Positions 1-64,000 of a DNA stretch of 64,000 nt are shown one piece after another. The stretch is from Mytilus trossulus. Taxonomy: Eukaryota. The stretch lies in NCBI RefSeq assembly GCF_036588685.1, contig NC_086376.1, forward strand, positions 44,702,001-44,766,000. The letters are read 5' to 3'. The first letter of the stretch is position 1. Every line of letters begins with the position of its first letter. The position numbers and the translations under genes are program-made. Below the pieces are notes generated by a model. The model was not told the origin of the DNA, ran no database searches, and was given only the letters and a program-made list of their open reading frames with translations.

Positions 1-232
1 CATCATCTTCAACAATGTCGAAATGAAAATCACTTCCACTGGTTATTAGTTGAAGCGTTTTACAGTCGTATTTCCCGAAATATTTTTTCACTTCGACGTC
101 CATTTCATGATCGGCGGAAACATACTCATGCCATTCACACGCGGTTAGGGTTCTTCTGTACTCTGGCAAAGAGCTAAGAGCGAGCGTAATTACGGACAGT
201 AAGACGAAACCAATACCAACGAACAGGAATAA
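1..232 (-). CDS. Kv-A voltage-gated K+ channel, exon 2 (S1 and start of S1-S2 loop; truncated by window edge)
   Basis: Reverse strand reads ttttcag|LFLFVGIGFVLLSVITLALSSLPEYRRTLTACEWHEY...KYDC, collinear with Kv-B exon 2; phase 0 matches the exon 1 donor at 2972. Confidence 0.88.
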
Positions 233-539
233 CTGAAAAGAATAAATCAAGGCATGAAAAATATGTTTGCTCAATATTTGCTAGATGATCTAAATGGTGT
301 ACGCTTTTGTTTTATATAACATCGGCAAATCGCAATACTAGTATCATTCATACGAGTTATTTTTTCGGCCAAGATATTCAAATTTCATTTACTCATTAGG
401 TAGATACAAAGAGGACAAACAAAAAAAATCATAGGTTATCGCGTCATCCTTGGGGAACATACATGTAATATAAGAAGTATGTGAGTCGTCAAAACTCCTG
501 TCTTAAAGTTTGTATCATATCCACCCCCTTTTCCTGTGT

Positions 540-1215
540 GCATTCAATAACAAACACGTTTTGCAGGATCTCAATGTTTACATCTTCAAGTCTAAACCTC
601 CTAATTGCACGAGGGTCCGAAATATCGTGAACCTAAATCTATAAATTGGAAATAAAACTTATCGTTTTTGTGCGTAAAACTCATTACATTAACTGCTTTA
701 TAAAGGAAAAAGGTATTGGTAATTCACTTGGAAACTCAATATATACCCTCTCGAGACTTACCAAAGAGGAAATCCTGGATAATCATTGGTCTGTTCTATG
801 TTTTATTGGAATTTGAACCAAAAATGAAGAACTGGGTCTTCCATCACTGTATTGGATACCTAAACTACATAAATGTCCTTACAAACAACGACATATTGCT
901 GGATCTTCCAAGTGTTCCATGAAACCTCTTTCTAAATTATTAACATCCATCTATCAGCAATCAAAGCCGGACTTCAAATTTTTTGTGAAACTGTCTATTT
1001 TAGAATTGGCGTGAATCAGTTATGATACTTAATAATTCCAAAGATATTTTAGAATGCATACAATGTAACTGTCTTTCATCTTGCAATAGTATTAAAACAT
1101 TTTCTACACTTTACACCAGTTTTCAACATTCCAAACTTAAAGATAAATTGAAAGAGTTGGTATTGCTTTGTTTCATAAAAAAAAAATGACCAACGTAAAT
1201 ACAAGTATCTTGTTT
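540..1215 (+). mobile_element. Degenerate Penelope-like retroelement reverse transcriptase fragment (in Kv-A intron)
   Basis: Frameshifted translation gives LTKEEILDNH, LPSLYWIPKLHKCPYKQR, IAGSSKCS.KPLSKLLTSI and LKDKLKELV, typical of Penelope-like RT. Confidence 0.7.
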
Positions 1216-2269
1216 TGCAATCTTTTACGGCTGATTAGTCGTGAGTTTTCTATGAAGTCTTTTCGTCTCATTCGGAGTTCACTTATGATTTGTTTATGGT
1301 CATTTTAGGGTCGGCAGCCTCCTTCGAGGCCGAATAATAATATTTTAAAAAACACTTCCTTGCGAAATGTGTTATCGAAAAATCATTAGCAAATATTTGA
1401 ATAAAATAGATTGAATATTCAAATTGATGTTTGTATAGAAGTTTTAATCCATTTTGGGTTTTTTTTAATTCTTTTCCCTCTTTCTCCATTATTTCTGTAT
1501 TCAAAAAACGCTCATTGAAACCTTTCATAAGCAAATGTTTAAATTTAAAAAAAAAAAAATAATTATAAAAATTGAAATTTTGAATAGAATTTTTCATCCA
1601 TTTAAACTTTTTTAATTTCTTTTTTCCATATTTCTGTATTAAGATGGATTTGTGTTATAAACTCTTAATGATATACATTTCCCTAGCAATTATTTAAATA
1701 AAAAGCCTAAATATTACAATTGATTCTTGTATGCGAAAATGCGAGTTTTTACATATCCAATTTTATGATATAAGCAGAGGAATGAGGGTAAGGCTACCAT
1801 TACCGCTTACCTGAAATAAAATCTAAATCCTGACCTACTTCTCCGAAATTTTTTCCCCTCACTATAAAGTAGCGTTTATTGGAGTGAAATTATGTATAAT
1901 GAATGTGACGAGTTGTGTCGAATTGTATTAAGAAAGGTGTTAGCAAATTGAGAATTTATAAACAATACTTATGATTAAAGATCATTTATAGATTTGAAGA
2001 AATCTTTCTTTGAAGTGCGTCAAATATTCTTGAAATCGAAGAATTTTAAAAACATGAAGACTAAATACTGTAACTTAAAAATAATAATAGCTTAAGGGCA
2101 AACGTGTCATGTTTCAAAATCCAACGAAAAGACTGTTTTTCGTGTCTTGACTTTAATACTTTTGAAAAACTAGTAAACATAAGAATAAGAATAATAAATC
2201 GCTTCCGTACCAAATTATGTTGCTACCTCGTTCAATTTCATCTCATTGTTATTCAATTTAGCTGCTTTC

Positions 2270-2993
2270 CCCTCTTACTTTTACCTTTGTAACCATGTCC
2301 TAATCTTTCTTAACTTTGCTAACTATGTTCTTTCCTTTCGTTTCTTAGCTTTGTTAACCATGTCCTTTCCTTTCGTTTCTTACCTTTGCTAGCCATGACT
2401 TTATCTTCCTTTTCGGTATAAGCTTTGCTAGCCATTTCCTTTCATTTCGTTTCTTACCTTTGTTAACCATGTCCTTTCCTTTCGTTTCTTACTTTTGCTA
2501 GCCATGTCTTTTCCTCTCTTACCTTTGCTAACCATGACTTTATCTTCCTTTTCGGTATAAGCTTTGCTAGCCATTTCCTTTTATTTCGTTTCTTACCTTT
2601 GTTAACCATGTCCTTTCCTTTCGTTTCTTACTTTTGCTAGCCATTTCCTTTCCTTTCCTACCTTTGCTAACCATGTTCTTTCCTTTCGTTTCTCACCTTT
2701 GCTAGCCATTTCCTTTCGTTTCTTACCTTTGCTAGCTATGACCTTTCGTTTCTCACCTTTGCTAGCCATGTCCTTTTCTTTCTTACCTTTGCTAGCCTTG
2801 TCCTTTTCTTTCTTACCTTTGCTAGCCATTTCCTTTCCTTGCCTACCTTTGCTAGCCATGTCCTTTCCTTTCTTACCTTTGCTAGCCATGTCCTTTCCTT
2901 TCTTACCTTTGCTAACCATGTTCTTTCCTTTCTTACCTTTGCTAACCATGTTCTTTCCATTCGTTTCTTACCTTTGCTAACCATGTTCTTTCC
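2270..2993 (-). repeat. ~30-bp minisatellite made from the Kv-A exon 1/intron junction (about 23 units)
   Basis: Unit GAAAGGAAAGRACATGGYTAGCAAAG|GTAA; 139-bp higher-order duplication (2393 vs 2532); the ORF-track ORFs here are repeat translations. Confidence 0.95.
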
Positions 2994-3424
2994 TTATAAT
3001 CAATAATCCTCCAGATACGAGTTTTACCACTGCATGGTTTTGAAGTACCTTTGTCGCTTTGTATAATACTGTTCTTGAACTCTGTTTTAGTTTTGTAACC
3101 TTCTAAAAACTGCATGTAATTCATTAAACAGCATTGTTCCATAAGTTCATGATCTATTTCCCAGTACTCTAATTCCTCTTTGAAAACATTTGGACAAACG
3201 TTTGGAGGCAAGTGTAATTTTCCGGTCTGATAAAACACTAGAATTGATTCAAAACACATGGGTGGTCTATTAAAATGAAGTTCTTCTTGCTTTGTGCTTT
3301 GAGATGCACTTACTAGTTTTCCTAAACGTGAGCTAGGATGAGTAAGAAGGGATTTTCGAGTAACTTCGTATTTAGTCCCAGATATGTTCAAAAGAATTCT
3401 GCTCGAGTTTGTAAAGGGTTCCAT
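2972..3424 (-). CDS. Kv-A exon 1, T1/BTB tetramerisation domain (Shaw/Shab-like)
   Basis: MEPF...LNISGTKYE...FYQTGKLHLPPNVCPNVFKEELEYWEID...CC with HX5CX20CC motif; 151 codons ending WLAK|GTAAG. Confidence 0.9.
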
Positions 3425-4029
3425 CTTCAGTATACTTGGAATGATTACCCTATATCCAATAATATGTAATACCAACCTTACAAAATTATAGAGATGCCAG
3501 AACTGAAACATTTAATAGCATAATCGAATGAAGTATTGATAATTAGGGAAATGAAAGAAAATTGTAAACACTCATTAAAACAATAATAAACCAATTACTT
3601 TCTCAATGGGAATGCACTATCAATGTTTTTCCTTTTATTCTTGTCAATGTATGAACTTGTTCGTTCAGCATGTCTGGTATTTGATGATTAATTCCATCTT
3701 AGTCTAAGCTTGGTAGACTTTAATTATGTGGTTTGTATTGAAATTGATGTTTTTTCGAAAGATATATTAATGTCATCTCCAGTACTTGAAACCTTTTATA
3801 AACGCATTTGATATCACCTAGGATGTTAGTTCATATCAATAAAATTAATTAACAGAAATCATTCAAAAATTTATCCCATAACAAATACTTGATAAGAAAA
3901 AGGTTCGGATCCTAATTCAAATGTAGAAACATTCAGAAATATAAAAATGTAGTAAATACCAAACCGCAAAATAAAAAATATACAGAAGTACGACAATGAA
4001 AGAACAAATTGTGAACTATATCAAATTGG

Positions 4030-4220
4030 AAGTTAACTTATGAAGCAACATTTGAGCAGCATATGCATATGGAGTATATATCTCCCTGTTGATACGATAT
4101 TTCAGGGCTTTTATTTCCTTCTATGATTTCATTGATAGAGAATTGCTGCTCACCAGGAAACTTTTCAACCAAGAGTTCAAAGTGGAGAAGTTGAAATCAT
4201 CCCATCGAAAATTTACCGTT
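4030..4220 (+). mobile_element. Penelope-like RT C-terminal remnant
   Basis: AYGVYIS.LIRYFRA...DFIDRELLLTRKLFNQEF..KLKSS motif. Confidence 0.6.
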
Positions 4221-6449
4221 ATGGAAAAAAATAAAATCCGAAAAATACTGAACTCTGAGGAAAATTCAAAACGGATATTTCCTAATCAAATGGCAAATTC
4301 AAATGATAAAACACATCAATCGAATGGACAAAAACTTTCATATTCCTGACTTGGTACAGGTTTCTTCTTAAGTAGTGAATGAGGGAATACATCTGGATTC
4401 AAAGCAAGCTTTACCTTTCACTTGTATGACATTCAAGTAAAATTCCATTATACTCACAACAACATGTCAAACAAACAGATATAAAAGGTTAACATGTCAA
4501 AAATCAGGTACGCAGTCAAATGTGTGAAATTTCTTAATCACTATAAAAAAAACTTTGTCATCAAAGAGGAATAAAACGACCTGTCGACACTCAAAAGACA
4601 AGGCAAATGAGCAAAAATGAAAGACAGGAATACAAAATATGATATTACCTGGAAAAGGGACTAAAGATGGAAAATATACAAAAAAAGACAAATTAAAAGA
4701 TGATAAACACCGTCAGTAACTATAATCTAAACTTCAAGACCATCATGTATTATTTGTTAAGTTTTCTCCGAAAATGGTGACATTTTATAAAGTTTGAGTA
4801 ACAGCTGCAGGCTCTTGAATACATAAGAAGTTGGGAAATGTTTATCCCATAATCAGGTAAATTTATTATATTACTGATTAGGCGGAGGGAATTTATAATT
4901 TCAAAATTTTAATCGTCTCGTTTGTCATAGATTCTGGTACTGAAATGACCGATTATGTCTAATTCGAGGTATGAGTATAAGATCGAGGCAGAGAAAGCCT
5001 TGTATTTCATTTTCTAGAGGATACATTAATGGAACCCAATCAGAAAGTTTTTAATTGTTCATGGAAAGAACATCATCAATATATCAGAATATTAAATTAA
5101 ATTACCAGACTTCTTTGATTGTATGAGTGTCTGATGGAACTCCGACTATAACTTAGAACCCAGCTCGAGGCGAACACGCCACAACGAGACCACCAAGCCG
5201 GCACTTTTAGATACAGGTTTTGTGGTGAATGTGAACTTGAAACTAAAGAACCTAGCTAGCAAGGTGTCTTCAAACAAGGTAACTATGAATTTTGCTACAT
5301 ACGAACACAAAATCAAGACGTCAGGCAGTGGTGCACAATTAATACTCGATAGAATACTAATTACCAACTCCCTACTTAAATAGTTATTGATTCGACTCAT
5401 CAAATTTGTTATCGATAAAAAGGTCATGCATCTTGATAATACAATCATTGTACCGGTCGATAGCTTTTGTGTGGCTCTCCACAAAGCAAGAAGTTTGATT
5501 ATCCAAACCATGGAATTTGTATCTTCGTTTACCATTTTCTTTATTTTAAAAAGCTCTGTTCACCGATCTATCAATTGAGCAAGGGGAATACTGCAACATT
5601 GCAAAGATTATGACGAGAGATTTTCGATATACGTCTGTAGAACTTTAAAGAATCCATACGTGGATCTGATTGCCAGTGCTGATTGAATGTACTAATCACA
5701 CTTAGTACCTTTAATGGCAATCTTTTAAAAGAAATAAAAATGATCAATAGGCAAAAGAAGTATACCACTGTCGAAAAGTCATAAATCAATTGAGAGAAAA
5801 TAAATCCAGGTTGCAACTAAAACCGAGGAAAACAAATCAACTGTAAGAGAAAAGTAACGAAACAGAAGAAAAACTGAAGTGCAACAAACAAATAAAAAAC
5901 GACAATGCAACACGCACAGAAACGAACTATCAGATAACAACTGCTATTTTCCTGACTTGGTACAGGACATTTTAAGACAAAATGGTGGGTTGAACCTGGT
6001 TTTGTGGCTAGCCAAAACTCTTTTATTGTAATGCTAAATATACCATTAAAACGACAACTTTACCTGACAGGAATACAGTACAAATAAATGCAAGAACATT
6101 CTGGACAGAGAAATACCAAGAAAAAAAACACTACAATAGTAGATTTTGACATGCTTACCACAGAAAAATAACGAACACGTAAAACACCCCACGACATAAC
6201 ACAACAGAACCACTAACTGTCCGTCACATGACTCGAAAAACAAAATTGTGGAGAAAGAAAAATATAACAGCTGAAACATTGAAATTTAAGAAGAAACCTG
6301 CAGCAATTATTTCTATAAACAATTTGTGCCACTTTATATAGTCAGCCTATAAAACAACAGGAACAATGTGTATATGCAAGACATACTTGAAGAGAAATAA
6401 AAATCAGTTCAATCTACACCAAAAGTAATAAACATATAAATTTCCTATA

Positions 6450-6720
6450 ATTGCGACCATATCAATAAATATTCATGTCAACACAGAAGTGCTGACTACT
6501 GGGCTGGTGATACCCTTGGGGAACAAAAATTTCACCAGCAGTGGTATCGACCCAGTAGTTGTAAATAAACTTATCATAGATACCAGGATTGAAATTTTAT
6601 GTTTACGCCAGACGCGCGTTTTGTCTACAAAGGACTCAACAGTTAAGTTCGATTAAAAAAAAAGTTAAAAAGGCCAAATAAAGTATGAAGTTGGAGAGCA
6701 GCGAGGATACAAAAGTTCTT
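6450..6720 (-). mobile_element. Degenerate retrozyme family A copy (hammerhead core mutated)
   Basis: Homologous to 15722-16192; core reads CUGUUGA...AAAA. Confidence 0.7.
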
Positions 6721-7284
6721 ACAGGTTTTTAGACTGACAGAATTTAATTCGATGAAGACAAAGTCATTTAAATAGAAGTGTTGTATATTTAACAATTATG
6801 TAGCACAATTGAATCCGGCTTGAGACTATTTGTTCTAGTTTTGCAAAACAAACAAAAAAAGTGCCTCACTATGTTTGGATAATTTGTCTAAAAAAAACAA
6901 TAGATTATCAATCGATAAATGTATTATAATCAAACCAAACAGTTTTTGCGTGATCACTAGTATATTTTCTCACTGAATAGTTGCTTTTCTACACACACAC
7001 ACACACAAACAAACGTTAAACATAGATACAACGTTCTTGTTTTAGGTCAAGAGAAATATAACTTTGTGCCACGAACATAACCGATTCAGCAAATACAAAC
7101 TAACACGACACCATAAAAATGTTGAACTCCTTGGTCGACAACATATTTGTTTAATATGATAGAACTATATTCCAACTCGTTCAAATTTTGTACTCCTACT
7201 CATATTACATACAAGGAATTCATACTAAACTCTCTGAAATACAAATGGAAAAAGTGTTTTGCCAGTTCCGTAATATCACTTATA

Positions 7285-9669
7285 CACGGCTGGTAATCTA
7301 CACACGCAGAACATTTGGTTCTGCAATGAAAACCGTGAGAGGATCGTCCGGTTGTGCTTGAGTGGAGTTATTATAACCGCTTCAAAAGGTATGGACATTT
7401 CTAAATCGTAATTTTCTTATTCAACCGATCAAAATATTGAAAATCGGAGAATGCTTTGCTGTGGTGAATACTTGGACAAAGCGATACATCATTTATGGTT
7501 GTACGTGGAGATGACCTCCTACAAAATTAGTTGCCCCACGAGAAATTGCTTAAAAAAGTGAAATTTAATTTTGAAATGGTTATATTAACAGACCTACAAG
7601 TTCAAATTTAGGTTTTTTTTCGGTCGATTGGTATATATGTCGTTTTGGGCGTCGTGTATACTGTCCGGTGTTCATAGACGTCTTAAAAAATCTAAAAACT
7701 ACATGTTTTCATTATTTTATGCGTGAGGGGATTGGTTCTGATTGAGGACATCGTGAATGCGTGAGGGGACGTGAAATCATATCTTTTTATCCTGCAATTG
7801 GATGTTCTTCTATACAGATACATTTGTACATCCCTACAGATATCGCTATGCTGTATCAGTATAATATACAGATATCGCTTTAAGGGTCCGCCCACTGCCG
7901 GACGAAGTATTGTATGAACATGCGTGACCTCAGAATGTGTATTTCAGATGCATTCCAATAACGTACTGATTGCGAATTTACGATTCTTTTATACGTTCTG
8001 TACTGTTTGTTTTTAAACATTTCTTTAGAGCAATAAGAGTCACACCAATTTTCTGATAACATACACACATTAAAAGCAGTCTTTTCTACGATGACAACTA
8101 TCCATTTCAAAACTTGAATGTGTATGAAACAAAAACAACCATGTCGATTTCAGCATGAATGTTTAGTGAATGTCGAGTCTGAAGCGTAGGACAACTCGTA
8201 CACTCATCTTGCAAATTGGACAATGTTTTGTTATTTGTTTTATCTGTTGGAATTAGTTGTTATGTAAAAATAGATAATTATTCACCTTGAGCAATGTATT
8301 TTTGTTGACCATTCGGGTTTCTTCAGCTGAATATGTGATTACTGTATCGTAAATGTGTTTTTGTGTCTTTCAAAACACAAATAATATACAGAATTAATTG
8401 CAGGATAAAGACAATAACAGTTACTGTTTAGTGTCTTTAAACATCAGCAGTATTTGTACTCGGCTCGAAACAAGTGTAGTAGCTCGCTTAAAGCTCGCAT
8501 ACATCTTGTTTCCTAGCCTCGTACAAATACAGCTGATATTTAAAGACAGTTATTTTCTATATATCCTAACTATGAGTTGTTGAAAATTGCCTAAATTGTG
8601 GTTAGATTGTTCATGAAAAAAACAGATTTGTGTGCAGCAAAAATTATGAGATCGAATTTCAAATGAAATATTTGGCGTATGACGTTTTCATTTTTCAATT
8701 GCGTCGATCTTTTCTTTATATACATAAACAGTCTAACCAATAAATTGTGAATCTGTCTCAAAATTTGTAGATTTGGGCAAATAAGTAAACCGATTAGTTT
8801 CCCAAATCTGCACCCAAAAGACTTGGTGGTTTATTGTATAAATCAAAATATTTTAACAAACAACAGTTGTGTTTTCACAATCATTTTTTTTCTTCAAATA
8901 AACAATAAAGGGGAGAAAACTATTTTCGTAAAAAATATATATTGGGCTGATAGGGAAAATTAAAATTTTTACTTGAATCAAGAAAGCAAAAAAGTTTACA
9001 CATCTTTTTTATTCTTCTTCGTAAAAGATATAATATTAAACCTATCTTCCCAAAATTAATTTCAAGCTTCTACAGTATCTCATATTTTACCTATGCACTC
9101 AAATGTGTTCATGAACAATCTCAACAAATTTTGGCAACTTTCAACAACTCATAGCTTGGAAATAAATATACGATTTCACGTCCCCTGACACATTCACGAT
9201 GTCCTCAATCAGAACCGATCCCCTCACGCATAAAATAATGAAAACATGTTGTTTTTAGATTTATAAAGACGTCTATCAACACCGGACAGCATACACGACG
9301 CCCAAAAAGACATATATACCAATCGACCGAAAAAAACCTACATTTGAACTTGTTGGTCTGTTAATATAACCATTTCAAAATTTAAATGTCACTTTTTTAA
9401 GCAATTTCTCGTGGGGCAACTAATTTTGTAGGAGTTCATCTCCACGTACAACCATAAATGATACATGTATCGCTTCGTTCAAGTCTTCACCACAGCATAG
9501 CATTCTCCGATTTTCAATATTTTGATCGGTTGAATAAGAAAACTACGATTTAGAAATGTACATACCTTTTGAAGCGGTGATAATAACTCCACTCAAGCAC
9601 AACTGGACGATGCTCTCACGGTTTTCATTGCAGAACCAAATGTTCTGCGTGTGTAGATTACCAGCCATG
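7285..9669. mobile_element. Non-autonomous DNA transposon with ~490-bp TIRs, CAC terminus, 5-bp TSD TTATA
   Basis: 7285-~7775 is the reverse complement of ~9174-9669 with few mismatches; TTATA on both flanks; no transposase ORF. Confidence 0.9.
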
Positions 9670-11277
9670 TTATAGATATATTCATTAACATATCACTCGA
9701 TGAGATTGATTATGTAATAAATGTTTGGATAATTCTTTTAAAATATTATTTTTTCAATAAAAACGAAAGTCGTATTCTATTTGTCACATTTGTTTTAACG
9801 AAAGTAAGACAAGTGAGACGGGTGAGAATATTCGAGGGTCACACCATGTTCTTTAATGTGAAATGGCAAATGGTAAACGAACAGTCTCGCTTCAACACAG
9901 AATGATAACAACTTTTAAACTGACTGAAATTTGTATATTTCTGTAGGAGAGTGTTTTAAAGAACTGTTTATTTGTATCCGCATAAGATATTGACTTAAGT
10001 AAAATCTATAATTTGGTTTTGTGTCAGATCAGATAACCCTGGTGGTATCTTAAAGGGACTCTATACCATGATCGCTATTCTACTAGCATGTTCATCGTGT
10101 CTTATGTTGCCTTTAAAAGAAGATCTTAACTAAAAGATGAGTATAAAAAAAAGAATGAATTTAAATACCTATATGTTTTGAGAAGGAAAAAAATAAATAA
10201 TCCACATCAATGATTTGTGTAAAATGTAGCACACCTACTCAATCTAATCAAATTTTAAACAATCTATGCTACTTCAAGATATTTTATGAACGTATACATT
10301 TATCTTCATGCGGAATGACGCTCAAAAACCAAAACAACAAAACAAATGAAAGCAAAGGGTGGATAAAACATCAAGAGCTTAATGGCAAGAATGGACATGC
10401 AAGGATAGCTTACACTCTAAGGTCAACATTTCCAGATGCCGTTCGACTTTCCTTATATTTTCTCTGTAAAAATAAGCACCTATACATCTTATAGTTTTAC
10501 AGTTTCATCACATTGATAAATTTAAAAGTGTTATTCGAAAATAACTCCATTGACTGCATATTTTTGGCAAAAGTTCAGTTACCTGAAAAAGTCAAAGTTA
10601 GTATGCGCAAAACAGCAGAAACTCAATAACTTTATTCATTGATTTCTTTAAGTTCTTAAGTTTTCATCAAATACGAATGAAAATAAGAAGTGAACAGATC
10701 AGTTCTATTTTTTTTATTAAAGGAATTATGAGAATTTGAATACTGCAGGAGCTATACGACTAAAAGATACATAAAAGATTATCCAAATTATGCAGACGTC
10801 AACTTTCCTAGAGAGAAATGAAACCTTTTTTTTTCTAAATGATTTTAAATTTCTAAATTTTCAAATTAGAATGGAAGAAGAATGTGTACTATCATACCAG
10901 TACCGAGACATTGATTGACAATTAGTTGATAAAACTCCTCGGGAACCAACAGTGTAATATGATGAATTTAACTCAAAATCACAAATTATGTTTAATTCAT
11001 CGTCATTTGGTCCAATCAATTAGTGATCGTATTTGATCATTCTGTTAAGGTCTAAGGTAACAGGAAAGATTACTCTATTAAAAATGTAATAAGATTTTCA
11101 TACAACCATAAGTCGAAATATTTATGATATTTATAACTGTTTCACAAATACAGTAGAGGCTAAATATTGTAATGTTGAACCATTTTGCTTTGGGTCAATT
11201 ACGCGTATTTTGATTTTGCCAAATAGAATTCAATGTCCAAATAAACTCATCATAGATACCAGGACTAAATTTAGTAT

Positions 11278-11321
11278 ACGCCATACGCGTGTTTCGTCTA
11301 CAAGAGACTCATCAGTGACGC
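11278..11321 (-). ncRNA. Minimal type I hammerhead ribozyme (family A, GUA cleavage triplet)
   Basis: GCGUCA CUGAUGA GUCU-CUUGU-AGAC GAAA C-ACGC-G UA/ UGGCGU. Confidence 0.75.
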
Positions 11322-12579
11322 TCGAATCCAAAAGAGTTAAAAAGGCCAAATAAAGTACGAAGTTGATTAAGTATATAAATCAATTAATAATTTTAACACC
11401 CGAAATGGATCAAAAAAGTAAAAGTGAAACATCAGAGTCATTATGGTTATATTTTGGAAAAATTAATCTAAAATAATACATTAAGTGCAATAATTTGACT
11501 TTAGAACATTATAGTAGAGCAATTGGATTTACATTTTGTTAATTAACAAAATGTAAAACGATTTTTTTATTTGACACCTGAAATAGAAAAAAAACAATAC
11601 ACTATATATAGCTAGAGACAAAATATGATATATTCATGAATTGGCCTAACAAAATGTACATCATTGGCAAAAGTTTGACATTCAACTGATGATAGATCTT
11701 TTCGAATTACATTTTATTAATTAAAATAACAACAGTCATCTTCCTTAAAAAAAAACAGCAGAGCACATCACAAACTACTTTCCGTATCAAAAAATTTGAC
11801 AGATTTTCCATAACTTAAAGAAGAACTTGTTGTTAAAATATCTACACATCAAACAGGAATTTTATCTTAACCGCACATTATTATTTTGATCAAGATATTC
11901 TTTTCCCGCTAATATGGCAATATTCAAAATATTTTTAAAATGACAAAACTACGTGACAAATACAGTACACGCAAAACCAAGAATAATTAGCACAGAGAAA
12001 CGCAGATATAATAATATAATAGTACATTTCAACATGTAAACTGCAAAATAACATCAGACAATTTCCTTCAAAAAACAGCCGAGCACACCACAAACAGTGA
12101 CGTAATTTTTCTGACGAATAAATTATATTAAAATTCATACTATTATATAAGATCCAAAACATTTACAACTTTTTTTACAATACTGGTCCAAATAATTATC
12201 ATGGCTATGACGGTCTTGAAATACTATATTAAATTAATGGACTAACCCAATCCAATGGTGGAAATAAGGACAGAGTTGATATTTAGATGTACTTGTGCTT
12301 GACAGCTGGAAACATTCAGTCTGTCACAAATCAATTCGGAAAAACATTTTGACGTGGTGTTCTGTCCTCTCAAACATTTATAGTAATGTGTTTCCAGTTA
12401 TCAATGTCTAAACCTTTTTTCATAGTAATTGTCCAATACCTCGCAAATATTAAAATTAAAAGCATATTTTATCTTTGATAAAGGTAAAGTGTCGTCTATG
12501 ATTATTGGTAAAACATTCTTCTTCTACTTTTTGTCAGAAGAAGAAACATTTATTTGAATATATGTTTAAAATACCAATG

Positions 12580-13630
12580 GAAAATTGAGAATGGAAATGG
12601 GGAATGTGTCAAAGTGACAACAACCCGACCGTAGAAAAAAAAACAAGAGCAGAAGGTCACCAACAGGTCTTTAATGTAGCGAGAAATTTCCGCACCCGGA
12701 GGCGTCCTTCAGCTGGCCCCTAAACAAACATATACTAGTTCAGTGATAATGAACGCCATACTAAATTAGAATAATACAAGACTAACAAAGGCCAGATGAT
12801 CCTGACTTGGGACAGGCGCAAAATGCGGCGGGGTTAAACATGTATACCTCTAGCCAATGTAGAAAGGTAAACGCATAACATTGTTGCCAAAACCTGCTAT
12901 AACATTTTAACAAGGAGAAACAGTATTTTATATCATTAACTATTTGAAGTATTATATAAAATGAAATTTAAAAAAGAAGATTTGGTATGATTGCCAATGA
13001 GACAACTATCCACAAAAGACCATAATGACACAAAAATTAACAACTATAGGTCACCGTACGGCCTTAAACAATGAGCAAGGCCCATACCGCATAGTCAGCT
13101 ATAAAAGGTCCCGATAAGACAATGTAAAACAATTAAACGAGAAAACTAACGGCCTTATTTATGTAAAAAAATGAACGAAAAACAAATATGTAACACATAA
13201 ACAAACGACAACAACAGAATTACAGGCTCCTGACTTGGGACAGGCACATACATCAATAATGTGGCGGGGTAAAACATGTTGGCGGGATCCCAACCCTCCC
13301 CTAACCTGGGACAGTGGTATAACAGTACAACATTAGAAACGAACTATAAAAAAATCAGTTGAAAAAGGCTTAACTCATCAGATAGACAAAAAATAAAAGT
13401 GGACGTGGCCGGGACCTTAAACATCCCGACACAAAAGGACACAATGAACAGATCTGAGAGTACTCGCAGTTATCTGACAGCTAGTCCAAAGCCACTAACA
13501 ACTAATGAAAAAATCATGCCTCTTAGACTAAACACTCAATCCGTACACATCCAACATACAATGGATTTAGTGTAAAGACGTCATAAACGGCCAGAAAAAA
13601 ACATTACCTTGTGCAATGCCAAGTTACAGA
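12580..13630. repeat. Two adjacent interspersed repeats (SINE/MITE-like) with other copies in the window
   Basis: 12580-12880 matches the reverse complement of 41510-41845 and 47610-47720; 12965-13400 matches the reverse complement of ~53450-53890. Confidence 0.75.
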
Positions 13631-15756
13631 ATAGATATGTATTTTAATAGTCTCTCATAATACTTTTAAGAATGGCACATACATATATTCAATGTTTTAA
13701 ATATGTTTACTGTATATTTAACTATATAATTTATCTTGTTTTCATGATGTTGTATGTGGTGAGACTATTTTTAAAACTATTGAATCTGAATCTGAATCTA
13801 CTTTTGTCGACCTGTCTCGTGCATTAATTGGTTATCAAAGGTACCAGGATTATAATTCAATAACCCATTGTTGGCCTTCGGCTGTTGTCTGCTCTATGGT
13901 CGTGTTGTTGCCGCTTTGACACATTCCCCATTTCCATTCTCAATTTTATATCAGGAATAAGGAACCAGTATTATAAATTATTACACCAGACGCGCGTTTT
14001 GTCTACATAAGACTCACTAGTCACGCTAAGATCAAAATAGTTAGAAAGCCAAACAAGTACAAAGTCGATGAGTTGAAAAAACACCAGTACTGGCATTGAC
14101 CTCATTAATAAGTTTTCCCGGTCCACCACCTTTTTAGAACATACTAAATAATTCAATTGTTATACGTTTTGTCGTTTTTTTAATGTGTTTGTAATATTGT
14201 TCAGTTGACAATCAAAAATCATTCAGAACGCGATTATAAATGATTTGATATGATCAGATACTACAAAAAAATATAATTACAGTTATGGCATATTAAGGCA
14301 ACAATAGTATACCAGTGTACAAAAGTTATAAATCGAATAACAGAAACAATCCGGGTTACAAACTAAAACCGTGGACTAAGCATGTTTCTATATGATGATA
14401 ATTAGAGTGATAATTAGGAGTTTTGTTGCGTTTATTTGTGTTTGTTAAACATGTTGTTAAAATACAATATCTATTTTTCTATTAGTTGAAAATCACATTT
14501 AAAACATTCAACGCCTTAACTTGCTTTATAAGGAACGATGGAAGTTGCAAAGACCAGTTCGTACGTGTGTTGACTGATTCATATGAATAAAATCTCAATT
14601 AATCACTGACAGTTGCTATTTTAGATTGATTGTTTGGCCCTTAACAGCACAGAAAGGCTATATCGGGACGACCATTAAATTGAATCATTTGAAATATATG
14701 TTCGTATGTTACGAATCTATTTTAGCTGTGTCAACAGTTGCACGCCGTTTTTGTAGGGTCGCTATTTTCATAAATTTAAAATGTATTCCTAGAATAGACA
14801 CACATGTTTTTAACATATTGAAGCATTAAAAACGCTTTACCAGATTGATCTAATGTATTTTTTTCCTCATTTTGAACTTCTAAAATGTTGAATTTGTTAA
14901 TTGCCGCATTTGTTTTTGCAAATGTAAGACCAAGGAGACTGGGTATGAATGTTATTGAAATACCCTTTATAAATGTTTAATGTATGTCTCTTTGTGCCAG
15001 ACAATCAAAATTCACCATCTGATAAAATTTCACAGAAAGTTTATCATTAGTCCCTTACAGTCCATGTGAGCAATACAAGTAGATCGATAATCATGTACAG
15101 ATAGATATTATTGACAGGCCCATTAATCATTGTTGTGTAGGGACAACAGGTATATTGTCGATTGCAGATATAAATTCATATAATATTTATATATATATTA
15201 CACAATAGAATACGATGTCGAGCCATACTAATTGAAAATATTATTTCTGAAATACGATTGAAAATTTGACTGTAGAAGAATGAAGTTGATCTACTACAAA
15301 TATATATTAAAGATATTGAATTGATATGATGCAGTTATTAAGAGTATAAGAAATAAAAATGGGATAAAACATAAAAATTGGTTTTGTTACTGATAAAAAA
15401 ATGAATCGTTTACCCTTCTTCGTGTTGTTTATTCTTTAGTTTTCCATATTGTGTCATGTGTACTATTGTTTGTCTGTTTGTCTTTTTCATTTCTAGCCAT
15501 GGCGTTGTCAGTTTATTTTAGATATATGAGTTTGACTGTCCGTTTGATATTTTTCGTCCCTCTTTTCTTGATAAAAAGAAATCTTATATATATACCTTCC
15601 GGAGCACCTGAGGTCACCCCTAGTTTTTGGTGGGGTTTGTGTTGATTATTCTTTAGTTTTCTATGTTGTGTCATGTGTTCTATTTTTATTATGAATTTTC
15701 ATATACGTGAAACATACTGTTAATAGTTATCAAAGGTACCAAGATTATAATTTAGT

Positions 15757-15800
15757 ACGCCAGACGCGCGTTTCGTCTACATAAGACTCATCAGTGACGC
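15757..15800 (-). ncRNA. Minimal type I hammerhead ribozyme, intact
   Basis: GCGUCA CUGAUGA GUC-UUAUGUA-GAC GAAA C-GCGC-G UC/ UGGCGU; predicted cut between 15763 and 15762. Confidence 0.88.
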
Positions 15801-16111
15801 TAAAATCAAAATATGTATAAAGTCAAACAAGTACAAAGTTGAAGAGCATTGAGAATCCAAAATTCCAAAAAGTTGTGCCAAATACGGCTAAGGTAATCTG
15901 TGCCTGGGATAAGAAAATCCTTAGTTTTTCAAAAAAATCAAAGTTTTGTAAACAGGAAATTTATAAAAATGACCACATTATTGATATTCATGTCAACACC
16001 GAAGTGTTGACTACTGGGCTGGTGATACCCTTGGGAACGAAACGTCCACCAGCAGTGGCATTGACCCAGTGGTATAAATAGTTATCAAAGGTACCAGGAT
16101 TATAATTTAGT

Positions 16112-16155
16112 ACGCCAGACGCGCGTTTCGTCCACATAATACTCATCAGTGACGC
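16112..16155 (-). ncRNA. Minimal type I hammerhead ribozyme, core intact, stem II weakened
   Basis: GCGUCA CUGAUGA GUAUUAUGUGGAC GAAA CGCGCG UC/ UGGCGU; predicted cut between 16118 and 16117. Confidence 0.78.
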
Positions 16156-17217
16156 TCAAATCAAAATATGTATAAAGCCAAACAAGTACAAAATGTATAA
16201 ATCATATAATGATGTACAAATCAACATATAAATATTGTCGTCAATGTAGTAAAAGTGGTAGAACACGTAGCTGATTAATGGAGTGAATGCGAAGTGCAAG
16301 AATGGTATATCCCAGCCCAGTAATTAGATCTTCTGTGACATAAATTCTTGTCTGACGTACACAGAGTTCCATTTTGAATCTTTCTTTAATCCTAATAATT
16401 ATGTTGCCGCAGTTTCTGAGTAAGGAGCACGCTCCTGAATATGAAGTACGTAAAGTGTGAAATTTCACGAGCACAACGAACTCAGATATATTAACACCTT
16501 ACGCTGAGACAGAAGGTATGTTACTGCTGAGAAATGAGAAATTTAAAATTGGGAATTTGAGTTCTCTTTTTGTATTTTACAAGGTTCTTAATGAGTTCTG
16601 ATTCATATTAGTTCAAAAACCAATCGGCCAGGAGTAGTGCATAATAAGTACCCATTGGAATACCGACTGTCTGTTGAAATAATAATCCTCCAAATTTAAG
16701 AAATATTTTGTCGATAAAAATTCTTTTTTATAACGCATGCTGTTTCTTTTATGCAAATATGAATTCCATAATATTAAGGAAATGTGGTATGATTTGATCT
16801 AGAAAATCAACTTTTACAATTGTCCTACCTCTAACATTTATTTTTATAGATTTTTAAATCAACGTGTTTAACTAATTGACTAGGGATCTTTTAATTCTGT
16901 TCATGGTCCATTTGAAATTTGTTTTCCGATAATTATTAAGAATGGTTCCATCCTATATTAACCCCTAATTAGTTTGATATGGATTGTTTAAATTTTACTT
17001 TTCAGAATTTTTATTTATTGATTAGTTGTAGTAGCTTGTGTTCGTTTTATAGAGTGTTTTTATATAATTTTAGAACAAACAATAAACACTATAAATATTT
17101 AGTACGTTATTTTAACATAATTTTGATATTGATGATACGAAATGGTAAATAGGTATTTCATTGATTTTATTCATAACGTACAAATCATTCTTAATTTCTG
17201 CATTGCCATCAGGATTC

Positions 17218-18324
17218 TCAATACTTCTCTTTGATTTCAGCAGACGCGATGTTCTGTTTGACATCAATCTCACGAACCTTGTTTAATTGCTTTGGTCTTA
17301 CTACTGATTTCTCGCTGGGCCTGTTTCCAATATGAGCGATGCCGTATAACTGTACAAATGTTTCAACAAATATTGGGATAATAAGCGACATCATAATGAT
17401 TCCACACAATGCGCATACAGAGCACGCCATTTTCCCGACAAAAGTTTTAGGCGATAAATCTCCATAACCAACCGTAGTCAAGGTTATTAGTCCTAACCAC
17501 CATCCTTGTGGTATGCTATCAATATTGTCTCTCTCTTCTGCCAAGTAGATGATGTTCGCAAAAATCAATAGAATGATGACAATGTGAAACAGCAATACAA
17601 GAAGGTCCTTCGAATTCTGTCAAAGTGAAAATTTTAGCACCTTTACAGCAGCTAGATGTTGACAATATCGCAATAACCTTATCACTCTTAGAAACTTTAT
17701 AAAATCAACCAGACTTGTGAAAGTAGGCGAAAACTTATATCCACTCTTCATATTAAATATAACAATGTCAACATATGTGCCGATCAGAACTACAAATTCA
17801 ATAACATTTAAAAAATTCATGAAGTAAACTTTTAAACTTGGACAAACCAATAACCTTAATAATAGTTCAACTGTGAAAAAAGCTGTAGCAAGATAATCAA
17901 TCTGGTAGAAAATGTCATTTTTGAAAGTCAACGTTGGGAAAGTCGTTTTTAACGTGTCCTGCTGGCTATCATGTTCAGCTATACTTCCGTTCTGCGTTAC
18001 ATTTGTTGAAGAAGTTGTAATTTGAGGATTTCCTTTATAAGGAATAGATCTTTTACCGACATGCTGTTTTTGAGGCTGAAACTGCTGAGGTGGTTCCTTT
18101 TGGTCAAAATCAAATTGAAACTCGTTTCCTGTTGTAGTTATTTTAAGCAAATGACAGTCGTACTTCATGAAATAGTTTTTAACTTCTGGGTTAATTGCAT
18201 CATCAGCAACTACATATTCATACCATTCACATGTAGTCAGGGTACGTTTGTATTGTGGCAAAGTACTGAGTGCAAGTGTACTAACCGACAGCAAAACGAA
18301 GGCAACACCAACGAATAAGAATAT
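17218..18324 (-). pseudogene. Kv-B exon 2 (S1-S6, TTVGYGD pore) interrupted by one in-frame TGA at 17620-17622
   Basis: ttgcag|IFLFVGV...; S4 KFLRVIRLLRY; VLKFSL*QNSKDLLVLLFHI continues in frame through the pore and S6. Confidence 0.75.
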
Positions 18325-19562
18325 CTGCAAATAGTAAAACAGGTTCATGAAAAATATATACATACGAGTATATGTTTTTTGTTTTGTTGCTCTGGAGAAT
18401 AACAAATACTAGTTTTAGCAAATGAAGGCAAATTTTCACGGTTTTTTTTTTCTACCAAAAAGTCTCCAAATCTGGATTAAAACTAGTATGACAACGTCAT
18501 GTGTGAATTTAAGTTTCTAACATTATTTCGGCACTTTTTCTGAAAATAAAACAAAAGTATAAAATGGCTTAAGACGACAAAACAATGAAACGTAGATATT
18601 GACTATTTTTTAGTAATTTGCACAAAATTATAATTTTGAACCTAATTAGAATTCTATTTCAGAAATGATTTTTATTCAAATCAAGCAATGCAACATGTTA
18701 GTTAAGAGTGTCCTTTGTTTAAAAATTTAACAATATAAAACGTTTTTGTATTAACTTAACACTTACTTAAAGATGCGAGACCTATGATTAAGTACGCCAA
18801 ACATGCGTCAGTGATGAGTCTTTTGTAGACGAAACACGTCTCCTGTGGTCCAGGAACAAAGTTATCGTCTCTAAATTTTCCTTGTCTACAAGTAAAGTCG
18901 CTAGTGTGGACAGTGTATGACTTTCCATTATTTTCTATACCCTTTCCAAAAATATTTCTTCAAGTTTTATGCACCAAATAGAAAGTAAGGGACTTAAATA
19001 ACACTGTTTGAAATTTAAAGAAAATGAGTATTGACATGAACACGGTGTTAATCTCAAATTCGTCCTGTGTTCTAGAATGTGACCTACCGACGCTACGAAT
19101 GCCACATATGGATTAGGATCTGCTTACAATTTAGGAACAATTGAGATCAACCTGGTCTGTGATTGGGTTCGTTGTGCTCCATCTCTAGGTTTCATTGTTG
19201 TGTTTTGTGTAATATTGGTTTATCGCTTTTTTCTTTCCTTTTTTTTTTTGGTATTCGCATATCATATATGCCAGGATTTATATTGTACACCAAAATCACG
19301 TTGCCTCAATAAAAGACTCATACATGACGTTGGAATAAAAATGAGTTATAAAACCAAATATGGTACGAAGTAGAAGAGCGTTGAGGGCCAACATTTTTAC
19401 TCGATTTACAAATACAGCTAGGGTAATATTTTACTAGGTAGAAAAGCCTTATTTTTTTGAAAATTAAAGCTTATGGTACCTCACTTGTGATACGCTTGTC
19501 GGTGATTATTCGCTTAGAGAAAAATTGCTTAATATACATTAATGTCTGTCACCATTATTTAC

Positions 19563-20015
19563 CTTGGACAACCATGACCTTTCTTGATAATCTATAATCC
19601 TCCATACACGATTTTTCCTAGCCAATGGGCTCAAAGTAAAGTCCTGGCTTTGCTTAATAGTGGACTTAAAATCTGATTTGGTTTTGTAACTATCCAAGAA
19701 CTGAATGTAATTGAGGAAACAACATTGTTCCATAAGTTCATGATCTATCTCCCAGTATTCTAGTTCTTCTTTGAAAACATTTGGACAAATGTTTGGTGGC
19801 AAGTGTAATTTTCCGGTCTGATAAAACATCAAAATGGCCTCAAAGGGTACAGACGGTCTATTGAAATAAATCTCCTCTAGCTTCGTGCTATCCAAAGAAC
19901 TAGCTAGCTGCCCTAAACGTGAGCTAACTTGGGTTAAAAGAGAATTTCTAGTCACTTCATATTTAGTCCCAGAAATATTTAGAATAATTCTGCTGGATTC
20001 TTCCATGGCGTCCAT
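19563..20015 (-). CDS. Kv-B exon 1, T1 domain
   Basis: MDAMEESSRIILNISGTKYE...HLPPNICPNVFKEELEYWEID...CC; 151 codons ending WLSK|GTAAAT. Confidence 0.88.
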
Positions 20016-22909
20016 TTTGTTAACTAAAAACACCCGATGTTTCCAATCACATGCAAACACTTACCTGACAAAATCGTATCATTAGATTATTAATGGCTAT
20101 GAAATAGATATCATAAACTAAACACTCATTATGTTATCATCAAAACATTTCTGTTCCCAGTAGAATAACATAATAAAAATTCAACATCCTTTTAATTGAT
20201 TTGAATAAATAAATGAACTAGCTTGTTTTATTCCTACAGTATCTCAACAGGTAGGAATCGAGTAAGCTCATATGGATAAACGCTTGTTAATGATTTATTT
20301 TACATTTTCCATGCTGTATTGAAAAAAAATATCTTCCTCTTTTTAGATGTAAATTTCATTTAACCCAATTAATTTAGGTCAGAAAAATTTACCATTTAAA
20401 TATCAAGTTTAAACCTCAACCTTAAGCCGTCACTAGTGGTTTCATAAACATTAGTGAAAAACTGAAGGCACATAGAAGGTATTAACGAAAAATCATTATC
20501 AAATTGATTTCGAAAATCATTCTTCAATTGATATATAAAATTTCGAACTCTACAAAATCCAAGAGCATACTATAAACATTACAAAACAATTCAGCAAAAA
20601 ATTAAGTGCTGACCCAATTTCATCCCTAAACAGTGACAAAGATAGCATGAGCTACAGTTTGTGCACTCAATTTATAACCGAAACCATGTGGATAAGATAA
20701 AAAAAAATATATAACAAAGAAGCAAAAAAGTTTGAAAAGATACTTTTAAAACAATCTCCTTTTTTTTATATAAAAAATTCTAAGAGTACGAGGGAAGGTA
20801 AAGTCGTTCGCCTCCAAATGAAACAAACGACGAATACTCATCATATTAATGACATATGAAAATATGATTCATCTATCTAATTGGTTTGGTTTTATCCCTC
20901 AAAACGGTTTGATCCTAGGTGTGCAGAAATGTAAATCATTTCCTTCTCCGAATGTATAACCAATGCTACAATCCTTACACATTTCCAGGATCAGGTGTGG
21001 GACTTGGGTGTGTCAGTTCACCATTGTTTTCGTTTGGTTTTTTTGGTCTTTTTTGCGAGTGATTTCGGCATTTTGTGAAACGTCCATTAGGTTTAGAATT
21101 TGATTTCATCCTTAGTTAGGGTTTTTTCTTTATAGGATCCGTATTTAGATACCTAATCTCCTTATATATATGACGTTGATGTTACAATTTTTTTTTATAA
21201 CTAATCTTTTAACTTGTAACACATTGTAAAAATAAGGAGTTGTGTTTGCCAATAAGACAATTGTCCAAACGTCGAGGATGTAAGTAACTATACGAAAATG
21301 CAAGTGTGTCATTCATACCGAAAAAGCAGTGCACGTATCGTATAGTCACGAATAAAGGGTATGACATGCCAAAATATGAATTTAGTCCAACGAGAAAACC
21401 GTTACCGAATAAAATATTATTACAGACACTGTTTTACAGGTTTGTTACATGCGGACCTTGTTTCGACACAGATATTTTTGAGACTCCCAAAAACTCCCCC
21501 AAAAAGACGGGACTGTTCTTACAGCTTAACAAAAAGAAAAAAAATCTGTTAAAAGTGACTAGAAAACAGCTTGGCGTATAAGATTGGTTCCAAGCAAAAC
21601 AATATAACTATCATATACGAAAGATAAAAATTACCGATCTAAGAGTACTAAAAATAAGTGCAAAGCCAATTACAACTAATGAATACATCATATTCTTTCA
21701 GAAAAAAGTATCAATCAGTACACATCGAACAGGTTAAGTGTAAAGACTTTGTGAACAGCTAAAGAAAAGCATGACATTGTGCACTGCCAAACTGTAAGTT
21801 CAAAGTACCGACAGGATGTTGGATAATCAGCGGTGGCGTTGTCAGTTTATTTTCGATTGAATGTCCCTCTGGTATCTGTCGTCCCTCTTCAATAATTACA
21901 ATTTCAACAATTACTGATTGTCATTCAATCTTTTACAGTCTCCCAATGGCGCACAGAATTCAATTAATCCTGATTATGATAAACATCGATAGTAAGTAAA
22001 TATCATTATTTTTTTTAAATAGCAATCGAACTATAAAGATGTGGAGTAATCAATTGATATAAAACAAATACATATTAGTGTGCCATTTGAATTAATTGAT
22101 TTTTTAACCTACCAATAAAAATTGACGGGTTGCATTTAACAAGGGTATTCACAAATTTTGTCTTGATTTTTTATAATTCGTTTCAAAATTAAAACCAAGG
22201 TTTAATTGGGGTATAGATATAAGGTTATTAGACTTCTCTTCTTGTACAGCAGTTAACTTGTTTTAAAAGTCAGCTACGTCTAGTCGGAATGGAAACATTA
22301 AATCTTCTGTCTCGCGTAAACGAAGTGTCACACCTTTTACACATTAAAGCACCGCAACAGATCGGATGGTCCCGCAAGTGGTCTGTATTGAAAGGCAAGA
22401 TTTATTATCTAATCCATCATTAATAACTTCATTTTTTAGTGACATTAGAAAAATATCGTCTCTCCTCCTAGTCGACCCACTTTCCAAATTGATTTTCCTC
22501 TGAGTTCAGTATTTTTGTGATTTTACTTTTTTTTTTGTAACAAGTACCTATTAGAGTAACTGTCTTTTTTTCCGTCCTGAATATGCAGAAACTATTTGCC
22601 ATTGAACCTTTAGTAAACAAATTGGTCAGGAACAGGTGGAAGGCGCCATTTTGGTTGGTGAGTAACTGTTGTTTGATTTTTGTTTTTAACAATTTTATGT
22701 TTTTTATACCATGTATTGACTCCACAACGGCTAAATTTATGTTATACCATTTATTATTTATTAATAGTAGCTTGAGAGCAATGTTTTGAACAGGATGTCA
22801 ATTCTGACAAGAGTATATATGTTTATCAACCATTACATTCATTTTATTATCTACAGAGTCATATTGATTGACCAAAAGTTAAATCAACTATTTTCATTTT
22901 GCGGTTTAA

Positions 22910-24436
22910 CCCTTTAACATTCAAGGATTTTTTTACCTTTTCTTCCCGAATAAAGGATATCTGTTTTCAATCAATTGCGAATTTCGATAAAAAGCTCACT
23001 CAAAGGACACGTTAGACTCATCTGATAGATAATTGACCAAGGTTTCAGGAAAACTTGATTTAAGGAAAATAATTCTTACGTTGGTCACGTGATATCTCTC
23101 AAAAGTCACGTGACATGCTGAATTAAAGTGACAAACATGTACAATTCAAGCGGAAAAGCGGTTTTACAGACATTTAGTGACAAAAATAGAACATAATTTT
23201 AGTGTTAAATTAATGCATGAAGACTTTCGGAAACGTTATCGGTGAAAACTTTATACAGAAAGATGCAAAACCTGTCTGATTGGTAGAAATATCAAGACTC
23301 GAAACACCAAAAAATAGTGGATTTTTTGAGAATTTTTGTCATAGTCGAATAAATGGCCCAAGTTTATGTTAAAGATGTACTATTCATAACTGCTTACAGA
23401 ATGAGCCTTTAAGAAAGAATTTTGAGTAGATATTGAATGAAAATCTGGTATTATTGAGTGCCCAGGCTAAGAATGTAACAAACACAGAGAGAGGGGAGAA
23501 AAAAAGGGGGGTAAAATTTTCTTTTTGATGTAATCATCTATTTCAGTTGTCTTAATTGAAATTGAAAGTAAAGTTAAGTTAAGTTACATTTAATATAGGA
23601 ATTTATTTTTTCATCCTCCGGCACTGAGGTTTGAACACGCGATCATCCGGGTGTAAGACTGTGCATCTGTCCACTGAGCCACAGAAACCATTGGAAAACT
23701 GATGAAATTAAAGCATATAAGTCACCTTCTCTGTAAGACTAGAAATTATTTTTGGGAGAACATAATCCAACTTCGTTTTCTAGAGAAGCTATTTTTTGAA
23801 AATTATTATTTTTTCAAGCAAATTTGAAAGAAAGTTATTCAGAAATGTTCGTTTTTTCGTCTATATGTCACTATTTCTATACCTTAGCGATACGATATCC
23901 AACACCCTCATAACCAGACACTAAAGAAACAAAGATTTGTTATTGCTATTCCGACTTGGCTAACAATTTTTAACACATTTTAGATGTTCTCATCTCTTTT
24001 GCTATAAAAACTTACAAAACAAAACATCAAAATTCCTTGTAATTTGAGTTTTGTTTCAGTGTTGATACTCTATGAATCAGATTTTTTGTATGTGTATGGG
24101 TTTAACTTACAGTTTTGATAATTGATGATTGTCAATTTAAAACAAAAAACAGCAACAATTTGTATTGTGACATTTTGTGAAAATATTCTATTTAAAAATA
24201 GAAATAAAACAGTTTTCCCCAAAACAATTCTTGTCAATATAGGGCAAATTGACATAATGCATTGCATTTTGTTGGTTTCAGACACAAAAAATCAAGTTGG
24301 TGGTATACTGATCTTCAATTTGAGCCCACAACCACATATGTACGTCAAAAATTGTCAACGATACAAAACTTCATGCAAACTACTCCCCCACAAATTTAGC
24401 TTATCGGTCAGATTGACCGATAGGAACGTTAAACGG
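22910..24436. mobile_element. piggyBac-like non-autonomous element (TTAA TSD)
   Basis: TTAA|CCCTTTAACATTC ... GAACGTTAAACGG|TTAA; 11/13 TIR match. Confidence 0.6.
23615..23689 (-). other. tRNA-like Pol III cassette (pseudo-tRNA or SINE head)
   Basis: A box TGGCTCAGTGG and B box GTTCAAACC at tRNA-like spacing; CTTACAC loop; stems poorly paired. Confidence 0.5.
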
Positions 24437-25089
24437 TTAATAGCTACTATACGTAAAATAACAAAATTACCGAACTCCGAATTCTGAACGAAAGTTTCTT
24501 AAAGTAATGGCAAAATCAAAAGATCGAACACATCAACAAATTCATAACCATGAACTGTCATATTCCTGACTTGGTATAGGCATTTTCTTATGTAGAATTT
24601 ATTTATGGACTTTTTCAAAGACCTTGACTGGCTATATATGTAGCCCTCGCGCGGTCGGTGTATCTTTATTTTATATAATACAATTGTGTTGTATATGTGA
24701 AAACTATTTTATCAAGATCGCTCTAGAAGCGGACATGACGCAAACTGAAAATAAACTACTTTGAATTTTTACTCTTTTGGTTTCAACTGAATAAAGAGCC
24801 ATAACTCCAAATTTCCACAAACACACAAAATCGGTAAAAAAAAAAGCAAAGTAGTAATTTAACTTGTACTTTGAACGCAAATAAAACTTTTGAATATGAA
24901 AGATCAATATATAAACAATAATAAAGCTATGATACCAATTACTTTGTTATAAATGAAATGGAGACAACAGATAAAACAAGTTAAATAATGTTGCTTCGTA
25001 ACTTATTTATCATTAAACGTTAACTTAGGCAAAGAAATATGAGCGTTTAGCATTTCCTCTTTAGAAAAATATGGTGATTATTAGATACA

Positions 25090-25192
25090 GCCTTGTTGGT
25101 CGAATGGTATCAGCTGCTAGACATAGTGCAGGAGGTATTGGTAAAATGTCACTTAATTAGCAGGGGTTCGATTACCACTGGAGGAAAAAAAA
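25090..25192 (+). mobile_element. tRNA-derived SINE head remnant
   Basis: A box TGGTCGAATGG, B box GGTTCGATTAC, then an A tract. Confidence 0.45.
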
Positions 25193-25617
25193 TGATTACG
25201 CAAAATATTGAGGCATAGAAATAAAAATCAACGTCAGATTATTCATTGTCCATGTCATCACGTTGGTGATATGTCCTGCTTAAAATATTTAACGTCACAC
25301 AAGACATGATGTTATGACTATTTTTCTGAAGAGATAACCAAAGTGACACAAACATTGGGAGCGCCTGTGCTAGACATGTAAACGAGTTTATAATGCTTGA
25401 TGGCAATTATTTATTTTGGTGCATTCAAAACACTGCATAATACGTGTCAACGGTTACTTATATCTTTTACCAAGTTTATTGTTGTATAGCAGAAGGTGCC
25501 GAGGCAAACGACATTAAAACAAAAAAATAAATAACGTTAGTTTATTGCAATTTACACAAGATTTTTCACGCATTTTAACAAACAAAACATCCACGCTTAG
25601 TAAAAGTAAAACGGATG

Positions 25618-25883
25618 ATGGGTGTTGACATGAATATCAATTATGTGATCATCTTTATAAATTTACTGTTAACAAAACTTAACTTGACTTTTTATGAAAA
25701 AATAAGGATTTTCTTATCCCACGAATAGATTAACTTAGCAGTATTGGACACAACTTTTTGGAATTTTGGAACCGCAATGCTCTTTAACTTCGTTCTTGTT
25801 TGGCTTTATAAATATTTTGATATGAACGTCACTGTTGAGTCTTATGTAGACGAAACGCGCGTCTGGCGTACTAAATTATAATC
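25618..25883 (+). mobile_element. Retrozyme family A partial copy; hammerhead 25826-25869 with CUGUUGA core variant
   Basis: ACGTCA CTGTTGA GTCTTATGTAGAC GAAA CGCGCGTC TGGCGT. Confidence 0.8.
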
Positions 25884-26084
25884 CTGGTACCTTTGATAAC
25901 TATTTAATATTTCGCCTGACCTTTGACACTCATACATCAATAATTAAAAATGAAAACATGTTATCTGATATAATATATACCAAGACATATTCAAATATAA
26001 TTTTGAATTCTTAATTCATTTCTAAAATAATCCGGATGTAGCGCAAATTAAAACAGTGAATTACAGATGTTAACAATGTAATAA

Positions 26085-26400
26085 ATCGATAATAAAATCA
26101 ACGGTACCAATTTTGTTGCACCAGATGCGCATTTCGACAATATATGTCTCTTCAGTGATGCTCGTGGCCAAAATATTTGAAATCCAAAGCACATATAAAA
26201 GATGAAGAGCTATAATTCAAAAGGTCCTAAAAGTATAGCCAAATTCGTGAAAGGAATCAGAGCTTTGCATCAGGGAGATACATTCCTTAATTTATAATAA
26301 TTTCTAATATTTTGTAACAGCAAATTTTAATAACACAAAAAATCCGTATTTTCATGCCAGTACCGAAGTACTGGCTACTGGGCTGGTGATACCATCGGGC
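26085..26400 (-). mobile_element. Retrozyme family B partial copy
   Basis: Collinear with but diverged from family A; shares CTACTGGGCTGGTGATACC and a hammerhead. Confidence 0.75.
26118..26161 (-). ncRNA. Minimal type I hammerhead ribozyme (family B), intact
   Basis: GCAUCA CUGAAGA GACA-UAUAU-UGUC GAAA U-GCGC-A UC/ UGGUGC. Confidence 0.85.
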
Positions 26401-27362
26401 ACTAAAGGAGACAAATCAAAATAAAAAAAACACAAACTGATGTAATCCAATGAATATAAAAAAAAAACGGCCAGATCAGTGCGTACAGATAGTAAGCGAT
26501 TCCTGCTTTTCAAGCATTTTCCGCCATGCAAATCTACAATTAGACAAAAGTAAAATCACAAAAATACTGAACTTAGAGGAAAATCAATTCGGAAAGTCCA
26601 TAGTCACATGGCAATATCAAATAACAAAACGCATAAAACAAATGGACAAGAACTGTCATATTCCTGACTTGGTACAGGCATTTTCAAATGTAGAAAATGG
26701 TGGATTAAACCTGGTTTTATAGCGCTAACCCTCTCACTTTGATGATAGTATCATCAAATTCCGTTATATTTACATTGATGCGTTAATTAAACAGACACAA
26801 TAAATAAAATAGTCAAAATATGGGTACATCGGTCATCATCGTATAACAATTCTAAAAGGAACAATTTAACAGAACACAAAAACATCTACTATCTACAAAC
26901 ACATTCGTTGATTTGTGCGAATCATCTCCCTAGCTAATAGACAGAGACATATCGTACTGATATCGTACAAATTGTGATGGTTACTGTTAAACTTGTATAG
27001 TGTCGCTCTTCTTCTTATCTCTACAGAAGCAGTTTGTGCGGAAAGGGACCGCATGTACAAATGAAGTGTAAAGTGTGAACAAGTGTAACTCATCAATTGA
27101 TATATGCAAACGCCATACGATATGGCAGAGGATTTGTTAAGCTACGAAATAGGAAATTGACATTGGAAAGAAATTGGCGAGTGGAAAGTTTAAATCATTA
27201 TGTTTTATAGACTGTTGTTTGAAGTTGTCCATATCGAGAATAAGATCAAAATACAAAGCAGAAGTGAAAGTTTCCGTTATAGTCTGAGCATAAGTTCATG
27301 CGGATATATGAGTTGCATAGACGCACTGAAATGTTGATTATTTAATGACATGGCATCATTAA

Positions 27363-27921
27363 AGTCATAATAAACGTTTGACAGGTGAAAAATAATGTTA
27401 TTCTAATTCTTGAACCAATGCATACAAACATCATAAATTTAGTCTTCTGTGAACGATTTTATCAAATTTTTTTGCCTAAATTTCGTATAATCGTCAATTG
27501 TTTTTCAATCGGTCACTGTTGTTGTGAAAATATGGCAAGTAATTAAAGTTCGTGATTTGAAGCCGAAGTTTAACGATTGTCACCTGATTGTCAACAATAA
27601 ACAAAAAAGGTATGGTTATTAAGCACGTGTTTAACATGTACAATAAAATTATAGTTTATTTGAAGGATATCCATGCGTATTGCGATCACCGTATTTTTAA
27701 GAGATGAGTCACACTGAGGTCACTTTGCATACGAAAAATGTGTTGGGGAATTGCTTCCTTCCAGGCAGCAATTAAAATAGGATAAACTTCTTCTAAATAT
27801 GTACATATTAAAATAAAAATCTTCAGAAAAAAGTATAGGTACATAAGTTTTATAATGAAAACTATCCATTGATTTATAAAAAAAAACATATGCATTATTT
27901 ATTTTTAGGTTTCTTATGACT
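27363..27921. mobile_element. Kolobok-like MITE (TTAA TSD)
   Basis: TTAA|AGTCATAATAAAC ... GTTTCTTATGACT|TTAA. Confidence 0.65.
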
Positions 27922-29259
27922 TTAATATATCTGATTGTTCAATGTCAGAAATTTGCAACATTCGTTTTTCATTTTGTCTTTGACGAGTTTTTGTACAGAA
28001 ATTAAGACAGTTGTTTCACGGACGCTTTATTAATTTATTTATTAATAATCACAATTTAGGAATATCTGTTCTATAGATGAGCACACATATGAACCATTTG
28101 GTGTCACCACAATCCAGTTTATGAATTTCCAATAAATATCACTTGGGTCCTGTTTTGTTCTATAACAGACAAGAAGACGTTCGAAACAGAACTCTGACTT
28201 TTCTAAGCACATCGGTCCTTTCCAGACAATTAATAAGATTTAAACTAATCAGTCTTAAAAAGGAAAATAAAAAAAATACCGATCTCCAATGAAAATTCAA
28301 AGCGGAAAATCTGTCATCAAATCTTAAGTCAAATTTTGAATAGTGTTATTGGCTAGAGATGAGATGTATTTATGTTATCCAATGAGTTGGATAGAAACAA
28401 GGATATAATATTAGACGAAAAAAAGTTTTCCATTATTTGACTTAAACTATTAATATTTTAGACCGCAAATTCTTTTTCAAACAATTCATCTAACATAATT
28501 AAATCAATGACATGATATTATTTGTCAAAACAGCTGGAATTAGATTTTATTTCGTCTGATCTCCAACAAGAAATTATAAAATATCATATTTCTTAACGTC
28601 ATAGTCATTATATGATGATAAAAACATTTCATGCTATTTTGCCTTTTCAAGCAGTATTGGTAATGGTTATATCAAAGTTTTAAAATAGCAGAATCCCAAT
28701 ATGCACATTAGTTTGAAAAAAATAAAAAAACCTTAGAGTACAATTTGAAATACTGCAACTTTAAACATCCGGATATGTCATTTCTCGATCAATCAACGTT
28801 TTTGTAGTTTTAATGGGAGAATTTTCAACAGACGTTTGGCATTGTGTACAGACTAGGTTCTTCTTCGTGCCGACTTGTTTCTTTATTCGTTTGATGGCTT
28901 CCTTGGTAGAATCTAGATAAGTTAACATAATCCATTTGTTTCACATTCCTGTATATTAGTATACGTTATATCCTTTCACTTACTATTTCAAAGTTTGGTG
29001 ACTATGTTGATGGCATCGGGACCTTTGTATATGAAATAAATGATTACCACAAACACTATTTAGTTTGCCTCATAGCTTGACTTAAGTAAGATGCATTGTA
29101 TACCGTCATCTTGGATTGTACTGTCATTGTACACAATCAGTCTAGTTATTTGCCCAAATCTGCAGATAGATGTACAACTCTATTTATTAAACAGTTTACG
29201 TATATGAAGAAGACTTGCTAATGTATTGGATTATTCAAAATATTTATAAACAAATCATT

Positions 29260-29560
29260 TAATTTTGGATGTAACGCGTCTTCTGATTGGCTGGCGTTAT
29301 TTTGTTATGAGCCCATATACATTATTTAGTCATGTGACCGTGACGTCATCAACTTTTTCATGGTTTTCTACGGTTTAAAATGGAATGTAGAATTAAATTA
29401 TAAGAAATGACTGTAATATTTTTTCTGGCTATTCAAAATAACATAAAAAAAAGTGGTGCACACTGTTAAATAACCCGCTACGCGCGTTATTCAGTGTGCA
29501 CCAAATTTTTTATGTTATTTCTTCATAGACAGAAAAAATATTACAGTCATTCCTTAAATA
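29260..29560. mobile_element. Crypton-like non-autonomous element with terminal hairpin
   Basis: CTGATTGGCT near one end; ~150-bp imperfect palindrome 29400-29557. Confidence 0.5.
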
Positions 29561-29607
29561 ACAAACATTTGTGTTTAAGAATACTTTTTTTCAACTAACA
29601 CATTTAA

Positions 29608-29932
29608 GGAGGCTTTGAGAGTATAGAAATGTCAGAAAAAAATAAACATTTATTTTTCATTACACATTTTATATTTTACCGTTAGTAGTTACTTTATCAT
29701 ATGGTACAGCTATTATGTGATGATGCCCAGATGACTTTTAAAATGCAAATATCAATGATAAAGCTCGAAATGACCTCCCTTTGGTGCACAAATGTCATTT
29801 TTGGCATTAAAATAGAAATATATTTTTCAACTCATCGGTGACCTATATTTTTTCTATTAAGTATAAGATAAAGTTCATTTATAGCGAAATCCTATATTAG
29901 TTAAAAAAAAATATTTAGCCCCGCAAGCCACC
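29608..29932. mobile_element. TTAA-flanked MITE
   Basis: TTAA|GGAGGCTT ... AAGCCACC|TTAA. Confidence 0.45.
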
Positions 29933-32897
29933 TTAATCTTACTATTTTATATAAAAAAAATACTGGACGTTTTTAATTTTTACTAGGAGCGAGAAAACAA
30001 GTTCGGTGACACAATTTTTTCTTCTTATTTTCTTAAATCATATTTAAAAAAAAACATGTTCTCACAATTTATTTTAAATTCTATCTCATAGATTTCCTTT
30101 TATGCACACAAATATGTATTTGCATGATCATTCTAAGCAAATTTGTGCAAATTTCATCGACTCATCAAAAATAGCACGATGACCCATCCTTTTATTATAT
30201 TCTCAAAAAGAGCATAGTAAAATCTTAATGATCGCAAAGTAACAGAAAATTCTATCTCGGCAAACATATACATATGATTTACCTGAAAAGACCTGGTGAA
30301 AGACAGTTCATAATCAAACTAGACAAAAACAAGGTTTTCTTGTTATCATGTAAACATGTCATTTTTATCAATCACAAAACCCGGGTATGGAGTATGATGC
30401 ATTCTGGGGTTGCGTTTCCCATTAGAATTTCCTTGCAAGACTGTTTTTACTATTGACCAACTGTTTCTTAGAGATAAATCTGAAGTCATCTTAATTGTAC
30501 TGAACTTTTTCAAATATTTGTGACACAAATAACCACGGATATGTTCCCTTTGGTGTATCGACAATCTCGTCCTCTAGTCTTAGTTACTGTTCACATCGAC
30601 TGCGACTCGTTTACTGATTACATCTCTTCGTATGTTTAATGGGAAACATCATTATTTGGTGTCACCATACACCATGAATATGTTACTTTTAACTCATCAC
30701 ATAAATTCGTTATATGTTCTTAAATTGTCTCCAACTAAGAAAGCAGAATTTGCTTACCGATATTGATTTTTCTGTGTATGTATTTATGGAGTCGACCGTG
30801 ACTTGTACAATTTTTAAAACACAAGACACCGCCGATCGAATATATATCAAAAATGTAAATTAAATTATTAAAAGGAAATAAAATATGAACATACAGGTAT
30901 ACAGATAATACAGGTCTATCGATTGAGACACCAATCGAATCTCTTTTAAAGAACTTGGACCGCCAGACATTACAGATCGATAATTAACAATATAATGATA
31001 GAAAAGAAACGAATCATGAACAAGTCAAAAAAACAAAATATTGATAAAATCTCCTGTTTCTGAAATAACCACTAACAAATACGCTCGTTTACCTTTATAA
31101 GCCAACAATATTAAAGGTATTAATATAAAATACGTGAAGGAACTAAAGGCTTTAAAGCGATTTCTTTAAATAGTGTTAATCCTGGTAAAAAAAGACAGAG
31201 ACAATGGTAAACCGGAATTGCGATTTCATCATGATATAAAAAATATCCATTCTGTTTATTGAAACCAAAGAGGTATAGAAAGCCATGTGTATACAATAAA
31301 ACCAAGCATTCGTTTCAACAAAAACACAGAAAGTCAAAAGTTTAAAAGGCTCATCACATAATGAACTACTGAATATAGCTATCACTGAAACTTGAATCTA
31401 CTGTTTATTAAACTAAATAAGAAAATAAACAATCACTTAACAAGACCAAGTTACATAGCATCCAGAAATGTGCCATTGCTTTACATTAGAAAATCAACCT
31501 TCAAGTCAAATCGAGATAGGAACCATGTTTAACTTATCTTACCTCCCATACATTTCTAGCAATTTCATTGGTTTAAAGCGACTGCGTGGAGATCGTGTAT
31601 ATTTATAATTTATATGGGGAATAAGGTGCGGTTTTTTTAATACATGGTGTAACATCTCTTTAAAACACAGCGTTGAGAAAAAATCTAAAACGTTTCATCC
31701 GGACAACAGTTGAAGAAATTAATGATAAACGATTGAAATAAACCCAGAAAATGCATTTAAAGCTCTAAAGTTGTTATTGTTGGCATTTGTTTTCGTATAG
31801 ATCAATGGCAGTAGTTTTTTTCTTCATCACTTTGACAGTTCACTTTCATATTTGCCACATGTTAAGCTAATCGGTATGATTTTGTAACACGGTTTGCTAG
31901 TGATCTTAGATGATTTATATGGGGTCAGGAAAATCCATACGGGTTGAAAGCGAGCTTATATTCTGTTGTGTGTGGTGTGATTTATTTTTTCAAATAGGGG
32001 TGTCGAAATTTTGCATTATGTTTTAGTCCACTGAGATCCTTTCTTGTTCAGTAATATATAAAGATAGAGATAAGGAGATGTGGTATGACTGCCATTGAGA
32101 AAACTATCCACCGAAGTTCAAAAGAAGTGGATGTAATAAATTATAGGCAACCGTGAGTTATTTTGTATCTTGAAAAGCAATCCCCTTTACTATTTTAGTA
32201 AACTTCCATTACATTATATTTCAACCGATAAACCAATCTTCATATTATAGCTTACAATACAAATGTATTAAACGAAAAAGACATCAGTTAATTTCTTTGG
32301 ATTCTGCAAAAAACGCAAAATTACATAAAAAGGCGGCAAATCTTGAACCTGCGTTTTGTCTACACATTGTTTTATTCTCATAATTATAGTGAAAACGTCC
32401 CGCGAAGGGATATAAATAGAAGGCATTAGAACAAAAGGCTATGCAAATAGTGTCACGTTTCTGAAAGTAATGATCAAGGATATCCTTTTAATCATTTATG
32501 TTTCGAAAGTGCATATTTCTATCAATTAAATAATACTGGACACTTTCCTCACAAAGATAGCTCATGTTTAGGAAATTTAAAAGCAAAATCTTTAAATTGG
32601 AACTTGATATATCGGTTAACAAATGCTTTTATAATTTTACCTGGAATGACATATAGAAAATATAATATGTCACCATAGAGCTTATAATGTGAATTTTATC
32701 TGTAATGATGTTTGATTCAGTGGGGAAACAAAAAAATCTTGTTTATAACTGTCACATATCAATAATTCAAGAAGCAAACAGTTCATTAGTTAATGTGGAA
32801 TAACTGGATCAATTTGTTTGGTTTTTTTTAAAATTCGTATGATATTTAGTATCTAAATGAGTTCGTACATTCAAATCTTGTTTTGTCACACGTCGAC

Positions 32898-33338
32898 ATG
32901 GAGAGATTTTTCATAAATGTTTCTGGAACAAAATTTGAAATTAGCAAGGCAGCGCTGTTGACACAGCCTGATACTCGTTTGGGGAAGATTGCTTTATCAA
33001 CGTCTACTTCAGAAAAGAAAGAGCTATATTTTGATCGACCTGCAACAGCATTTGAATCTATTTTGACTTTTTACCAGACTCGAAAACTGCATATGCCACC
33101 AAACGTATGTCCAAACTCGTTCAAGGAAGAATTAGATTATTGGCAGATTGACTATGAATTCTTAGACAAATGCTGTCTATATTCGTTCATTCAATTTATG
33201 GATATGCACACAGTTAGAATAGAATTCCAGCATGAACAGAATGAAAATTTATCCAAGACTGTGGTATCGAAATGTTCTGCAATTAGAAACCGTGTTTGGA
33301 AAATTATAGACTACCATGAGGCAACATTGTTATCGAAG
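32898..33338 (+). CDS. Kv-C exon 1, T1 domain
   Basis: MERFFINVSGTKFE...YFDRP...KLHMPPNVCPNSFKEELDYWQID...CC; 147 codons ending LLSK|GTAGGT. Confidence 0.9.
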
Positions 33339-34976
33339 GTAGGTATTTTTCAAAGATAGATTCTTTTATTACGAGTCCAATAAGTAGAATACGTATTTCT
33401 GGTAAAGACTAGCTCCATCAAATATCTCTAGACTAAAAAGTTGGGAAAGCCTAATAACAAATAGGTTACCGTGAAGAAGAAAAAAACTTGACAGTTCAAA
33501 CACAATTTTATATCCTTGCACTAGGGAATGACAACCTCCGTTTTAGTAGATTTATATAACTTCTATAATATTCTTCTATCGAGAATACATTTTGAGGCCT
33601 CAATACTTTTAATGTCGTACCTAATTTGGCCTCTTTAACTTTTTATATTCCTGCGTTTATTATGAGTCTAGAAAAGAAAATTTTAATCCTGGTATCTATA
33701 ATGATTTTATTGTAAACTGATATTTTAGAGTCATAATGCTTATGTAATTCATACATATATAATCTACTACTGGCTACTCACTATACATAGGCACTGAATC
33801 GGAGATAAAAGTTCAAAACATTTTAATTCAACTTTTCATTTTGGTAGTAAGTCCTTGACGGATATTCCGAATATCTTTTTATTCATGACAAAGTCAAGGT
33901 TTTATCATATTATATTTTTACGTATGCTATACGACTTGTTGTTTTTTTAAATTTTGCCATTTGATTGGGGACTTTCCGGTTTGAATTTTCCTCGTATTTT
34001 GGGGAATTTACTTTTTACTAATATTCTGCTGCTTTTGTGAAATATAACACTCTATTAAATTTTGTTCTTTTTGTTCAGCTTTTTTTGCATCAATTATTTA
34101 ATAAAAATTTCCTAAGAGGTTTCGCGGAACCATGTGTCTCGTCTGTGATTGCTGCTGTTAGTGTAAAATGTAATGCTTTTCTAAAACGTGAATTAATTTC
34201 CAGTAAGATACAGATTTGAAGGGGAAATTAAAGCTGTCTGTAGATGCTATATTTTCGTATAGAAGATAAACGTCTGTCCATTCTCATCACAATCTTCGAA
34301 GTTTTACAAATGTATCATGTCTAAGAAATGTAACCTCAAATCAGTACTATCTGTCAAAACTTCAGTCCGTCTTTCAGAAAAATACTGAAATTGGTAATAT
34401 ATTTTAAAAGTTTGCTTCATACATTATCTCGTTATCATAGTAAAGGCTTCCGAAAAAGTTTTTACGAAAGTTTGACAAAGAAATTGGTGTGTTTCAAACT
34501 TAACACATGGTTGACCCCATGACTCTGACCTCTTGCTAACTATATTTTGATCATTAACAAGCTGCTGTCAAAATTTTATAAAATCCCATCAAAGTTTGAC
34601 AAAGTTATTGAAAAACTGAAAAACATCGACATCAGACTGATTCTAAATGGTTCTAAATGGTAACGGTAAAAAAACGAAGTCTATTCAACAGTAAAATCAA
34701 GAAAAACAATTAATAAAAAAACAATATTTTCTAAATTTTGCATAGGATGCGATTGTTTATAGAAATAAGTAGACGAGACAACACTCAATCAAAGTCACAA
34801 TGATTAAAAAGAAAACATCATGATAAACGGTCAAAGTACGGATTTTAAACATTGAATTTGGACAGCAGGACCTCGCATCAAATTAACTAAAATCTGCGAT
34901 CAACTGGACAATAACGATCATACACAAAATTGTAGCCATAATTGATAGGTTTATGTCTATTTTTTTATTATTTCAG

Positions 34977-36011
34977 TTGTACCTCATAGTTGGGATAACT
35001 ATCGTGTTACTTTCAGTGGGAGTATTGGCCTTAAGTACGTTGTCGAACTTCAGAAGTCCTGTTCCACTTTGTGAGGCTTTTAAATATATGTCATTTGGGG
35101 AGGCAGAATGCAACATTGCCACAGCATACGCAGACCAAGACTGTAACACGCTAAAAGCGAAATTTAAGGAAGATGAATCCTACATGTACTATATGGACCC
35201 GTCTTTCTATGATGATGACCAAACAAATACTAGTAATAATGATTCTCTTAAACAAAAATTCGAACAATTTCTTGCAAGAAACCATACAGGAGTAACTCAA
35301 AAATCAAAAATGTTTGTCAAAATTGACCATTTTTTTACAGCATTCTTTACAGCTGAGTTTTTGCTAAGGCTGTTTGTGTGTCCCAATATGAAAGCTTTTT
35401 TCACAAGTATCCTCAATTTGATTGAAATGTTCATTTTAGTCGGAACATACGTCGTTATAGCAGTTTCAAATTCGAAATTAAGACCTACATGTACTGATTT
35501 AATGAGTGTCATTGAAGATTTCATGGATTTTATCAAAATGATTCGAGTTATCCGGCTGTTGCGATATTGTCAAAATTTGGCAGCGGTTCGCGTGCTTACC
35601 TTTTCGATAAAGAAAAATGTGAAAGATCTTATCCTACTTTTCTTTCATATATCTCTCATTGTGTTGATCTTTGGAAACATAGTGTACCTTTCTGAGGATA
35701 GACACAACATCGATAGTATACCACAAGGGTGGTGGCTTGGGGTCATTACTATAACAACGGTTGGATTTGGTGATGTGGTCCCAACATCTGTTGCTGGAAA
35801 GATCATATGCTCCGCCTGCGCTTTATGTGGTATTTTAACTCTTGCATTGCTAACTTCCATATTTGTTGAAACTTTCATGGCCTTATATGGTGTGGCACAG
35901 ATTGACACGGTACCAAAAGAAGATCGTATCAGAAGGTGGGATCATTATTCCAAGAAAAATAGAGGAAATGGATGTCCAGATTTCATAGACATAAAGAAAA
36001 CAAAGATTTAA
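34977..36011 (+). CDS. Kv-C exon 2, S1-S6 with TTVGFGD pore (total protein 491 aa)
   Basis: tttcag|LYLIVG...; S4 KMIRVIRLLRY; WWLGVITITTVGFGD; S6 CALCGILTLALLTSIF; intact ORF. Confidence 0.92.
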   Translation: MYLIVGITIVLLSVGVLALSTLSNFRSPVPLCEAFKYMSFGEAECNIATAYADQDCNTLKAKFKEDESYMYYMDPSFYDDDQTNTSNNDSLKQKFEQFLARNHTGVTQKSKMFVKIDHFFTAFFTAEFLLRLFVCPNMKAFFTSILNLIEMFILVGTYVVIAVSNSKLRPTCTDLMSVIEDFMDFIKMIRVIRLLRYCQNLAAVRVLTFSIKKNVKDLILLFFHISLIVLIFGNIVYLSEDRHNIDSIPQGWWLGVITITTVGFGDVVPTSVAGKIICSACALCGILTLALLTSIFVETFMALYGVAQIDTVPKEDRIRRWDHYSKKNRGNGCPDFIDIKKTKI

Positions 36012-39000
36012 ACTATAGAAAGTTTTATCGAAAGATACAGTTGCAAACAAGTATTTAAAAACATGTGAAGATGAATTCAAATCAGCACTGTATTATACTG
36101 TTTGCCTAAGGGAGAGAGTCTAAATGGTGGATCCGATCATTCTTTTCTGTATTCTTTTTATGCCATTTTTCTCTCTTCGTTATTTTTGTTGCCCTTTATT
36201 TCTTTTCTTTTGCATATTATGTATTTCATTATTTGGTACATTTTCTCTACTATTTACTTTTTTTACACTTTTTCTGTAGTTTTTGTCCATTATTATCCCA
36301 TCTTTAAAACACCTTACATGTTAATAACAATGTTTCATCTTTGCACCATAAAACGTTTTAAACTTTTCTCACAAGTTGTCATTATGGATTTGGTTAAATT
36401 ACAACTTATGCCATTATTCATTTTCTATTTTTATCAATAAATTGACATTTATTTGAATACTTTACTCATTAAAAGCTCTCTAAAAGTACTTTACTTCATT
36501 TCCGATTATTGTGTTATTATTGAATCATATTCTCAATAAGGCACTTTTCATAATGAATTGCCCTGTGTCATTTTTGTTTTATTATGTTTACGTTGATATA
36601 TTGTATGGGTGCAAATAAATCACATGAAAATGATGAAATCGAATGTGTTTCATTTCTATTACAACCTTTTTCCTGCAATTCCCACTTGTCCTGCTTGAAC
36701 AGGGACTGTAGAAAACAATACATATTATTTCACGATATCAGAAGAGGAAGAACCCCTTTTCGAGCGAATTTATTACGTTCTGGGCACAGTTATGCCATGT
36801 TCGAATGGGTCGATCCATTGCAAGAATTTTTGCATCAAAGAGATGTTTAGACATAGGGCTGGTTCAGGGAGAAGCAAAGGCACTAGTAAATGATAGTGTG
36901 TTGATCCATAACAAAACACCAGTTCCTTATAAAAATGTTGATATGAAAGTTTGTGCATACCAGCATACCAGTAACAATTAACAAGTTATCATACACGATT
37001 AATTGGCTGCTTAAGAATTCGAATAACCCAATAATGTACATGATAACTTAGTACAATAACATCGAAATCTTATTTGCAATCAGTAACACGATTGGGGCGA
37101 CTAGTTGAGTGGGAAATGTTCACCATTCCGGAGCACCAGCTTTCATCCCGGTATTTCGGTGTGTTCGTGTTGCTCGATCTACGTCTGTTTGGCATTTTCG
37201 TCGTTTTCATTTTAATCATGATGTTACCCTTCTTACGTACCAATAATTGTTGTTTTGTCCGTTTTATCTTCTATCGATTTAATACCATATAATGTTGCTG
37301 AACATCATGGGTTTCTTGAACAATCATAATCATGTAGACTCGAGACCGAAAGATTGGAAAGCTAAAACTATATCTATATAGCATTCCAATTATTGTAAGT
37401 TTGTTAAACGCATCTTTCCCAGCGAACCTGAAATACAGGATATGATATATACTTGTACTGTTAAGTTTGACTCACAGTTTGACTTACAGCTTGAATTGTC
37501 TATTGTGTTTTCTGTGAAAGAGGGTTACAACTTACTTAAATGGAGGCCATCGGACTAAGTTTCTAAGTGGTAAAGTTAAAATCATCCCTTCGAAAATTTT
37601 ACGGACGACGTTACGAGTTGTTTAACCGTTAAGGCATATCTATTTCACAGATGACGAATATGACCAACCGAATCATAATAATACTAGGTATGTTCTTACA
37701 TATATTAGACAACAGATGCCACGTGTGGAATATTATCTGATTTCCTTTCCGAAGCACATGATATTCCACTCCTTCTCAGTGATTGGTGACACGCATTCTT
37801 AATTTTATATTGATAACTGTACATTTTTCTAAAGTCGTGCTTTAGTTTGTTGTGCTTATTTTTTCAAGAACTCATTGTTGCAATGATCCTGATTATACTG
37901 ATCACCATTATTTCAACTGCGATGTTTTCACAAAAACAAAAAAGGTCGATCTTTTGTCTGTAAGACATATGAACGCATATGGTTTAAGTATACATGCTTT
38001 TGTAGTAAAACATGAAAATGAAGAAGGAGTTCTGTGTGGTTTGAAAGAGGGGACCATAATGAATCATATTTGTCTTAAAACAATCATGAAGGATACCATG
38101 CTGACAATACGCCGGCTATGTGTTTCATCTTCATTAGATGATACAGTGGTGCCGAATTAAACAAGTTGGGAGGTCAAACCGATTACGATACATACTGTAT
38201 TCACTTCGAAGTGAATTTAACAAGGGACAAACTCCCAAAAAACTGACAAGATCAAACGTTAAACTTTCAACCTCAACCAACGGAACGAATGGAAAACAAC
38301 TATCATATATAGATAAAGGCAACAGTAATATACCGCTGTTCGAATTTAATAATCGATTGAGAAAAAAAAATCCGGCTAACAAACTAAAACTGAGGGCAAC
38401 ACATCAAATATAAGAGGAGAACAACGGCACAACAGAAACACAACACTAGGATGCAACACACACATAAACGAACCATTTAACAATGGCCATTTTCCTGACT
38501 TGTAACATGACATTTTAAGTAAAAATGGCGGATTGTATTTGGTTTTGTGACTATCTAAACCTCCCGCTTTATGACAATGGTCAATCTTACATCAAAATGA
38601 CATCATTACATGACAGGACTGCGATACAAATAAATGGGAGAACATTCAGGACAGAGAAACACACAAATAACAGCTATCATAAGGTACCAGACTTATGACT
38701 TAATACGCCAGACTTGCTTTTTGTCTACACAAGACTCATCAGTGACTTGGTTCAGGCATTTTTCATAGAAAATTGCAGTTTAAACATGATTGTAAGGCTA
38801 CTGGACGATATTAGTTGTTCATATCGAAAAAAATGGATGAGCAACCAAAACGATATTGTAGGTTAACGTGTCAACAATTGGTTTCCAGCAGCCAAAACTA
38901 TGTAACCATACAACACTACCGGAAAAGATGAACCGAACAAAGACGCCAACAAAACGTTGTGGTGATTGATAGACAATTTTTTTAAAAAGCTTTGTAGTAA

Positions 39001-39987
39001 ATACAAATGTATAGTTAATTAAAAAAAAAAACATTGAAAAGTTTTTGTAGTTTAACGTTCATACAAAACGAAAATTCCTAAAAGTTGTGCCAAATCTAGC
39101 AAAGGTCACCAATGTGTGTCTTTCGAAAGAACAGTGAAGTTCGTGTTTTATCGATTTAAACGTTTTCATTAATAGCAACAACAAAAAAACGCATGGAAAT
39201 AACCAAGGATATATCATGTCAGCAAAATTGACTTCTGAACTTAAGATAGCATGTGGAACGATTCTCTTAACAGCAGTGGCATCGACTAAACGGTGGTACA
39301 AATCTTCGAACTCAAAATGAGTACAAGAAATGGCATAGGTCATTATTGGCTGGGTGACAATATACGTGGTAGTGTTTTGAATGATTTGACTGCTTTATTA
39401 ACCGCAAATTGTAAGTTTGCTCTGCCGAAATAACCTTGCAATATGTATTACGTTTTGCTTTGCTTCAAACTGCTCAAAATAATAAGCAATTAAACGTCTA
39501 ACTTTATTACCCTATTACATTGTATTAATTGTTGTGATCTATGAACTATTTCCCATGCAGACAATTGTTATGCCATTAACTGAGATAGACAATAACCGAG
39601 TGCTTTGAATTAACGAAAATAAAATCTGAATCATGACAGATAACATAAATAAAATTTAAGGTGTATGGTCGATTTCCACTGTATCAGTCAAAATCTAAAT
39701 AGTGTCAAAACTCTGGAAATACATACATGAAATATTAGAGGTTCTATATAATTTTTTCAAATTTTGCATCGAAAGACATCGCTAACAAGAATTGAATTAA
39801 TCTGTTTCTTAAACCCATCCATACTGTATCCTAACTTCTACACATAATTTTGGTTTTTGTAATCGATATTCTTCTTATACATTTTTTATGGATAAATTCT
39901 CAAAATTTGCCAAAAACTCTGCAACGCGTGTTTTTATGCACTCTTAGAGTGTTTATGATTTGGTGACCTGTTAAAAAATAAGCATAT

Positions 39988-40425
39988 TTAGTTATCAAAG
40001 GTAACAAGATTATGATTAAGTACACAAGACGCGCGTTAATTTCGTCTACATAACACTCATCAGTGACGCTAATCAAAATAGTTACAAAGCCAAACAAGTA
40101 CAAAGCTGAAGAGCATTGAGGATCCAAAAACCCCAAAAGTTGTGCCAAATACGGTTAAGGTAATCTATTTATTCCTTGGATAAGAAAATCCTTTTTTTTT
40201 CGAAAAATTTAAAGTTTTGTAAACAGGAAATTTGTGATAATAACCACCACATAATTGATATTTATGTCAAGACCGTAGTGTTGACTATTGGGCTAATATA
40301 GCCTCAAGGACGAAATGTCCACCAGCAGTGGCATCGACCCAGTGGTTTAAATAATTATCAAATGTACCAGGATTATAATTCAGTACGTCAGACGCGTGTT
40401 TCGTCAGTGACGCTTATATCAAAAC
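39988..40425 (-). mobile_element. Retrozyme family A full unit with both hammerheads damaged
   Basis: Same direct-repeat layout (period ~360); one ribozyme has an insertion next to GAAA, the other a deletion removing stem II. Confidence 0.8.
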
Positions 40426-41285
40426 AAGTTACATAAATGTTGTTAGACGTATTCGTCTGTCAGACTTTAAAATTAAAGGAAAGACTGAAAGAAGTTATCA
40501 ATGTTCGTAAGGGGTTCCGCTTAACCCTGTGTCTCGCCTGTGATTAATGTTGTCAGTGTTTAAGGGTAACGTAAAAAAATCACTATATAAGAAAAATACT
40601 GAAAATGAAAAAATATATTTTCAGAAGATACTTTTTCTCTTAATTATAAAAGTTTCATTAAATTCTACAATCGTAATGCTTCACAAAAATGGCCATGCAT
40701 GCATGCATGCTGTGAAAAAAATCAAGGGGAAAAAAGCCTTCCACTTTTCTATTATTTGAGATAAACAATGCAATGCTACAAAGAGAATTATAAATGAAGA
40801 TTATATATATGTTTTTTAAACTTTTCGTTGTGTCAATTAAATATGTATTTCAAGTAAACCTTTGATTTAATAAATAGTCTTGTTCATACAATATCAACTA
40901 AAGCAATATGAAATTATGGAAACATAAATCAACATGTTTTCGCCAATTTAATTTGTTTAAAGCTTTTCTGTTATTTATATTTGATAATGCAATTATTTAC
41001 TTAAACCCGACATAACTTGACTTGGTGTAGTAGCTGGTAGTCTCAACTAATTAACTGAGAAAATTGTACAATTTGCATTCACTCCATTAAATACTATGAC
41101 AAATAGACACTGGTCCGTATGAAACCTTGCAATGCTTAATTTCTCTTGTTAATTAAAGAAAAGGAAGTAATTTATAAAATCAATAATTTTACAAGTTGCA
41201 CTTGGTTTGAATATGGAAGTTAGTATGTATTCAGTCTATCGTGATAATATAAATTCATTCAAGGATTTGTATAGTCACGCCTTAA

Positions 41286-41444
41286 GGGCATACGATACAG
41301 TTTTGATCCCGTATTTACATTTTGATAAAAATTTGGCACATGAAGGCATATTTTTTACATATTTGATTTAATCAGGTAAAAATTAATCTATATGGAAATT
41401 TCTATTAAACTGTAAATACGGGATTAAAACTGTATCGTATGCCC
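41286..41444. mobile_element. 159-bp MITE with ~35-bp TIRs and TTAA TSD
   Basis: TTAA|GGGCATACGATACAGTTTT...AAAACTGTATCGTATGCCC|TTAA. Confidence 0.85.
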
Positions 41445-41983
41445 TTAAAATTTACACCAGCGGACATATAGATGGAACCCCTTTTTCAAAATGGTTGGAT
41501 CCGCCTCTGCGGGGAGGGTTGAGATCTCAAAAACATGTTTAACCCCGCCGCATTTTTGCGCCTCTCCGAAGTCAGAAGCCTCTGGCCTTTGTTAGTCTTG
41601 TATGATTTCTAATTTTAGTTTGTTTCTTGTGTAAAATTCGGAGTTAAGTATGACGTCCATTATCACTGAACTAGCATAGATTTTTGTTTAGGGTCAGATG
41701 AAGGACGACTCCGGGTGCGTGAATTTCTCGCTGCATTGAAGAGTTGGACCTATTGATGACCTTCTGATGTTGTCTATTCTATGGTCGGGTTGTTATCATT
41801 TTGATACATAATTCACATTCCCCATTTCCATTCTCAATTTTATGGTATCTCAAATGGAATGAAATACTGTAAAGTGAGGCTTGTACGTGACAATAAAAAT
41901 AAAACTTTATTTAAAGGAGTCAAACAGTATACACTAAAATAAATAAAAAAGTAGAATGACTGTCTTGCTCTATTGTTATATAT

Positions 41984-42655
41984 ACTGTCTGTCTACTCCT
42001 TGCTACAATTGTTGTACGATCTTATAATAACCTAGTTGATACATATATGGTCTTGTTTTGCTTACTAGACTCTAACCCTAGCTACAGTTGTTTTAAGATT
42101 TTATAATAACCTAGTTGATACATACTGTCTGTCTATCTCCTAGCTATAGTTGTTGTAAGATCTTATAATAACCTAGTTGATACATACTGTCTTGTCTACT
42201 CCTAGCTACAGTTGTTGTAAGATCTTATAATAACCTCGTTGATACATACTGTCTGTCTACTCCTAGCTACAGTTGTTGTAAGATCTCATAATAACCTAGT
42301 TGATACATACTGTCTGTCTACTCCTAGCTACAGTTGTTGTAAGATATTATAATAACCTAGTTGATACATACTGTCTGTCTACTCCTAGCTACAGTTGTTG
42401 AAAGATCTCATAATAACCTAGTTGATACATACTGTCTGTCTACTCCTAGCTACAGTTGTTGTACGATATTATAATAACCTAGTTGATACATACTGTCTGT
42501 CTACTCCTAGCTACAGTTGTTGTAAGATCTCATAATAACCTAGTTGATACATACTGTCTGTCTACTCCTAGCTACAGTTGTTGTACGATATTATAATAAC
42601 CTAGTTGATACATACTGTCTGTCTACTCCTAGCTACAGTTGTTGTAAGATTTTAT
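41984..42655. repeat. 61-bp minisatellite, ~11 copies
   Basis: Unit TACTGTCTGTCTACTCCTAGCTACAGTTGTTGTAAGATCTTATAATAACCTAGTTGATACA. Confidence 0.95.
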
Positions 42656-43124
42656 TGATAAGAAAGCTTAAGAACTCTGGAAATAATTTCGTTTAAAAGT
42701 TTTTAATTAATCAATCTTGACATTAAAATAAAACAAGAAAAAAAGAGAGAAAAAGGAGGGGTCATGCCCAAACAGCATGTGCAATCAATTTGTCTTTATG
42801 TAATCATTCATTTTTCTTATCATTCGTTCGGTAATGCAGATCATGTTGCAGGAGATTCTTATTTTTGCCCTTTTATTGCATGCTATGGGGATGATTTTGC
42901 TCGCTGTTAAAGATGGTACGGTCTTGTTTTGCTTACTATACTAGTATACGGAATCTGTTTTCTAATTGTTAAAAGCGTATATTGTTCTGTTGTTGTTTAC
43001 ATCATTGTCCTTTGGTCTTTGGTTGACAACTGCTGTCTCACTGACAATCGTATCACATCTCCTTATTCTTATATATAAATCTAAGATTCCAAAAACAGTA
43101 ACACAATCGTTCTTTTTTCAAAAT

Positions 43125-43130
43125 TTTATT
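43125..43130 (-). promoter_or_regulatory. Candidate polyadenylation signal of the 10-exon gene
   Basis: AATAAA ~75 nt after the stop codon; weak evidence in AT-rich DNA. Confidence 0.4.
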
Positions 43131-43205
43131 AAATTGATTAAAATTAAAAAAGTTATATGTACAATTAAAACATTCATTTGGCTTATAATTGGTTTTTTTT
43201 ACAAT

Positions 43206-43567
43206 TCAAACTACCAATATGTTTTCTTCAAGTTTAATTTCATCAATGCATTCAGCAATAATTTTCTTGATCATAGGTACTACCACTGCATTTTCTTGAT
43301 CTTTCTTTTCTGTGTTTTCGTTCTCGGCTATAACACAGGGAGTATCTCCCTGTCCTCTGTAATCGTAAGAACAATCGGTAACTTCAATTGTTGGAAAAGC
43401 TTTGAGTGATGCTTCTGATGTCACACCTTTTGCTGATGTTGTTTTTGCATCTTCTGATCTTAAGAAATAAAATCCCCATGTCTTCCTCCTAAAGAATGCA
43501 TTCTGTCTGACCCATCCAAAACCCACATTTCCTTCCATTAAAGACAACTTTAATTTGATTTGGTAAC
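43206..43567 (-). CDS. Uncharacterised 480-aa protein, exon 10 (SH3-like second half and acidic tail)
   Basis: aacag|GYQIKLKLSLMEGNVGFGWVRQNAFFRRKTWGFYF...VV*; phase consistent. Confidence 0.82.
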
Positions 43568-44028
43568 CTGTTGTATTAAAAAAAAAAACATAAAATAAAT
43601 ACTACAAGTTGTAAAATTGGCAATCATGCCACATCTCGTTATTTGTCTACCACATCTTCTTCAAAATATATATAACACATCTTCGTATTTATTTACCAAA
43701 TCTTCTTAATCTTACACGATTGATGATTTGGCAATCTTTAATTCTAAAAGAAGGAAAACTTTGATTAATTTCACTTCTAATGTATGTTTTCCGAACTCTT
43801 GGTTCTGCATTTTGAACTAAACAAAGATTGTGGGTTTTCATGGCGTATTCTTCTGTATGAAGAATCAAGATACTAGTATGTGTAATTTGTGTGATCAGAA
43901 CAATTCATTTTCAGTTTTGTTTTTTTTAAATATTTTGAAAATTGATTTAACAATTCGATTTTATTCGGGATATAATTCAAAATCGGTCGGTTGAAGCATT
44001 CAATCCTAATAATAAATACTGAACAAAC

Positions 44029-44118
44029 CTGCTTTGATGTTGGTTATTCCTCTGCATTTTTCATCACGAGTAACTGGGTTTATTCGAATTCCGCCATTTA
44101 TGGGGAAGAAACAGCCTT
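44029..44118 (-). CDS. Uncharacterised protein, exon 9
   Basis: AG/GT bounded; EGCFFPINGGIRINPVTRDEKCRGITNIKA. Confidence 0.78.
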
Positions 44119-44420
44119 CTAAAATAAAAATTAAAATGAAATATTGAATAGAAGAAACTAAATTGTAGTTAAAATGTTTACTCTTTTTGAACAGATTGAA
44201 TATCTTTGCCCTATAAATCTAGCTGTATTCATCTGTTAATAACAACTAACATATACTACTATGTAAATTTCATATGTAGTTACTCTTAAACGACAGTTCG
44301 AAATATTTGGACGAATTAATTATTTTCTTTTTTTACAGTTACTTACAATTTAAAATATACATAAAATATAAATAAAACCAAAACCAAAAATATTGTAAAT
44401 ATACAAAAAAAAAGAGTTAC

Positions 44421-44571
44421 CTTCACCACTCTCCTTTTTTTCAAACAAAGATTTTTTCTCAGAAGATTTTCTGAAGAAGTTTGCATTCTTTATTCCCAGC
44501 ACTTCAAAATCACACTTCTTGTAATATATATCGGCCAACTTTTCGTATGATCCAGTAGCTTGGATAAAATC
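44421..44571 (-). CDS. Uncharacterised protein, exon 8
   Basis: AG/GT bounded; DFIQATGSYEKLADIYYKK...KESGE. Confidence 0.8.
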
Positions 44572-45028
44572 CTACAAAACAAATCTTGCATATTATCTTT
44601 CATTTAAACTGAAAACTGCATGATGATATTTTTTTTTGAGAAAATTACATAAGTTTAGAAGTTATTTTAAAGTTAAAGTTTTGTAAGAATTTGATATGTT
44701 TCTGTACAACACGTTATATTGATCACAAATAGTCCTTGCTTAAAATATAAGAAATTTCATTTGAATTCTCGTACAAATAATCTCCAATAAATATAATAAG
44801 ACAGTGGCGAATCCAAAAGTGTTTGTAATAAGGGGTCTCCAGTATTGCTTCAGTGTTTTCCTATTTAATCAACCAAATTTTCTCCACAAATGAGGAGGTC
44901 GACCCCCCCCCCTGGATCCGCCTATTTTTAAAAAAATACGGACGTTTTTAGATTAACTTTGTATCTGTGTGAATGATAATGTTTCAGTAACGATCAGTAC
45001 TTCGGGGCCGTACTTGAAGTATACAAAC

Positions 45029-45131
45029 CTCAGGTACTGGTGTGTTGTAGGTGGCTGATGTTATCTCATATAACTTATCAACGATGCCATCAATATTAAC
45101 TGCTATTAGTTGTTGATCAACCAAGTTAAAT
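45029..45131 (-). CDS. Uncharacterised protein, exon 7
   Basis: AG/GT bounded; FNLVDQQLIAVNIDGIVDKLYEITSATYNTPVPE. Confidence 0.78.
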
Positions 45132-45439
45132 CTGAAAAAAAAAATCATTGCTTAAGATCAAATTCATCTACAGTTCCACACATGAAACTGGAGGTCTTAC
45201 TGATTCTATTGTACTCTTTTAATTCATGTCAAGCAACATTGTAGAATGACCTGATATTTTTTTAACTGTTCGTAAAAGCATCGAGTTCAGACATTTGTCC
45301 ATTGAGCAATACATTCAAAAACTAATAAACACCATATTCAAGCATACTACTATTAGATATAGATCAATATAAGATATATTCTACCACAGACACATACTAT
45401 TCTAGAGGAAATTATCACAACAACCATGAAAGTTCATAC

Positions 45440-45546
45440 CCTTCTTGTTCCGTTGCCAAGTATGCAGCCTGTATCATGTCACTGTAGGCATGGATTAAGC
45501 TTTCTTTCATGACAGATGACAACTTTTCTCGGATGGCAGCCACTTT
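45440..45546 (-). CDS. Uncharacterised protein, exon 6
   Basis: AG/GT bounded; KVAAIREKLSSVMKESLIHAYSDMIQAAYLATEQE. Confidence 0.8.
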
Positions 45547-46123
45547 CTATAAAAAAAATAAGTTTGAAAATATGTGCTTTGCAAACTTTTAATGATAAAT
45601 ATAACCTAAGAAACCTGATAGTAACTAACGAACTCAAAAGGAATTACAATAAACAGTTGGTAAGGCTTCTAAATTCCTCTGGACAAAAATGTGTGTTGTC
45701 TGCTGCAGCTACATTCATTATTTACATTTTAGTCAATTGCCTTTATCTCTCGCCCGGCCCGTCTTCGATAATACTGGTACCGACATTAAAAAATAACAGG
45801 GACGAATTTATCCTAAAGTTCCTTCACTAAGTCAAAACGAGTCAATTTTCAAAAGGTTAACTAACGATTTTGTTTTCGCCTTTGACCTTGGATTAGTTAC
45901 TAGTGACTAAAATTTTATTCTCATTTTTTATAATTAGTTGTAAATTTCTATAAATGCAGGACCAACAAATTTTAAACAGGAACACCAGATTTGTTGCCTG
46001 GTGTTCATTTTGACAACCTGACTAAATAATTTCCATAAACGTCATTAAAAATAAAGAAAAAGAAAATAATCTGTGAACAGAAAATTGATGGACATAGTTT
46101 ACAGCAAGTTAAACATATTTTAC

Positions 46124-46348
46124 CTGCGAAACAGCTGTTCTCAATTTCTTCTCATCTTCCATTTTTTCTTGGAAGCAAACCAGTATAGCTTTGTAACGTT
46201 TTGCTACCTCACTCTGCTTTGATACTAGGTTATCATATTTGCGTTGACTCTTACTAGTAACATCTTGTCCGTCATCTGTGTTTTTCTCCAAGAAAGTGTC
46301 CATTCTATTGTTCCTGTGTTTCAGGCGTTTTTCCCAGAACCAACAATC
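46124..46348 (-). CDS. Uncharacterised protein, exon 5 (coiled coil)
   Basis: AG/GT bounded, 75 codons; DCWFWEKRLKH...KKLRTAVSQ. Confidence 0.82.
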
Positions 46349-46731
46349 CTTGACAGAATAAAAATCAAAGACTGTACATGAGTTTAAGAAATAAAGGGTT
46401 GTGTCCAAATATTAACTACATGCATATTCAAAATCATTGAAATCTCAAATTAATTCCAAGCTCGTTTTGATGACGTCATCAGGAGGACTTTTTCCACAAT
46501 ATTTCTCTTTATGATTCATTTAAAAATTTCCGATAAAGTTTCAGATTCAGAGTAATTTTTAAAGGGAGTTAGTTAAATGATGGCAACTTGATTTAACACT
46601 ATAAATGTAATTCATTTGATGTTTTATAAATGTCCGAATCTATAATCGTACGATGTCCAGTCTTGTGTTTTCTTTTCTTTATTTTATTAACATGTTACTA
46701 TAATATATATATAGTAGTTCTTATAACTTAC

Positions 46732-46837
46732 TTTCTGTAAATCCCTGAGTCCCTCCAGGCATATGATATGACTCCTTATTTTACGACTCACTTCCTTCTC
46801 CATTATTATAATATCTTGACAAATACTAGAATCAAAT
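46732..46837 (-). CDS. Uncharacterised protein, exon 4
   Basis: ttcag/GTAAGT bounded; FDSSICQDIIIMEKEVSRKIRSHIICLEGLRDLQK. Confidence 0.8.
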
Positions 46838-47039
46838 CTGAAAGCAGAATGAAATGCGGGTTAAGATAATTTGGTGATGTCAATGATATTTTGCGATCTG
46901 TATCTAAAGACTTTCTCTTGAATATGTTGTTAAAGCAAAGTTCTACAGCTAGCTTATATAAAACATTTAATAATATACAATTAAACACGTTAACAGTATA
47001 CCATTTGTGATTGTATAATCATCTTATACATGTACTCAC

Positions 47040-47154
47040 GTCACGTCAAAGTTTGGTATCTTTTCTTTCATGACAGCATTGTCTGGTGTCTGACAGTTTA
47101 GAAGATAGGCGGTGTTACAAAGTGGCACCAACAAGTCCTTCATTTCAACCATAC
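47040..47154 (-). CDS. Uncharacterised protein, exon 3
   Basis: cag/GTGAGT bounded; MVEMKDLLVPLCNTAYLLNCQTPDNAVMKEKIPNFDV. Confidence 0.8.
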
Positions 47155-47441
47155 CTGTCAAATAATAATATATAATATACATAAACAAGTTATCAATAAT
47201 CCACAGTCCATACAAAAGATATGAAATAATTTTATATAGACTGCAGAGCTGTCTACATATTTAATTAAAGCAATGTTATGTTTCTTCTTTTTTTATTTAA
47301 ATACAATTTACTTATAAGGCGAAGTGTACATAATTGCACGCCTTTTACGGAATACATTGTGTAGTTTAATTACGTACACTTCGCCTTAACATGCTTAACA
47401 AGTGTGGACACATATCAGTGTGGATAGTATGTTAATACAAT

Positions 47442-47467
47442 CTGAGACTACTATATAGTAGTCTCAG
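47442..47467. mobile_element. 26-bp perfect palindrome with 7-bp flanking duplication (micro-insertion)
   Basis: ATACAAT|CTGAGACTACTATATAGTAGTCTCAG|ATACAAT. Confidence 0.7.
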
Positions 47468-47886
47468 ATACAATCAAAGATCAGAAGGCATCTCCAAATA
47501 ATATAGGAGCATACAAATCAATATATAATCTAAGAGATTCCAAACATAAGTCGGACCATTTCTTTAGTACTACAAACGGGTTTTAGTCATTAAGGCTCAA
47601 AAAGGTTAAAGGGTGCGGGAATTTCTAGCTGCATTGAAGACCTATTGGTGACCTTCTGCTGTTGTCTGTTCTATGGTCAGGTTGTTGTCTCTTTGATACA
47701 TTCCCAATTTCCATTCTCATTTTTTTCATCACTTATACTTTTTTTAGGGGGGGGGGGGGGTGTCACATTTCGAATTCATTATATTTGAATTATTTCAAAG
47801 ATATATGCTCAAAGGTGAAAATTATTAACTTATTCGATTCGAAACAATATTTGTAACATTACAAATTGAATGATTAACAAGAATAC

Positions 47887-48017
47887 CGAAATAGTCATTT
47901 TCCTGGGAATATGCCATTCTCTTCGCTACATATATTGGTGCTGGCATTCCGTTTACTGTAAAAGCTTCCATTGCATATTCCTTCAAAAGCCTACAGTATC
48001 CTTTATACTGGTCAATT
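47887..48017 (-). CDS. Uncharacterised protein, exon 2
   Basis: AG/GT bounded; IDQYKGYCRLLKEYAMEAF...ENDYF. Confidence 0.8.
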
Positions 48018-48298
48018 CTAAAAGATAACAATAATAATCAAAAATTGGTAATAAATAAAATAATGTTATACGGAAGATTAACCGATGTTTTTATGATAAG
48101 CTGTATAACTATCAATGATATTTTTCTTTAGTTTCTAGTAAAACATTATTATCTTGTCAGAAGCCTCTGATGCATTTTACTTCGAAAACCATGCCAAACT
48201 ACGTTCATTTTTATCGCCTTTAGTCTTTGAAGAATAGCTTATTAAAATACAAACGTATAAAGTTAATATCCACAAATTAATGGTAACTAAATACATAC

Positions 48299-48351
48299 CT
48301 AATAAACTGCTTCAAGATTAAGTCAAGTCTTGAAATTGAAATACTCTCCAT
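48299..48351 (-). CDS. Uncharacterised protein, first coding exon
   Basis: AAGATGG start context; MESISISRLDLILKQFI(R)|GTATGT; phase 2 fits exon 2. Confidence 0.7.
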
Positions 48352-50481
48352 CTTTAAGAATAGTTGATTTTTTTCAAAAAAAAATTGAAGTTTCAATATA
48401 AGCGTTCTCTTTACTACTAAAGCGACAACTCTACTGAACGTCGCCAAGGTACCTCAGCTGGACAACGTCACAATGTTGCGACCACATCATCGTTGACATT
48501 CGGATGTTGTTTGTCGTCTCTTGGACTTTTCTGATTTCTTCCATTAACTTTTTCCACTGCATATGCTCTGAATAAATGGTCCATGCATGAGCACGAGTTT
48601 TCTCTGTACATTTTGATCCCGTTAGAAGAATATGTAATTATATCTGACAGATATGGATGAATGATGCGCAAAATTTAATTTATTTAGCGTATGTTTAATT
48701 GATAGCTATGATTTATCAGTCATCATAATATCTTTATTGCAAAATTACACCCATAAGGGTCAAGCAATACCATTATACATATAACACTCATAAGCTTGTC
48801 TGAAATGGGCCCGACTTCATTGAGGTTCCAAAGACTGCTTAATGAAGACTTCATTATGACAAACAAGTTCATAGATGGGGTTAAGAATGTGTTTTAGTTT
48901 ATTAAATGCATCAAGATGTTTAAAATGGTACATGAACGCAATGATATGTTAATGTTACAATGCAAAAAGAAATATATTCGTCATCTAGGACTCCACATTT
49001 TTTACATTATCTTTGTGCTCTTGGAATGTTTCTGTACCTTCATAATTCAATGCCTAGAGAATTATAACTAAGTCTAACTTTTGAAATTTTAAAAATGCCT
49101 ATGTTAAAAAATATTTCAATTTAAATATTCCTCAGACTGACAAATATTTTTTTAATTTCCCATAAAGACAAAGTTTGGATGAGGAATCCATTTTTGAAAG
49201 TTTATTTAAAGTAGTTTTTTTTCATTTTCCTCTGACACTCACTTTTTTATATTACATTTTAAAACTTTTTTAAATTATTTAAAAGGTGCATTAATATTAG
49301 AGTAATTTTCTGTGATTATTTTCATATCTTTAAAAAAAAATATCTTCAATGTGAGTTTCAAGAATAAATTCATGCCGAATGAAAATTTATGATTCTTTAA
49401 CCAGGGGATTATAATATCATTATAGTTTATTCTATAAAAATACATGAGTGTTTGAGTTTTTTTTATAAGAGTCCAAAGTAAATATCTAGCACCTTTGTAA
49501 GTGGCTGTCTTTTTCTCCTAATGCTGCTTTACAAACACAAAAGAAAAGAAATATTTCATTTGGCGTATTAATAAAATGCGCTGCATTTGTGTTTATTTTT
49601 TAAAGAGAAAAAAGAAAAATAATAACTTTTCAACAAAATATATTTGAAAAGTAAGACCCTGCGTATCACTTATCAAAATAGAAAATTATCAAAAAAAAAT
49701 ATAGAATGTTCGCCCCCTTCTTGAAGAGTCATTTGGCACTACTTATGACTGTACAACTCTTAGTTTCCGTTAGTGCCGATCATTGTCCGGTAGTAAATTG
49801 GATTATAAAAGTCAATGGAATGTGCTATTTTTTAGTACTCAGAAACTGAAATGGACAATACGGACAGTCTGTAACGTCATTACATTCATGTTCTATTCCG
49901 AACAAGATAAGGTATGTATGCATGAAATAGGATAGCACGTTTTGCAATTCAATGTTCAAATCTAGGCAGAGCAGAATGAGAATAGAGGGTATGTAGTTCA
50001 GTGACAGAAAAATACGAATGTTAAAATTTTCTTCCCTGAAATAACAATTGAATTCATTATTGTCCATTGCAACATTTTATAGATAGGCCCACTGGTATAG
50101 AACACATACCAGATGAAATACTGGTAAGGGTCTTTCGTAGTAGTATAGCGGTTTGTACAACACAATTCTACACGATGCGGGGCATATTATAAGTGTTGAT
50201 CAGGGTTTTGATGATTAAAATCCCGAATTTTTTTGTACTTCGGCCGGTTTTTTGCATGAAACAATATCTCCAACAAGACTGGATTGATATGATATCTAAC
50301 GTCAATAAGTTCCACGAAGTTGCACGAATATTGACTGAGAAGGGGAAAATATTTTGAAAATATGCCCAATCAACATCTCGGGATTCTATATAGTGAGAAC
50401 GACTTTCTAGTATATAATAATTTTCTGCAAAATCTGCGATTCAATTCATAACTTTTTCTGCAAAATTAATTTCTTGATTTC

Positions 50482-51072
50482 TTGATTGTTTCACCATCTA
50501 AAAATAGGTTGATGCTATCTAGCATTAAACTATGGGGTCATTTAATCACTTCAGAAGGAAGTTTAGTTCACCAAATATATGATGCTACAAAAAAAGCAAC
50601 CCATGGGTTAAATATTATTATTCAAAACTTAGGTTTATCTTATTTGTCAAATGATAACCTTACTATTAAACCCCTGTTTGGTTTTATAAAACAAAGACTT
50701 ATTGACCAGGGTTTTTCAGGAACAGCATGGAAATATTTCAGCATCTCCTTAATTAACATTTTTCCAGAGTGTTTACAAAATGAGTGAACGGGCAGGTTAT
50801 GTTGATGCTTTAAAAATAGATCAGATCGATCACCATTATGTAAATTAAGAGTTAGTGCTCATAACCTTGCCATTGAAAGAGGAAGATATTAAAAAATGCC
50901 CAGAGATCAATTTGTGAAATCTTTAAAGGTGGCGAAATTGAAAATGAACAGCACATGTTGCTACACTGCAGCGGTTACTCCAGTATTAGAGAGACTTTTG
51001 TATTAAAAATGTTCAAAATTACAGGAAAAAGTGTTACCACATTGTGCGATAAAAATAAAATAAATCTTATAC
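50482..51072 (+). mobile_element. 5'-truncated non-LTR retrotransposon ORF2 C-terminus (degenerate)
   Basis: IKQRLIDQ...LCKLRVSAHNLAIERGRY...EIENEQHMLLHC..Y with stops and frameshifts. Confidence 0.75.
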
Positions 51073-51076
51073 TTAA

Positions 51077-54000
51077 GAGCCAGTCTGTGATAAAACCATG
51101 CAAAATGGTCCAAATCCAAAATATTCCAATCAGGCTGATATTTTGTATTTTAGATACCTTGTTATATGTAATAACTATTTGTGCAAAATATTTTGAAAAA
51201 ATATTCAGCCATTATATTTGTGTATGCCGAACATTCGAAAATTGTCCATTTCTGTACTGACAAATGGCCATTTTAAGCCTATTTTAGGGTATTTTGACCT
51301 GATTTTTTTTTGTTTTATAGAAAAAATTTAGCTTAATGATAACATATATCTTAACAAACAACTTGAAATGAAAGGAAATTATGATAATTCAAAAAGTTGT
51401 GAGATTTCTCAATACCCCTACTGACAGGTTGAAATTGCATGGTTTTGAAAAAGTGCCGATTCAGCAAAATTTGTATATTTTTAAAGGCTTGAATCTTGTA
51501 AGATCATGTTTTATTTTCAAAAAAATGTAATATTTCATGAAGCTTATATATTCATCTACAAAATGCTAGAAAATGGTGCTCGGCAAATGATACCTTATTA
51601 CGATAAATTAATAATTAAAGATAGGCGTGATGGCCATTTTGCCGATTTTTTGATTTTTTGATCTGTTTCAATAGAATCTTTTCAAAAGTATGTGATAGTC
51701 AAAATATAAGAAAAAAAAACTGAACTAATGTTAACTGGTTATATTAATTGAATAAACCAAGTTCAACTAAGTTTAAATTAGAAAATATACTAATGGAGTA
51801 AACCCGGGGAGAGCGCTTTTTTGCATTTTTTGCCCCTAAACTGAGCATTTTTACAATATGTTTAAAATATTAACCTATTCAAAAGAAAATAACTTTAGTA
51901 ACTTAAAAAGGGGCTGTTTTATTTACAATACTATGCACACTCATCAGGTAAGTATCACCACGAGTTCTTCACAAATTTAGCATTTTATAATAGTCTAGTT
52001 TTTAGACGCTTTTTGTCTAAATTCAAAGTGGCCACAATTGAGTTCAGTCTTAATTTTTTAAAACATGTTGTATTTGATAATGATTCATAAATGTGAAAGC
52101 CTTGTACATTCATGTAATCTATTTCCAGAAAAGAGGAAGATTTAATAGTTTTGTGAATTTCATAGAATTGTGCCTCTTACCTAGAAAAGTGCTATATTTT
52201 CTATATTATGATACAGTTTTATGCCAAATATAAAGAGACTACTCCTAGAAGTTCCTGATAAAACTGCAACTGAAATTTTGTGACGCTGACATGAACCAGT
52301 TGGTTATCCCTATGTCAATTTTGGGATAACAGTGGACATAACAGTAATGTTAAGTTTCCTCCTAGAATGTAATCTCTAGCAATTTGAGGCTTGGGAATAA
52401 GACATGTAAAATATAGTTGACCTATTACTAAAAGCTGAGACAAGCACAAATATTTCAAATTGCAATAAAATTTATTTCATAACCACATGTAATAACCAGA
52501 TGCTCCGCAGGGTGCAGCTTTATACGACCGCAGAGATTGAACCCTGAACATTTGGGGCAAGTATGGACAGAACATTTAAGCTTGATATAGCTCTGAATTT
52601 GGATTGGGATTATACAGTTGACAAAACACAATGGGTGTGGTCTAAGAACTTAAAAACTTAAAAAAAATTAATTTAACATTTACCTATTATATCCAAAATC
52701 TAAATGCATGGTTATATTCAGCATATCATAGAACCCCAAGAATTCAATTTTTTGATGAAATCAAATAATGTTCAATTTTAGACCCTTAAGACCTCAATTT
52801 GGACCAATTTGATAACCTGTCCCAAATATTAAAAAACTAAATACATGGTTAGATTCAGCATATTGAAAAAAACATATATTCAATTTTGTTGAAATAAAAA
52901 AAAATCAATTTTGGACCCCGATTTGGACCAACTTGAAAAATAGGCCCATAAAAAAAATCTTAGTACATTTTTAGATTCAGCATATCAAAGAACCCCAAGA
53001 ATTAAATTTTTGTTAAAATCAAACTTAGTTTAATTTTGGGCCCTTTGGACCTTGATGTAAACCAATTTGAAAACAGGACCAAAAATTAAGAATCTCAATT
53101 CACTGTTAGATTTGGCATATCAAAGAACCCCAATAATTCATTTTTTTATGAAAGCAAACAGTTTAATTTTGGACCCTTTTTGGCCCCTAATTCATAAACT
53201 GTTGGGACCAAAACTCCCAAAATCAATCCCAACCTTTCTATTATGGTCATAAACCTTGTATTTAAATTTGATAGATTTCTAATTACTTATACTAAAGTTA
53301 TAGTGCGAAAAACAAATGTCTTTGGATGACGACGACGATGACAACAACAACGTCATACCAATATAGGACCATTTTTTTCAATTTTTGCGGTTGTATAAAA
53401 ACTAATATACACAGATAAATGGTTAAACTGTTGAGCAGACATACAATTACCCTACCACGTCCACTTGTATTTTTGTCCATCGGATGAGTTAAGCCATTTT
53501 CAACTGATTTGTATAGTTCGTTCTTATGATTTACTGTTATACCACTGTGCCTGGTTAGGGGGAGGGTTTGGATCCTGCTTACATGTTTAACCCCGCCACA
53601 TTATTTATGTATGTGCATGTCCCAAGTCAGGAGCCTGTAATTCAGTGGAAGTCGTTTGTTTATGTGTCACATATTTGTTTTTCGTTCATTTTTTATATAC
53701 TTAAGGCCGTTAGTTTTCTCATTTGAATTGTTTTACATTGTCTTATCGGGGCCTTTTATAGCTGACCATGCGGTATGGACTTTCCTCATTGTTGAAGGCC
53801 GTTACAGTTACCTATAGTTGTTAATGTATGATTTTGGTCTCTTAATTGCAGACAGTTGTCTCATTGGCAATCATACCACATGAATTTTTTTATATTGTCA
53901 TTAAAATGGTAAGATTTTACTGCTCATATACATGTAATATTATTGTGGTCTACCGTAAAGAAAAATGTGCAAAATGGTCTAAATACAAGTTTTTAGTCAT

Positions 54001-56598
54001 GAATGAACATGATGAAGGTATTAGCAAAAAAGAGTAAAAGTATGATAGATCTAAAAAAAAAGTTTCACATAATAAAGTCATCAATATCTATTTTAACTAA
54101 TTAAAATATTAAACAATTTTGCAGCATCAGAGCTGAACATTTTTTGATAAAAAAACAAAGATTCTGCGAGTAATACATGGCAATACATAGTCCCCAACCC
54201 GTTACAAATTCATTGTAATGGAACAAAAATTTGATCTATAATTTGTCATAATGTAAACTACCTAAAAATATCGAGACAAAATCTTCCAGCAAAACGTAAA
54301 AACTTGTTGAATTCTGACTCTCAGTGAATTTTCTATGTCCAAAGACAACAACGCTACACACAGTTATCAGACTGGAACAAAATTGAATCACTAAATTCCA
54401 AAGAAAAGAAAAAAAACATTCAAAATGTCATTTTGTCTTTAAAAAAATGAGTTATTTCCGTTTGAACAGAAGTCTTCTAATGAACAAGTATTTCATCAAA
54501 GTTTAATTCTAGAGAAAGGGCTTCAACTGAACAAAGAGAAAAGCTTAAAGCCTGAATAATGAATTTGACCTGCAACTTGTCATGATAAATCAAATCAAAA
54601 TCTACAAGCACAAAAAGTCTGATTTGCCGAACTGACAGATAGACAGACACGCAGTGCAAACCTAAGTCCACTTAGACGTTAGCCGTTAGGGGACTAAAAA
54701 TCAAAATCTCAAAGTATCAACAAACACGAAAGAGATGCTCTTTTGAGAGGGAACAATGAAGATAATTTTGGAAAAGCTTTCGATTTTTGAAGAAGTAGGG
54801 TTACCTCAAATGTCTTTCTTTTATCTTGTTTAATCTGAGATATAAATCAAAAACTTGTATATGGCACATTATATATGCAAGCATAATCTTTTTTCGTAGA
54901 TAAAAAAAAAGGCCACATTTTTTTTACATACGCTCTAATAGACACAACTTTCTAATCAAGACACTCAATGAGTGATTGGCCCTATAATTGGTTGCATTCC
55001 AATCAAAAGTTTCAAAGAGGAAGATTTTTTGAAGTACAAGTATGTTCACAACTCTGTTTCATATAACAAGTATTTTAAAAGACTGTCATCAATTGAAAGT
55101 ATGTGAAAACCAGGTGCTCCGTAGGGCGCAGCTTTATACAACCGCATTGAACAGTTGGGGCAAATTAAATATGGTCACAATGTTCAAGCTTGATGCTGTC
55201 TGAATTTGGATTGTGATTGAATTTTTGACCAAAAAAAAGGATTTTTGTTACAAAATAAAAGTGGCCAAAGATCAACAAATCGATTTCTTCTGGAAAATTT
55301 TCTAAATTTGAAATTTGAAAAATTAAAAAAAAGAAAAAGAAATCCCTTAATTTTTTTAACAAATCCCCCCCAACTTATTGAAACCCCCCTTTCAGCAATA
55401 ACCCTTAAAACAATCCCATCCTTTCCTTTTTAGTATAGAACCTTGTAGTACAATTACAGAGAGATCCATATACATGTACTTAAACCCAAGTTATTGTTTG
55501 GAAACTAGAAATGTGCTTCTTTTCGGCCCTTTTTTTGGCCCCTTATTGATACATATTTTGGGCAATTAATCCAAAACTAAATCCCAGCCTCCCCTTTGTT
55601 ATATGGAGCATTGTGGTACAGTTTGAAAGAGATCTATACAATTACACACAAGTTATCATCTTGAAATAAGAAAAATGCTTGTTTTGGGCCCCTTTTTGGC
55701 CCTTTATTCCTTACTTTGATTCCATGACCCATTTAAAGGAATCCAAACCTTCTACTTGTGGTTTTAAACATTATGATACAATAACAGAGCAATTTAAATA
55801 CTTATACACAAGTTATTATCCTTAAACTATAAAATGCTTTTTTTGCGGCCCCTTTAGGGCCCTTAATTCCTCAACAGTAGGGACCATCACCCCCAAAATC
55901 GTTCCAAAGCTTCCTTTTGTGGTATTGAACCTTCTGAGATAAAAAATCATAAAGATCTATACACTTTAACTAAAGTTATTGTCCGAAATATAAGTCTACT
56001 TTGATCAATTCTAGTTAAAATGTTAAGGGCCAAAACCTATTACAATAGTGCATTTTATAGATATTTGGGGGCATTTTTTACTAACTTCCCATTATTTGCC
56101 AAGCTAAAATTTTTTACTTGTCTTAGAACTGATATGCACCTTTAAAATAATCCTAAAAGGTTAAAAAAAAAATATGATCTTGAGAGAAAACACCTACTGA
56201 GTACATGTACTACATGCAAGTTATCTAATACATCTGTTGCACGAATCTCTCTGGCAACCTGCCAAAAGGTAAAAAGTATGTCAAAATGCATTTTTCTTTT
56301 TTTTTATAATGTTCTTTGCAAAATATAACAAGATAATGCTATATTTAAGAGATATATCAATTATTCAGACCTTTAAAAAGTACCTAAATTTTGGTGATTT
56401 TTTGCATTATTTTTTTATAATTCACAAATATGCAAATGAGGCTGTTAATTGGAAAATAGTGTGAATTAACCAAACAAAATGTTTTATCTTAATTCCTAAA
56501 TACCCAAAGATTTTGGACATATATATAATGTTGCAAAGTTATTACTACCAATTTGGACGAAATTTGAGATTTTGCATGGTTTTATGGCAGATTGACTC
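51077..56598. mobile_element. Region bounded by GAG-starting inverted termini (Sola-like), filled with nested repeats
   Basis: Left TTAA|GAGCCAGTCTGTGATAAAACCATGCAAAAT vs right end reverse complement CTAA|GAGTCAATCTGCCATAAAACCATGCAAAAT. Confidence 0.55.
52494..53400. mobile_element. Helentron/HINE-like non-autonomous element with internal ~130-bp tandem repeats
   Basis: Sub-terminal inverted motif TTTATACGACCGCA / TGCGGTTGTATAAAA; four internal repeats; GAC microsatellite near end; related copy ~55108-55990. Confidence 0.65.
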
Positions 56599-56602
56599 TT
56601 AG

Positions 56603-56953
56603 AAAGAATGTAAGATAATTCATACAACGGCCTTTGAAAAATTGGAAAGATATCTTCAAGTCTATTAGGATATGAAAGTCTTCTCAAAACTATACAAAGC
56701 CCTTCTATGCCACTTGCAACTGTTCCATTGTTACATACAATTTTTGGTGGGATTCCCAAAGCAACACGCAGTCTATCAATGTCCTGTTTCTCAAATCGAA
56801 CATAAATTTGCATTGTTCATTAGTGAGAACCTCCAAATTAATTTTTTCTCCACTGTATACATTGCCGTGAGACTGGTTCATTTCAGTTGAAATAAGGACC
56901 AACTCGTCCTTATCTTCAATAGCAGACAACAAGAGAATCTCGGCAGAAGACAT
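56603..56953 (-). pseudogene. PIF/Harbinger-superfamily transposase N-terminal fragment (frameshifted, truncated)
   Basis: EQCKFM/RFEKQDIDRLRVALGIP...NGTVASGIEGLCIVLRRLSYPNRLED HTH-region motif. Confidence 0.75.
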
Positions 56954-57528
56954 ATTGAGCAAGAAGAAAGTGAGGAATAAGCCAGCCAATGAAATTGTTG
57001 TTTTCAAAACCGCAATTCAGTCATACAAGTATCCGTACACGTAAAAAAATCTCAAGCAAGCACTAGATATTTCTTCCGTGTACGTCTAGCTACACGTACC
57101 AGTACACGTACGACAGCGTAATCTCAACCAAAAAATCTAGACGGAGATTTTCATTATATCTTTAATCGTGTATTCACATATACATGATATATATAATTGT
57201 TTGTATTTTACTACATGTACCATATGTATAGCAAAATGTTTATCCATTCGGTCATTACCATTTATTGTAAATGCGATTGTGCCAATAAAAATATTGTCTA
57301 TTGCCTATTGTCTATAATGTCTGTTGTTAGATTGCTGTTTGTTTGTGTGTTTGTTATCAATCGAAGTAATAGTTATGTTTTGTTTGTTTTTTATGCAAGT
57401 TGGTATTTAGTCATATCCTATCTTTAAAAAAATATTCTTGTGAAAACTTGGGCTCTCTTGTCCTTCCGCTTTCACTTTCGTTTTGGATTTTCCAAACTTT
57501 CCAAATTTTCTTCGAAGCATCTGAAGCA

Positions 57529-57613
57529 ATGGATGACAGAAAAGCCGACAACATTGACAGAAAGGATGAATTATCCGATCTCGATTGCAAACATGAAACA
57601 TATAGCTCTATGG
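57529..57613 (+). CDS. Caspase, probable first coding exon
   Basis: GCAATGG start; MDDRKADNIDRKDELSDLDCKHETYSSM G|GTATAA; phase fits via the 25-nt exon. Confidence 0.55.
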
Positions 57614-58614
57614 GTATAACAAAGAATCTTTAAGTCAAACTGTTTAGAGTGTTCTTGTTCCTGGGACTATTAATAATAATATTATACTATTAATTTAAGG
57701 TACATGTAGATAGGGTGTCTTCCTCCATCTTGGATTTGGAAATACCAGAAGACAAGGTCTAGATCAATTAAGTGTAATAATATGATAAATTATACTGTTC
57801 CTATAAAATTGCCTACTTCTTTATGTGTGTGCAATATTTTATTATAATCGGGGTTGACTTTGCTTAGTAATGGTCTTCAGGTGGCATGCATGCAGTAGCA
57901 TATGACTTAGTAAAATATGTATACATGTAGGTTCCACAATTAAAATTACCCCCCCCCCCCTTCATCTGCCTATGAAAACAGAAAAAAATAAAATAATCCC
58001 ACTATCAGGGCATTGAAATCTCAACAGATAGAACAGGCAAAATATGGTCAACATCAAATTCTTTTTTAATGAAGCTATCCAGTTGCAGATCCAGAAATTT
58101 ACATAAGGGAGGTGGGTGCCCACTCCAGTCATGCTTCAGTGATTCCCTATATAATAAACCAATTTTTTCCTACAAAAAGACAGGTGAAGGGAGGGGAACT
58201 ATACCCCTTAATCTGCCTCTGGTACCAATATAGATTAGTTAGAAATATATACACAGTTAGGAGTGTTGTTTGTTTAACATTTTCGCCCCGTGGATTTTTC
58301 ATATAAAAGATATTGTGCAATAGCATGCATATTAAGACGGCTGAGTACTAATTAAGCCTTTAAAGTTGGTTTAAAAGATCACCAAGAGTATTTTTTTACA
58401 TCTTCCATGTCTTCTTTGGCCTATTATTTTTCTGTTTGACTGTTTTTATTTTCATAGTAAGACAAGGTCCAGAAATTAATGTACACAAATATATGCAAAT
58501 TGTTGCCAAAAACATTAAAGAAATGATATTTTAACTACTGGAAATCAAATCTATGGAAGATACTGATTACAAACATGTATGCAGTAAGCTTAATTTGTAT
58601 AAAAGTAAGAAAAT

Positions 58615-59004
58615 AGACCACTTTCGAGTTCATCCGTCACCGGAAAAAACTTGTCAATTATACGCGCCTTTATCACCGTCATTTGTGCGTTTAGGGGCGT
58701 CGTCACTTCCTTCCAATGTTGAGCGAGTGGTTGGAAAACTATAATTCTATATTGTACGAATTATTCGGCAAATTGAATTCTCAAAATTGACAATCAACAC
58801 TGCTGTCATTAGGGAATTGTCAGTAAGTGCCTACAGAGCAACCATTATTTCTAGTTTATCCTGCACAAAGACGATCACTAAGACGCTTGATGAACGTAAA
58901 TAGTGCAGGGATACAGGCGAGCCCCTCTATCTGGTAAATGACGTCATAAAGGCGTGTATAATTGACGAGTTTTTGCCGGTGACGGATGAACTCGAAAGTG
59001 GTCT
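58615..59004. mobile_element. 390-bp MITE with ~60-bp TIRs (AT-flanked, Harbinger/ISL2EU-like)
   Basis: AT|AGACCACTTTCGAGTTCATCCGTCACCGG ... CCGGTGACGGATGAACTCGAAAGTGGTCT|AT. Confidence 0.85.
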
Positions 59005-59191
59005 ATTGTAATGGTTAAATTTATGAGAGTAAATGTTTACATTTTTTTCTTAACTGTCAATTGTAAGTCTGTTGATTATCCAATACTGTAACTAATGAGT
59101 CATCCATACAATTATACTTTTAAGAATGTATATCTTTGCTGAAACATTTTCATTAGTTGTTTACAATTGTAAATCCATGCTTATTTTGCAG

Positions 59192-59216
59192 ATGGATTGG
59201 GGAAAAACATAAAAAA
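59192..59216 (+). CDS. Caspase, 25-nt microexon
   Basis: ttattttgcag|ATGGATTGGGGAAAAACATAAAAAA|gtaagt; converts phase 1 to phase 2. Confidence 0.6.
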
Positions 59217-59822
59217 GTAAGTAGGTATTTAATATATCAGTAAAGGTTTGACACAAACTAAATTAAAAATAAACTGACTATGCTGTGGCTAAAAAAGAGA
59301 AATACAAGTAGACAGACTATAGAACACAAAACACAACAGTGAAAACTAAAAACTAAACAACACGAACCAAACCAAAAACTGGTGATGATTTCAGGTGTAG
59401 GGTTAGCAGATACTGCTCCACATGTGTCACATGTGTTGTTGCTGACATTGGAGTACAAACCTGGTAACTAGTCTAATTCAGTTGGTCACATTTGTGAAAA
59501 GGGGTCTGGATTTTGTCACAACATATCCACTATCATCTGTGAAATAGATATTTCATTGAACATGTGTCAAATAAACTCACCATAGACACAAAGATATTGC
59601 AGTTGCGCCCTAAAACTGTCTAAAATAATCTAATTTTTTTTAAATTTGTTTTGCATCTTTTATCAATTTCTGGTCAATAAGTCTTGATTTGCAGACTTAA
59701 AAAAATAAATAAAAGTCAGGAGATAAAATCTAAGTTCTATTGTTTAAGATATGTTTATACATATCTTTATACATACGCAATCATGTATCATGAATCTACC
59801 ATATGAATTATTTTTTTAACAG

Positions 59823-60340
59823 ATTTTTCGGCATCAGTAAAAGTGATAGTTCTCAAACTTACACTGCAAATGTGATTCCTGCTGGGGGTGCTGAAGATAA
59901 CCCACATCAATCAACCATTACAGAGGCCACAACGCCAAAAGATTCAAGGAGAGAGACTGGTGATAGAAATGAAGGAAATGAGGATTCATCTACAACAGTT
60001 GTTTACAAAGACACAGGAAAAGCCATGAAAGCTAGCAATTCTCAAACTTCTCAATCCTTACAAGCTACAGGTGGAATAGGAGCTAATTCACCAGAGCAAA
60101 GTCCAAACCTATCTGTAAACACACAATATATTATCTCCCCTGATGAAAAAAATAAGAGACCAGGTTTAGCCCTCATCATCACAGGACAGAAATTTGCAAT
60201 AGGGAATGGGGATGTCAGAAATGGTGCTGAAAAAGATCTGAGGAATATGTTTGAAATCTTTTACAATTTAGATTTTGAGGTTAGATGGGAACCATTTGCC
60301 AATAGAACTACAGAAGATTTAAAAAATGAATTAATTAAAT
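59823..60340 (+). CDS. Caspase exon: low-complexity prodomain and start of large subunit
   Basis: RPGLALII...F...RNGAEKDLRNM..IF..LDFEV; ends |GTAAGT. Confidence 0.88.
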
Positions 60341-60990
60341 GTAAGTATATTATTATGTAGTTTAAGGCTGGAAATAGAGCAAAAAACCAATGTGAAGCTA
60401 TTACTAAAATAATTTAGGGGAGCAAAGTCAGAAGGACCTTAACAGAACAGATATCTATTTGTCTAAAGGAGAAGAGCCAGACACCACAATAAAGACCCTT
60501 GTTAGGCAAGTCATATCTCTGTGTCAACTGTTTATCTATATTATGTGAACATTTTATGGTGTTCCAGGGTTGGCTGGATAAGCTCCTGCAGATACACTTG
60601 ACATTATTGAGACAGAAAATTTTAAAAGAACTCAAATTCAAAAAAACCCAGCACAATTGTTTTTAGTCAAAAATGTATGTTTAAATGTTTTTTTAACATC
60701 AGAAAAAGCATTGTGAGTTGATAGCTAAATTTAATTGTTAATACCCACACTTGAAGAAAGGGGTACACTTGTTTACCGCTGTCTGTCCATTATTCTGGCA
60801 AACTATGCCGGCTTCATGAAATGTAGTATCAAGCTGTCAGTGATGCATTTTTACTTTTATTTCTCATCAACTTAATTTTTTCAAAATACTTTTAATAGTG
60901 AGAAACTGGCAACAGTAAATCTTGTGTTTATAATAAACAATCTTGTATAAGTTTCAAATAACTAGTGTATATAGTAATGTTTCTCTTCAG

Positions 60991-61229
60991 GTGCTGAAGA
61001 CCCAACATTAGAACAAAAAAAGTGTTTAGTAATTGTTATCACATCACATGGAGGAGAAGTAAAGCTTGGAAGACCATACAGACCAGAGAACATTCCCCAT
61101 GATATCAATGTATATGGGCATGCCATCAATACATATGATGGAATGATGCCTACTAATGAAATATTAGAAATATTTGATGTGGACAGCTGTCCATACATGG
61201 AAGGAAAACCAAAACTTTTATTCATTCAG
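60991..61229 (+). CDS. Caspase exon with catalytic His
   Basis: CLVIVITSHG...CPYMEGKPKLLFIQ|GT. Confidence 0.92.
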
Positions 61230-61429
61230 GTGATAATGTCAATGCTTTGTTGTTTTAAATCTTAAAGATAATTTTTTTTATATCGTTCCAGTTACTAAGA
61301 CACTAGAATAAAAGAATTTCTTCTCACATGCAACATACTTTATTGTTTTGTATATATGCATGATCTGTTGTTTTGTCTTGTCTGCTTCTTTCTGTCTTTT
61401 CTATCTGCCTTTTATGGTAATTCTTTGTT

Positions 61430-62170
61430 TAAGAATTGAATGCTTCTTTTTGTAAATTTATTGGGTGGTAAAAGCGTTGACCGAAGTACATTTTGTATGA
61501 AGCACGGAAGCGCTTCATTCTAAAAATGTAGGCACGGTCAACGCTTTTACAACCCTATAAAGTTTCAAAAAGAAGTATTCAATACTTATAATTACATTTT
61601 TTTAGCTAAAATCATGAAAACAAGATTTTTATCCAGTTTTATTTAATTCACCTGTGCACTTTTTTGTGGGACCTCGTGTCATCATGCATGATAAATGTTA
61701 TTGTCTGATGCAATTGTTTACGGAATAAAATGTTAGCCAATCAGAATAACGTATTATAATGAAACTTACATCTAATGTAATTATTTTCTTTTGAAATACA
61801 TATCAGCATTGTACATATAGATTCTACCACTGCATCGAGTGTAATAAGATATTTATCGACTCAAGACAGTTAGATTTTTAAGTATTTAAAATTTAACTGT
61901 CAAAAAGTGGATAAATATCGTATTACACGAGATTCGGAGTTGGAATCTGTTTCTCTAATGATTGTCTAACAGTATGCAGGCAAACCTATTCATTCTTTTT
62001 GAATGATCTTCAAAAAGATGTGTTCTCTCTATGTGACGTCATCAGACATGGTCGCCTTTTTTTATGCCATCACAATAGGAATTTCAGAGGAAAGTAAGAA
62101 AATTCAACATCATAATCAGATTTTAACCAATGAAGTACTGAGATCAAACGAACCACATGTTGATTAAATT
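61430..62170. mobile_element. Two adjacent Crypton-like hairpin-ended elements in a caspase intron
   Basis: Imperfect palindromes ~61431-61587 and ~61819-61948; AGCCAATCAG / AACCAATGA distal motifs. Confidence 0.45.
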
Positions 62171-62337
62171 TTTTTGTATACAAAGGGTGCAGAAAGGAAT
62201 AAATTGACTAAGAATTCGAGAAATGCCTGTAATCAATTATCAGCTGTTCTAGAGATTAAATGCTACTATTTATATGTCATCATAGTAAAACTTTTTTTTA
62301 TTGATTTTATAAATGTTTTGTATTACTTATTTTCCAG

Positions 62338-62575
62338 GCTTGTCGATCCAGAAATAACATCAAGTCAGTAGACAAAGGAGTCGATATTAGGGTAGCACAA
62401 AAACAAGACACCCTTATAAAACAGACAAATGACTTCTTCTCCACAATGGATGTACGTCACAAGGAAGAGACAAGTGAAGATGTGACCAAAACTATATATG
62501 ATACAGTCACAATGAAAGACATGCTACTGACGCCTTGTTATCAAGACTTTATGGTTGCTTTTGCTAGCACTGAAG
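62338..62575 (+). CDS. Caspase exon with catalytic Cys, linker and start of small subunit
   Basis: ttccag|ACRSRNN...PCYQDFMVAFASTE G|GT; gene continues past this point. Confidence 0.92.
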
Positions 62576-64000
62576 GTATAATTTTTACAAGTATAGAAAA
62601 TCAGTTCAGAGTTCGTATTTACCACTGTTTTTGGGATACGATTGCTGTCAAGCAATCTGTAGACTTTTACCATTGACCCTATGACACACTCCCTCACGTC
62701 ATTCGTTTTATTCTAAACATTCGGCAACATCTCAGATTCTTATGATTGTCTTGCTTTAAAAGGTAAAAACAAGCAAAACAATTGAACATAAACAACTTTC
62801 CTGTAATGTTTTACTCATAATCTTCATGTGTGATATTTTCCTTGACTTATATGCGTGTTTTTAACAATACGGAAAATCAGAATTAAACAGTATTTATATT
62901 AAGTGTTTTTATAAATTTAGAAACACGTCAGAGGGAATTCCCAAATTTTGATAACTTGCGAGAGTTCTCTGAAAGCCGATCGATAATTCTATTTCTGTCA
63001 CAAGAACTGAAGTGGAGTATTTCTATATTTTACCGTTATGAAACTGATATTTGATACTGTACTCTCATAAAGAAATGGAGAACCATTCATCATATCATTT
63101 AATAAACGTTCTTGTTCCAAATCGCAAGTCGCGGTTTGTTTATGTATTAATGTCCATGCGTGGTCTCACTAATTAGAGACAAAAAGAATTGTAGAGACAA
63201 AAAGCGTCAAGAAGCGACAAGAAGAATAATATTAGCAACAAGAAACTATTTAGCGACAAGAACACATTTTTTTATTTATATTACTTATTCGAAATAAATA
63301 TTAAAAAAATATGCAAAAGAAAACAATTTCAACGACAGAAAAGTTAATTTTGATAGGGGGAAAAATGAAACTTGTAAATCTAATTCAGTTGCTACATTTA
63401 TTTACATGATATTTTATAAGGTATCACAGGAAGTATATTTTGTCTTTTTATTTGTTTTTAAAACCATTTTTGTACAATATATAATTAACTTGCAAAATGC
63501 ATTATTTGTGCATAATAGTCCAGTAAATACATACACAAATTGTGAAATACAAATTAAGAACTGAAATCAAACAAGAGGAAAACATAATTAAAATGTGAAT
63601 ATTTTTCATCATTTTATTTAGTGTATTGTCTCATTGAAAGATATTTATCATGTTTATGCATATAGATTGAAGATTAAAGGAAACTGATGACAATCTTGAG
63701 TTTTCAACAGGTGTTCACTATTCGGTACAATAATTTTATATTCTGGTGCGTGTAATTGATGAAGGTGTTAATGGATGTTATTGTTGCATTAAAACAAAGG
63801 ACACGCACCTAGTTAATCTGATTTGTTGCTCTTAATTGTGTATTACCTTAGAGTGAAGCCACAGCTAATGTTGGTCCTATCAGGAAAAATTAATTGTACA
63901 GTTAGGAAGGAAATAATATTTCATATTTTTGTTTTATTAAATCCTTCAAAAGGAAGGTGACAAATCTTTGTTTTTATTTTCATTTTATAGCGTTTACATT

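Follow-up and report, generated by a model that had tools for sequence, protein, structure and literature searches.

The window analysed here (G000:C4:44702001-44766000; 64,000 nt) is a stretch of the 1.3-Gb Mytilus trossulus genome that covers part of a tandem cluster of four two-exon voltage-gated potassium channel genes, Kv-A, Kv-B, Kv-C and Kv-D. Kv-A and Kv-B are encoded on the minus strand and Kv-C on the plus strand; Kv-D lies approximately 5 kb past the left edge of the window. Judged by their titles or the opening of their abstracts, none of the papers returned by a literature search on Kv expansion in Mytilus deals with this locus. The following features of Kv-A are numbered from the first nucleotide of the window.

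1..242, minus strand: acceptor TTCTTTTCAG at 242-233, followed by the beginning of exon 2, which encodes S1-S6, the pore and the C-tail in an open frame.
540..1520, no strand assigned: high-copy dispersed repeat in the Kv-A intron; summed contig depth up to 4e5 in run X8 versus about 2-4 on exons.
About 2279..2993, minus strand: junction-spanning minisatellite with 22 units, each 29-39 nt long; purines make up 78% of its sense strand.
2383..2661, minus strand: 139-nt higher-order block duplication comprising units 12-15 and 16-19, with unit pairs 139 nt apart.
2901..2909, minus strand: pseudo-donor 3, identical to donor 1, 35 nt past the stop; the intron would start at 2906.
2931..2939, minus strand: pseudo-donor 2, identical to donor 1, 5 nt past the stop; the intron would start at 2936.
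2942..2944, minus strand: in-frame TAG reached on read-through of donor 1, closing a 160-aa T1-only frame.
2966..2974, minus strand: authentic 5′ splice donor AAG/GTAAGA (the slash marks the exon-intron junction), first intron base 2971, at the same junction position as in paralogues B, C and D.
2972..3424, minus strand: coding exon 1 (151 codons) with the T1/BTB domain (BTB_2, E=3e-22), linker and pre-S1 helix, ending in WLAK.
3128..3214, minus strand: intact HX5CX20CC zinc-binding motif of non-Shaker T1 domains (H71, C77, C98, C99).

The T1 domain encoded by Kv-A exon 1 is closest to Kv3/Shaw (top solved relatives Kv3.1/Shaw T1, E=5e-19). BTB_2 covers residues 10-98, and S1 is encoded by exon 2. 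According to two reports, the HX5CX20CC motif is required for Kv3/Kv4 T1 assembly (bioRxiv 10.1101/2021.11.09.467962) and T1 has a role in Kv assembly (PMC4940211). Exon 2 begins at 232 and consists of 364 open codons plus a stop, ending beyond the window edge at G000:C4:44701138. It matches Kv2.1 and other Kv channels (E=1e-32), Kv2.1 being the closest among solved structures. Joined via the donor at 2971, the two exons meet in phase 0 and encode a protein of 515 aa.

The four channels of the cluster are divergent. In place of the PVP gate motif, S6 has TIP/IIP/LTS, and basic residues are fewer in S4 (1-232, 17218-18324, 34887-36011 and L031), presumably a resemblance to regulatory ('silent') Kv subunits. 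Exon 2 of Kv-B contains an in-frame TGA (17620-17622, minus strand) in the S4-S5 linker, where its relatives have Arg; the frame continues behind it for another 133 codons with pore and S6, and the NCBI protein P0005 (385 aa) ends at the TGA, which is either a null allele or an assembly error. The genome holds 57 matches to the T1 exon, i.e. a large Kv/T1 family. Other features in the window include a second minisatellite at 42077-42655 (61-bp unit, 9.5 copies, 94% matches), caspase-like exons at 59794-60360 and 62305-62676 on the plus strand (the first with a weak Peptidase_C14 match, E=1.4e-4, the second with none) and two overlapping short frames at 56496-57016 on the minus strand, which look like a broken Harbinger-type transposase but have no supporting Pfam match. 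Two further tandem repeats lie near T1 exons, both away from the exon 3′ end: a 396-bp repeat upstream of the Kv-D T1 exon (L003:2434-3438) and a 37-bp array of 22.5 copies near another T1 exon on C8 (L013:2506-3333).

The minisatellite at the 3′ end of Kv-A exon 1 was recognized by Tandem Repeats Finder at 2306-2995 with a period of 30, 20.9 copies and 78% matches. Cutting the array at each junction gives 22 units and 21 spacings, ten of 30 nt, eight of 35 nt, two of 39 nt and one of 29 nt. A preliminary description of this DNA had proposed that the unit is made from the end of exon 1 and the start of the intron, and that the junction is single-copy in the paralogues. Both proposals agree with our results: each unit joins 17-22 coding bases from the very end of Kv-A exon 1 to the bases that open the intron, and the phase-0 junction is present once in Kv-B (WLSK), Kv-C (LLSK) and also in Kv-D (WIAK, just outside the window). 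The repetition of AAG/GTRRG was described correctly as well, but the number given, about 16 units, has to be corrected to 15 of 22, namely the true donor at 2971 and 14 extra copies. Units 1-3 have identical 22 exon bases followed by GTAAGAAA.

Half of the units (11/22) carry the identical AAG/GTAAGA. GT is kept in 18 units and replaced by CT or TT in four, and the G at -1 is missing in two. With the rest of the window as background, about 0.06 AGGTRRG motifs are expected per 726 nt on one strand versus the 15 seen. The donors of the array are strong, with seven of nine matches to the U1 consensus, and they decay in the distal units. The G at +1 was lost in 4 of the 22 units, which are not independent of each other, as against five neighbouring exon-derived positions that are invariant. 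The donor positions have thus been preserved no better than those around them, and we counted this in favour of the array being a passenger of the gene.

The higher-order duplication includes a 62-nt exact match at offset 139. GAAAG words occur 26 times in the array versus six times in the remaining 2051 nt of the intron, and we take this purine-rich composition to be splicing-enhancer-like. RNA folding predicted a minimum-energy z of -2.1 for the array, but an almost unpaired centroid and a largely unstructured region; a structure masking the donors was rejected on account of this centroid. An AATAAA at 2585 was taken as a chance occurrence, with one such word in 688 nt versus two in the remaining 2051-nt intron. 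Among the best 30 of the 57 genomic T1-exon matches, Kv-A alone has a tandem array at the exon end. When the array was sought elsewhere in the genome, just a CTTTC microsatellite on C7 matched, so that at this sensitivity the array does not belong to a dispersed satellite family; a pattern scan of metagenome contigs gave 0 matches.

The first spacing of the array is 35 nt, and the eight that follow are 30 nt, seven of these being open in frame. Spacing and translation bear out the earlier statement that the first unit is 35 nt long and brings in the TAG at 2942-2944, and the distance between this stop and the junction of the second donor, put at about 5 nt, is indeed 5 nt. Equally, the prediction that any downstream donor leads to a T1-only protein of 160 aa holds for 17 of 17 downstream GT sites when joined to the acceptor at 232, and donor 1 yields 515 aa. 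For junctions beyond donor 3, the distance from the stop is 65 nt or more. The same TAG closes all eight 35-nt spacings and results from an out-of-frame reading of the Leu-Ala codons of the exon itself, so that the stop in the first unit is no special feature. Judged by these frames, it is a by-product of unit length without special design as a switch. Nine of the ten 30-nt spacings would be open 10-residue repeats.

The 160-aa frame keeps a complete T1 domain with its zinc motif intact and contains no membrane segments. Provided that such a protein is made, it could plausibly co-assemble with channel subunits. Isolated T1 domains act as dominant negatives on Kv assembly, which may extend to this divergent channel family; a literature search for T1 N-terminal fragments as dominant negatives found nothing demonstrating such action. 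Nonsense-mediated decay acts on stops located more than 50-55 nt upstream of a junction, and donor 3 is the last donor of the array inside this boundary. No paper combining decay or exon junction complexes with molluscs was found in the literature searched.

Contigs of runs X1, X2, X6 and X8, which bear four organism labels and come from four studies, match the array DNA. X1, X2 and X6 cover both flanks, X1 possibly being close to the source. One gapless X8 contig spans 2880-3236, X2 is identical over 2929-2993, and X7 shows a single difference over 2927-3106; thus, the 35-nt first unit is common to these runs. The samples vary within the array, X2 by a 5-nt deletion at 2371 and unit substitutions and X6 by substitutions. 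Contigs cannot give copy number, and the value of 22 is that of the present assembly. At 3090-3236, X6 and X8 also have divergent exon 1 contigs; as these match paralogue B, the allele counts do not include them. Two proteins of 160 aa, the M. edulis model XP_071170989.1 and an ENA entry, have tails that resemble the distal 35-nt units seen here. We infer that the duplication is older than the divergence from the M. edulis/galloprovincialis lineage and that the ancestral unit was 35 nt long.

An assembly artefact in long reads had been named in the preliminary description as an outcome that would overturn its interpretation, and the occurrence of the array in four other DNA runs speaks against it. 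Repeats carry a general risk of misassembly, and nothing more than this points to an artefact. The units have diverged and show higher-order structure, the contigs of four independent runs with four organism labels include both flanks, and the separate annotation of M. edulis has a second copy in its protein tail. As regards the existence of the array, an artefact is thereby refuted, and we consider it extremely improbable overall.

The question of which donor is used can be approached from exon 2. Of the true donor and the 17 downstream GT sites, donor 1 alone makes this exon coding, and the exon is open here and in seven other listed proteins (P0001, P0020, P0022-P0025 and P0053), a count biased to intact frames by a listing that took only open frames of 200 aa or more. 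Compared with the galloprovincialis-type allele, S1 differs at 0 of 26 residues and S2-S6 at 8-9 of 193, the extracellular S1-S2 loop at 12-13 of 109 and the C-tail at 11-12 of 36. Over 425 bases, two X8 contigs show 26 differences; the six other alleles differ at only 5-7 residues there. With about 78% replacements expected under neutrality, 6 of 26 gives a p of about 4e-9, assuming that the X8 allele encodes like those proteins. Overall dN/dS between Kv-A and Kv-B is 0.19, and the value for the membrane part is 0.10. An exon that depends on donor 1 for its reading frame has thus stayed intact and under constraint since the array arose, which favours donor 1 as the likely main donor. In one contig of run X7 (depth 3.6), an in-frame deletion of 30 nt affects the Kv-A S1-S2 loop (L036:1932-1961, in exon 2, left of the window).

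Our preferred reading, which we hold to be probable, is that the Kv-A array is a passenger, a junction-spanning minisatellite that copied the exon 1 donor 21 times and whose first donor still makes the full-length channel mRNA. Its origin would be a duplication of 35 nt, caused by slippage at AAGGAAAG-like microhomology and older than the M. edulis/galloprovincialis split. Subsequent slips of 5 nt would have produced the 30-nt units, along with ordinary minisatellite turnover. In splicing, the most upstream donor would win, with a minor leak to donors 2-3. This leak would give rise to a little T1-only mRNA escaping junction-dependent decay, and any leak at donors 4 and beyond to decay-sensitive mRNA if the 50-55 nt rule applies in molluscs.

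Gene models and protein evolution leave some room for another explanation, in which the array burdens the gene: its strong donors, spaced by 30-35 nt, would divert much of the splicing downstream or to read-through, and Kv-A would be weakened, with most of its RNA containing the stop, and under relaxed selection. NCBI holds T1-only models of 160 aa for Kv-A in two species, P0015 in Mytilus trossulus and P0016 (XP_071170989.1) in M. edulis, and both annotations have all three paralogues, B, C and D, as joined models of two exons. No exon 2 protein of this genome was found for Kv-A among the proteins listed. The T1-only models could stem from RNA spliced at a downstream donor, from unspliced RNA or from trouble of the predictor at a masked repeat, and as artefacts of repeat masking or prediction they would lose their weight for impaired splicing. 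Moreover, donor 1 is the joining point in VDI51260.1, the model for M. galloprovincialis, and the model for M. coruscus exits exon 1 at the same residue but carries 80 extra residues. RNA contributed little: a run search listed no RNA run with this DNA, which says nothing about expression, and in runs X19 and X20 (guessed to be RNA) the pieces listed on the gene were four short exon 1 contigs of depth 2, none of the 15 joints listed out of 21 linking exon 1 to exon 2. Logan/ENA proteins in all four paralogue clusters resemble single-exon pieces by length and start and thus hold no information on splicing.

Replacement changes point in the same direction as the T1-only models. Kv-A has accumulated 29 lineage-specific residue changes here versus nine in the galloprovincialis line (p=0.002), including Y50H and A480P in columns that are invariant in the other 14 proteins, whereas changes are balanced in Kv-B (19/13), Kv-C (8/8) and Kv-D (13/11). 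These are residue counts without branch-specific dS, polarised by M. coruscus for Kv-A and by M. californianus for C and D, with B compared with M. edulis. Four of the Kv-A changes are ancestral on the second haplotype in run X1, which means that part of the excess is polymorphism and tells against a weakened gene. The two haplotypes of run X1 were compared at 3209-3327, where 10 of 119 bases are different and six of eight classified codons are replacements.

Further arguments for a burden are the intron-proximal preference of strong duplicated donors described in PMC3413131, the 78% purine sense strand with its 26 GAAAG words, which could favour downstream donors, and the premature TGA of the neighbouring Kv-B in this assembly, from which the cluster would seem able to tolerate loss. 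Against these stands a membrane core that is constrained and open in all listed alleles. Taken together, a burdened Kv-A appears unlikely, but it is not negligible as a competitor of the passenger array.

A T1-only protein might, on the other hand, be useful to the mussel. The array could be an adaptive rheostat in which regulated or length-dependent use of donors 2-3 supplies a stable T1-only protein suppressing the channels of the four-gene cluster. All downstream donors lead to one defined 160-aa product with the zinc motif intact, and the two T1-only NCBI models are exactly this product. The 35-nt first spacing is present in X2, X7, X8 and, by the protein tail, in M. edulis, despite the mostly open 30-nt spacings after it; shared ancestry accounts for this. 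The tail itself is not conserved, four of its nine residues differing from the M. edulis model, and the donors decay in the distal units. In known cases of this kind of repeat, the distal units have no influence. Neither expression nor protein evidence for such a rheostat was found, and the dominant-negative action of T1 alone is presumed for this family. Adaptive control of this type is, in our estimation, very improbable.

Slightly less improbable, and still a long shot, is a version restricted to the first units, in which donor 2 or 3 is the major site in edulis-complex mussels and a T1-only protein with intact zinc motif, made from decay-escaping mRNA besides or instead of a channel subunit, dampens the Kv cluster at a level set by these units. 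If true, a junction-spanning repeat would have turned regulator, and the T1-only NCBI models in two species would be explained.

In its structure, the Kv-A array is a junction-spanning ('mirage', F7/CBS-type) minisatellite: units of 10-100 bp are arranged head-to-tail, the first unit spans the authentic boundary, and the splice signal is reiterated in the intron. Most likely, it adds an example in a bivalve ion-channel gene to a repeat type that is already known, set slightly apart by its one defined T1-only product and by two database models that contain T1 alone. A probable annotation problem goes along with it, in that a 515-aa channel appears as a 160-aa protein in two databases.

The closest counterpart is the 31-bp VNTR in intron 13 of human CBS, c.1444_1467+7(16_21), which consists of 24 exon and 7 intron bases in 16-21 copies (PMC2630376). 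It has nearly the same unit make-up (approximately 30 bp) and copy number as the Kv-A array and likewise reiterates the donor in each unit. CBS units are invariably 31 bp, whereas the Kv-A array mixes units of 30, 35 and 39 nt, the first of them frame-shifting. As summarised in PMC1557585, CBS splicing involves the first donor and the two that follow it; two pseudo-donors are thus known to be used in CBS, while use of those in Kv-A would be a prediction. The same source (Borensztajn et al. 2006, PMC1557585) shows for the 37-bp VNTR of human F7 intron 7, with its 5-9 identical donors, that splicing takes place at the first one exclusively, even against strengthened pseudo-sites of CV 91. F7 shares with Kv-A a first unit that spans the exon/intron boundary and identical pseudo-donors behind it. 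In that text, F7 has a weaker donor (CV 74), 5-9 copies and four exon bases per unit, as compared with 14 extra strong AAG/GTRRG sites, purine-rich units and 17-22 exon bases in Kv-A. Exclusive use of the first donor is a demonstrated feature of F7; for Kv-A, its use is inferred indirectly.

Among invertebrates, amphioxus 'mirage' minisatellites have been described in Adh3 and in the globins BflGb6 and BflGb9, where RT-PCR suggests normal splicing (PMC3087553). Like the Kv-A array, they arose by duplicating an exon-intron boundary in tandem, vary in unit length and undergo turnover, but they belong to another phylum and other genes and have no truncated assembly domain at stake. As summarised in PMC1557585, human 6-16 (IFI6) constitutively uses its first three donors, and lamin B2 and PDGFA just the first; like Kv-A, these genes reiterate the donor 10-25 times in the next intron. 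In none of the human cases does splicing go further than the third donor, and on that pattern any units past the third would have no influence. All splicing precedents come from mammals or amphioxus. Human splicing-modulating tandem repeats (spl-TR/ABCA7-type VNTR) offer a design, outlined in PMC10078293, that pairs repeat length with isoform ratio. For the Kv-A array, the role as a tuner of isoform ratio that had been suggested earlier is not supported by our analysis.

Duplicated globin donors follow a different rule from F7. According to PMC3413131, use of the downstream site rises beyond a spacing of about 30 nt and reaches about 100% at spacings of at least 45 nt. With strong sites spaced by 30-35 nt, Kv-A lies at the threshold of this rule, and for that reason diversion of splicing by the array is not negligible. 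If the downstream donors were heavily used, a minisatellite would be throttling or repurposing a channel subunit. At this threshold, the first-donor-wins rule of F7 and the intron-proximal-wins rule of the globin duplications disagree, and the Kv-A array is thus of modest use as a natural experiment on how non-vertebrates choose among 5′ splice sites.

What the first reader, a model, noticed from the sequence alone, without database searches (positions are those of the whole stretch)
15722..16192. Retrozyme: 355-nt unit bracketed by two hammerhead ribozymes, predicted to release a circularisable RNA
Seen: two ~115-bp direct repeats 355 bp apart. On the minus strand each contains GCGUCA-CUGAUGA-stem II-GAAA-CGCGCG-UC/UGGCGU, a minimal type I hammerhead core with a 6-bp stem I. 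Established: tandem minimal hammerheads spaced by a few hundred nt define non-LTR retrozymes, which yield circular RNAs and are thought to be mobilised by Penelope-like RTs. To my knowledge ~350-nt units have been reported in Mytilus, so the class is probably not new, but this locus is invisible to ORF annotation. Inference: double cleavage releases 16117->15763 (355 nt). Stem II of the 16112 copy has an A-G mismatch and may be slow.
Basis: partly seen in the sequence, partly recalled or inferred. Interest (0 to 1): 0.85.

Follow-up and report, generated by a model that had tools for sequence, protein, structure and literature searches.

The report
Mussel hammerhead retrozyme copy, already known
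This is a genuine but ordinary and probably silent copy of a known non-coding mobile element of mussels, whose self-cutting hammerhead RNA motifs release small circular RNAs; thousands of sister copies exist, and the family was characterised experimentally in 2020.

Summary
Two 116-nt direct repeats lie 355 nt apart (15722-15837 and 16077-16192). Each carries a complete type I hammerhead on the minus strand (Rfam RF00163: 33.0 and 28.4 bits, gathering score 34). The cut sites bracket a 355-nt unit, 16117->15763.

The element is 1.33 units of a dispersed family with over 5,000 first-look candidates in this 1.3-Gb mussel-like genome. It shares its ribozyme and much of its body with the Mytilus galloprovincialis retrozyme, for which self-cleavage and circular RNA were shown in 2020 (PMC7229834). 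The kind is therefore already known. This scan has also noted retrozyme arrays elsewhere in this genome (e.g. s1-820520, s1-826653).

Family RNA is abundant, strand-biased and continuous across the cut site. This particular locus looks inert:
- its unique flanks have no reads;
- its private variants are rare in the RNA;
- its upstream ribozyme has a weakened stem II.

Covariation across three ribozyme variants keeps helix III palindromic, which supports a dimeric hammerhead. Insertions share a fixed 3' end about 41 nt past the cut site and have variable 5' ends. That fits target-primed, rolling-circle-type reverse transcription, as in Penelope-like elements. I found no autonomous partner.

The parts
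15722..16192 (-). Whole insertion: 471 nt = 75 nt (unit positions 281-355) + one full 355-nt unit + 41 nt (unit positions 1-41), i.e. 1.33 head-to-tail units
   Evidence: The flanks are unrelated: 16193-16360 is unique in the genome, and 15419-15570 is a different repeat.
16112..16155 (-). Upstream type I hammerhead, weakened. Stem II is GUAU/GGAC, leaving 2 Watson-Crick pairs, one A.G and one U.G. It cuts after C16118.
   Evidence: Rfam RF00163, 28.4 bits. It gives the only unpaired stem II cell in the pair count. It misfolds in the co-fold. 91-95% of RNA reads carry the consensus letters at 16133 and 16140.
15763..16117 (-). The 355-nt unit between the two predicted cut sites. It is 96.6% identical to the family consensus, and 7 of its 12 differences are C>T or G>A.
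15757..15800 (-). Downstream type I hammerhead, identical to the family consensus (stem II GUCU/AGAC, loop UAUGU). It cuts after C15763.
   Evidence: Rfam RF00163, 33.0 bits. This is the commonest sequence among the hammerhead copies extracted from the fetched loci.
15722..15762 (-). 41-nt 3' tail (unit positions 1-41) ending in ...CTTTGATAACTATT. This is the family's fixed 3' terminus.
   Evidence: Same end point (unit 39-45) in 23 of 26 bounded insertions at other loci and in 8-9 of 9 terminal copies elsewhere in the window. RNA reads run into heterogeneous flanks at this point.
16118..16192 (-). 5'-truncated partial unit (unit positions 281-355). The 5' end point is specific to this copy.
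   Evidence: 5' ends at other loci fall at unit positions 17 to 304.

Best explanation
The locus is one slightly decayed copy (about 3.4% from consensus) of the mussel non-LTR retrozyme family. It is 1.33 head-to-tail units on the minus strand and carries two type I hammerheads 355 nt apart.

How the family works:
1. A transcript with two or more ribozymes folds them pairwise into a double hammerhead, through the palindromic helix III (A-CGCGCG-U). This step is supported here by co-folding and covariation.
2. Cleavage after GUC releases a 355-nt monomer. Self-cleavage is shown in the literature for a sister clone.
3. A tRNA-ligase-type enzyme (RtcB) closes the monomer into a circle. This is shown in vitro in the literature, which also detects circles in tissue by northern blot.
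4. A reverse transcriptase supplied in trans, most likely from a Penelope-like element, starts cDNA synthesis at a fixed internal template position about 41 nt 3' of the cut site. It runs round the template for 0.1 to more than 9 turns and stops at a variable point. This step is inferred here from the fixed 3' end, the variable 5' end and the fractional unit numbers of the genomic copies.

This particular copy is probably a silent relic and not a working source of circles.
For: Ribozyme motifs and geometry.

Family size and identity: 5,504 first-look candidates, copies 92-97% identical, some tandem arrays. Homology to the published M. galloprovincialis construct, including the hammerhead. Published self-cleavage (kobs about 0.1/min), northern-blot circles and RtcB ligation.

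Fold: 98.8% of cells paired, 5 pairs with compensatory changes, 0 of 500 shuffles as good, and slid controls at 16-55% paired. Helix III is palindromic in all three variants: CGCGCG, UCCGGA, UGCGCA. The dimer co-folds at -31.5 kcal/mol against 2 x -10.6 for monomers, with an 8-bp intermolecular helix III.

Retrotransposition footprint: the 3' end falls at unit 39-45 in 23 of 26 bounded insertions, the 5' ends at 17-304, and lengths run from 1.1 to over 9.4 units. An unselected in-window sample gives the same result. A 27-29-nt micro-insertion (unit 13-41) sits inside a Naiad-type PLE 3' UTR. The tail and the hammerhead are the best-conserved parts of the unit, at 98-99%.

RNA: depth over the element is about 1,200 against 230-310 on the other read direction in two stranded libraries, while the neighbouring repeat is 1:1. 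Cover is even across the cut site and no end pile-up is seen there.

Silence of this copy: zero depth in the unique flanks 15200-15347 and 16236-16383; 80% of reads are only 90-95% alike; the private letters are rare.
Against: Both Rfam scores are below the curated gathering score (33.0 and 28.4 against 34).

No cleavage or circularity was measured here. The reads cannot separate circles from uncleaved multimers or tandem genomic arrays, because the junction sequence also exists in the genome.

The strand assignment assumes a dUTP-type library and could not be checked on a known gene in the stretch.

No target-site duplication was found, and no autonomous element sharing the 3' end was identified, so the identity of the reverse transcriptase is inferred.

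The predicted circle is not unusually stable: -71.9 kcal/mol, z = -0.98.

The 30 loci were chosen for similarity to a full unit, which biases that sample. The in-window sample only partly corrects for this.
Confidence: 0.85

Rival explanations
1. This locus is itself an active generator of circular RNA. It is transcribed on the minus strand (for example by read-through from the Kv channel gene about 1 kb upstream), both hammerheads cut, and the 355-nt product is circularised.
For: Two complete catalytic cores in the right register. The element is on the same strand as, and downstream of, a Kv channel gene. A few per cent of reads carry the locus's letters.
Against: RNA depth is zero in the unique flanks on both sides and across 16236-17400 in three RNA libraries. 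The upstream stem II is reduced to two Watson-Crick pairs and misfolds. 91-99% of reads at most diagnostic places carry the consensus letter instead. The rare matching reads could come from sibling copies that share those letters.
Confidence: 0.08
2. The repeats are satellite-type DNA spread by DNA-level processes (unequal crossing-over, segmental duplication). The hammerheads are passengers, and no retrotransposition is involved.
For: Long homogeneous tandem arrays of 7 to over 9 units exist at some loci. No target-site duplications were detected.
Against: There are thousands of dispersed short copies on all chromosomes with unrelated flanks. They share one precise 3' end and have scattered 5' ends. 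A 27-29-nt terminal fragment is inserted in another element. DNA duplication does not predict a common internal end point.
Confidence: 0.04
3. The family is a true retrozyme, but it is mobilised by a reverse transcriptase other than that of a Penelope-like element, such as a LINE/RTE-type enzyme.
For: No sequence shared with a PLE 3' end was found. The only PLE match is an inserted retrozyme fragment. The 2020 paper leaves LINEs open as candidates.
Against: The copies have no poly(A) or microsatellite tail and no target-site duplications. Partial head-to-tail units with a roughly 40-nt extension past a unit boundary are the hallmark of PLE insertions (the 30-40-bp 'tail' and pseudo-LTRs of PMC8557442). 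Naiad PLE copies in this genome show the same 1.1-unit geometry with a fixed 3' end. A vertebrate study links PLE pseudo-LTRs and retrozymes by phylogeny.
Confidence: 0.12

Closest known systems
Mytilus galloprovincialis non-LTR retrozyme (Cervera & de la Pena 2020, NAR; PMC7229834; constructs Rtz/DRtz_Mg353, HHR A and HHR B)
   Same: Same hammerhead: stem I GCGUCA/UGGCGU, core, stem II GUCU/AGAC, helix III CGCGCG, cut after GUC. Unit size is about 350 nt, GC is low, copies number in the thousands, and they occur both as tandem arrays and dispersed. Long blocks of the body are shared. RNA is abundant.
   Different: One base differs in loop 2 (UAUGU here, UUUGU in the published clone). The roughly 40 nt after the cut site and parts of the body are diverged, so this is a sister subfamily. 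Reads of the published type appear as loose ends at 15756. This particular copy carries a weakened upstream ribozyme.
Newt/axolotl satellite 2 and Schistosoma SMalpha hammerheads (type I, active as dimers)
   Same: Type I topology, a weak helix III that is extended by pairing two ribozymes, and tandem units of about 330 nt that yield monomeric RNAs.
   Different: The unit sequence is unrelated. Here helix III is a perfect 6-nt palindrome that stays palindromic through covariation across three variants.
Penelope-like elements (canonical and Naiad types; PMC8557442)
   Same: Insertions are partial head-to-tail tandems with variable 5' truncation and a fixed 3' end that carries a 30-40-nt extension past a unit boundary. 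They coexist with retrozymes in the genome.
   Different: The retrozyme has no ORF. No real sequence homology to the PLE copies examined was found. The Naiad PLEs here carry a twister-like module rather than a hammerhead.
Plant LTR retrozymes
   Same: Non-autonomous, bracketed by two hammerheads, with a circular RNA intermediate.
   Different: The plant elements have type III hammerheads, LTRs, PBS/PPT, 4-bp target-site duplications, 600-800-nt circles and high GC. None of these features is present here.

Membership tests
Metazoan non-LTR retrozyme | Type I hammerhead with all conserved core nucleotides (CUGANGA ... GAAA ... UH) and three helices | tested here: met
   The fold is supported by 5 covarying pairs, with 98.8% of cells paired.
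Metazoan non-LTR retrozyme | Two or more ribozymes in direct head-to-tail units of about 150-450 bp | tested here: met
   Spacing is 355 nt and the element spans 1.33 units.
Metazoan non-LTR retrozyme | Non-coding, no LTR/PBS/PPT, GC below about 45-50% | tested here: met
   The longest ORF is 80 aa with a TTG start. GC is 37%. There are no terminal repeats other than the unit overlap.
Metazoan non-LTR retrozyme | Multicopy, both dispersed and in tandem arrays | tested here: met
   5,504 first-look candidates, with arrays of 7 to over 9 units. At least 10 further fragments lie in the window.
Metazoan non-LTR retrozyme | Transcribed, with RNA continuous across the cut site (circular or multimeric) | tested here: inconclusive
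   Family-level depth is about 1,200, strand-biased 4-5:1, with no dip or end pile-up at the cut sites. Circularity cannot be told apart from tandem templates. This locus shows no flank reads.
Metazoan non-LTR retrozyme | Self-cleavage in vitro and circular RNA in vivo | not testable with these tools
   Shown for a sister clone in PMC7229834, but not for this sequence.
Rfam RF00163 Hammerhead_1 | Bit score at or above the curated gathering score (34) | tested here: not met
   Scores are 33.0 and 28.4 bits, full length 1-45/45, E 4e-6 and 1.3e-4. This is a near miss caused by the family-specific stem I and loop, not by a missing core element.
PLE-dependent non-autonomous element | Insertion architecture of PLEs: 5'-truncated partial tandems, fixed 3' end, 30-40-nt tail | tested here: met
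   Naiad PLEs in this genome have the same geometry. The definition is from PMC8557442.
PLE-dependent non-autonomous element | Sequence of the 3' region shared with an autonomous PLE of the same genome | tested here: not met
   Only a 29-nt block matched, and it is itself an insertion into the PLE. Only 30 GIY-YIG loci were sampled, mostly Naiad-type, so a partner may have been missed.
LINE-dependent SINE | Poly(A) or simple-repeat 3' tail and flanking target-site duplications | tested here: not met
   3' ends abut heterogeneous flanks directly. Flank similarity is no better than in mismatched controls, except at 4 loci that sit in other repeats.

The most novel reading that the evidence does not exclude
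The invariant 3' end about 41 nt downstream of the ribozyme cut site marks where reverse transcription starts on a circular or uncut template. The same end is seen in the 355-nt family, in related variants, and even in a 27-29-nt micro-insertion. A cleaved linear monomer would instead end at the cut site. If this reading is right, the genomic copies are a direct fossil record of internally primed, rolling-circle reverse transcription with a Penelope-type 'tail'. The three retrozyme papers I searched for it do not describe this profile. An earlier follow-up in this scan saw the same thing in the 566-bp family.
Probability: 0.5. Interest if true: 0.5.

Novelty: already known. Interest (0 to 1): 0.25.

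Why it matters
As a locus it matters little. It is one of thousands of copies of a family whose ribozyme activity and circular RNAs were demonstrated in 2020. It is still worth masking or annotating, because ORF-based annotation misses it and its reads pile up in RNA-seq.

The family-level pattern is more useful. A precise common 3' end that lies off the cut site, scattered 5' ends and a helix III that stays palindromic together give a testable model of how animal retrozymes are cut (as dimers) and copied (internal priming on a circle, PLE-like). They also give a simple genomic criterion for counting insertion events: count 3' ends.

Tried and rejected
- **Rfam at gathering thresholds.** It found nothing in the window. 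The hits appear only with permissive filters.
- **Monomer folding of each 58-nt ribozyme.** It does not recover the hammerhead and is no better than shuffles. The dimer co-fold does recover it.
- **Circle stability.** -71.9 kcal/mol, z = -0.98, which is not unusual, so I make no claim of a rod-like, viroid-style fold for this copy.
- **Target-site duplications.** Exact words and local alignments of the flanks gave no consistent duplication, and none for the window copy.
- **Tandem Repeats Finder.** It does not report the element, because 1.33 units is too short.
- **Shared tail with a Naiad PLE.** A 26/29 match ending exactly at the retrozyme terminus looked like a SINE/LINE-style shared 3' end. 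I rejected this: the PLE ends about 420 nt further on, and the block is an insertion relative to sister repeats.
- **Hammerhead downstream of a GIY-YIG relic (L055/L065).** It looked like a PLE-borne relative, but it belongs to the ~575-bp tandem retrozyme family.
- **Rfam on 20 PLE loci.** Nothing reached gathering score. There was only a weak twister-P1-like hit, 20 bits against 67.
- **Read joints.** The roughly 355-nt skips in contigs reflect the repeat itself and say nothing about circles.
- **RNA holders.** No indexed run that holds the sequence is on record as RNA. The RNA evidence comes from raw-read runs with the same species label.
Full report
**1. Observation**

The minus strand of 15500-16500 shows two near-identical segments. 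The repeat finder reports them as a 116-nt direct repeat, 15722-15837 and 16077-16192, 96% identical and 355 nt apart.

A strict hammerhead pattern occurs exactly twice in the 64-kb window, both times on the minus strand, against 0 expected in shuffles. Rfam's default scan reported nothing. With permissive filters, Hammerhead_1 (RF00163, type I) matches full length at two places:
- 15800->15757, 33.0 bits, E 4e-6;
- 16155->16112, 28.4 bits, E 1.3e-4.

The gathering score is 34, so both are near misses. Each motif reads GCGUCA / CUGAUGA / stem II / GAAA / CGCGCG / UC / UGGCGU. Cleavage after the C of GUC falls after 16118 and after 15763, so the bracketed unit is 16117->15763, 355 nt.

**2. What the element is**

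The 355-nt unit is a high-copy dispersed repeat of the window's own 1.3-Gb genome. There are 5,504 first-look candidates. The scored copies are 92-97% identical and lie on many chromosomes, and some loci hold tandem arrays.

The unit is non-coding (longest ORF 80 aa) and has 37% GC. The window copy is 96.6% identical to the consensus of 62 distinct full units. Seven of its 12 differences are C>T or G>A, as expected for an ageing neutral copy.

The literature settles the class. Cervera & de la Pena 2020 (PMC7229834) report the following for Mytilus galloprovincialis:
- about 5,000 type I hammerheads in 350-390-bp repeats;
- self-cleavage of a cloned repeat, kobs about 0.1/min;
- abundant circular RNAs on northern blots;
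- RtcB-mediated circularisation.

Their supplementary construct carries the same hammerhead, apart from one loop-2 base, and long identical blocks of the body. The window element is therefore a copy of a sister subfamily of a characterised family. This scan has already noted several retrozyme arrays elsewhere in the same genome.

**3. The ribozyme**

Among 75 hammerhead regions from 30 loci, 64 keep the catalytic core. The window's downstream ribozyme has the commonest sequence. The upstream one has two changes in stem II (GUAU/GGAC instead of GUCU/AGAC).

I aligned twelve distinct hammerheads. They include two other variants: one from the ~575-bp family, and one at window 26161->26118. On this alignment:
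- 98.8% of cells are paired;
- five pairs show compensatory changes on both sides;
- none of 500 shuffles does as well;
- slid controls fall to 16-55% paired.

The only unpaired stem II cell belongs to the window's upstream copy.

Helix III is a 6-nt palindrome with no room for a loop. It stays palindromic through change: CGCGCG, UCCGGA, UGCGCA. Two consensus ribozymes co-fold into a double hammerhead with an 8-bp intermolecular helix III at -31.5 kcal/mol, against -10.6 for each monomer. The monomer folds do not form the hammerhead. I infer that the ribozyme acts as a dimer, like the newt, axolotl and PLE hammerheads. That is consistent with the slow monomeric rate published for the mussel clone.

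**4. Architecture of insertions**

I mapped the unit onto 30 loci with 1.5-kb flanks. In 23 of 26 bounded insertions the 3' end (RNA sense) falls at unit position 39-45, mostly 41-43, reading ...CTTTGATAACTATT followed by the flank. The 5' ends fall anywhere from 17 to 304, and lengths run from 1.1 to over 9.4 units.

Those loci were selected for a full unit, so I repeated the test on the unselected fragments inside the window. Here 8-9 of 9 terminal copies end at unit 39-45. RNA reads add independent support: at 16077, the internal equivalent of the end point, over 100 reads per library run into heterogeneous sequence, which is the flanks of other copies.

No target-site duplication abuts the junctions. 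The window copy has none. There is no poly(A) or simple-repeat tail. The tail (positions 1-40) and the hammerhead (positions 321-355) are the best-conserved parts of the unit, at 98-99% against 93-97% elsewhere.

A fixed 3' end with scattered 5' ends is the footprint of target-primed reverse transcription. The end lies 41 nt past the cut site and not at it. This argues that the template was a circle or an uncut multimer primed internally, not the cleaved linear monomer. Fractional multimers are what rolling-circle copying would leave.

Penelope-like elements insert in the same way: partial tandems, 5' truncation, and a 30-40-bp tail (PMC8557442). Naiad-type PLE copies in this genome show 1.1-unit insertions with a fixed 3' end. 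The three retrozyme papers I checked do not describe this end-point profile. An earlier follow-up in this scan reported a fixed internal 3' end for the 566-bp family.

**5. Search for the autonomous partner (inconclusive)**

A search for GIY-YIG domains gave 615 candidates in the genome. Two leads came out of the 30 loci fetched.
- A Naiad-type PLE carries a 26/29 match to unit positions 13-41, ending exactly at the retrozyme terminus. However, the PLE's own end lies about 420 nt further on, and alignment with sister repeats shows that the block is a 27-29-nt insertion. It is an extremely 5'-truncated retrozyme insertion that then amplified with the PLE. It gives one more instance of the fixed 3' end, but it is not a shared recognition module.
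- A hammerhead 1.4 kb downstream of a decayed endonuclease domain belongs to the ~575-bp retrozyme family, not to the PLE.

Rfam found no hammerhead in 20 PLE loci. It found only a weak twister-like module in the Naiad tail, which matches earlier scan notes.

**6. RNA**

No indexed run that holds the sequence is on record as RNA. I laid three raw-read RNA-seq runs with the same species label, plus one contig set, on 15200-17400 at 90% likeness or better. The results were:
- **Depth and strand.** In X21 and X22, depth over the unit is about 1,200 for pairs whose first mate lies on the + strand, against 230-310 for the other direction. The adjacent unrelated repeat is 1:1. So the libraries are stranded and one polarity dominates 4-5:1. 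Under the usual dUTP convention this is the hammerhead (minus) strand. I could not verify the convention, because the Kv coding region in the stretch has no reads.
- **Cut site.** The two half-covered ribozyme bins add up to the body depth, and no pile-up of ends appears at either cut site. Most RNA is therefore continuous through the cut site, either as circles or as uncut multimers. The data cannot tell these apart.
- **This locus.** The unique flanks (15200-15347 and 16236-16383) have zero depth. 80% of laid reads are only 90-95% alike. At the places where the copy departs from the consensus, including 16133 and 16140 in the upstream stem II, 84-99% of reads (91-99% at most places) carry the consensus letter.

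I conclude that the family is strongly expressed and that this copy contributes little or nothing.

**7. Context**

The element lies about 1 kb downstream of, and on the same strand as, a Kv-type potassium-channel gene: T1/BTB_2 at 20060-19539 and Ion_trans at 18405-17218. On its 3' side is a different high-copy ~150-nt repeat. On its 5' side is 168 nt of unique sequence and then a third repeat.

**8. Verdict**

The kind, and essentially the family, are already known and experimentally characterised, so novelty and interest are low.

The modest added value is at family level:
- covariation that keeps helix III palindromic, which supports dimeric catalysis;
- a sharp common 3' end 41 nt past the cut site with variable 5' truncation, which supports internally primed, PLE-like, rolling-circle reverse transcription.

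Shown here: the motifs, the geometry, the copy structure, the covariation, and family-level RNA. Taken from the literature: cleavage, circles and ligation. Inferred: the dimeric mode in vivo, the circular template, the priming site, and a PLE origin for the reverse transcriptase.

Noticed in passing
window 39987-40427 (-): A second retrozyme copy with the same architecture (unit 304-355, then a full unit, then 1-41, about 1.26 units). It is more decayed, and my strict core pattern did not find its hammerheads.
   Followed up: partly
window 25619-25906 (+): A 0.8-unit copy on the opposite strand, ending at unit 43. Its hammerhead (25826-25869, Rfam 31.6 bits) has a core change, CUGUUGA instead of CUGAUGA, which should inactivate it.
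   Followed up: partly
window 26097-26406 (-): A diverged retrozyme relative with a different hammerhead at 26161->26118: GCAUCA / CUGAAGA / GACA..UGUC / GAAA / UGCGCA / UC / UGGUGC. Its helix III is again a palindrome. It was used in the covariation test and matches scan note s1-820834.
   Followed up: yes
window 11246-11366, 13959-14072, 13825-13867, 19260-19463, 38669-38746 (all -); 6447-6724 (-); 18804-18842 (+): Further short retrozyme-derived fragments. Most are 5'-truncated pieces that end at the family's fixed 3' terminus. Most retrozyme pieces in this window are on the minus strand.
   Followed up: partly
window 15419-15570 and 15636-15687: An unrelated high-copy repeat of about 150 nt (4,261 first-look candidates, 93-95% identical) lies directly 3' of the retrozyme. 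It has an internal 52-nt direct repeat 217 nt apart. RNA reads cover it equally on both strands and show 'goes back 209-217' joints, so other copies differ in repeat number.
   Followed up: partly
window 2942-3511 (-), 17218-20060 (-), 32883-36011 (+): Three Kv-type potassium-channel gene pieces (BTB_2/T1 plus Ion_trans domains), suggesting a local cluster of paralogues. The ORF at 59803-60360 (+) has a weak caspase-domain hit.
   Followed up: no
window 26649-26712 (-); L061 7929-7992 (+): An identical weak twister-P1-like module (20.1 bits against a gathering score of 67.2). In L061 it lies in the 3' region of a Naiad-type Penelope-like element, so the window probably holds a Naiad tail next to the second retrozyme relative. 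This matches earlier scan notes on twister-like modules in Naiad tails.
   Followed up: no
L061 7654-7682 (also L061 3054-3082, L062 2846-2874 and 7178-7206, L063 four places): A 27-29-nt fragment equal to retrozyme unit positions 13-41 is inserted in one repeat of the 3' UTR of a Naiad-type PLE. All copies of that PLE family examined carry it, and they are 95-99% identical to each other. It is a retrozyme micro-insertion that hitch-hiked on an autonomous element.
   Followed up: yes
L065 5586-5636 (-) and many places in G000 (e.g. C6:5163844-5171301): A tandem retrozyme family of about 575 bp, with copies 97-99% identical to each other and arrays of 10 or more units. Its hammerhead is ACAUCA / CUGAAGA / GACA..UGUC / GAAA / UCCGGA / UA / UGGUGU, which is related to the 355-nt family's ribozyme and to the first dozen bases after the cut.
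   Followed up: partly

Follow-up and report, generated by a model that had tools for sequence, protein, structure and literature searches.

A truncated family B retrozyme copy in Mytilus trossulus and the likely cleavage of its family as a double hammerhead

The stretch of Mytilus trossulus DNA analysed here (64,000 nt, referred to as the window) carries on its minus strand a short hammerhead motif whose helix III segment is an 8-nt palindrome. The question raised by this locus is what kind of element the motif belongs to, and whether the palindrome implies that the ribozyme works as a dimer. The locus was identified as a mussel non-LTR retrozyme: a copy, young and lacking its 5' part, of a non-coding tandem repeat with a 350-nt unit. 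On the reading preferred here, to which a probability of roughly 0.7 was given, this truncated copy belongs to a family that likely cleaves best as a double hammerhead of neighbouring units within one multimeric transcript.

The features of the locus are listed in Table 1. The hammerhead core consensus is CUGANGA, GAAA and NUH, and cleavage takes place after NUH. A type I hammerhead was defined by this core with helices II and III closed and helix I open, and both the core and the helix topology were found in the intact motif of the window copy. The letters of the family B hammerhead are GCAUCA / CUGAAGA / GACA-UAUAU-UGUC / GAA / AUGCGCAU / C / UGGUGC. In the monomer, the palindrome AUGCGCAU gives a 2-bp helix III with a GCGC loop, and in a double hammerhead it gives an 8-bp duplex. 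The Rfam scan of the window returned no match at the gathering thresholds, and such short-helix motifs were located by descriptor. The copy is shorter than one full unit, holds a single hammerhead, contains no frame of at least 120 aa and is 97.5% identical to an array unit from locus L005. Its sole neighbour is an opposite-strand family A copy with a broken core, so the window copy has no usable partner and no dimer is possible in cis at this locus; nor can a complete monomer be released from the window copy.

Table 1. Coordinates of the family B copy, its parts and the family A copies in the window.
Feature	Position in window	Strand	Basis or remark
Family B retrozyme insertion	26090..26405	(-)	316 nt; unit positions 69-350 plus 34-nt tail
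Type I hammerhead, family B, intact	26118..26161	(-)	Descriptor search, 0 core mismatches
Helix I 5' strand GCAUCA	26156..26161	(-)	Sequence and pair table
Core CUGAAGA, N7 = A (family A: U)	26149..26155	(-)	
Helix II, 4 bp, with 5-nt loop	26136..26148	(-)	Loop II variable among amplified subfamilies
Palindrome AUGCGCAU	26125..26132	(-)	Sequence, folding models
Predicted cleavage site, 3' of AUC (C17 = 26124)	26123..26124	(-)	Hammerhead consensus, established knowledge
Helix I 3' strand UGGUGC	26118..26123	(-)	Predicted loop 3 partner in lone copy or monomer circle (off fold)
Tail, from cleavage site to fixed 3' end of B insertions	26090..26123	(-)	33-36 nt
Family A neighbour copy, truncated	25621..25904	(+)	Hammerhead 25826-25869 with broken core CUGUUGA
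Family A 1.3-mer	15718..16192	(-)	Two hammerheads 355 nt apart; the window's family A reference
Family A hammerheads in the window	15757-15800, 16112-16155, 11278-11321	(-)	

Metazoan non-LTR retrozymes were defined by tandem units of about 150-450 nt with one type I hammerhead each, a GC content below 50%, the absence of coding sequence and the absence of an LTR pair. The family B unit agrees with this definition in its length (350 nt), its GC content (38%), its head-to-tail arrays across the genome, its non-coding nature and its lack of an LTR pair, and the identity of the element as a retrozyme is virtually certain. Exact B cores numbered 4,826 in the whole genome and exact A cores 16,117, and the reversed control pattern gave 0 in both cases. 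Cores with the CCGG loop (family C) numbered 3,049, and those with the CUAG loop (family D) 732. The A and B units share 75% identity over their full length. Families C and D are related, with units of 550-571 nt that are unrelated to A and B outside the ribozyme. Loop II variants fill whole arrays, and TGTTT or TATAT was found in 26 of the first 100 of the 4,826 B cores listed.

In Mytilus galloprovincialis, type I hammerheads of two families, about 5,000 of them, have been reported in 350-390-bp repeats, together with circular RNA (PMC7229834). The present elements resemble those non-LTR retrozymes in the type I hammerhead, the AT-rich tandem repeats of 350-390 nt, the presence of two families and the expressed RNA. 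The 375-nt Rtz of that species carries the family A hammerhead, according to a by-eye match with Additional file 11 of PMC4918200, and family B is likely the second family of the published mussel work. The portions of that account drawn on here contain neither 550-570-nt families nor covariation in loop 3, and they treat the motif as active in single copy (PMC7229834). The novelty is lower than an earlier note on this DNA implied, since two mussel families have been published and the idea of dimers formed through a palindrome is general for motifs with a short helix III (PMC4209133, PMC3088659 Fig. S8, PMC6765202). With the kind of element, family A, a second family and the dimer principle already in print, the addition made here is modest and incremental.

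The ends of 36 B insertions were compared, at loci partly picked for their likeness to the window copy. In 32 of the 36, the distance from the cleavage site to the 3' end was 33-36 nt, and the 5' ends were scattered. Loose ends of RNA reads coincided with the fixed 3' end. When present, target-site duplications of such retrozymes exceed 4 bp; a simple common-substring test found no consistent duplication among the 36 insertions. The fixed 3' end and ragged 5' ends are as expected if copying always starts at one place on a circle or multimer. A tail of 30-40 bp is described as a Penelope-like feature (PMC8557442), and vertebrate retrozymes are derived from Penelope-like elements according to a 2026 preprint. 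The minimal hammerheads of Penelope-like elements are similar to family B in being of type I, in the palindromic 15.2-16.2 pair and loop 3, in the dimer model (PMC4209133), and in tandem and inverted copies with a 30-40-nt tail (PMC8557442). In contrast to them, the unit of family B has no ORF, and its hammerhead combines canonical helices of 6 bp and 4 bp with a helix III of 2 bp. The minimal class was defined by an absent or minimal helix III, a long helix II, an extra base between A9 and G10.1 and a position within a pLTR; family B falls outside it, with its 2-bp helix III, its 4-bp helix II and no extra base after A9.

Several other properties of the arrays were observed. The best-conserved stretch between A and B lies just past the fixed 3' end (L005:1430-1500, B unit about 35-100) and folds as a hairpin. 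The C and D insertions lie within (TA)n tracts, and 12 of 27 chains end at unit position 371; tail-to-tail pairs share a single tract (L073:1119-1130 and L110:1684-1697, the latter with one D and one C). The (TA)n sequence is a described target of Naiad (PMC8557442). At L115:3174-3178, a C array on the minus strand and a B array on the plus strand meet head to head, 3 nt apart, as if two different templates had been copied at one break. A 769-nt chimeric unit, present three times at L109:1280-3088, contains two hammerheads separated by 233 nt, a damaged one of family A and an intact one of family B. In a large part of family C, AUA replaces AUC at the cleavage site (for example at L073:134-177); this form is allowed by the NUH rule, fills whole arrays and is present in RNA reads.

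Expression was studied in four raw RNA runs matched by species label. The B unit was covered throughout in all four, and its head-to-tail joint was spanned by 345, 205, 340 and 70 reads, respectively. Circles and tandem transcripts look alike in such data, so these reads do not separate the two. The ribozyme-sense strand was in excess in three of the four runs, assuming the usual stranded library, and no pile-up of read ends was seen at the predicted cleavage site in the four runs. Reads of C type, whose detection rests on overlap with the B hammerhead, showed the two outer loop changes in near-equal numbers in every run.

The A and B hammerheads differ at 12 of 44 positions, and 9 of these differences fall among the 24 paired positions. 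The paired changes comprise four double changes and one change from G.U to G-C, and all 12 pairs are kept; the claim of the earlier note that B departs from A in all stems and still pairs was thus confirmed. When changes were placed at random, following the spectrum of substitutions seen elsewhere in the unit, all pairs were kept in 158 of 1,000,000 placements, which supports the note's view that the structure is under selection. In a structure alignment, 99% of the cells were paired on 14 distinct, hand-picked rows (two singletons were chosen for their loops). The corresponding shuffles (0/500) leave relatedness uncorrected on hand-picked rows and were not treated as a separate line of support. 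As had been noted, each of the two 8-mers is a perfect palindrome. The inner four letters of loop 3, GCGC, are identical in the two families, so that their comparison gives no covariation in loop 3. In the monomer, helix III consists of exactly the two outer pairs of the palindrome, and the changed pair 15.2-16.2, C-G in A and U-A in B, C and D, fits the monomer hairpin equally; therefore, the A/B covariation cannot show dimers. Dimeric catalysis, which the earlier note had drawn from these two families, is likely on other grounds, namely the loops of C and D and the folding energies.

Loop 3 reads GCGC in A and B, CCGG in C and CUAG in D, and in all four amplified families the loop together with helix III has stayed self-complementary through sequence change. 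In the genome, 2,095 cores matched a pattern in which the two outer letters of the loop are altered; in a hand count of the first 100 listed, 49 had CCGG and 27 had CUAG, with helix III intact. The outer pair changed from G-C to C-G, and its pairing in the monomer would close a 2-nt loop. The inner pair changed from C-G to U-A, and this pair is unable to form within one strand. Judged from sequence, the CCGG and CUAG loops are compensatory at pairs that would be formed only by the double hammerhead. The single-step intermediates CUGG (36, of 38 matches) and CCAG (44, of 60 matches) in the genome search were rare and mostly scattered, had a C-type loop II and look as CpG decay would give. Small non-palindromic arrays are real exceptions and count against the dimer reading: one at C8:9607560 consists of three units with CCAG, and one at C11:7234270 of two units with CGAG.

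The majority columns of C and D (8 and 5 units, respectively) differ at 24 of 546 sites, and among 18 CpG sites the loop-3 CpG is the only one changed from CG to TA. The neutral odds of the inner-pair change between C and D were roughly estimated at 0.0006, or 0.008 when 14 pairs are considered. Copies of B with a changed inner loop letter numbered 203 and 133, compared with 4,826 intact ones. Selection for the double hammerhead is probable. Against it, the loop covariation comes from two independent events only, both in the C/D lineage, and the dimer reading of B is carried over from C and D, whose body is unrelated to that of B, by homology. A literature search with the supplement of PMC7229834 and Lunse et al. 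outside its scope, where this covariation or families B, C and D may be described, returned nothing on loop-3 covariation in mussels.

Three groups of altered loops were considered and rejected. The non-palindromic CUGC group, a possible counter-example, made up 17 of the first 100 listed of the 203 B-mutant rows, all at C5 between 74 and 83.5 Mb. In the six loci fetched, these copies are all cut off on the 5' side at unit position 245 and run beyond the tail into one and the same flanking sequence, which marks them as duplicated along with host DNA. The region concerned (L126-L131) is a multi-kilobase duplication with a short-period tandem repeat; the B-like fragments in it are old and truncated, and their loops read CUGC and CCUU. 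B-type GAUC loops were single units in mixed old arrays or lone copies and do not form a family, and the UAUA loop at L087 was a deletion artefact.

The folding of the ribozymes was modelled with nearest-neighbour energies, which omit magnesium and tertiary contacts. In isolated 44-mers, the probability of the monomer helix III was at most 0.001. The double hammerhead was the lowest-energy cofold for AA (-29.5 kcal/mol), BB (-27.3 kcal/mol) and CC (-24.3 kcal/mol), and tied for the lowest for DD (-20.8 kcal/mol). In natural two-unit transcripts, the double form lay 9.8-14.2 kcal/mol below two monomer forms in all four families. Against the dimer reading, the models of freely folding two-unit transcripts gave a central dimer pair probability of 0.66 for B and a low one (0.04-0.23) for A, C and D, and the free ensemble was predicted to lie 6-9 kcal/mol below the double form.

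The strongest rival explanation, though an unlikely one, is that the cleaving form is the monomer, with its helix III of 2 bp; the palindrome would then be a relic or would enhance cleavage slightly, and founder accidents would account for the CCGG and CUAG loops. A cloned single mussel copy cleaved co-transcriptionally at about 0.1/min, in a passage that does not give the family of the clone (PMC7229834), and a review counts most invertebrate motifs as efficient monomers (PMC7761336). This in vitro activity of a single copy weighs against the dimer reading, as does the second possible role of GCGC in A and B; T7 run-off assays may nevertheless be compatible with dimers acting in trans. The monomer explanation also gains from the small number of loop events (two) and from the monomer fold of family A, which is stronger than the others (-5.7 versus -3.7, -1.9 and -1.9 kcal/mol). 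However, among decayed copies with both inner letters changed, which serve as a control for random double changes, 31 of the first 100 of 185 listed were palindromic (hand count). In addition, single changes would be expected to exceed double changes about 40-fold at the C/D divergence, yet only the palindromic double change was amplified.

A second rival, improbable in our view, holds that loop 3 is kept mainly for an off-switch hairpin with the 3' strand of helix I, which would protect the circle and leave the palindrome incidental. In modelled monomer circles, loop 3 paired with this strand at a probability of 0.81 in B and 0.35 in A, and the probability of helix I did not exceed 0.02 in any of the four families, as such a switch would have it. 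In the circles of C and D, loop 3 had no strong partner (at most 0.25) and the off fold used the downstream ACACC instead; yet C and D are the families that show the loop covariation.

The last rival, a strong form of the within-family idea of the earlier note, holds that family-specific palindromes were selected to stop the A, B, C and D RNAs from cross-pairing, and is very improbable. Any drift that preserves homodimers weakens heterodimers without selection against them. All six modelled heterodimers were weaker than both homodimers, with 1-5 mismatches each (A/B, -13.4 kcal/mol with two C.A mismatches), and B and C RNAs were found in the same runs, as this explanation would need. Against it, 256 of 265 same-strand neighbour pairs were of one family (386 distinct motifs at 145 fetched loci, not a random sample, with C and D counted together), and all nine mixed pairs, from three loci, included one partner with a broken loop. 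One-family arrays follow from the copying of one circle, so heterodimers would be rare in cis and no counter-selection is needed. The preference for dimers within a family, which the earlier note had expected, is accordingly predicted by the folding energies but need not have been selected.

In the double-hammerhead reading, two palindromes of a tandem transcript would pair into the 8-bp helix III with the helix I strands swapped, and both sites of the double hammerhead would be cut to release the monomer. The released monomer would be circularised and would then fold into the off state. Copying of the circle by a Penelope-type enzyme would always start at one point, about 34 nt beyond the cleavage site, and would give one-family arrays with ragged 5' ends. 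Mussel retrozymes are reported to be cut, ligated by an RtcB-type ligase and accumulated as circles. Why the hammerhead stays silent in the circles of animal retrozymes is a question that PMC7229834 leaves unanswered. A tentative extension, somewhat doubtful at present, is that the hammerheads are copy-number switches, on only as the double form in multimers and off in the monomer circle, with the family-specific palindrome (GCGC with two flanks, CCGG or CUAG) as the key. If true, this would account for the mostly circular state of mussel retrozyme RNA, would revise the view of invertebrate retrozyme ribozymes as monomers and would make the four families a natural, mutually orthogonal set of dimeric ribozymes.

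Double-hammerhead ribozymes were reportedly described by Forster in 1988. The satellite hammerheads of newt and axolotl and that of ASBVd are similar to the mussel motifs in having a short helix III, a palindromic tetraloop and tandem repeats. Amex2 of axolotl shares the 2-bp helix III and the tetraloop, and its cleavage is far more efficient in the dimer (PMC7229834). Dependence on the dimer was measured in those systems, whereas it is inferred for the mussel families. The mussel differs from them in that four families in one genome yield covariation inside the loop, and such covariation is comparative evidence of a selected ribozyme pairing, even in a class competent as monomers.

Other features were observed in the window. 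A 61-nt tandem repeat (9.5 copies, 94% matches) occupies 42077-42655, and a 30-nt tandem repeat of about 21 copies occupies 2306-2995. Open frames of 374 codons (34887-36011, plus strand) and 262 codons (17620-18408, minus strand) are present. At 7272-9682, inverted repeats with arms of 218, 85 and 179 nt, 93-96% complementary, flank about 1.4 kb and are like those of a non-autonomous DNA transposon.
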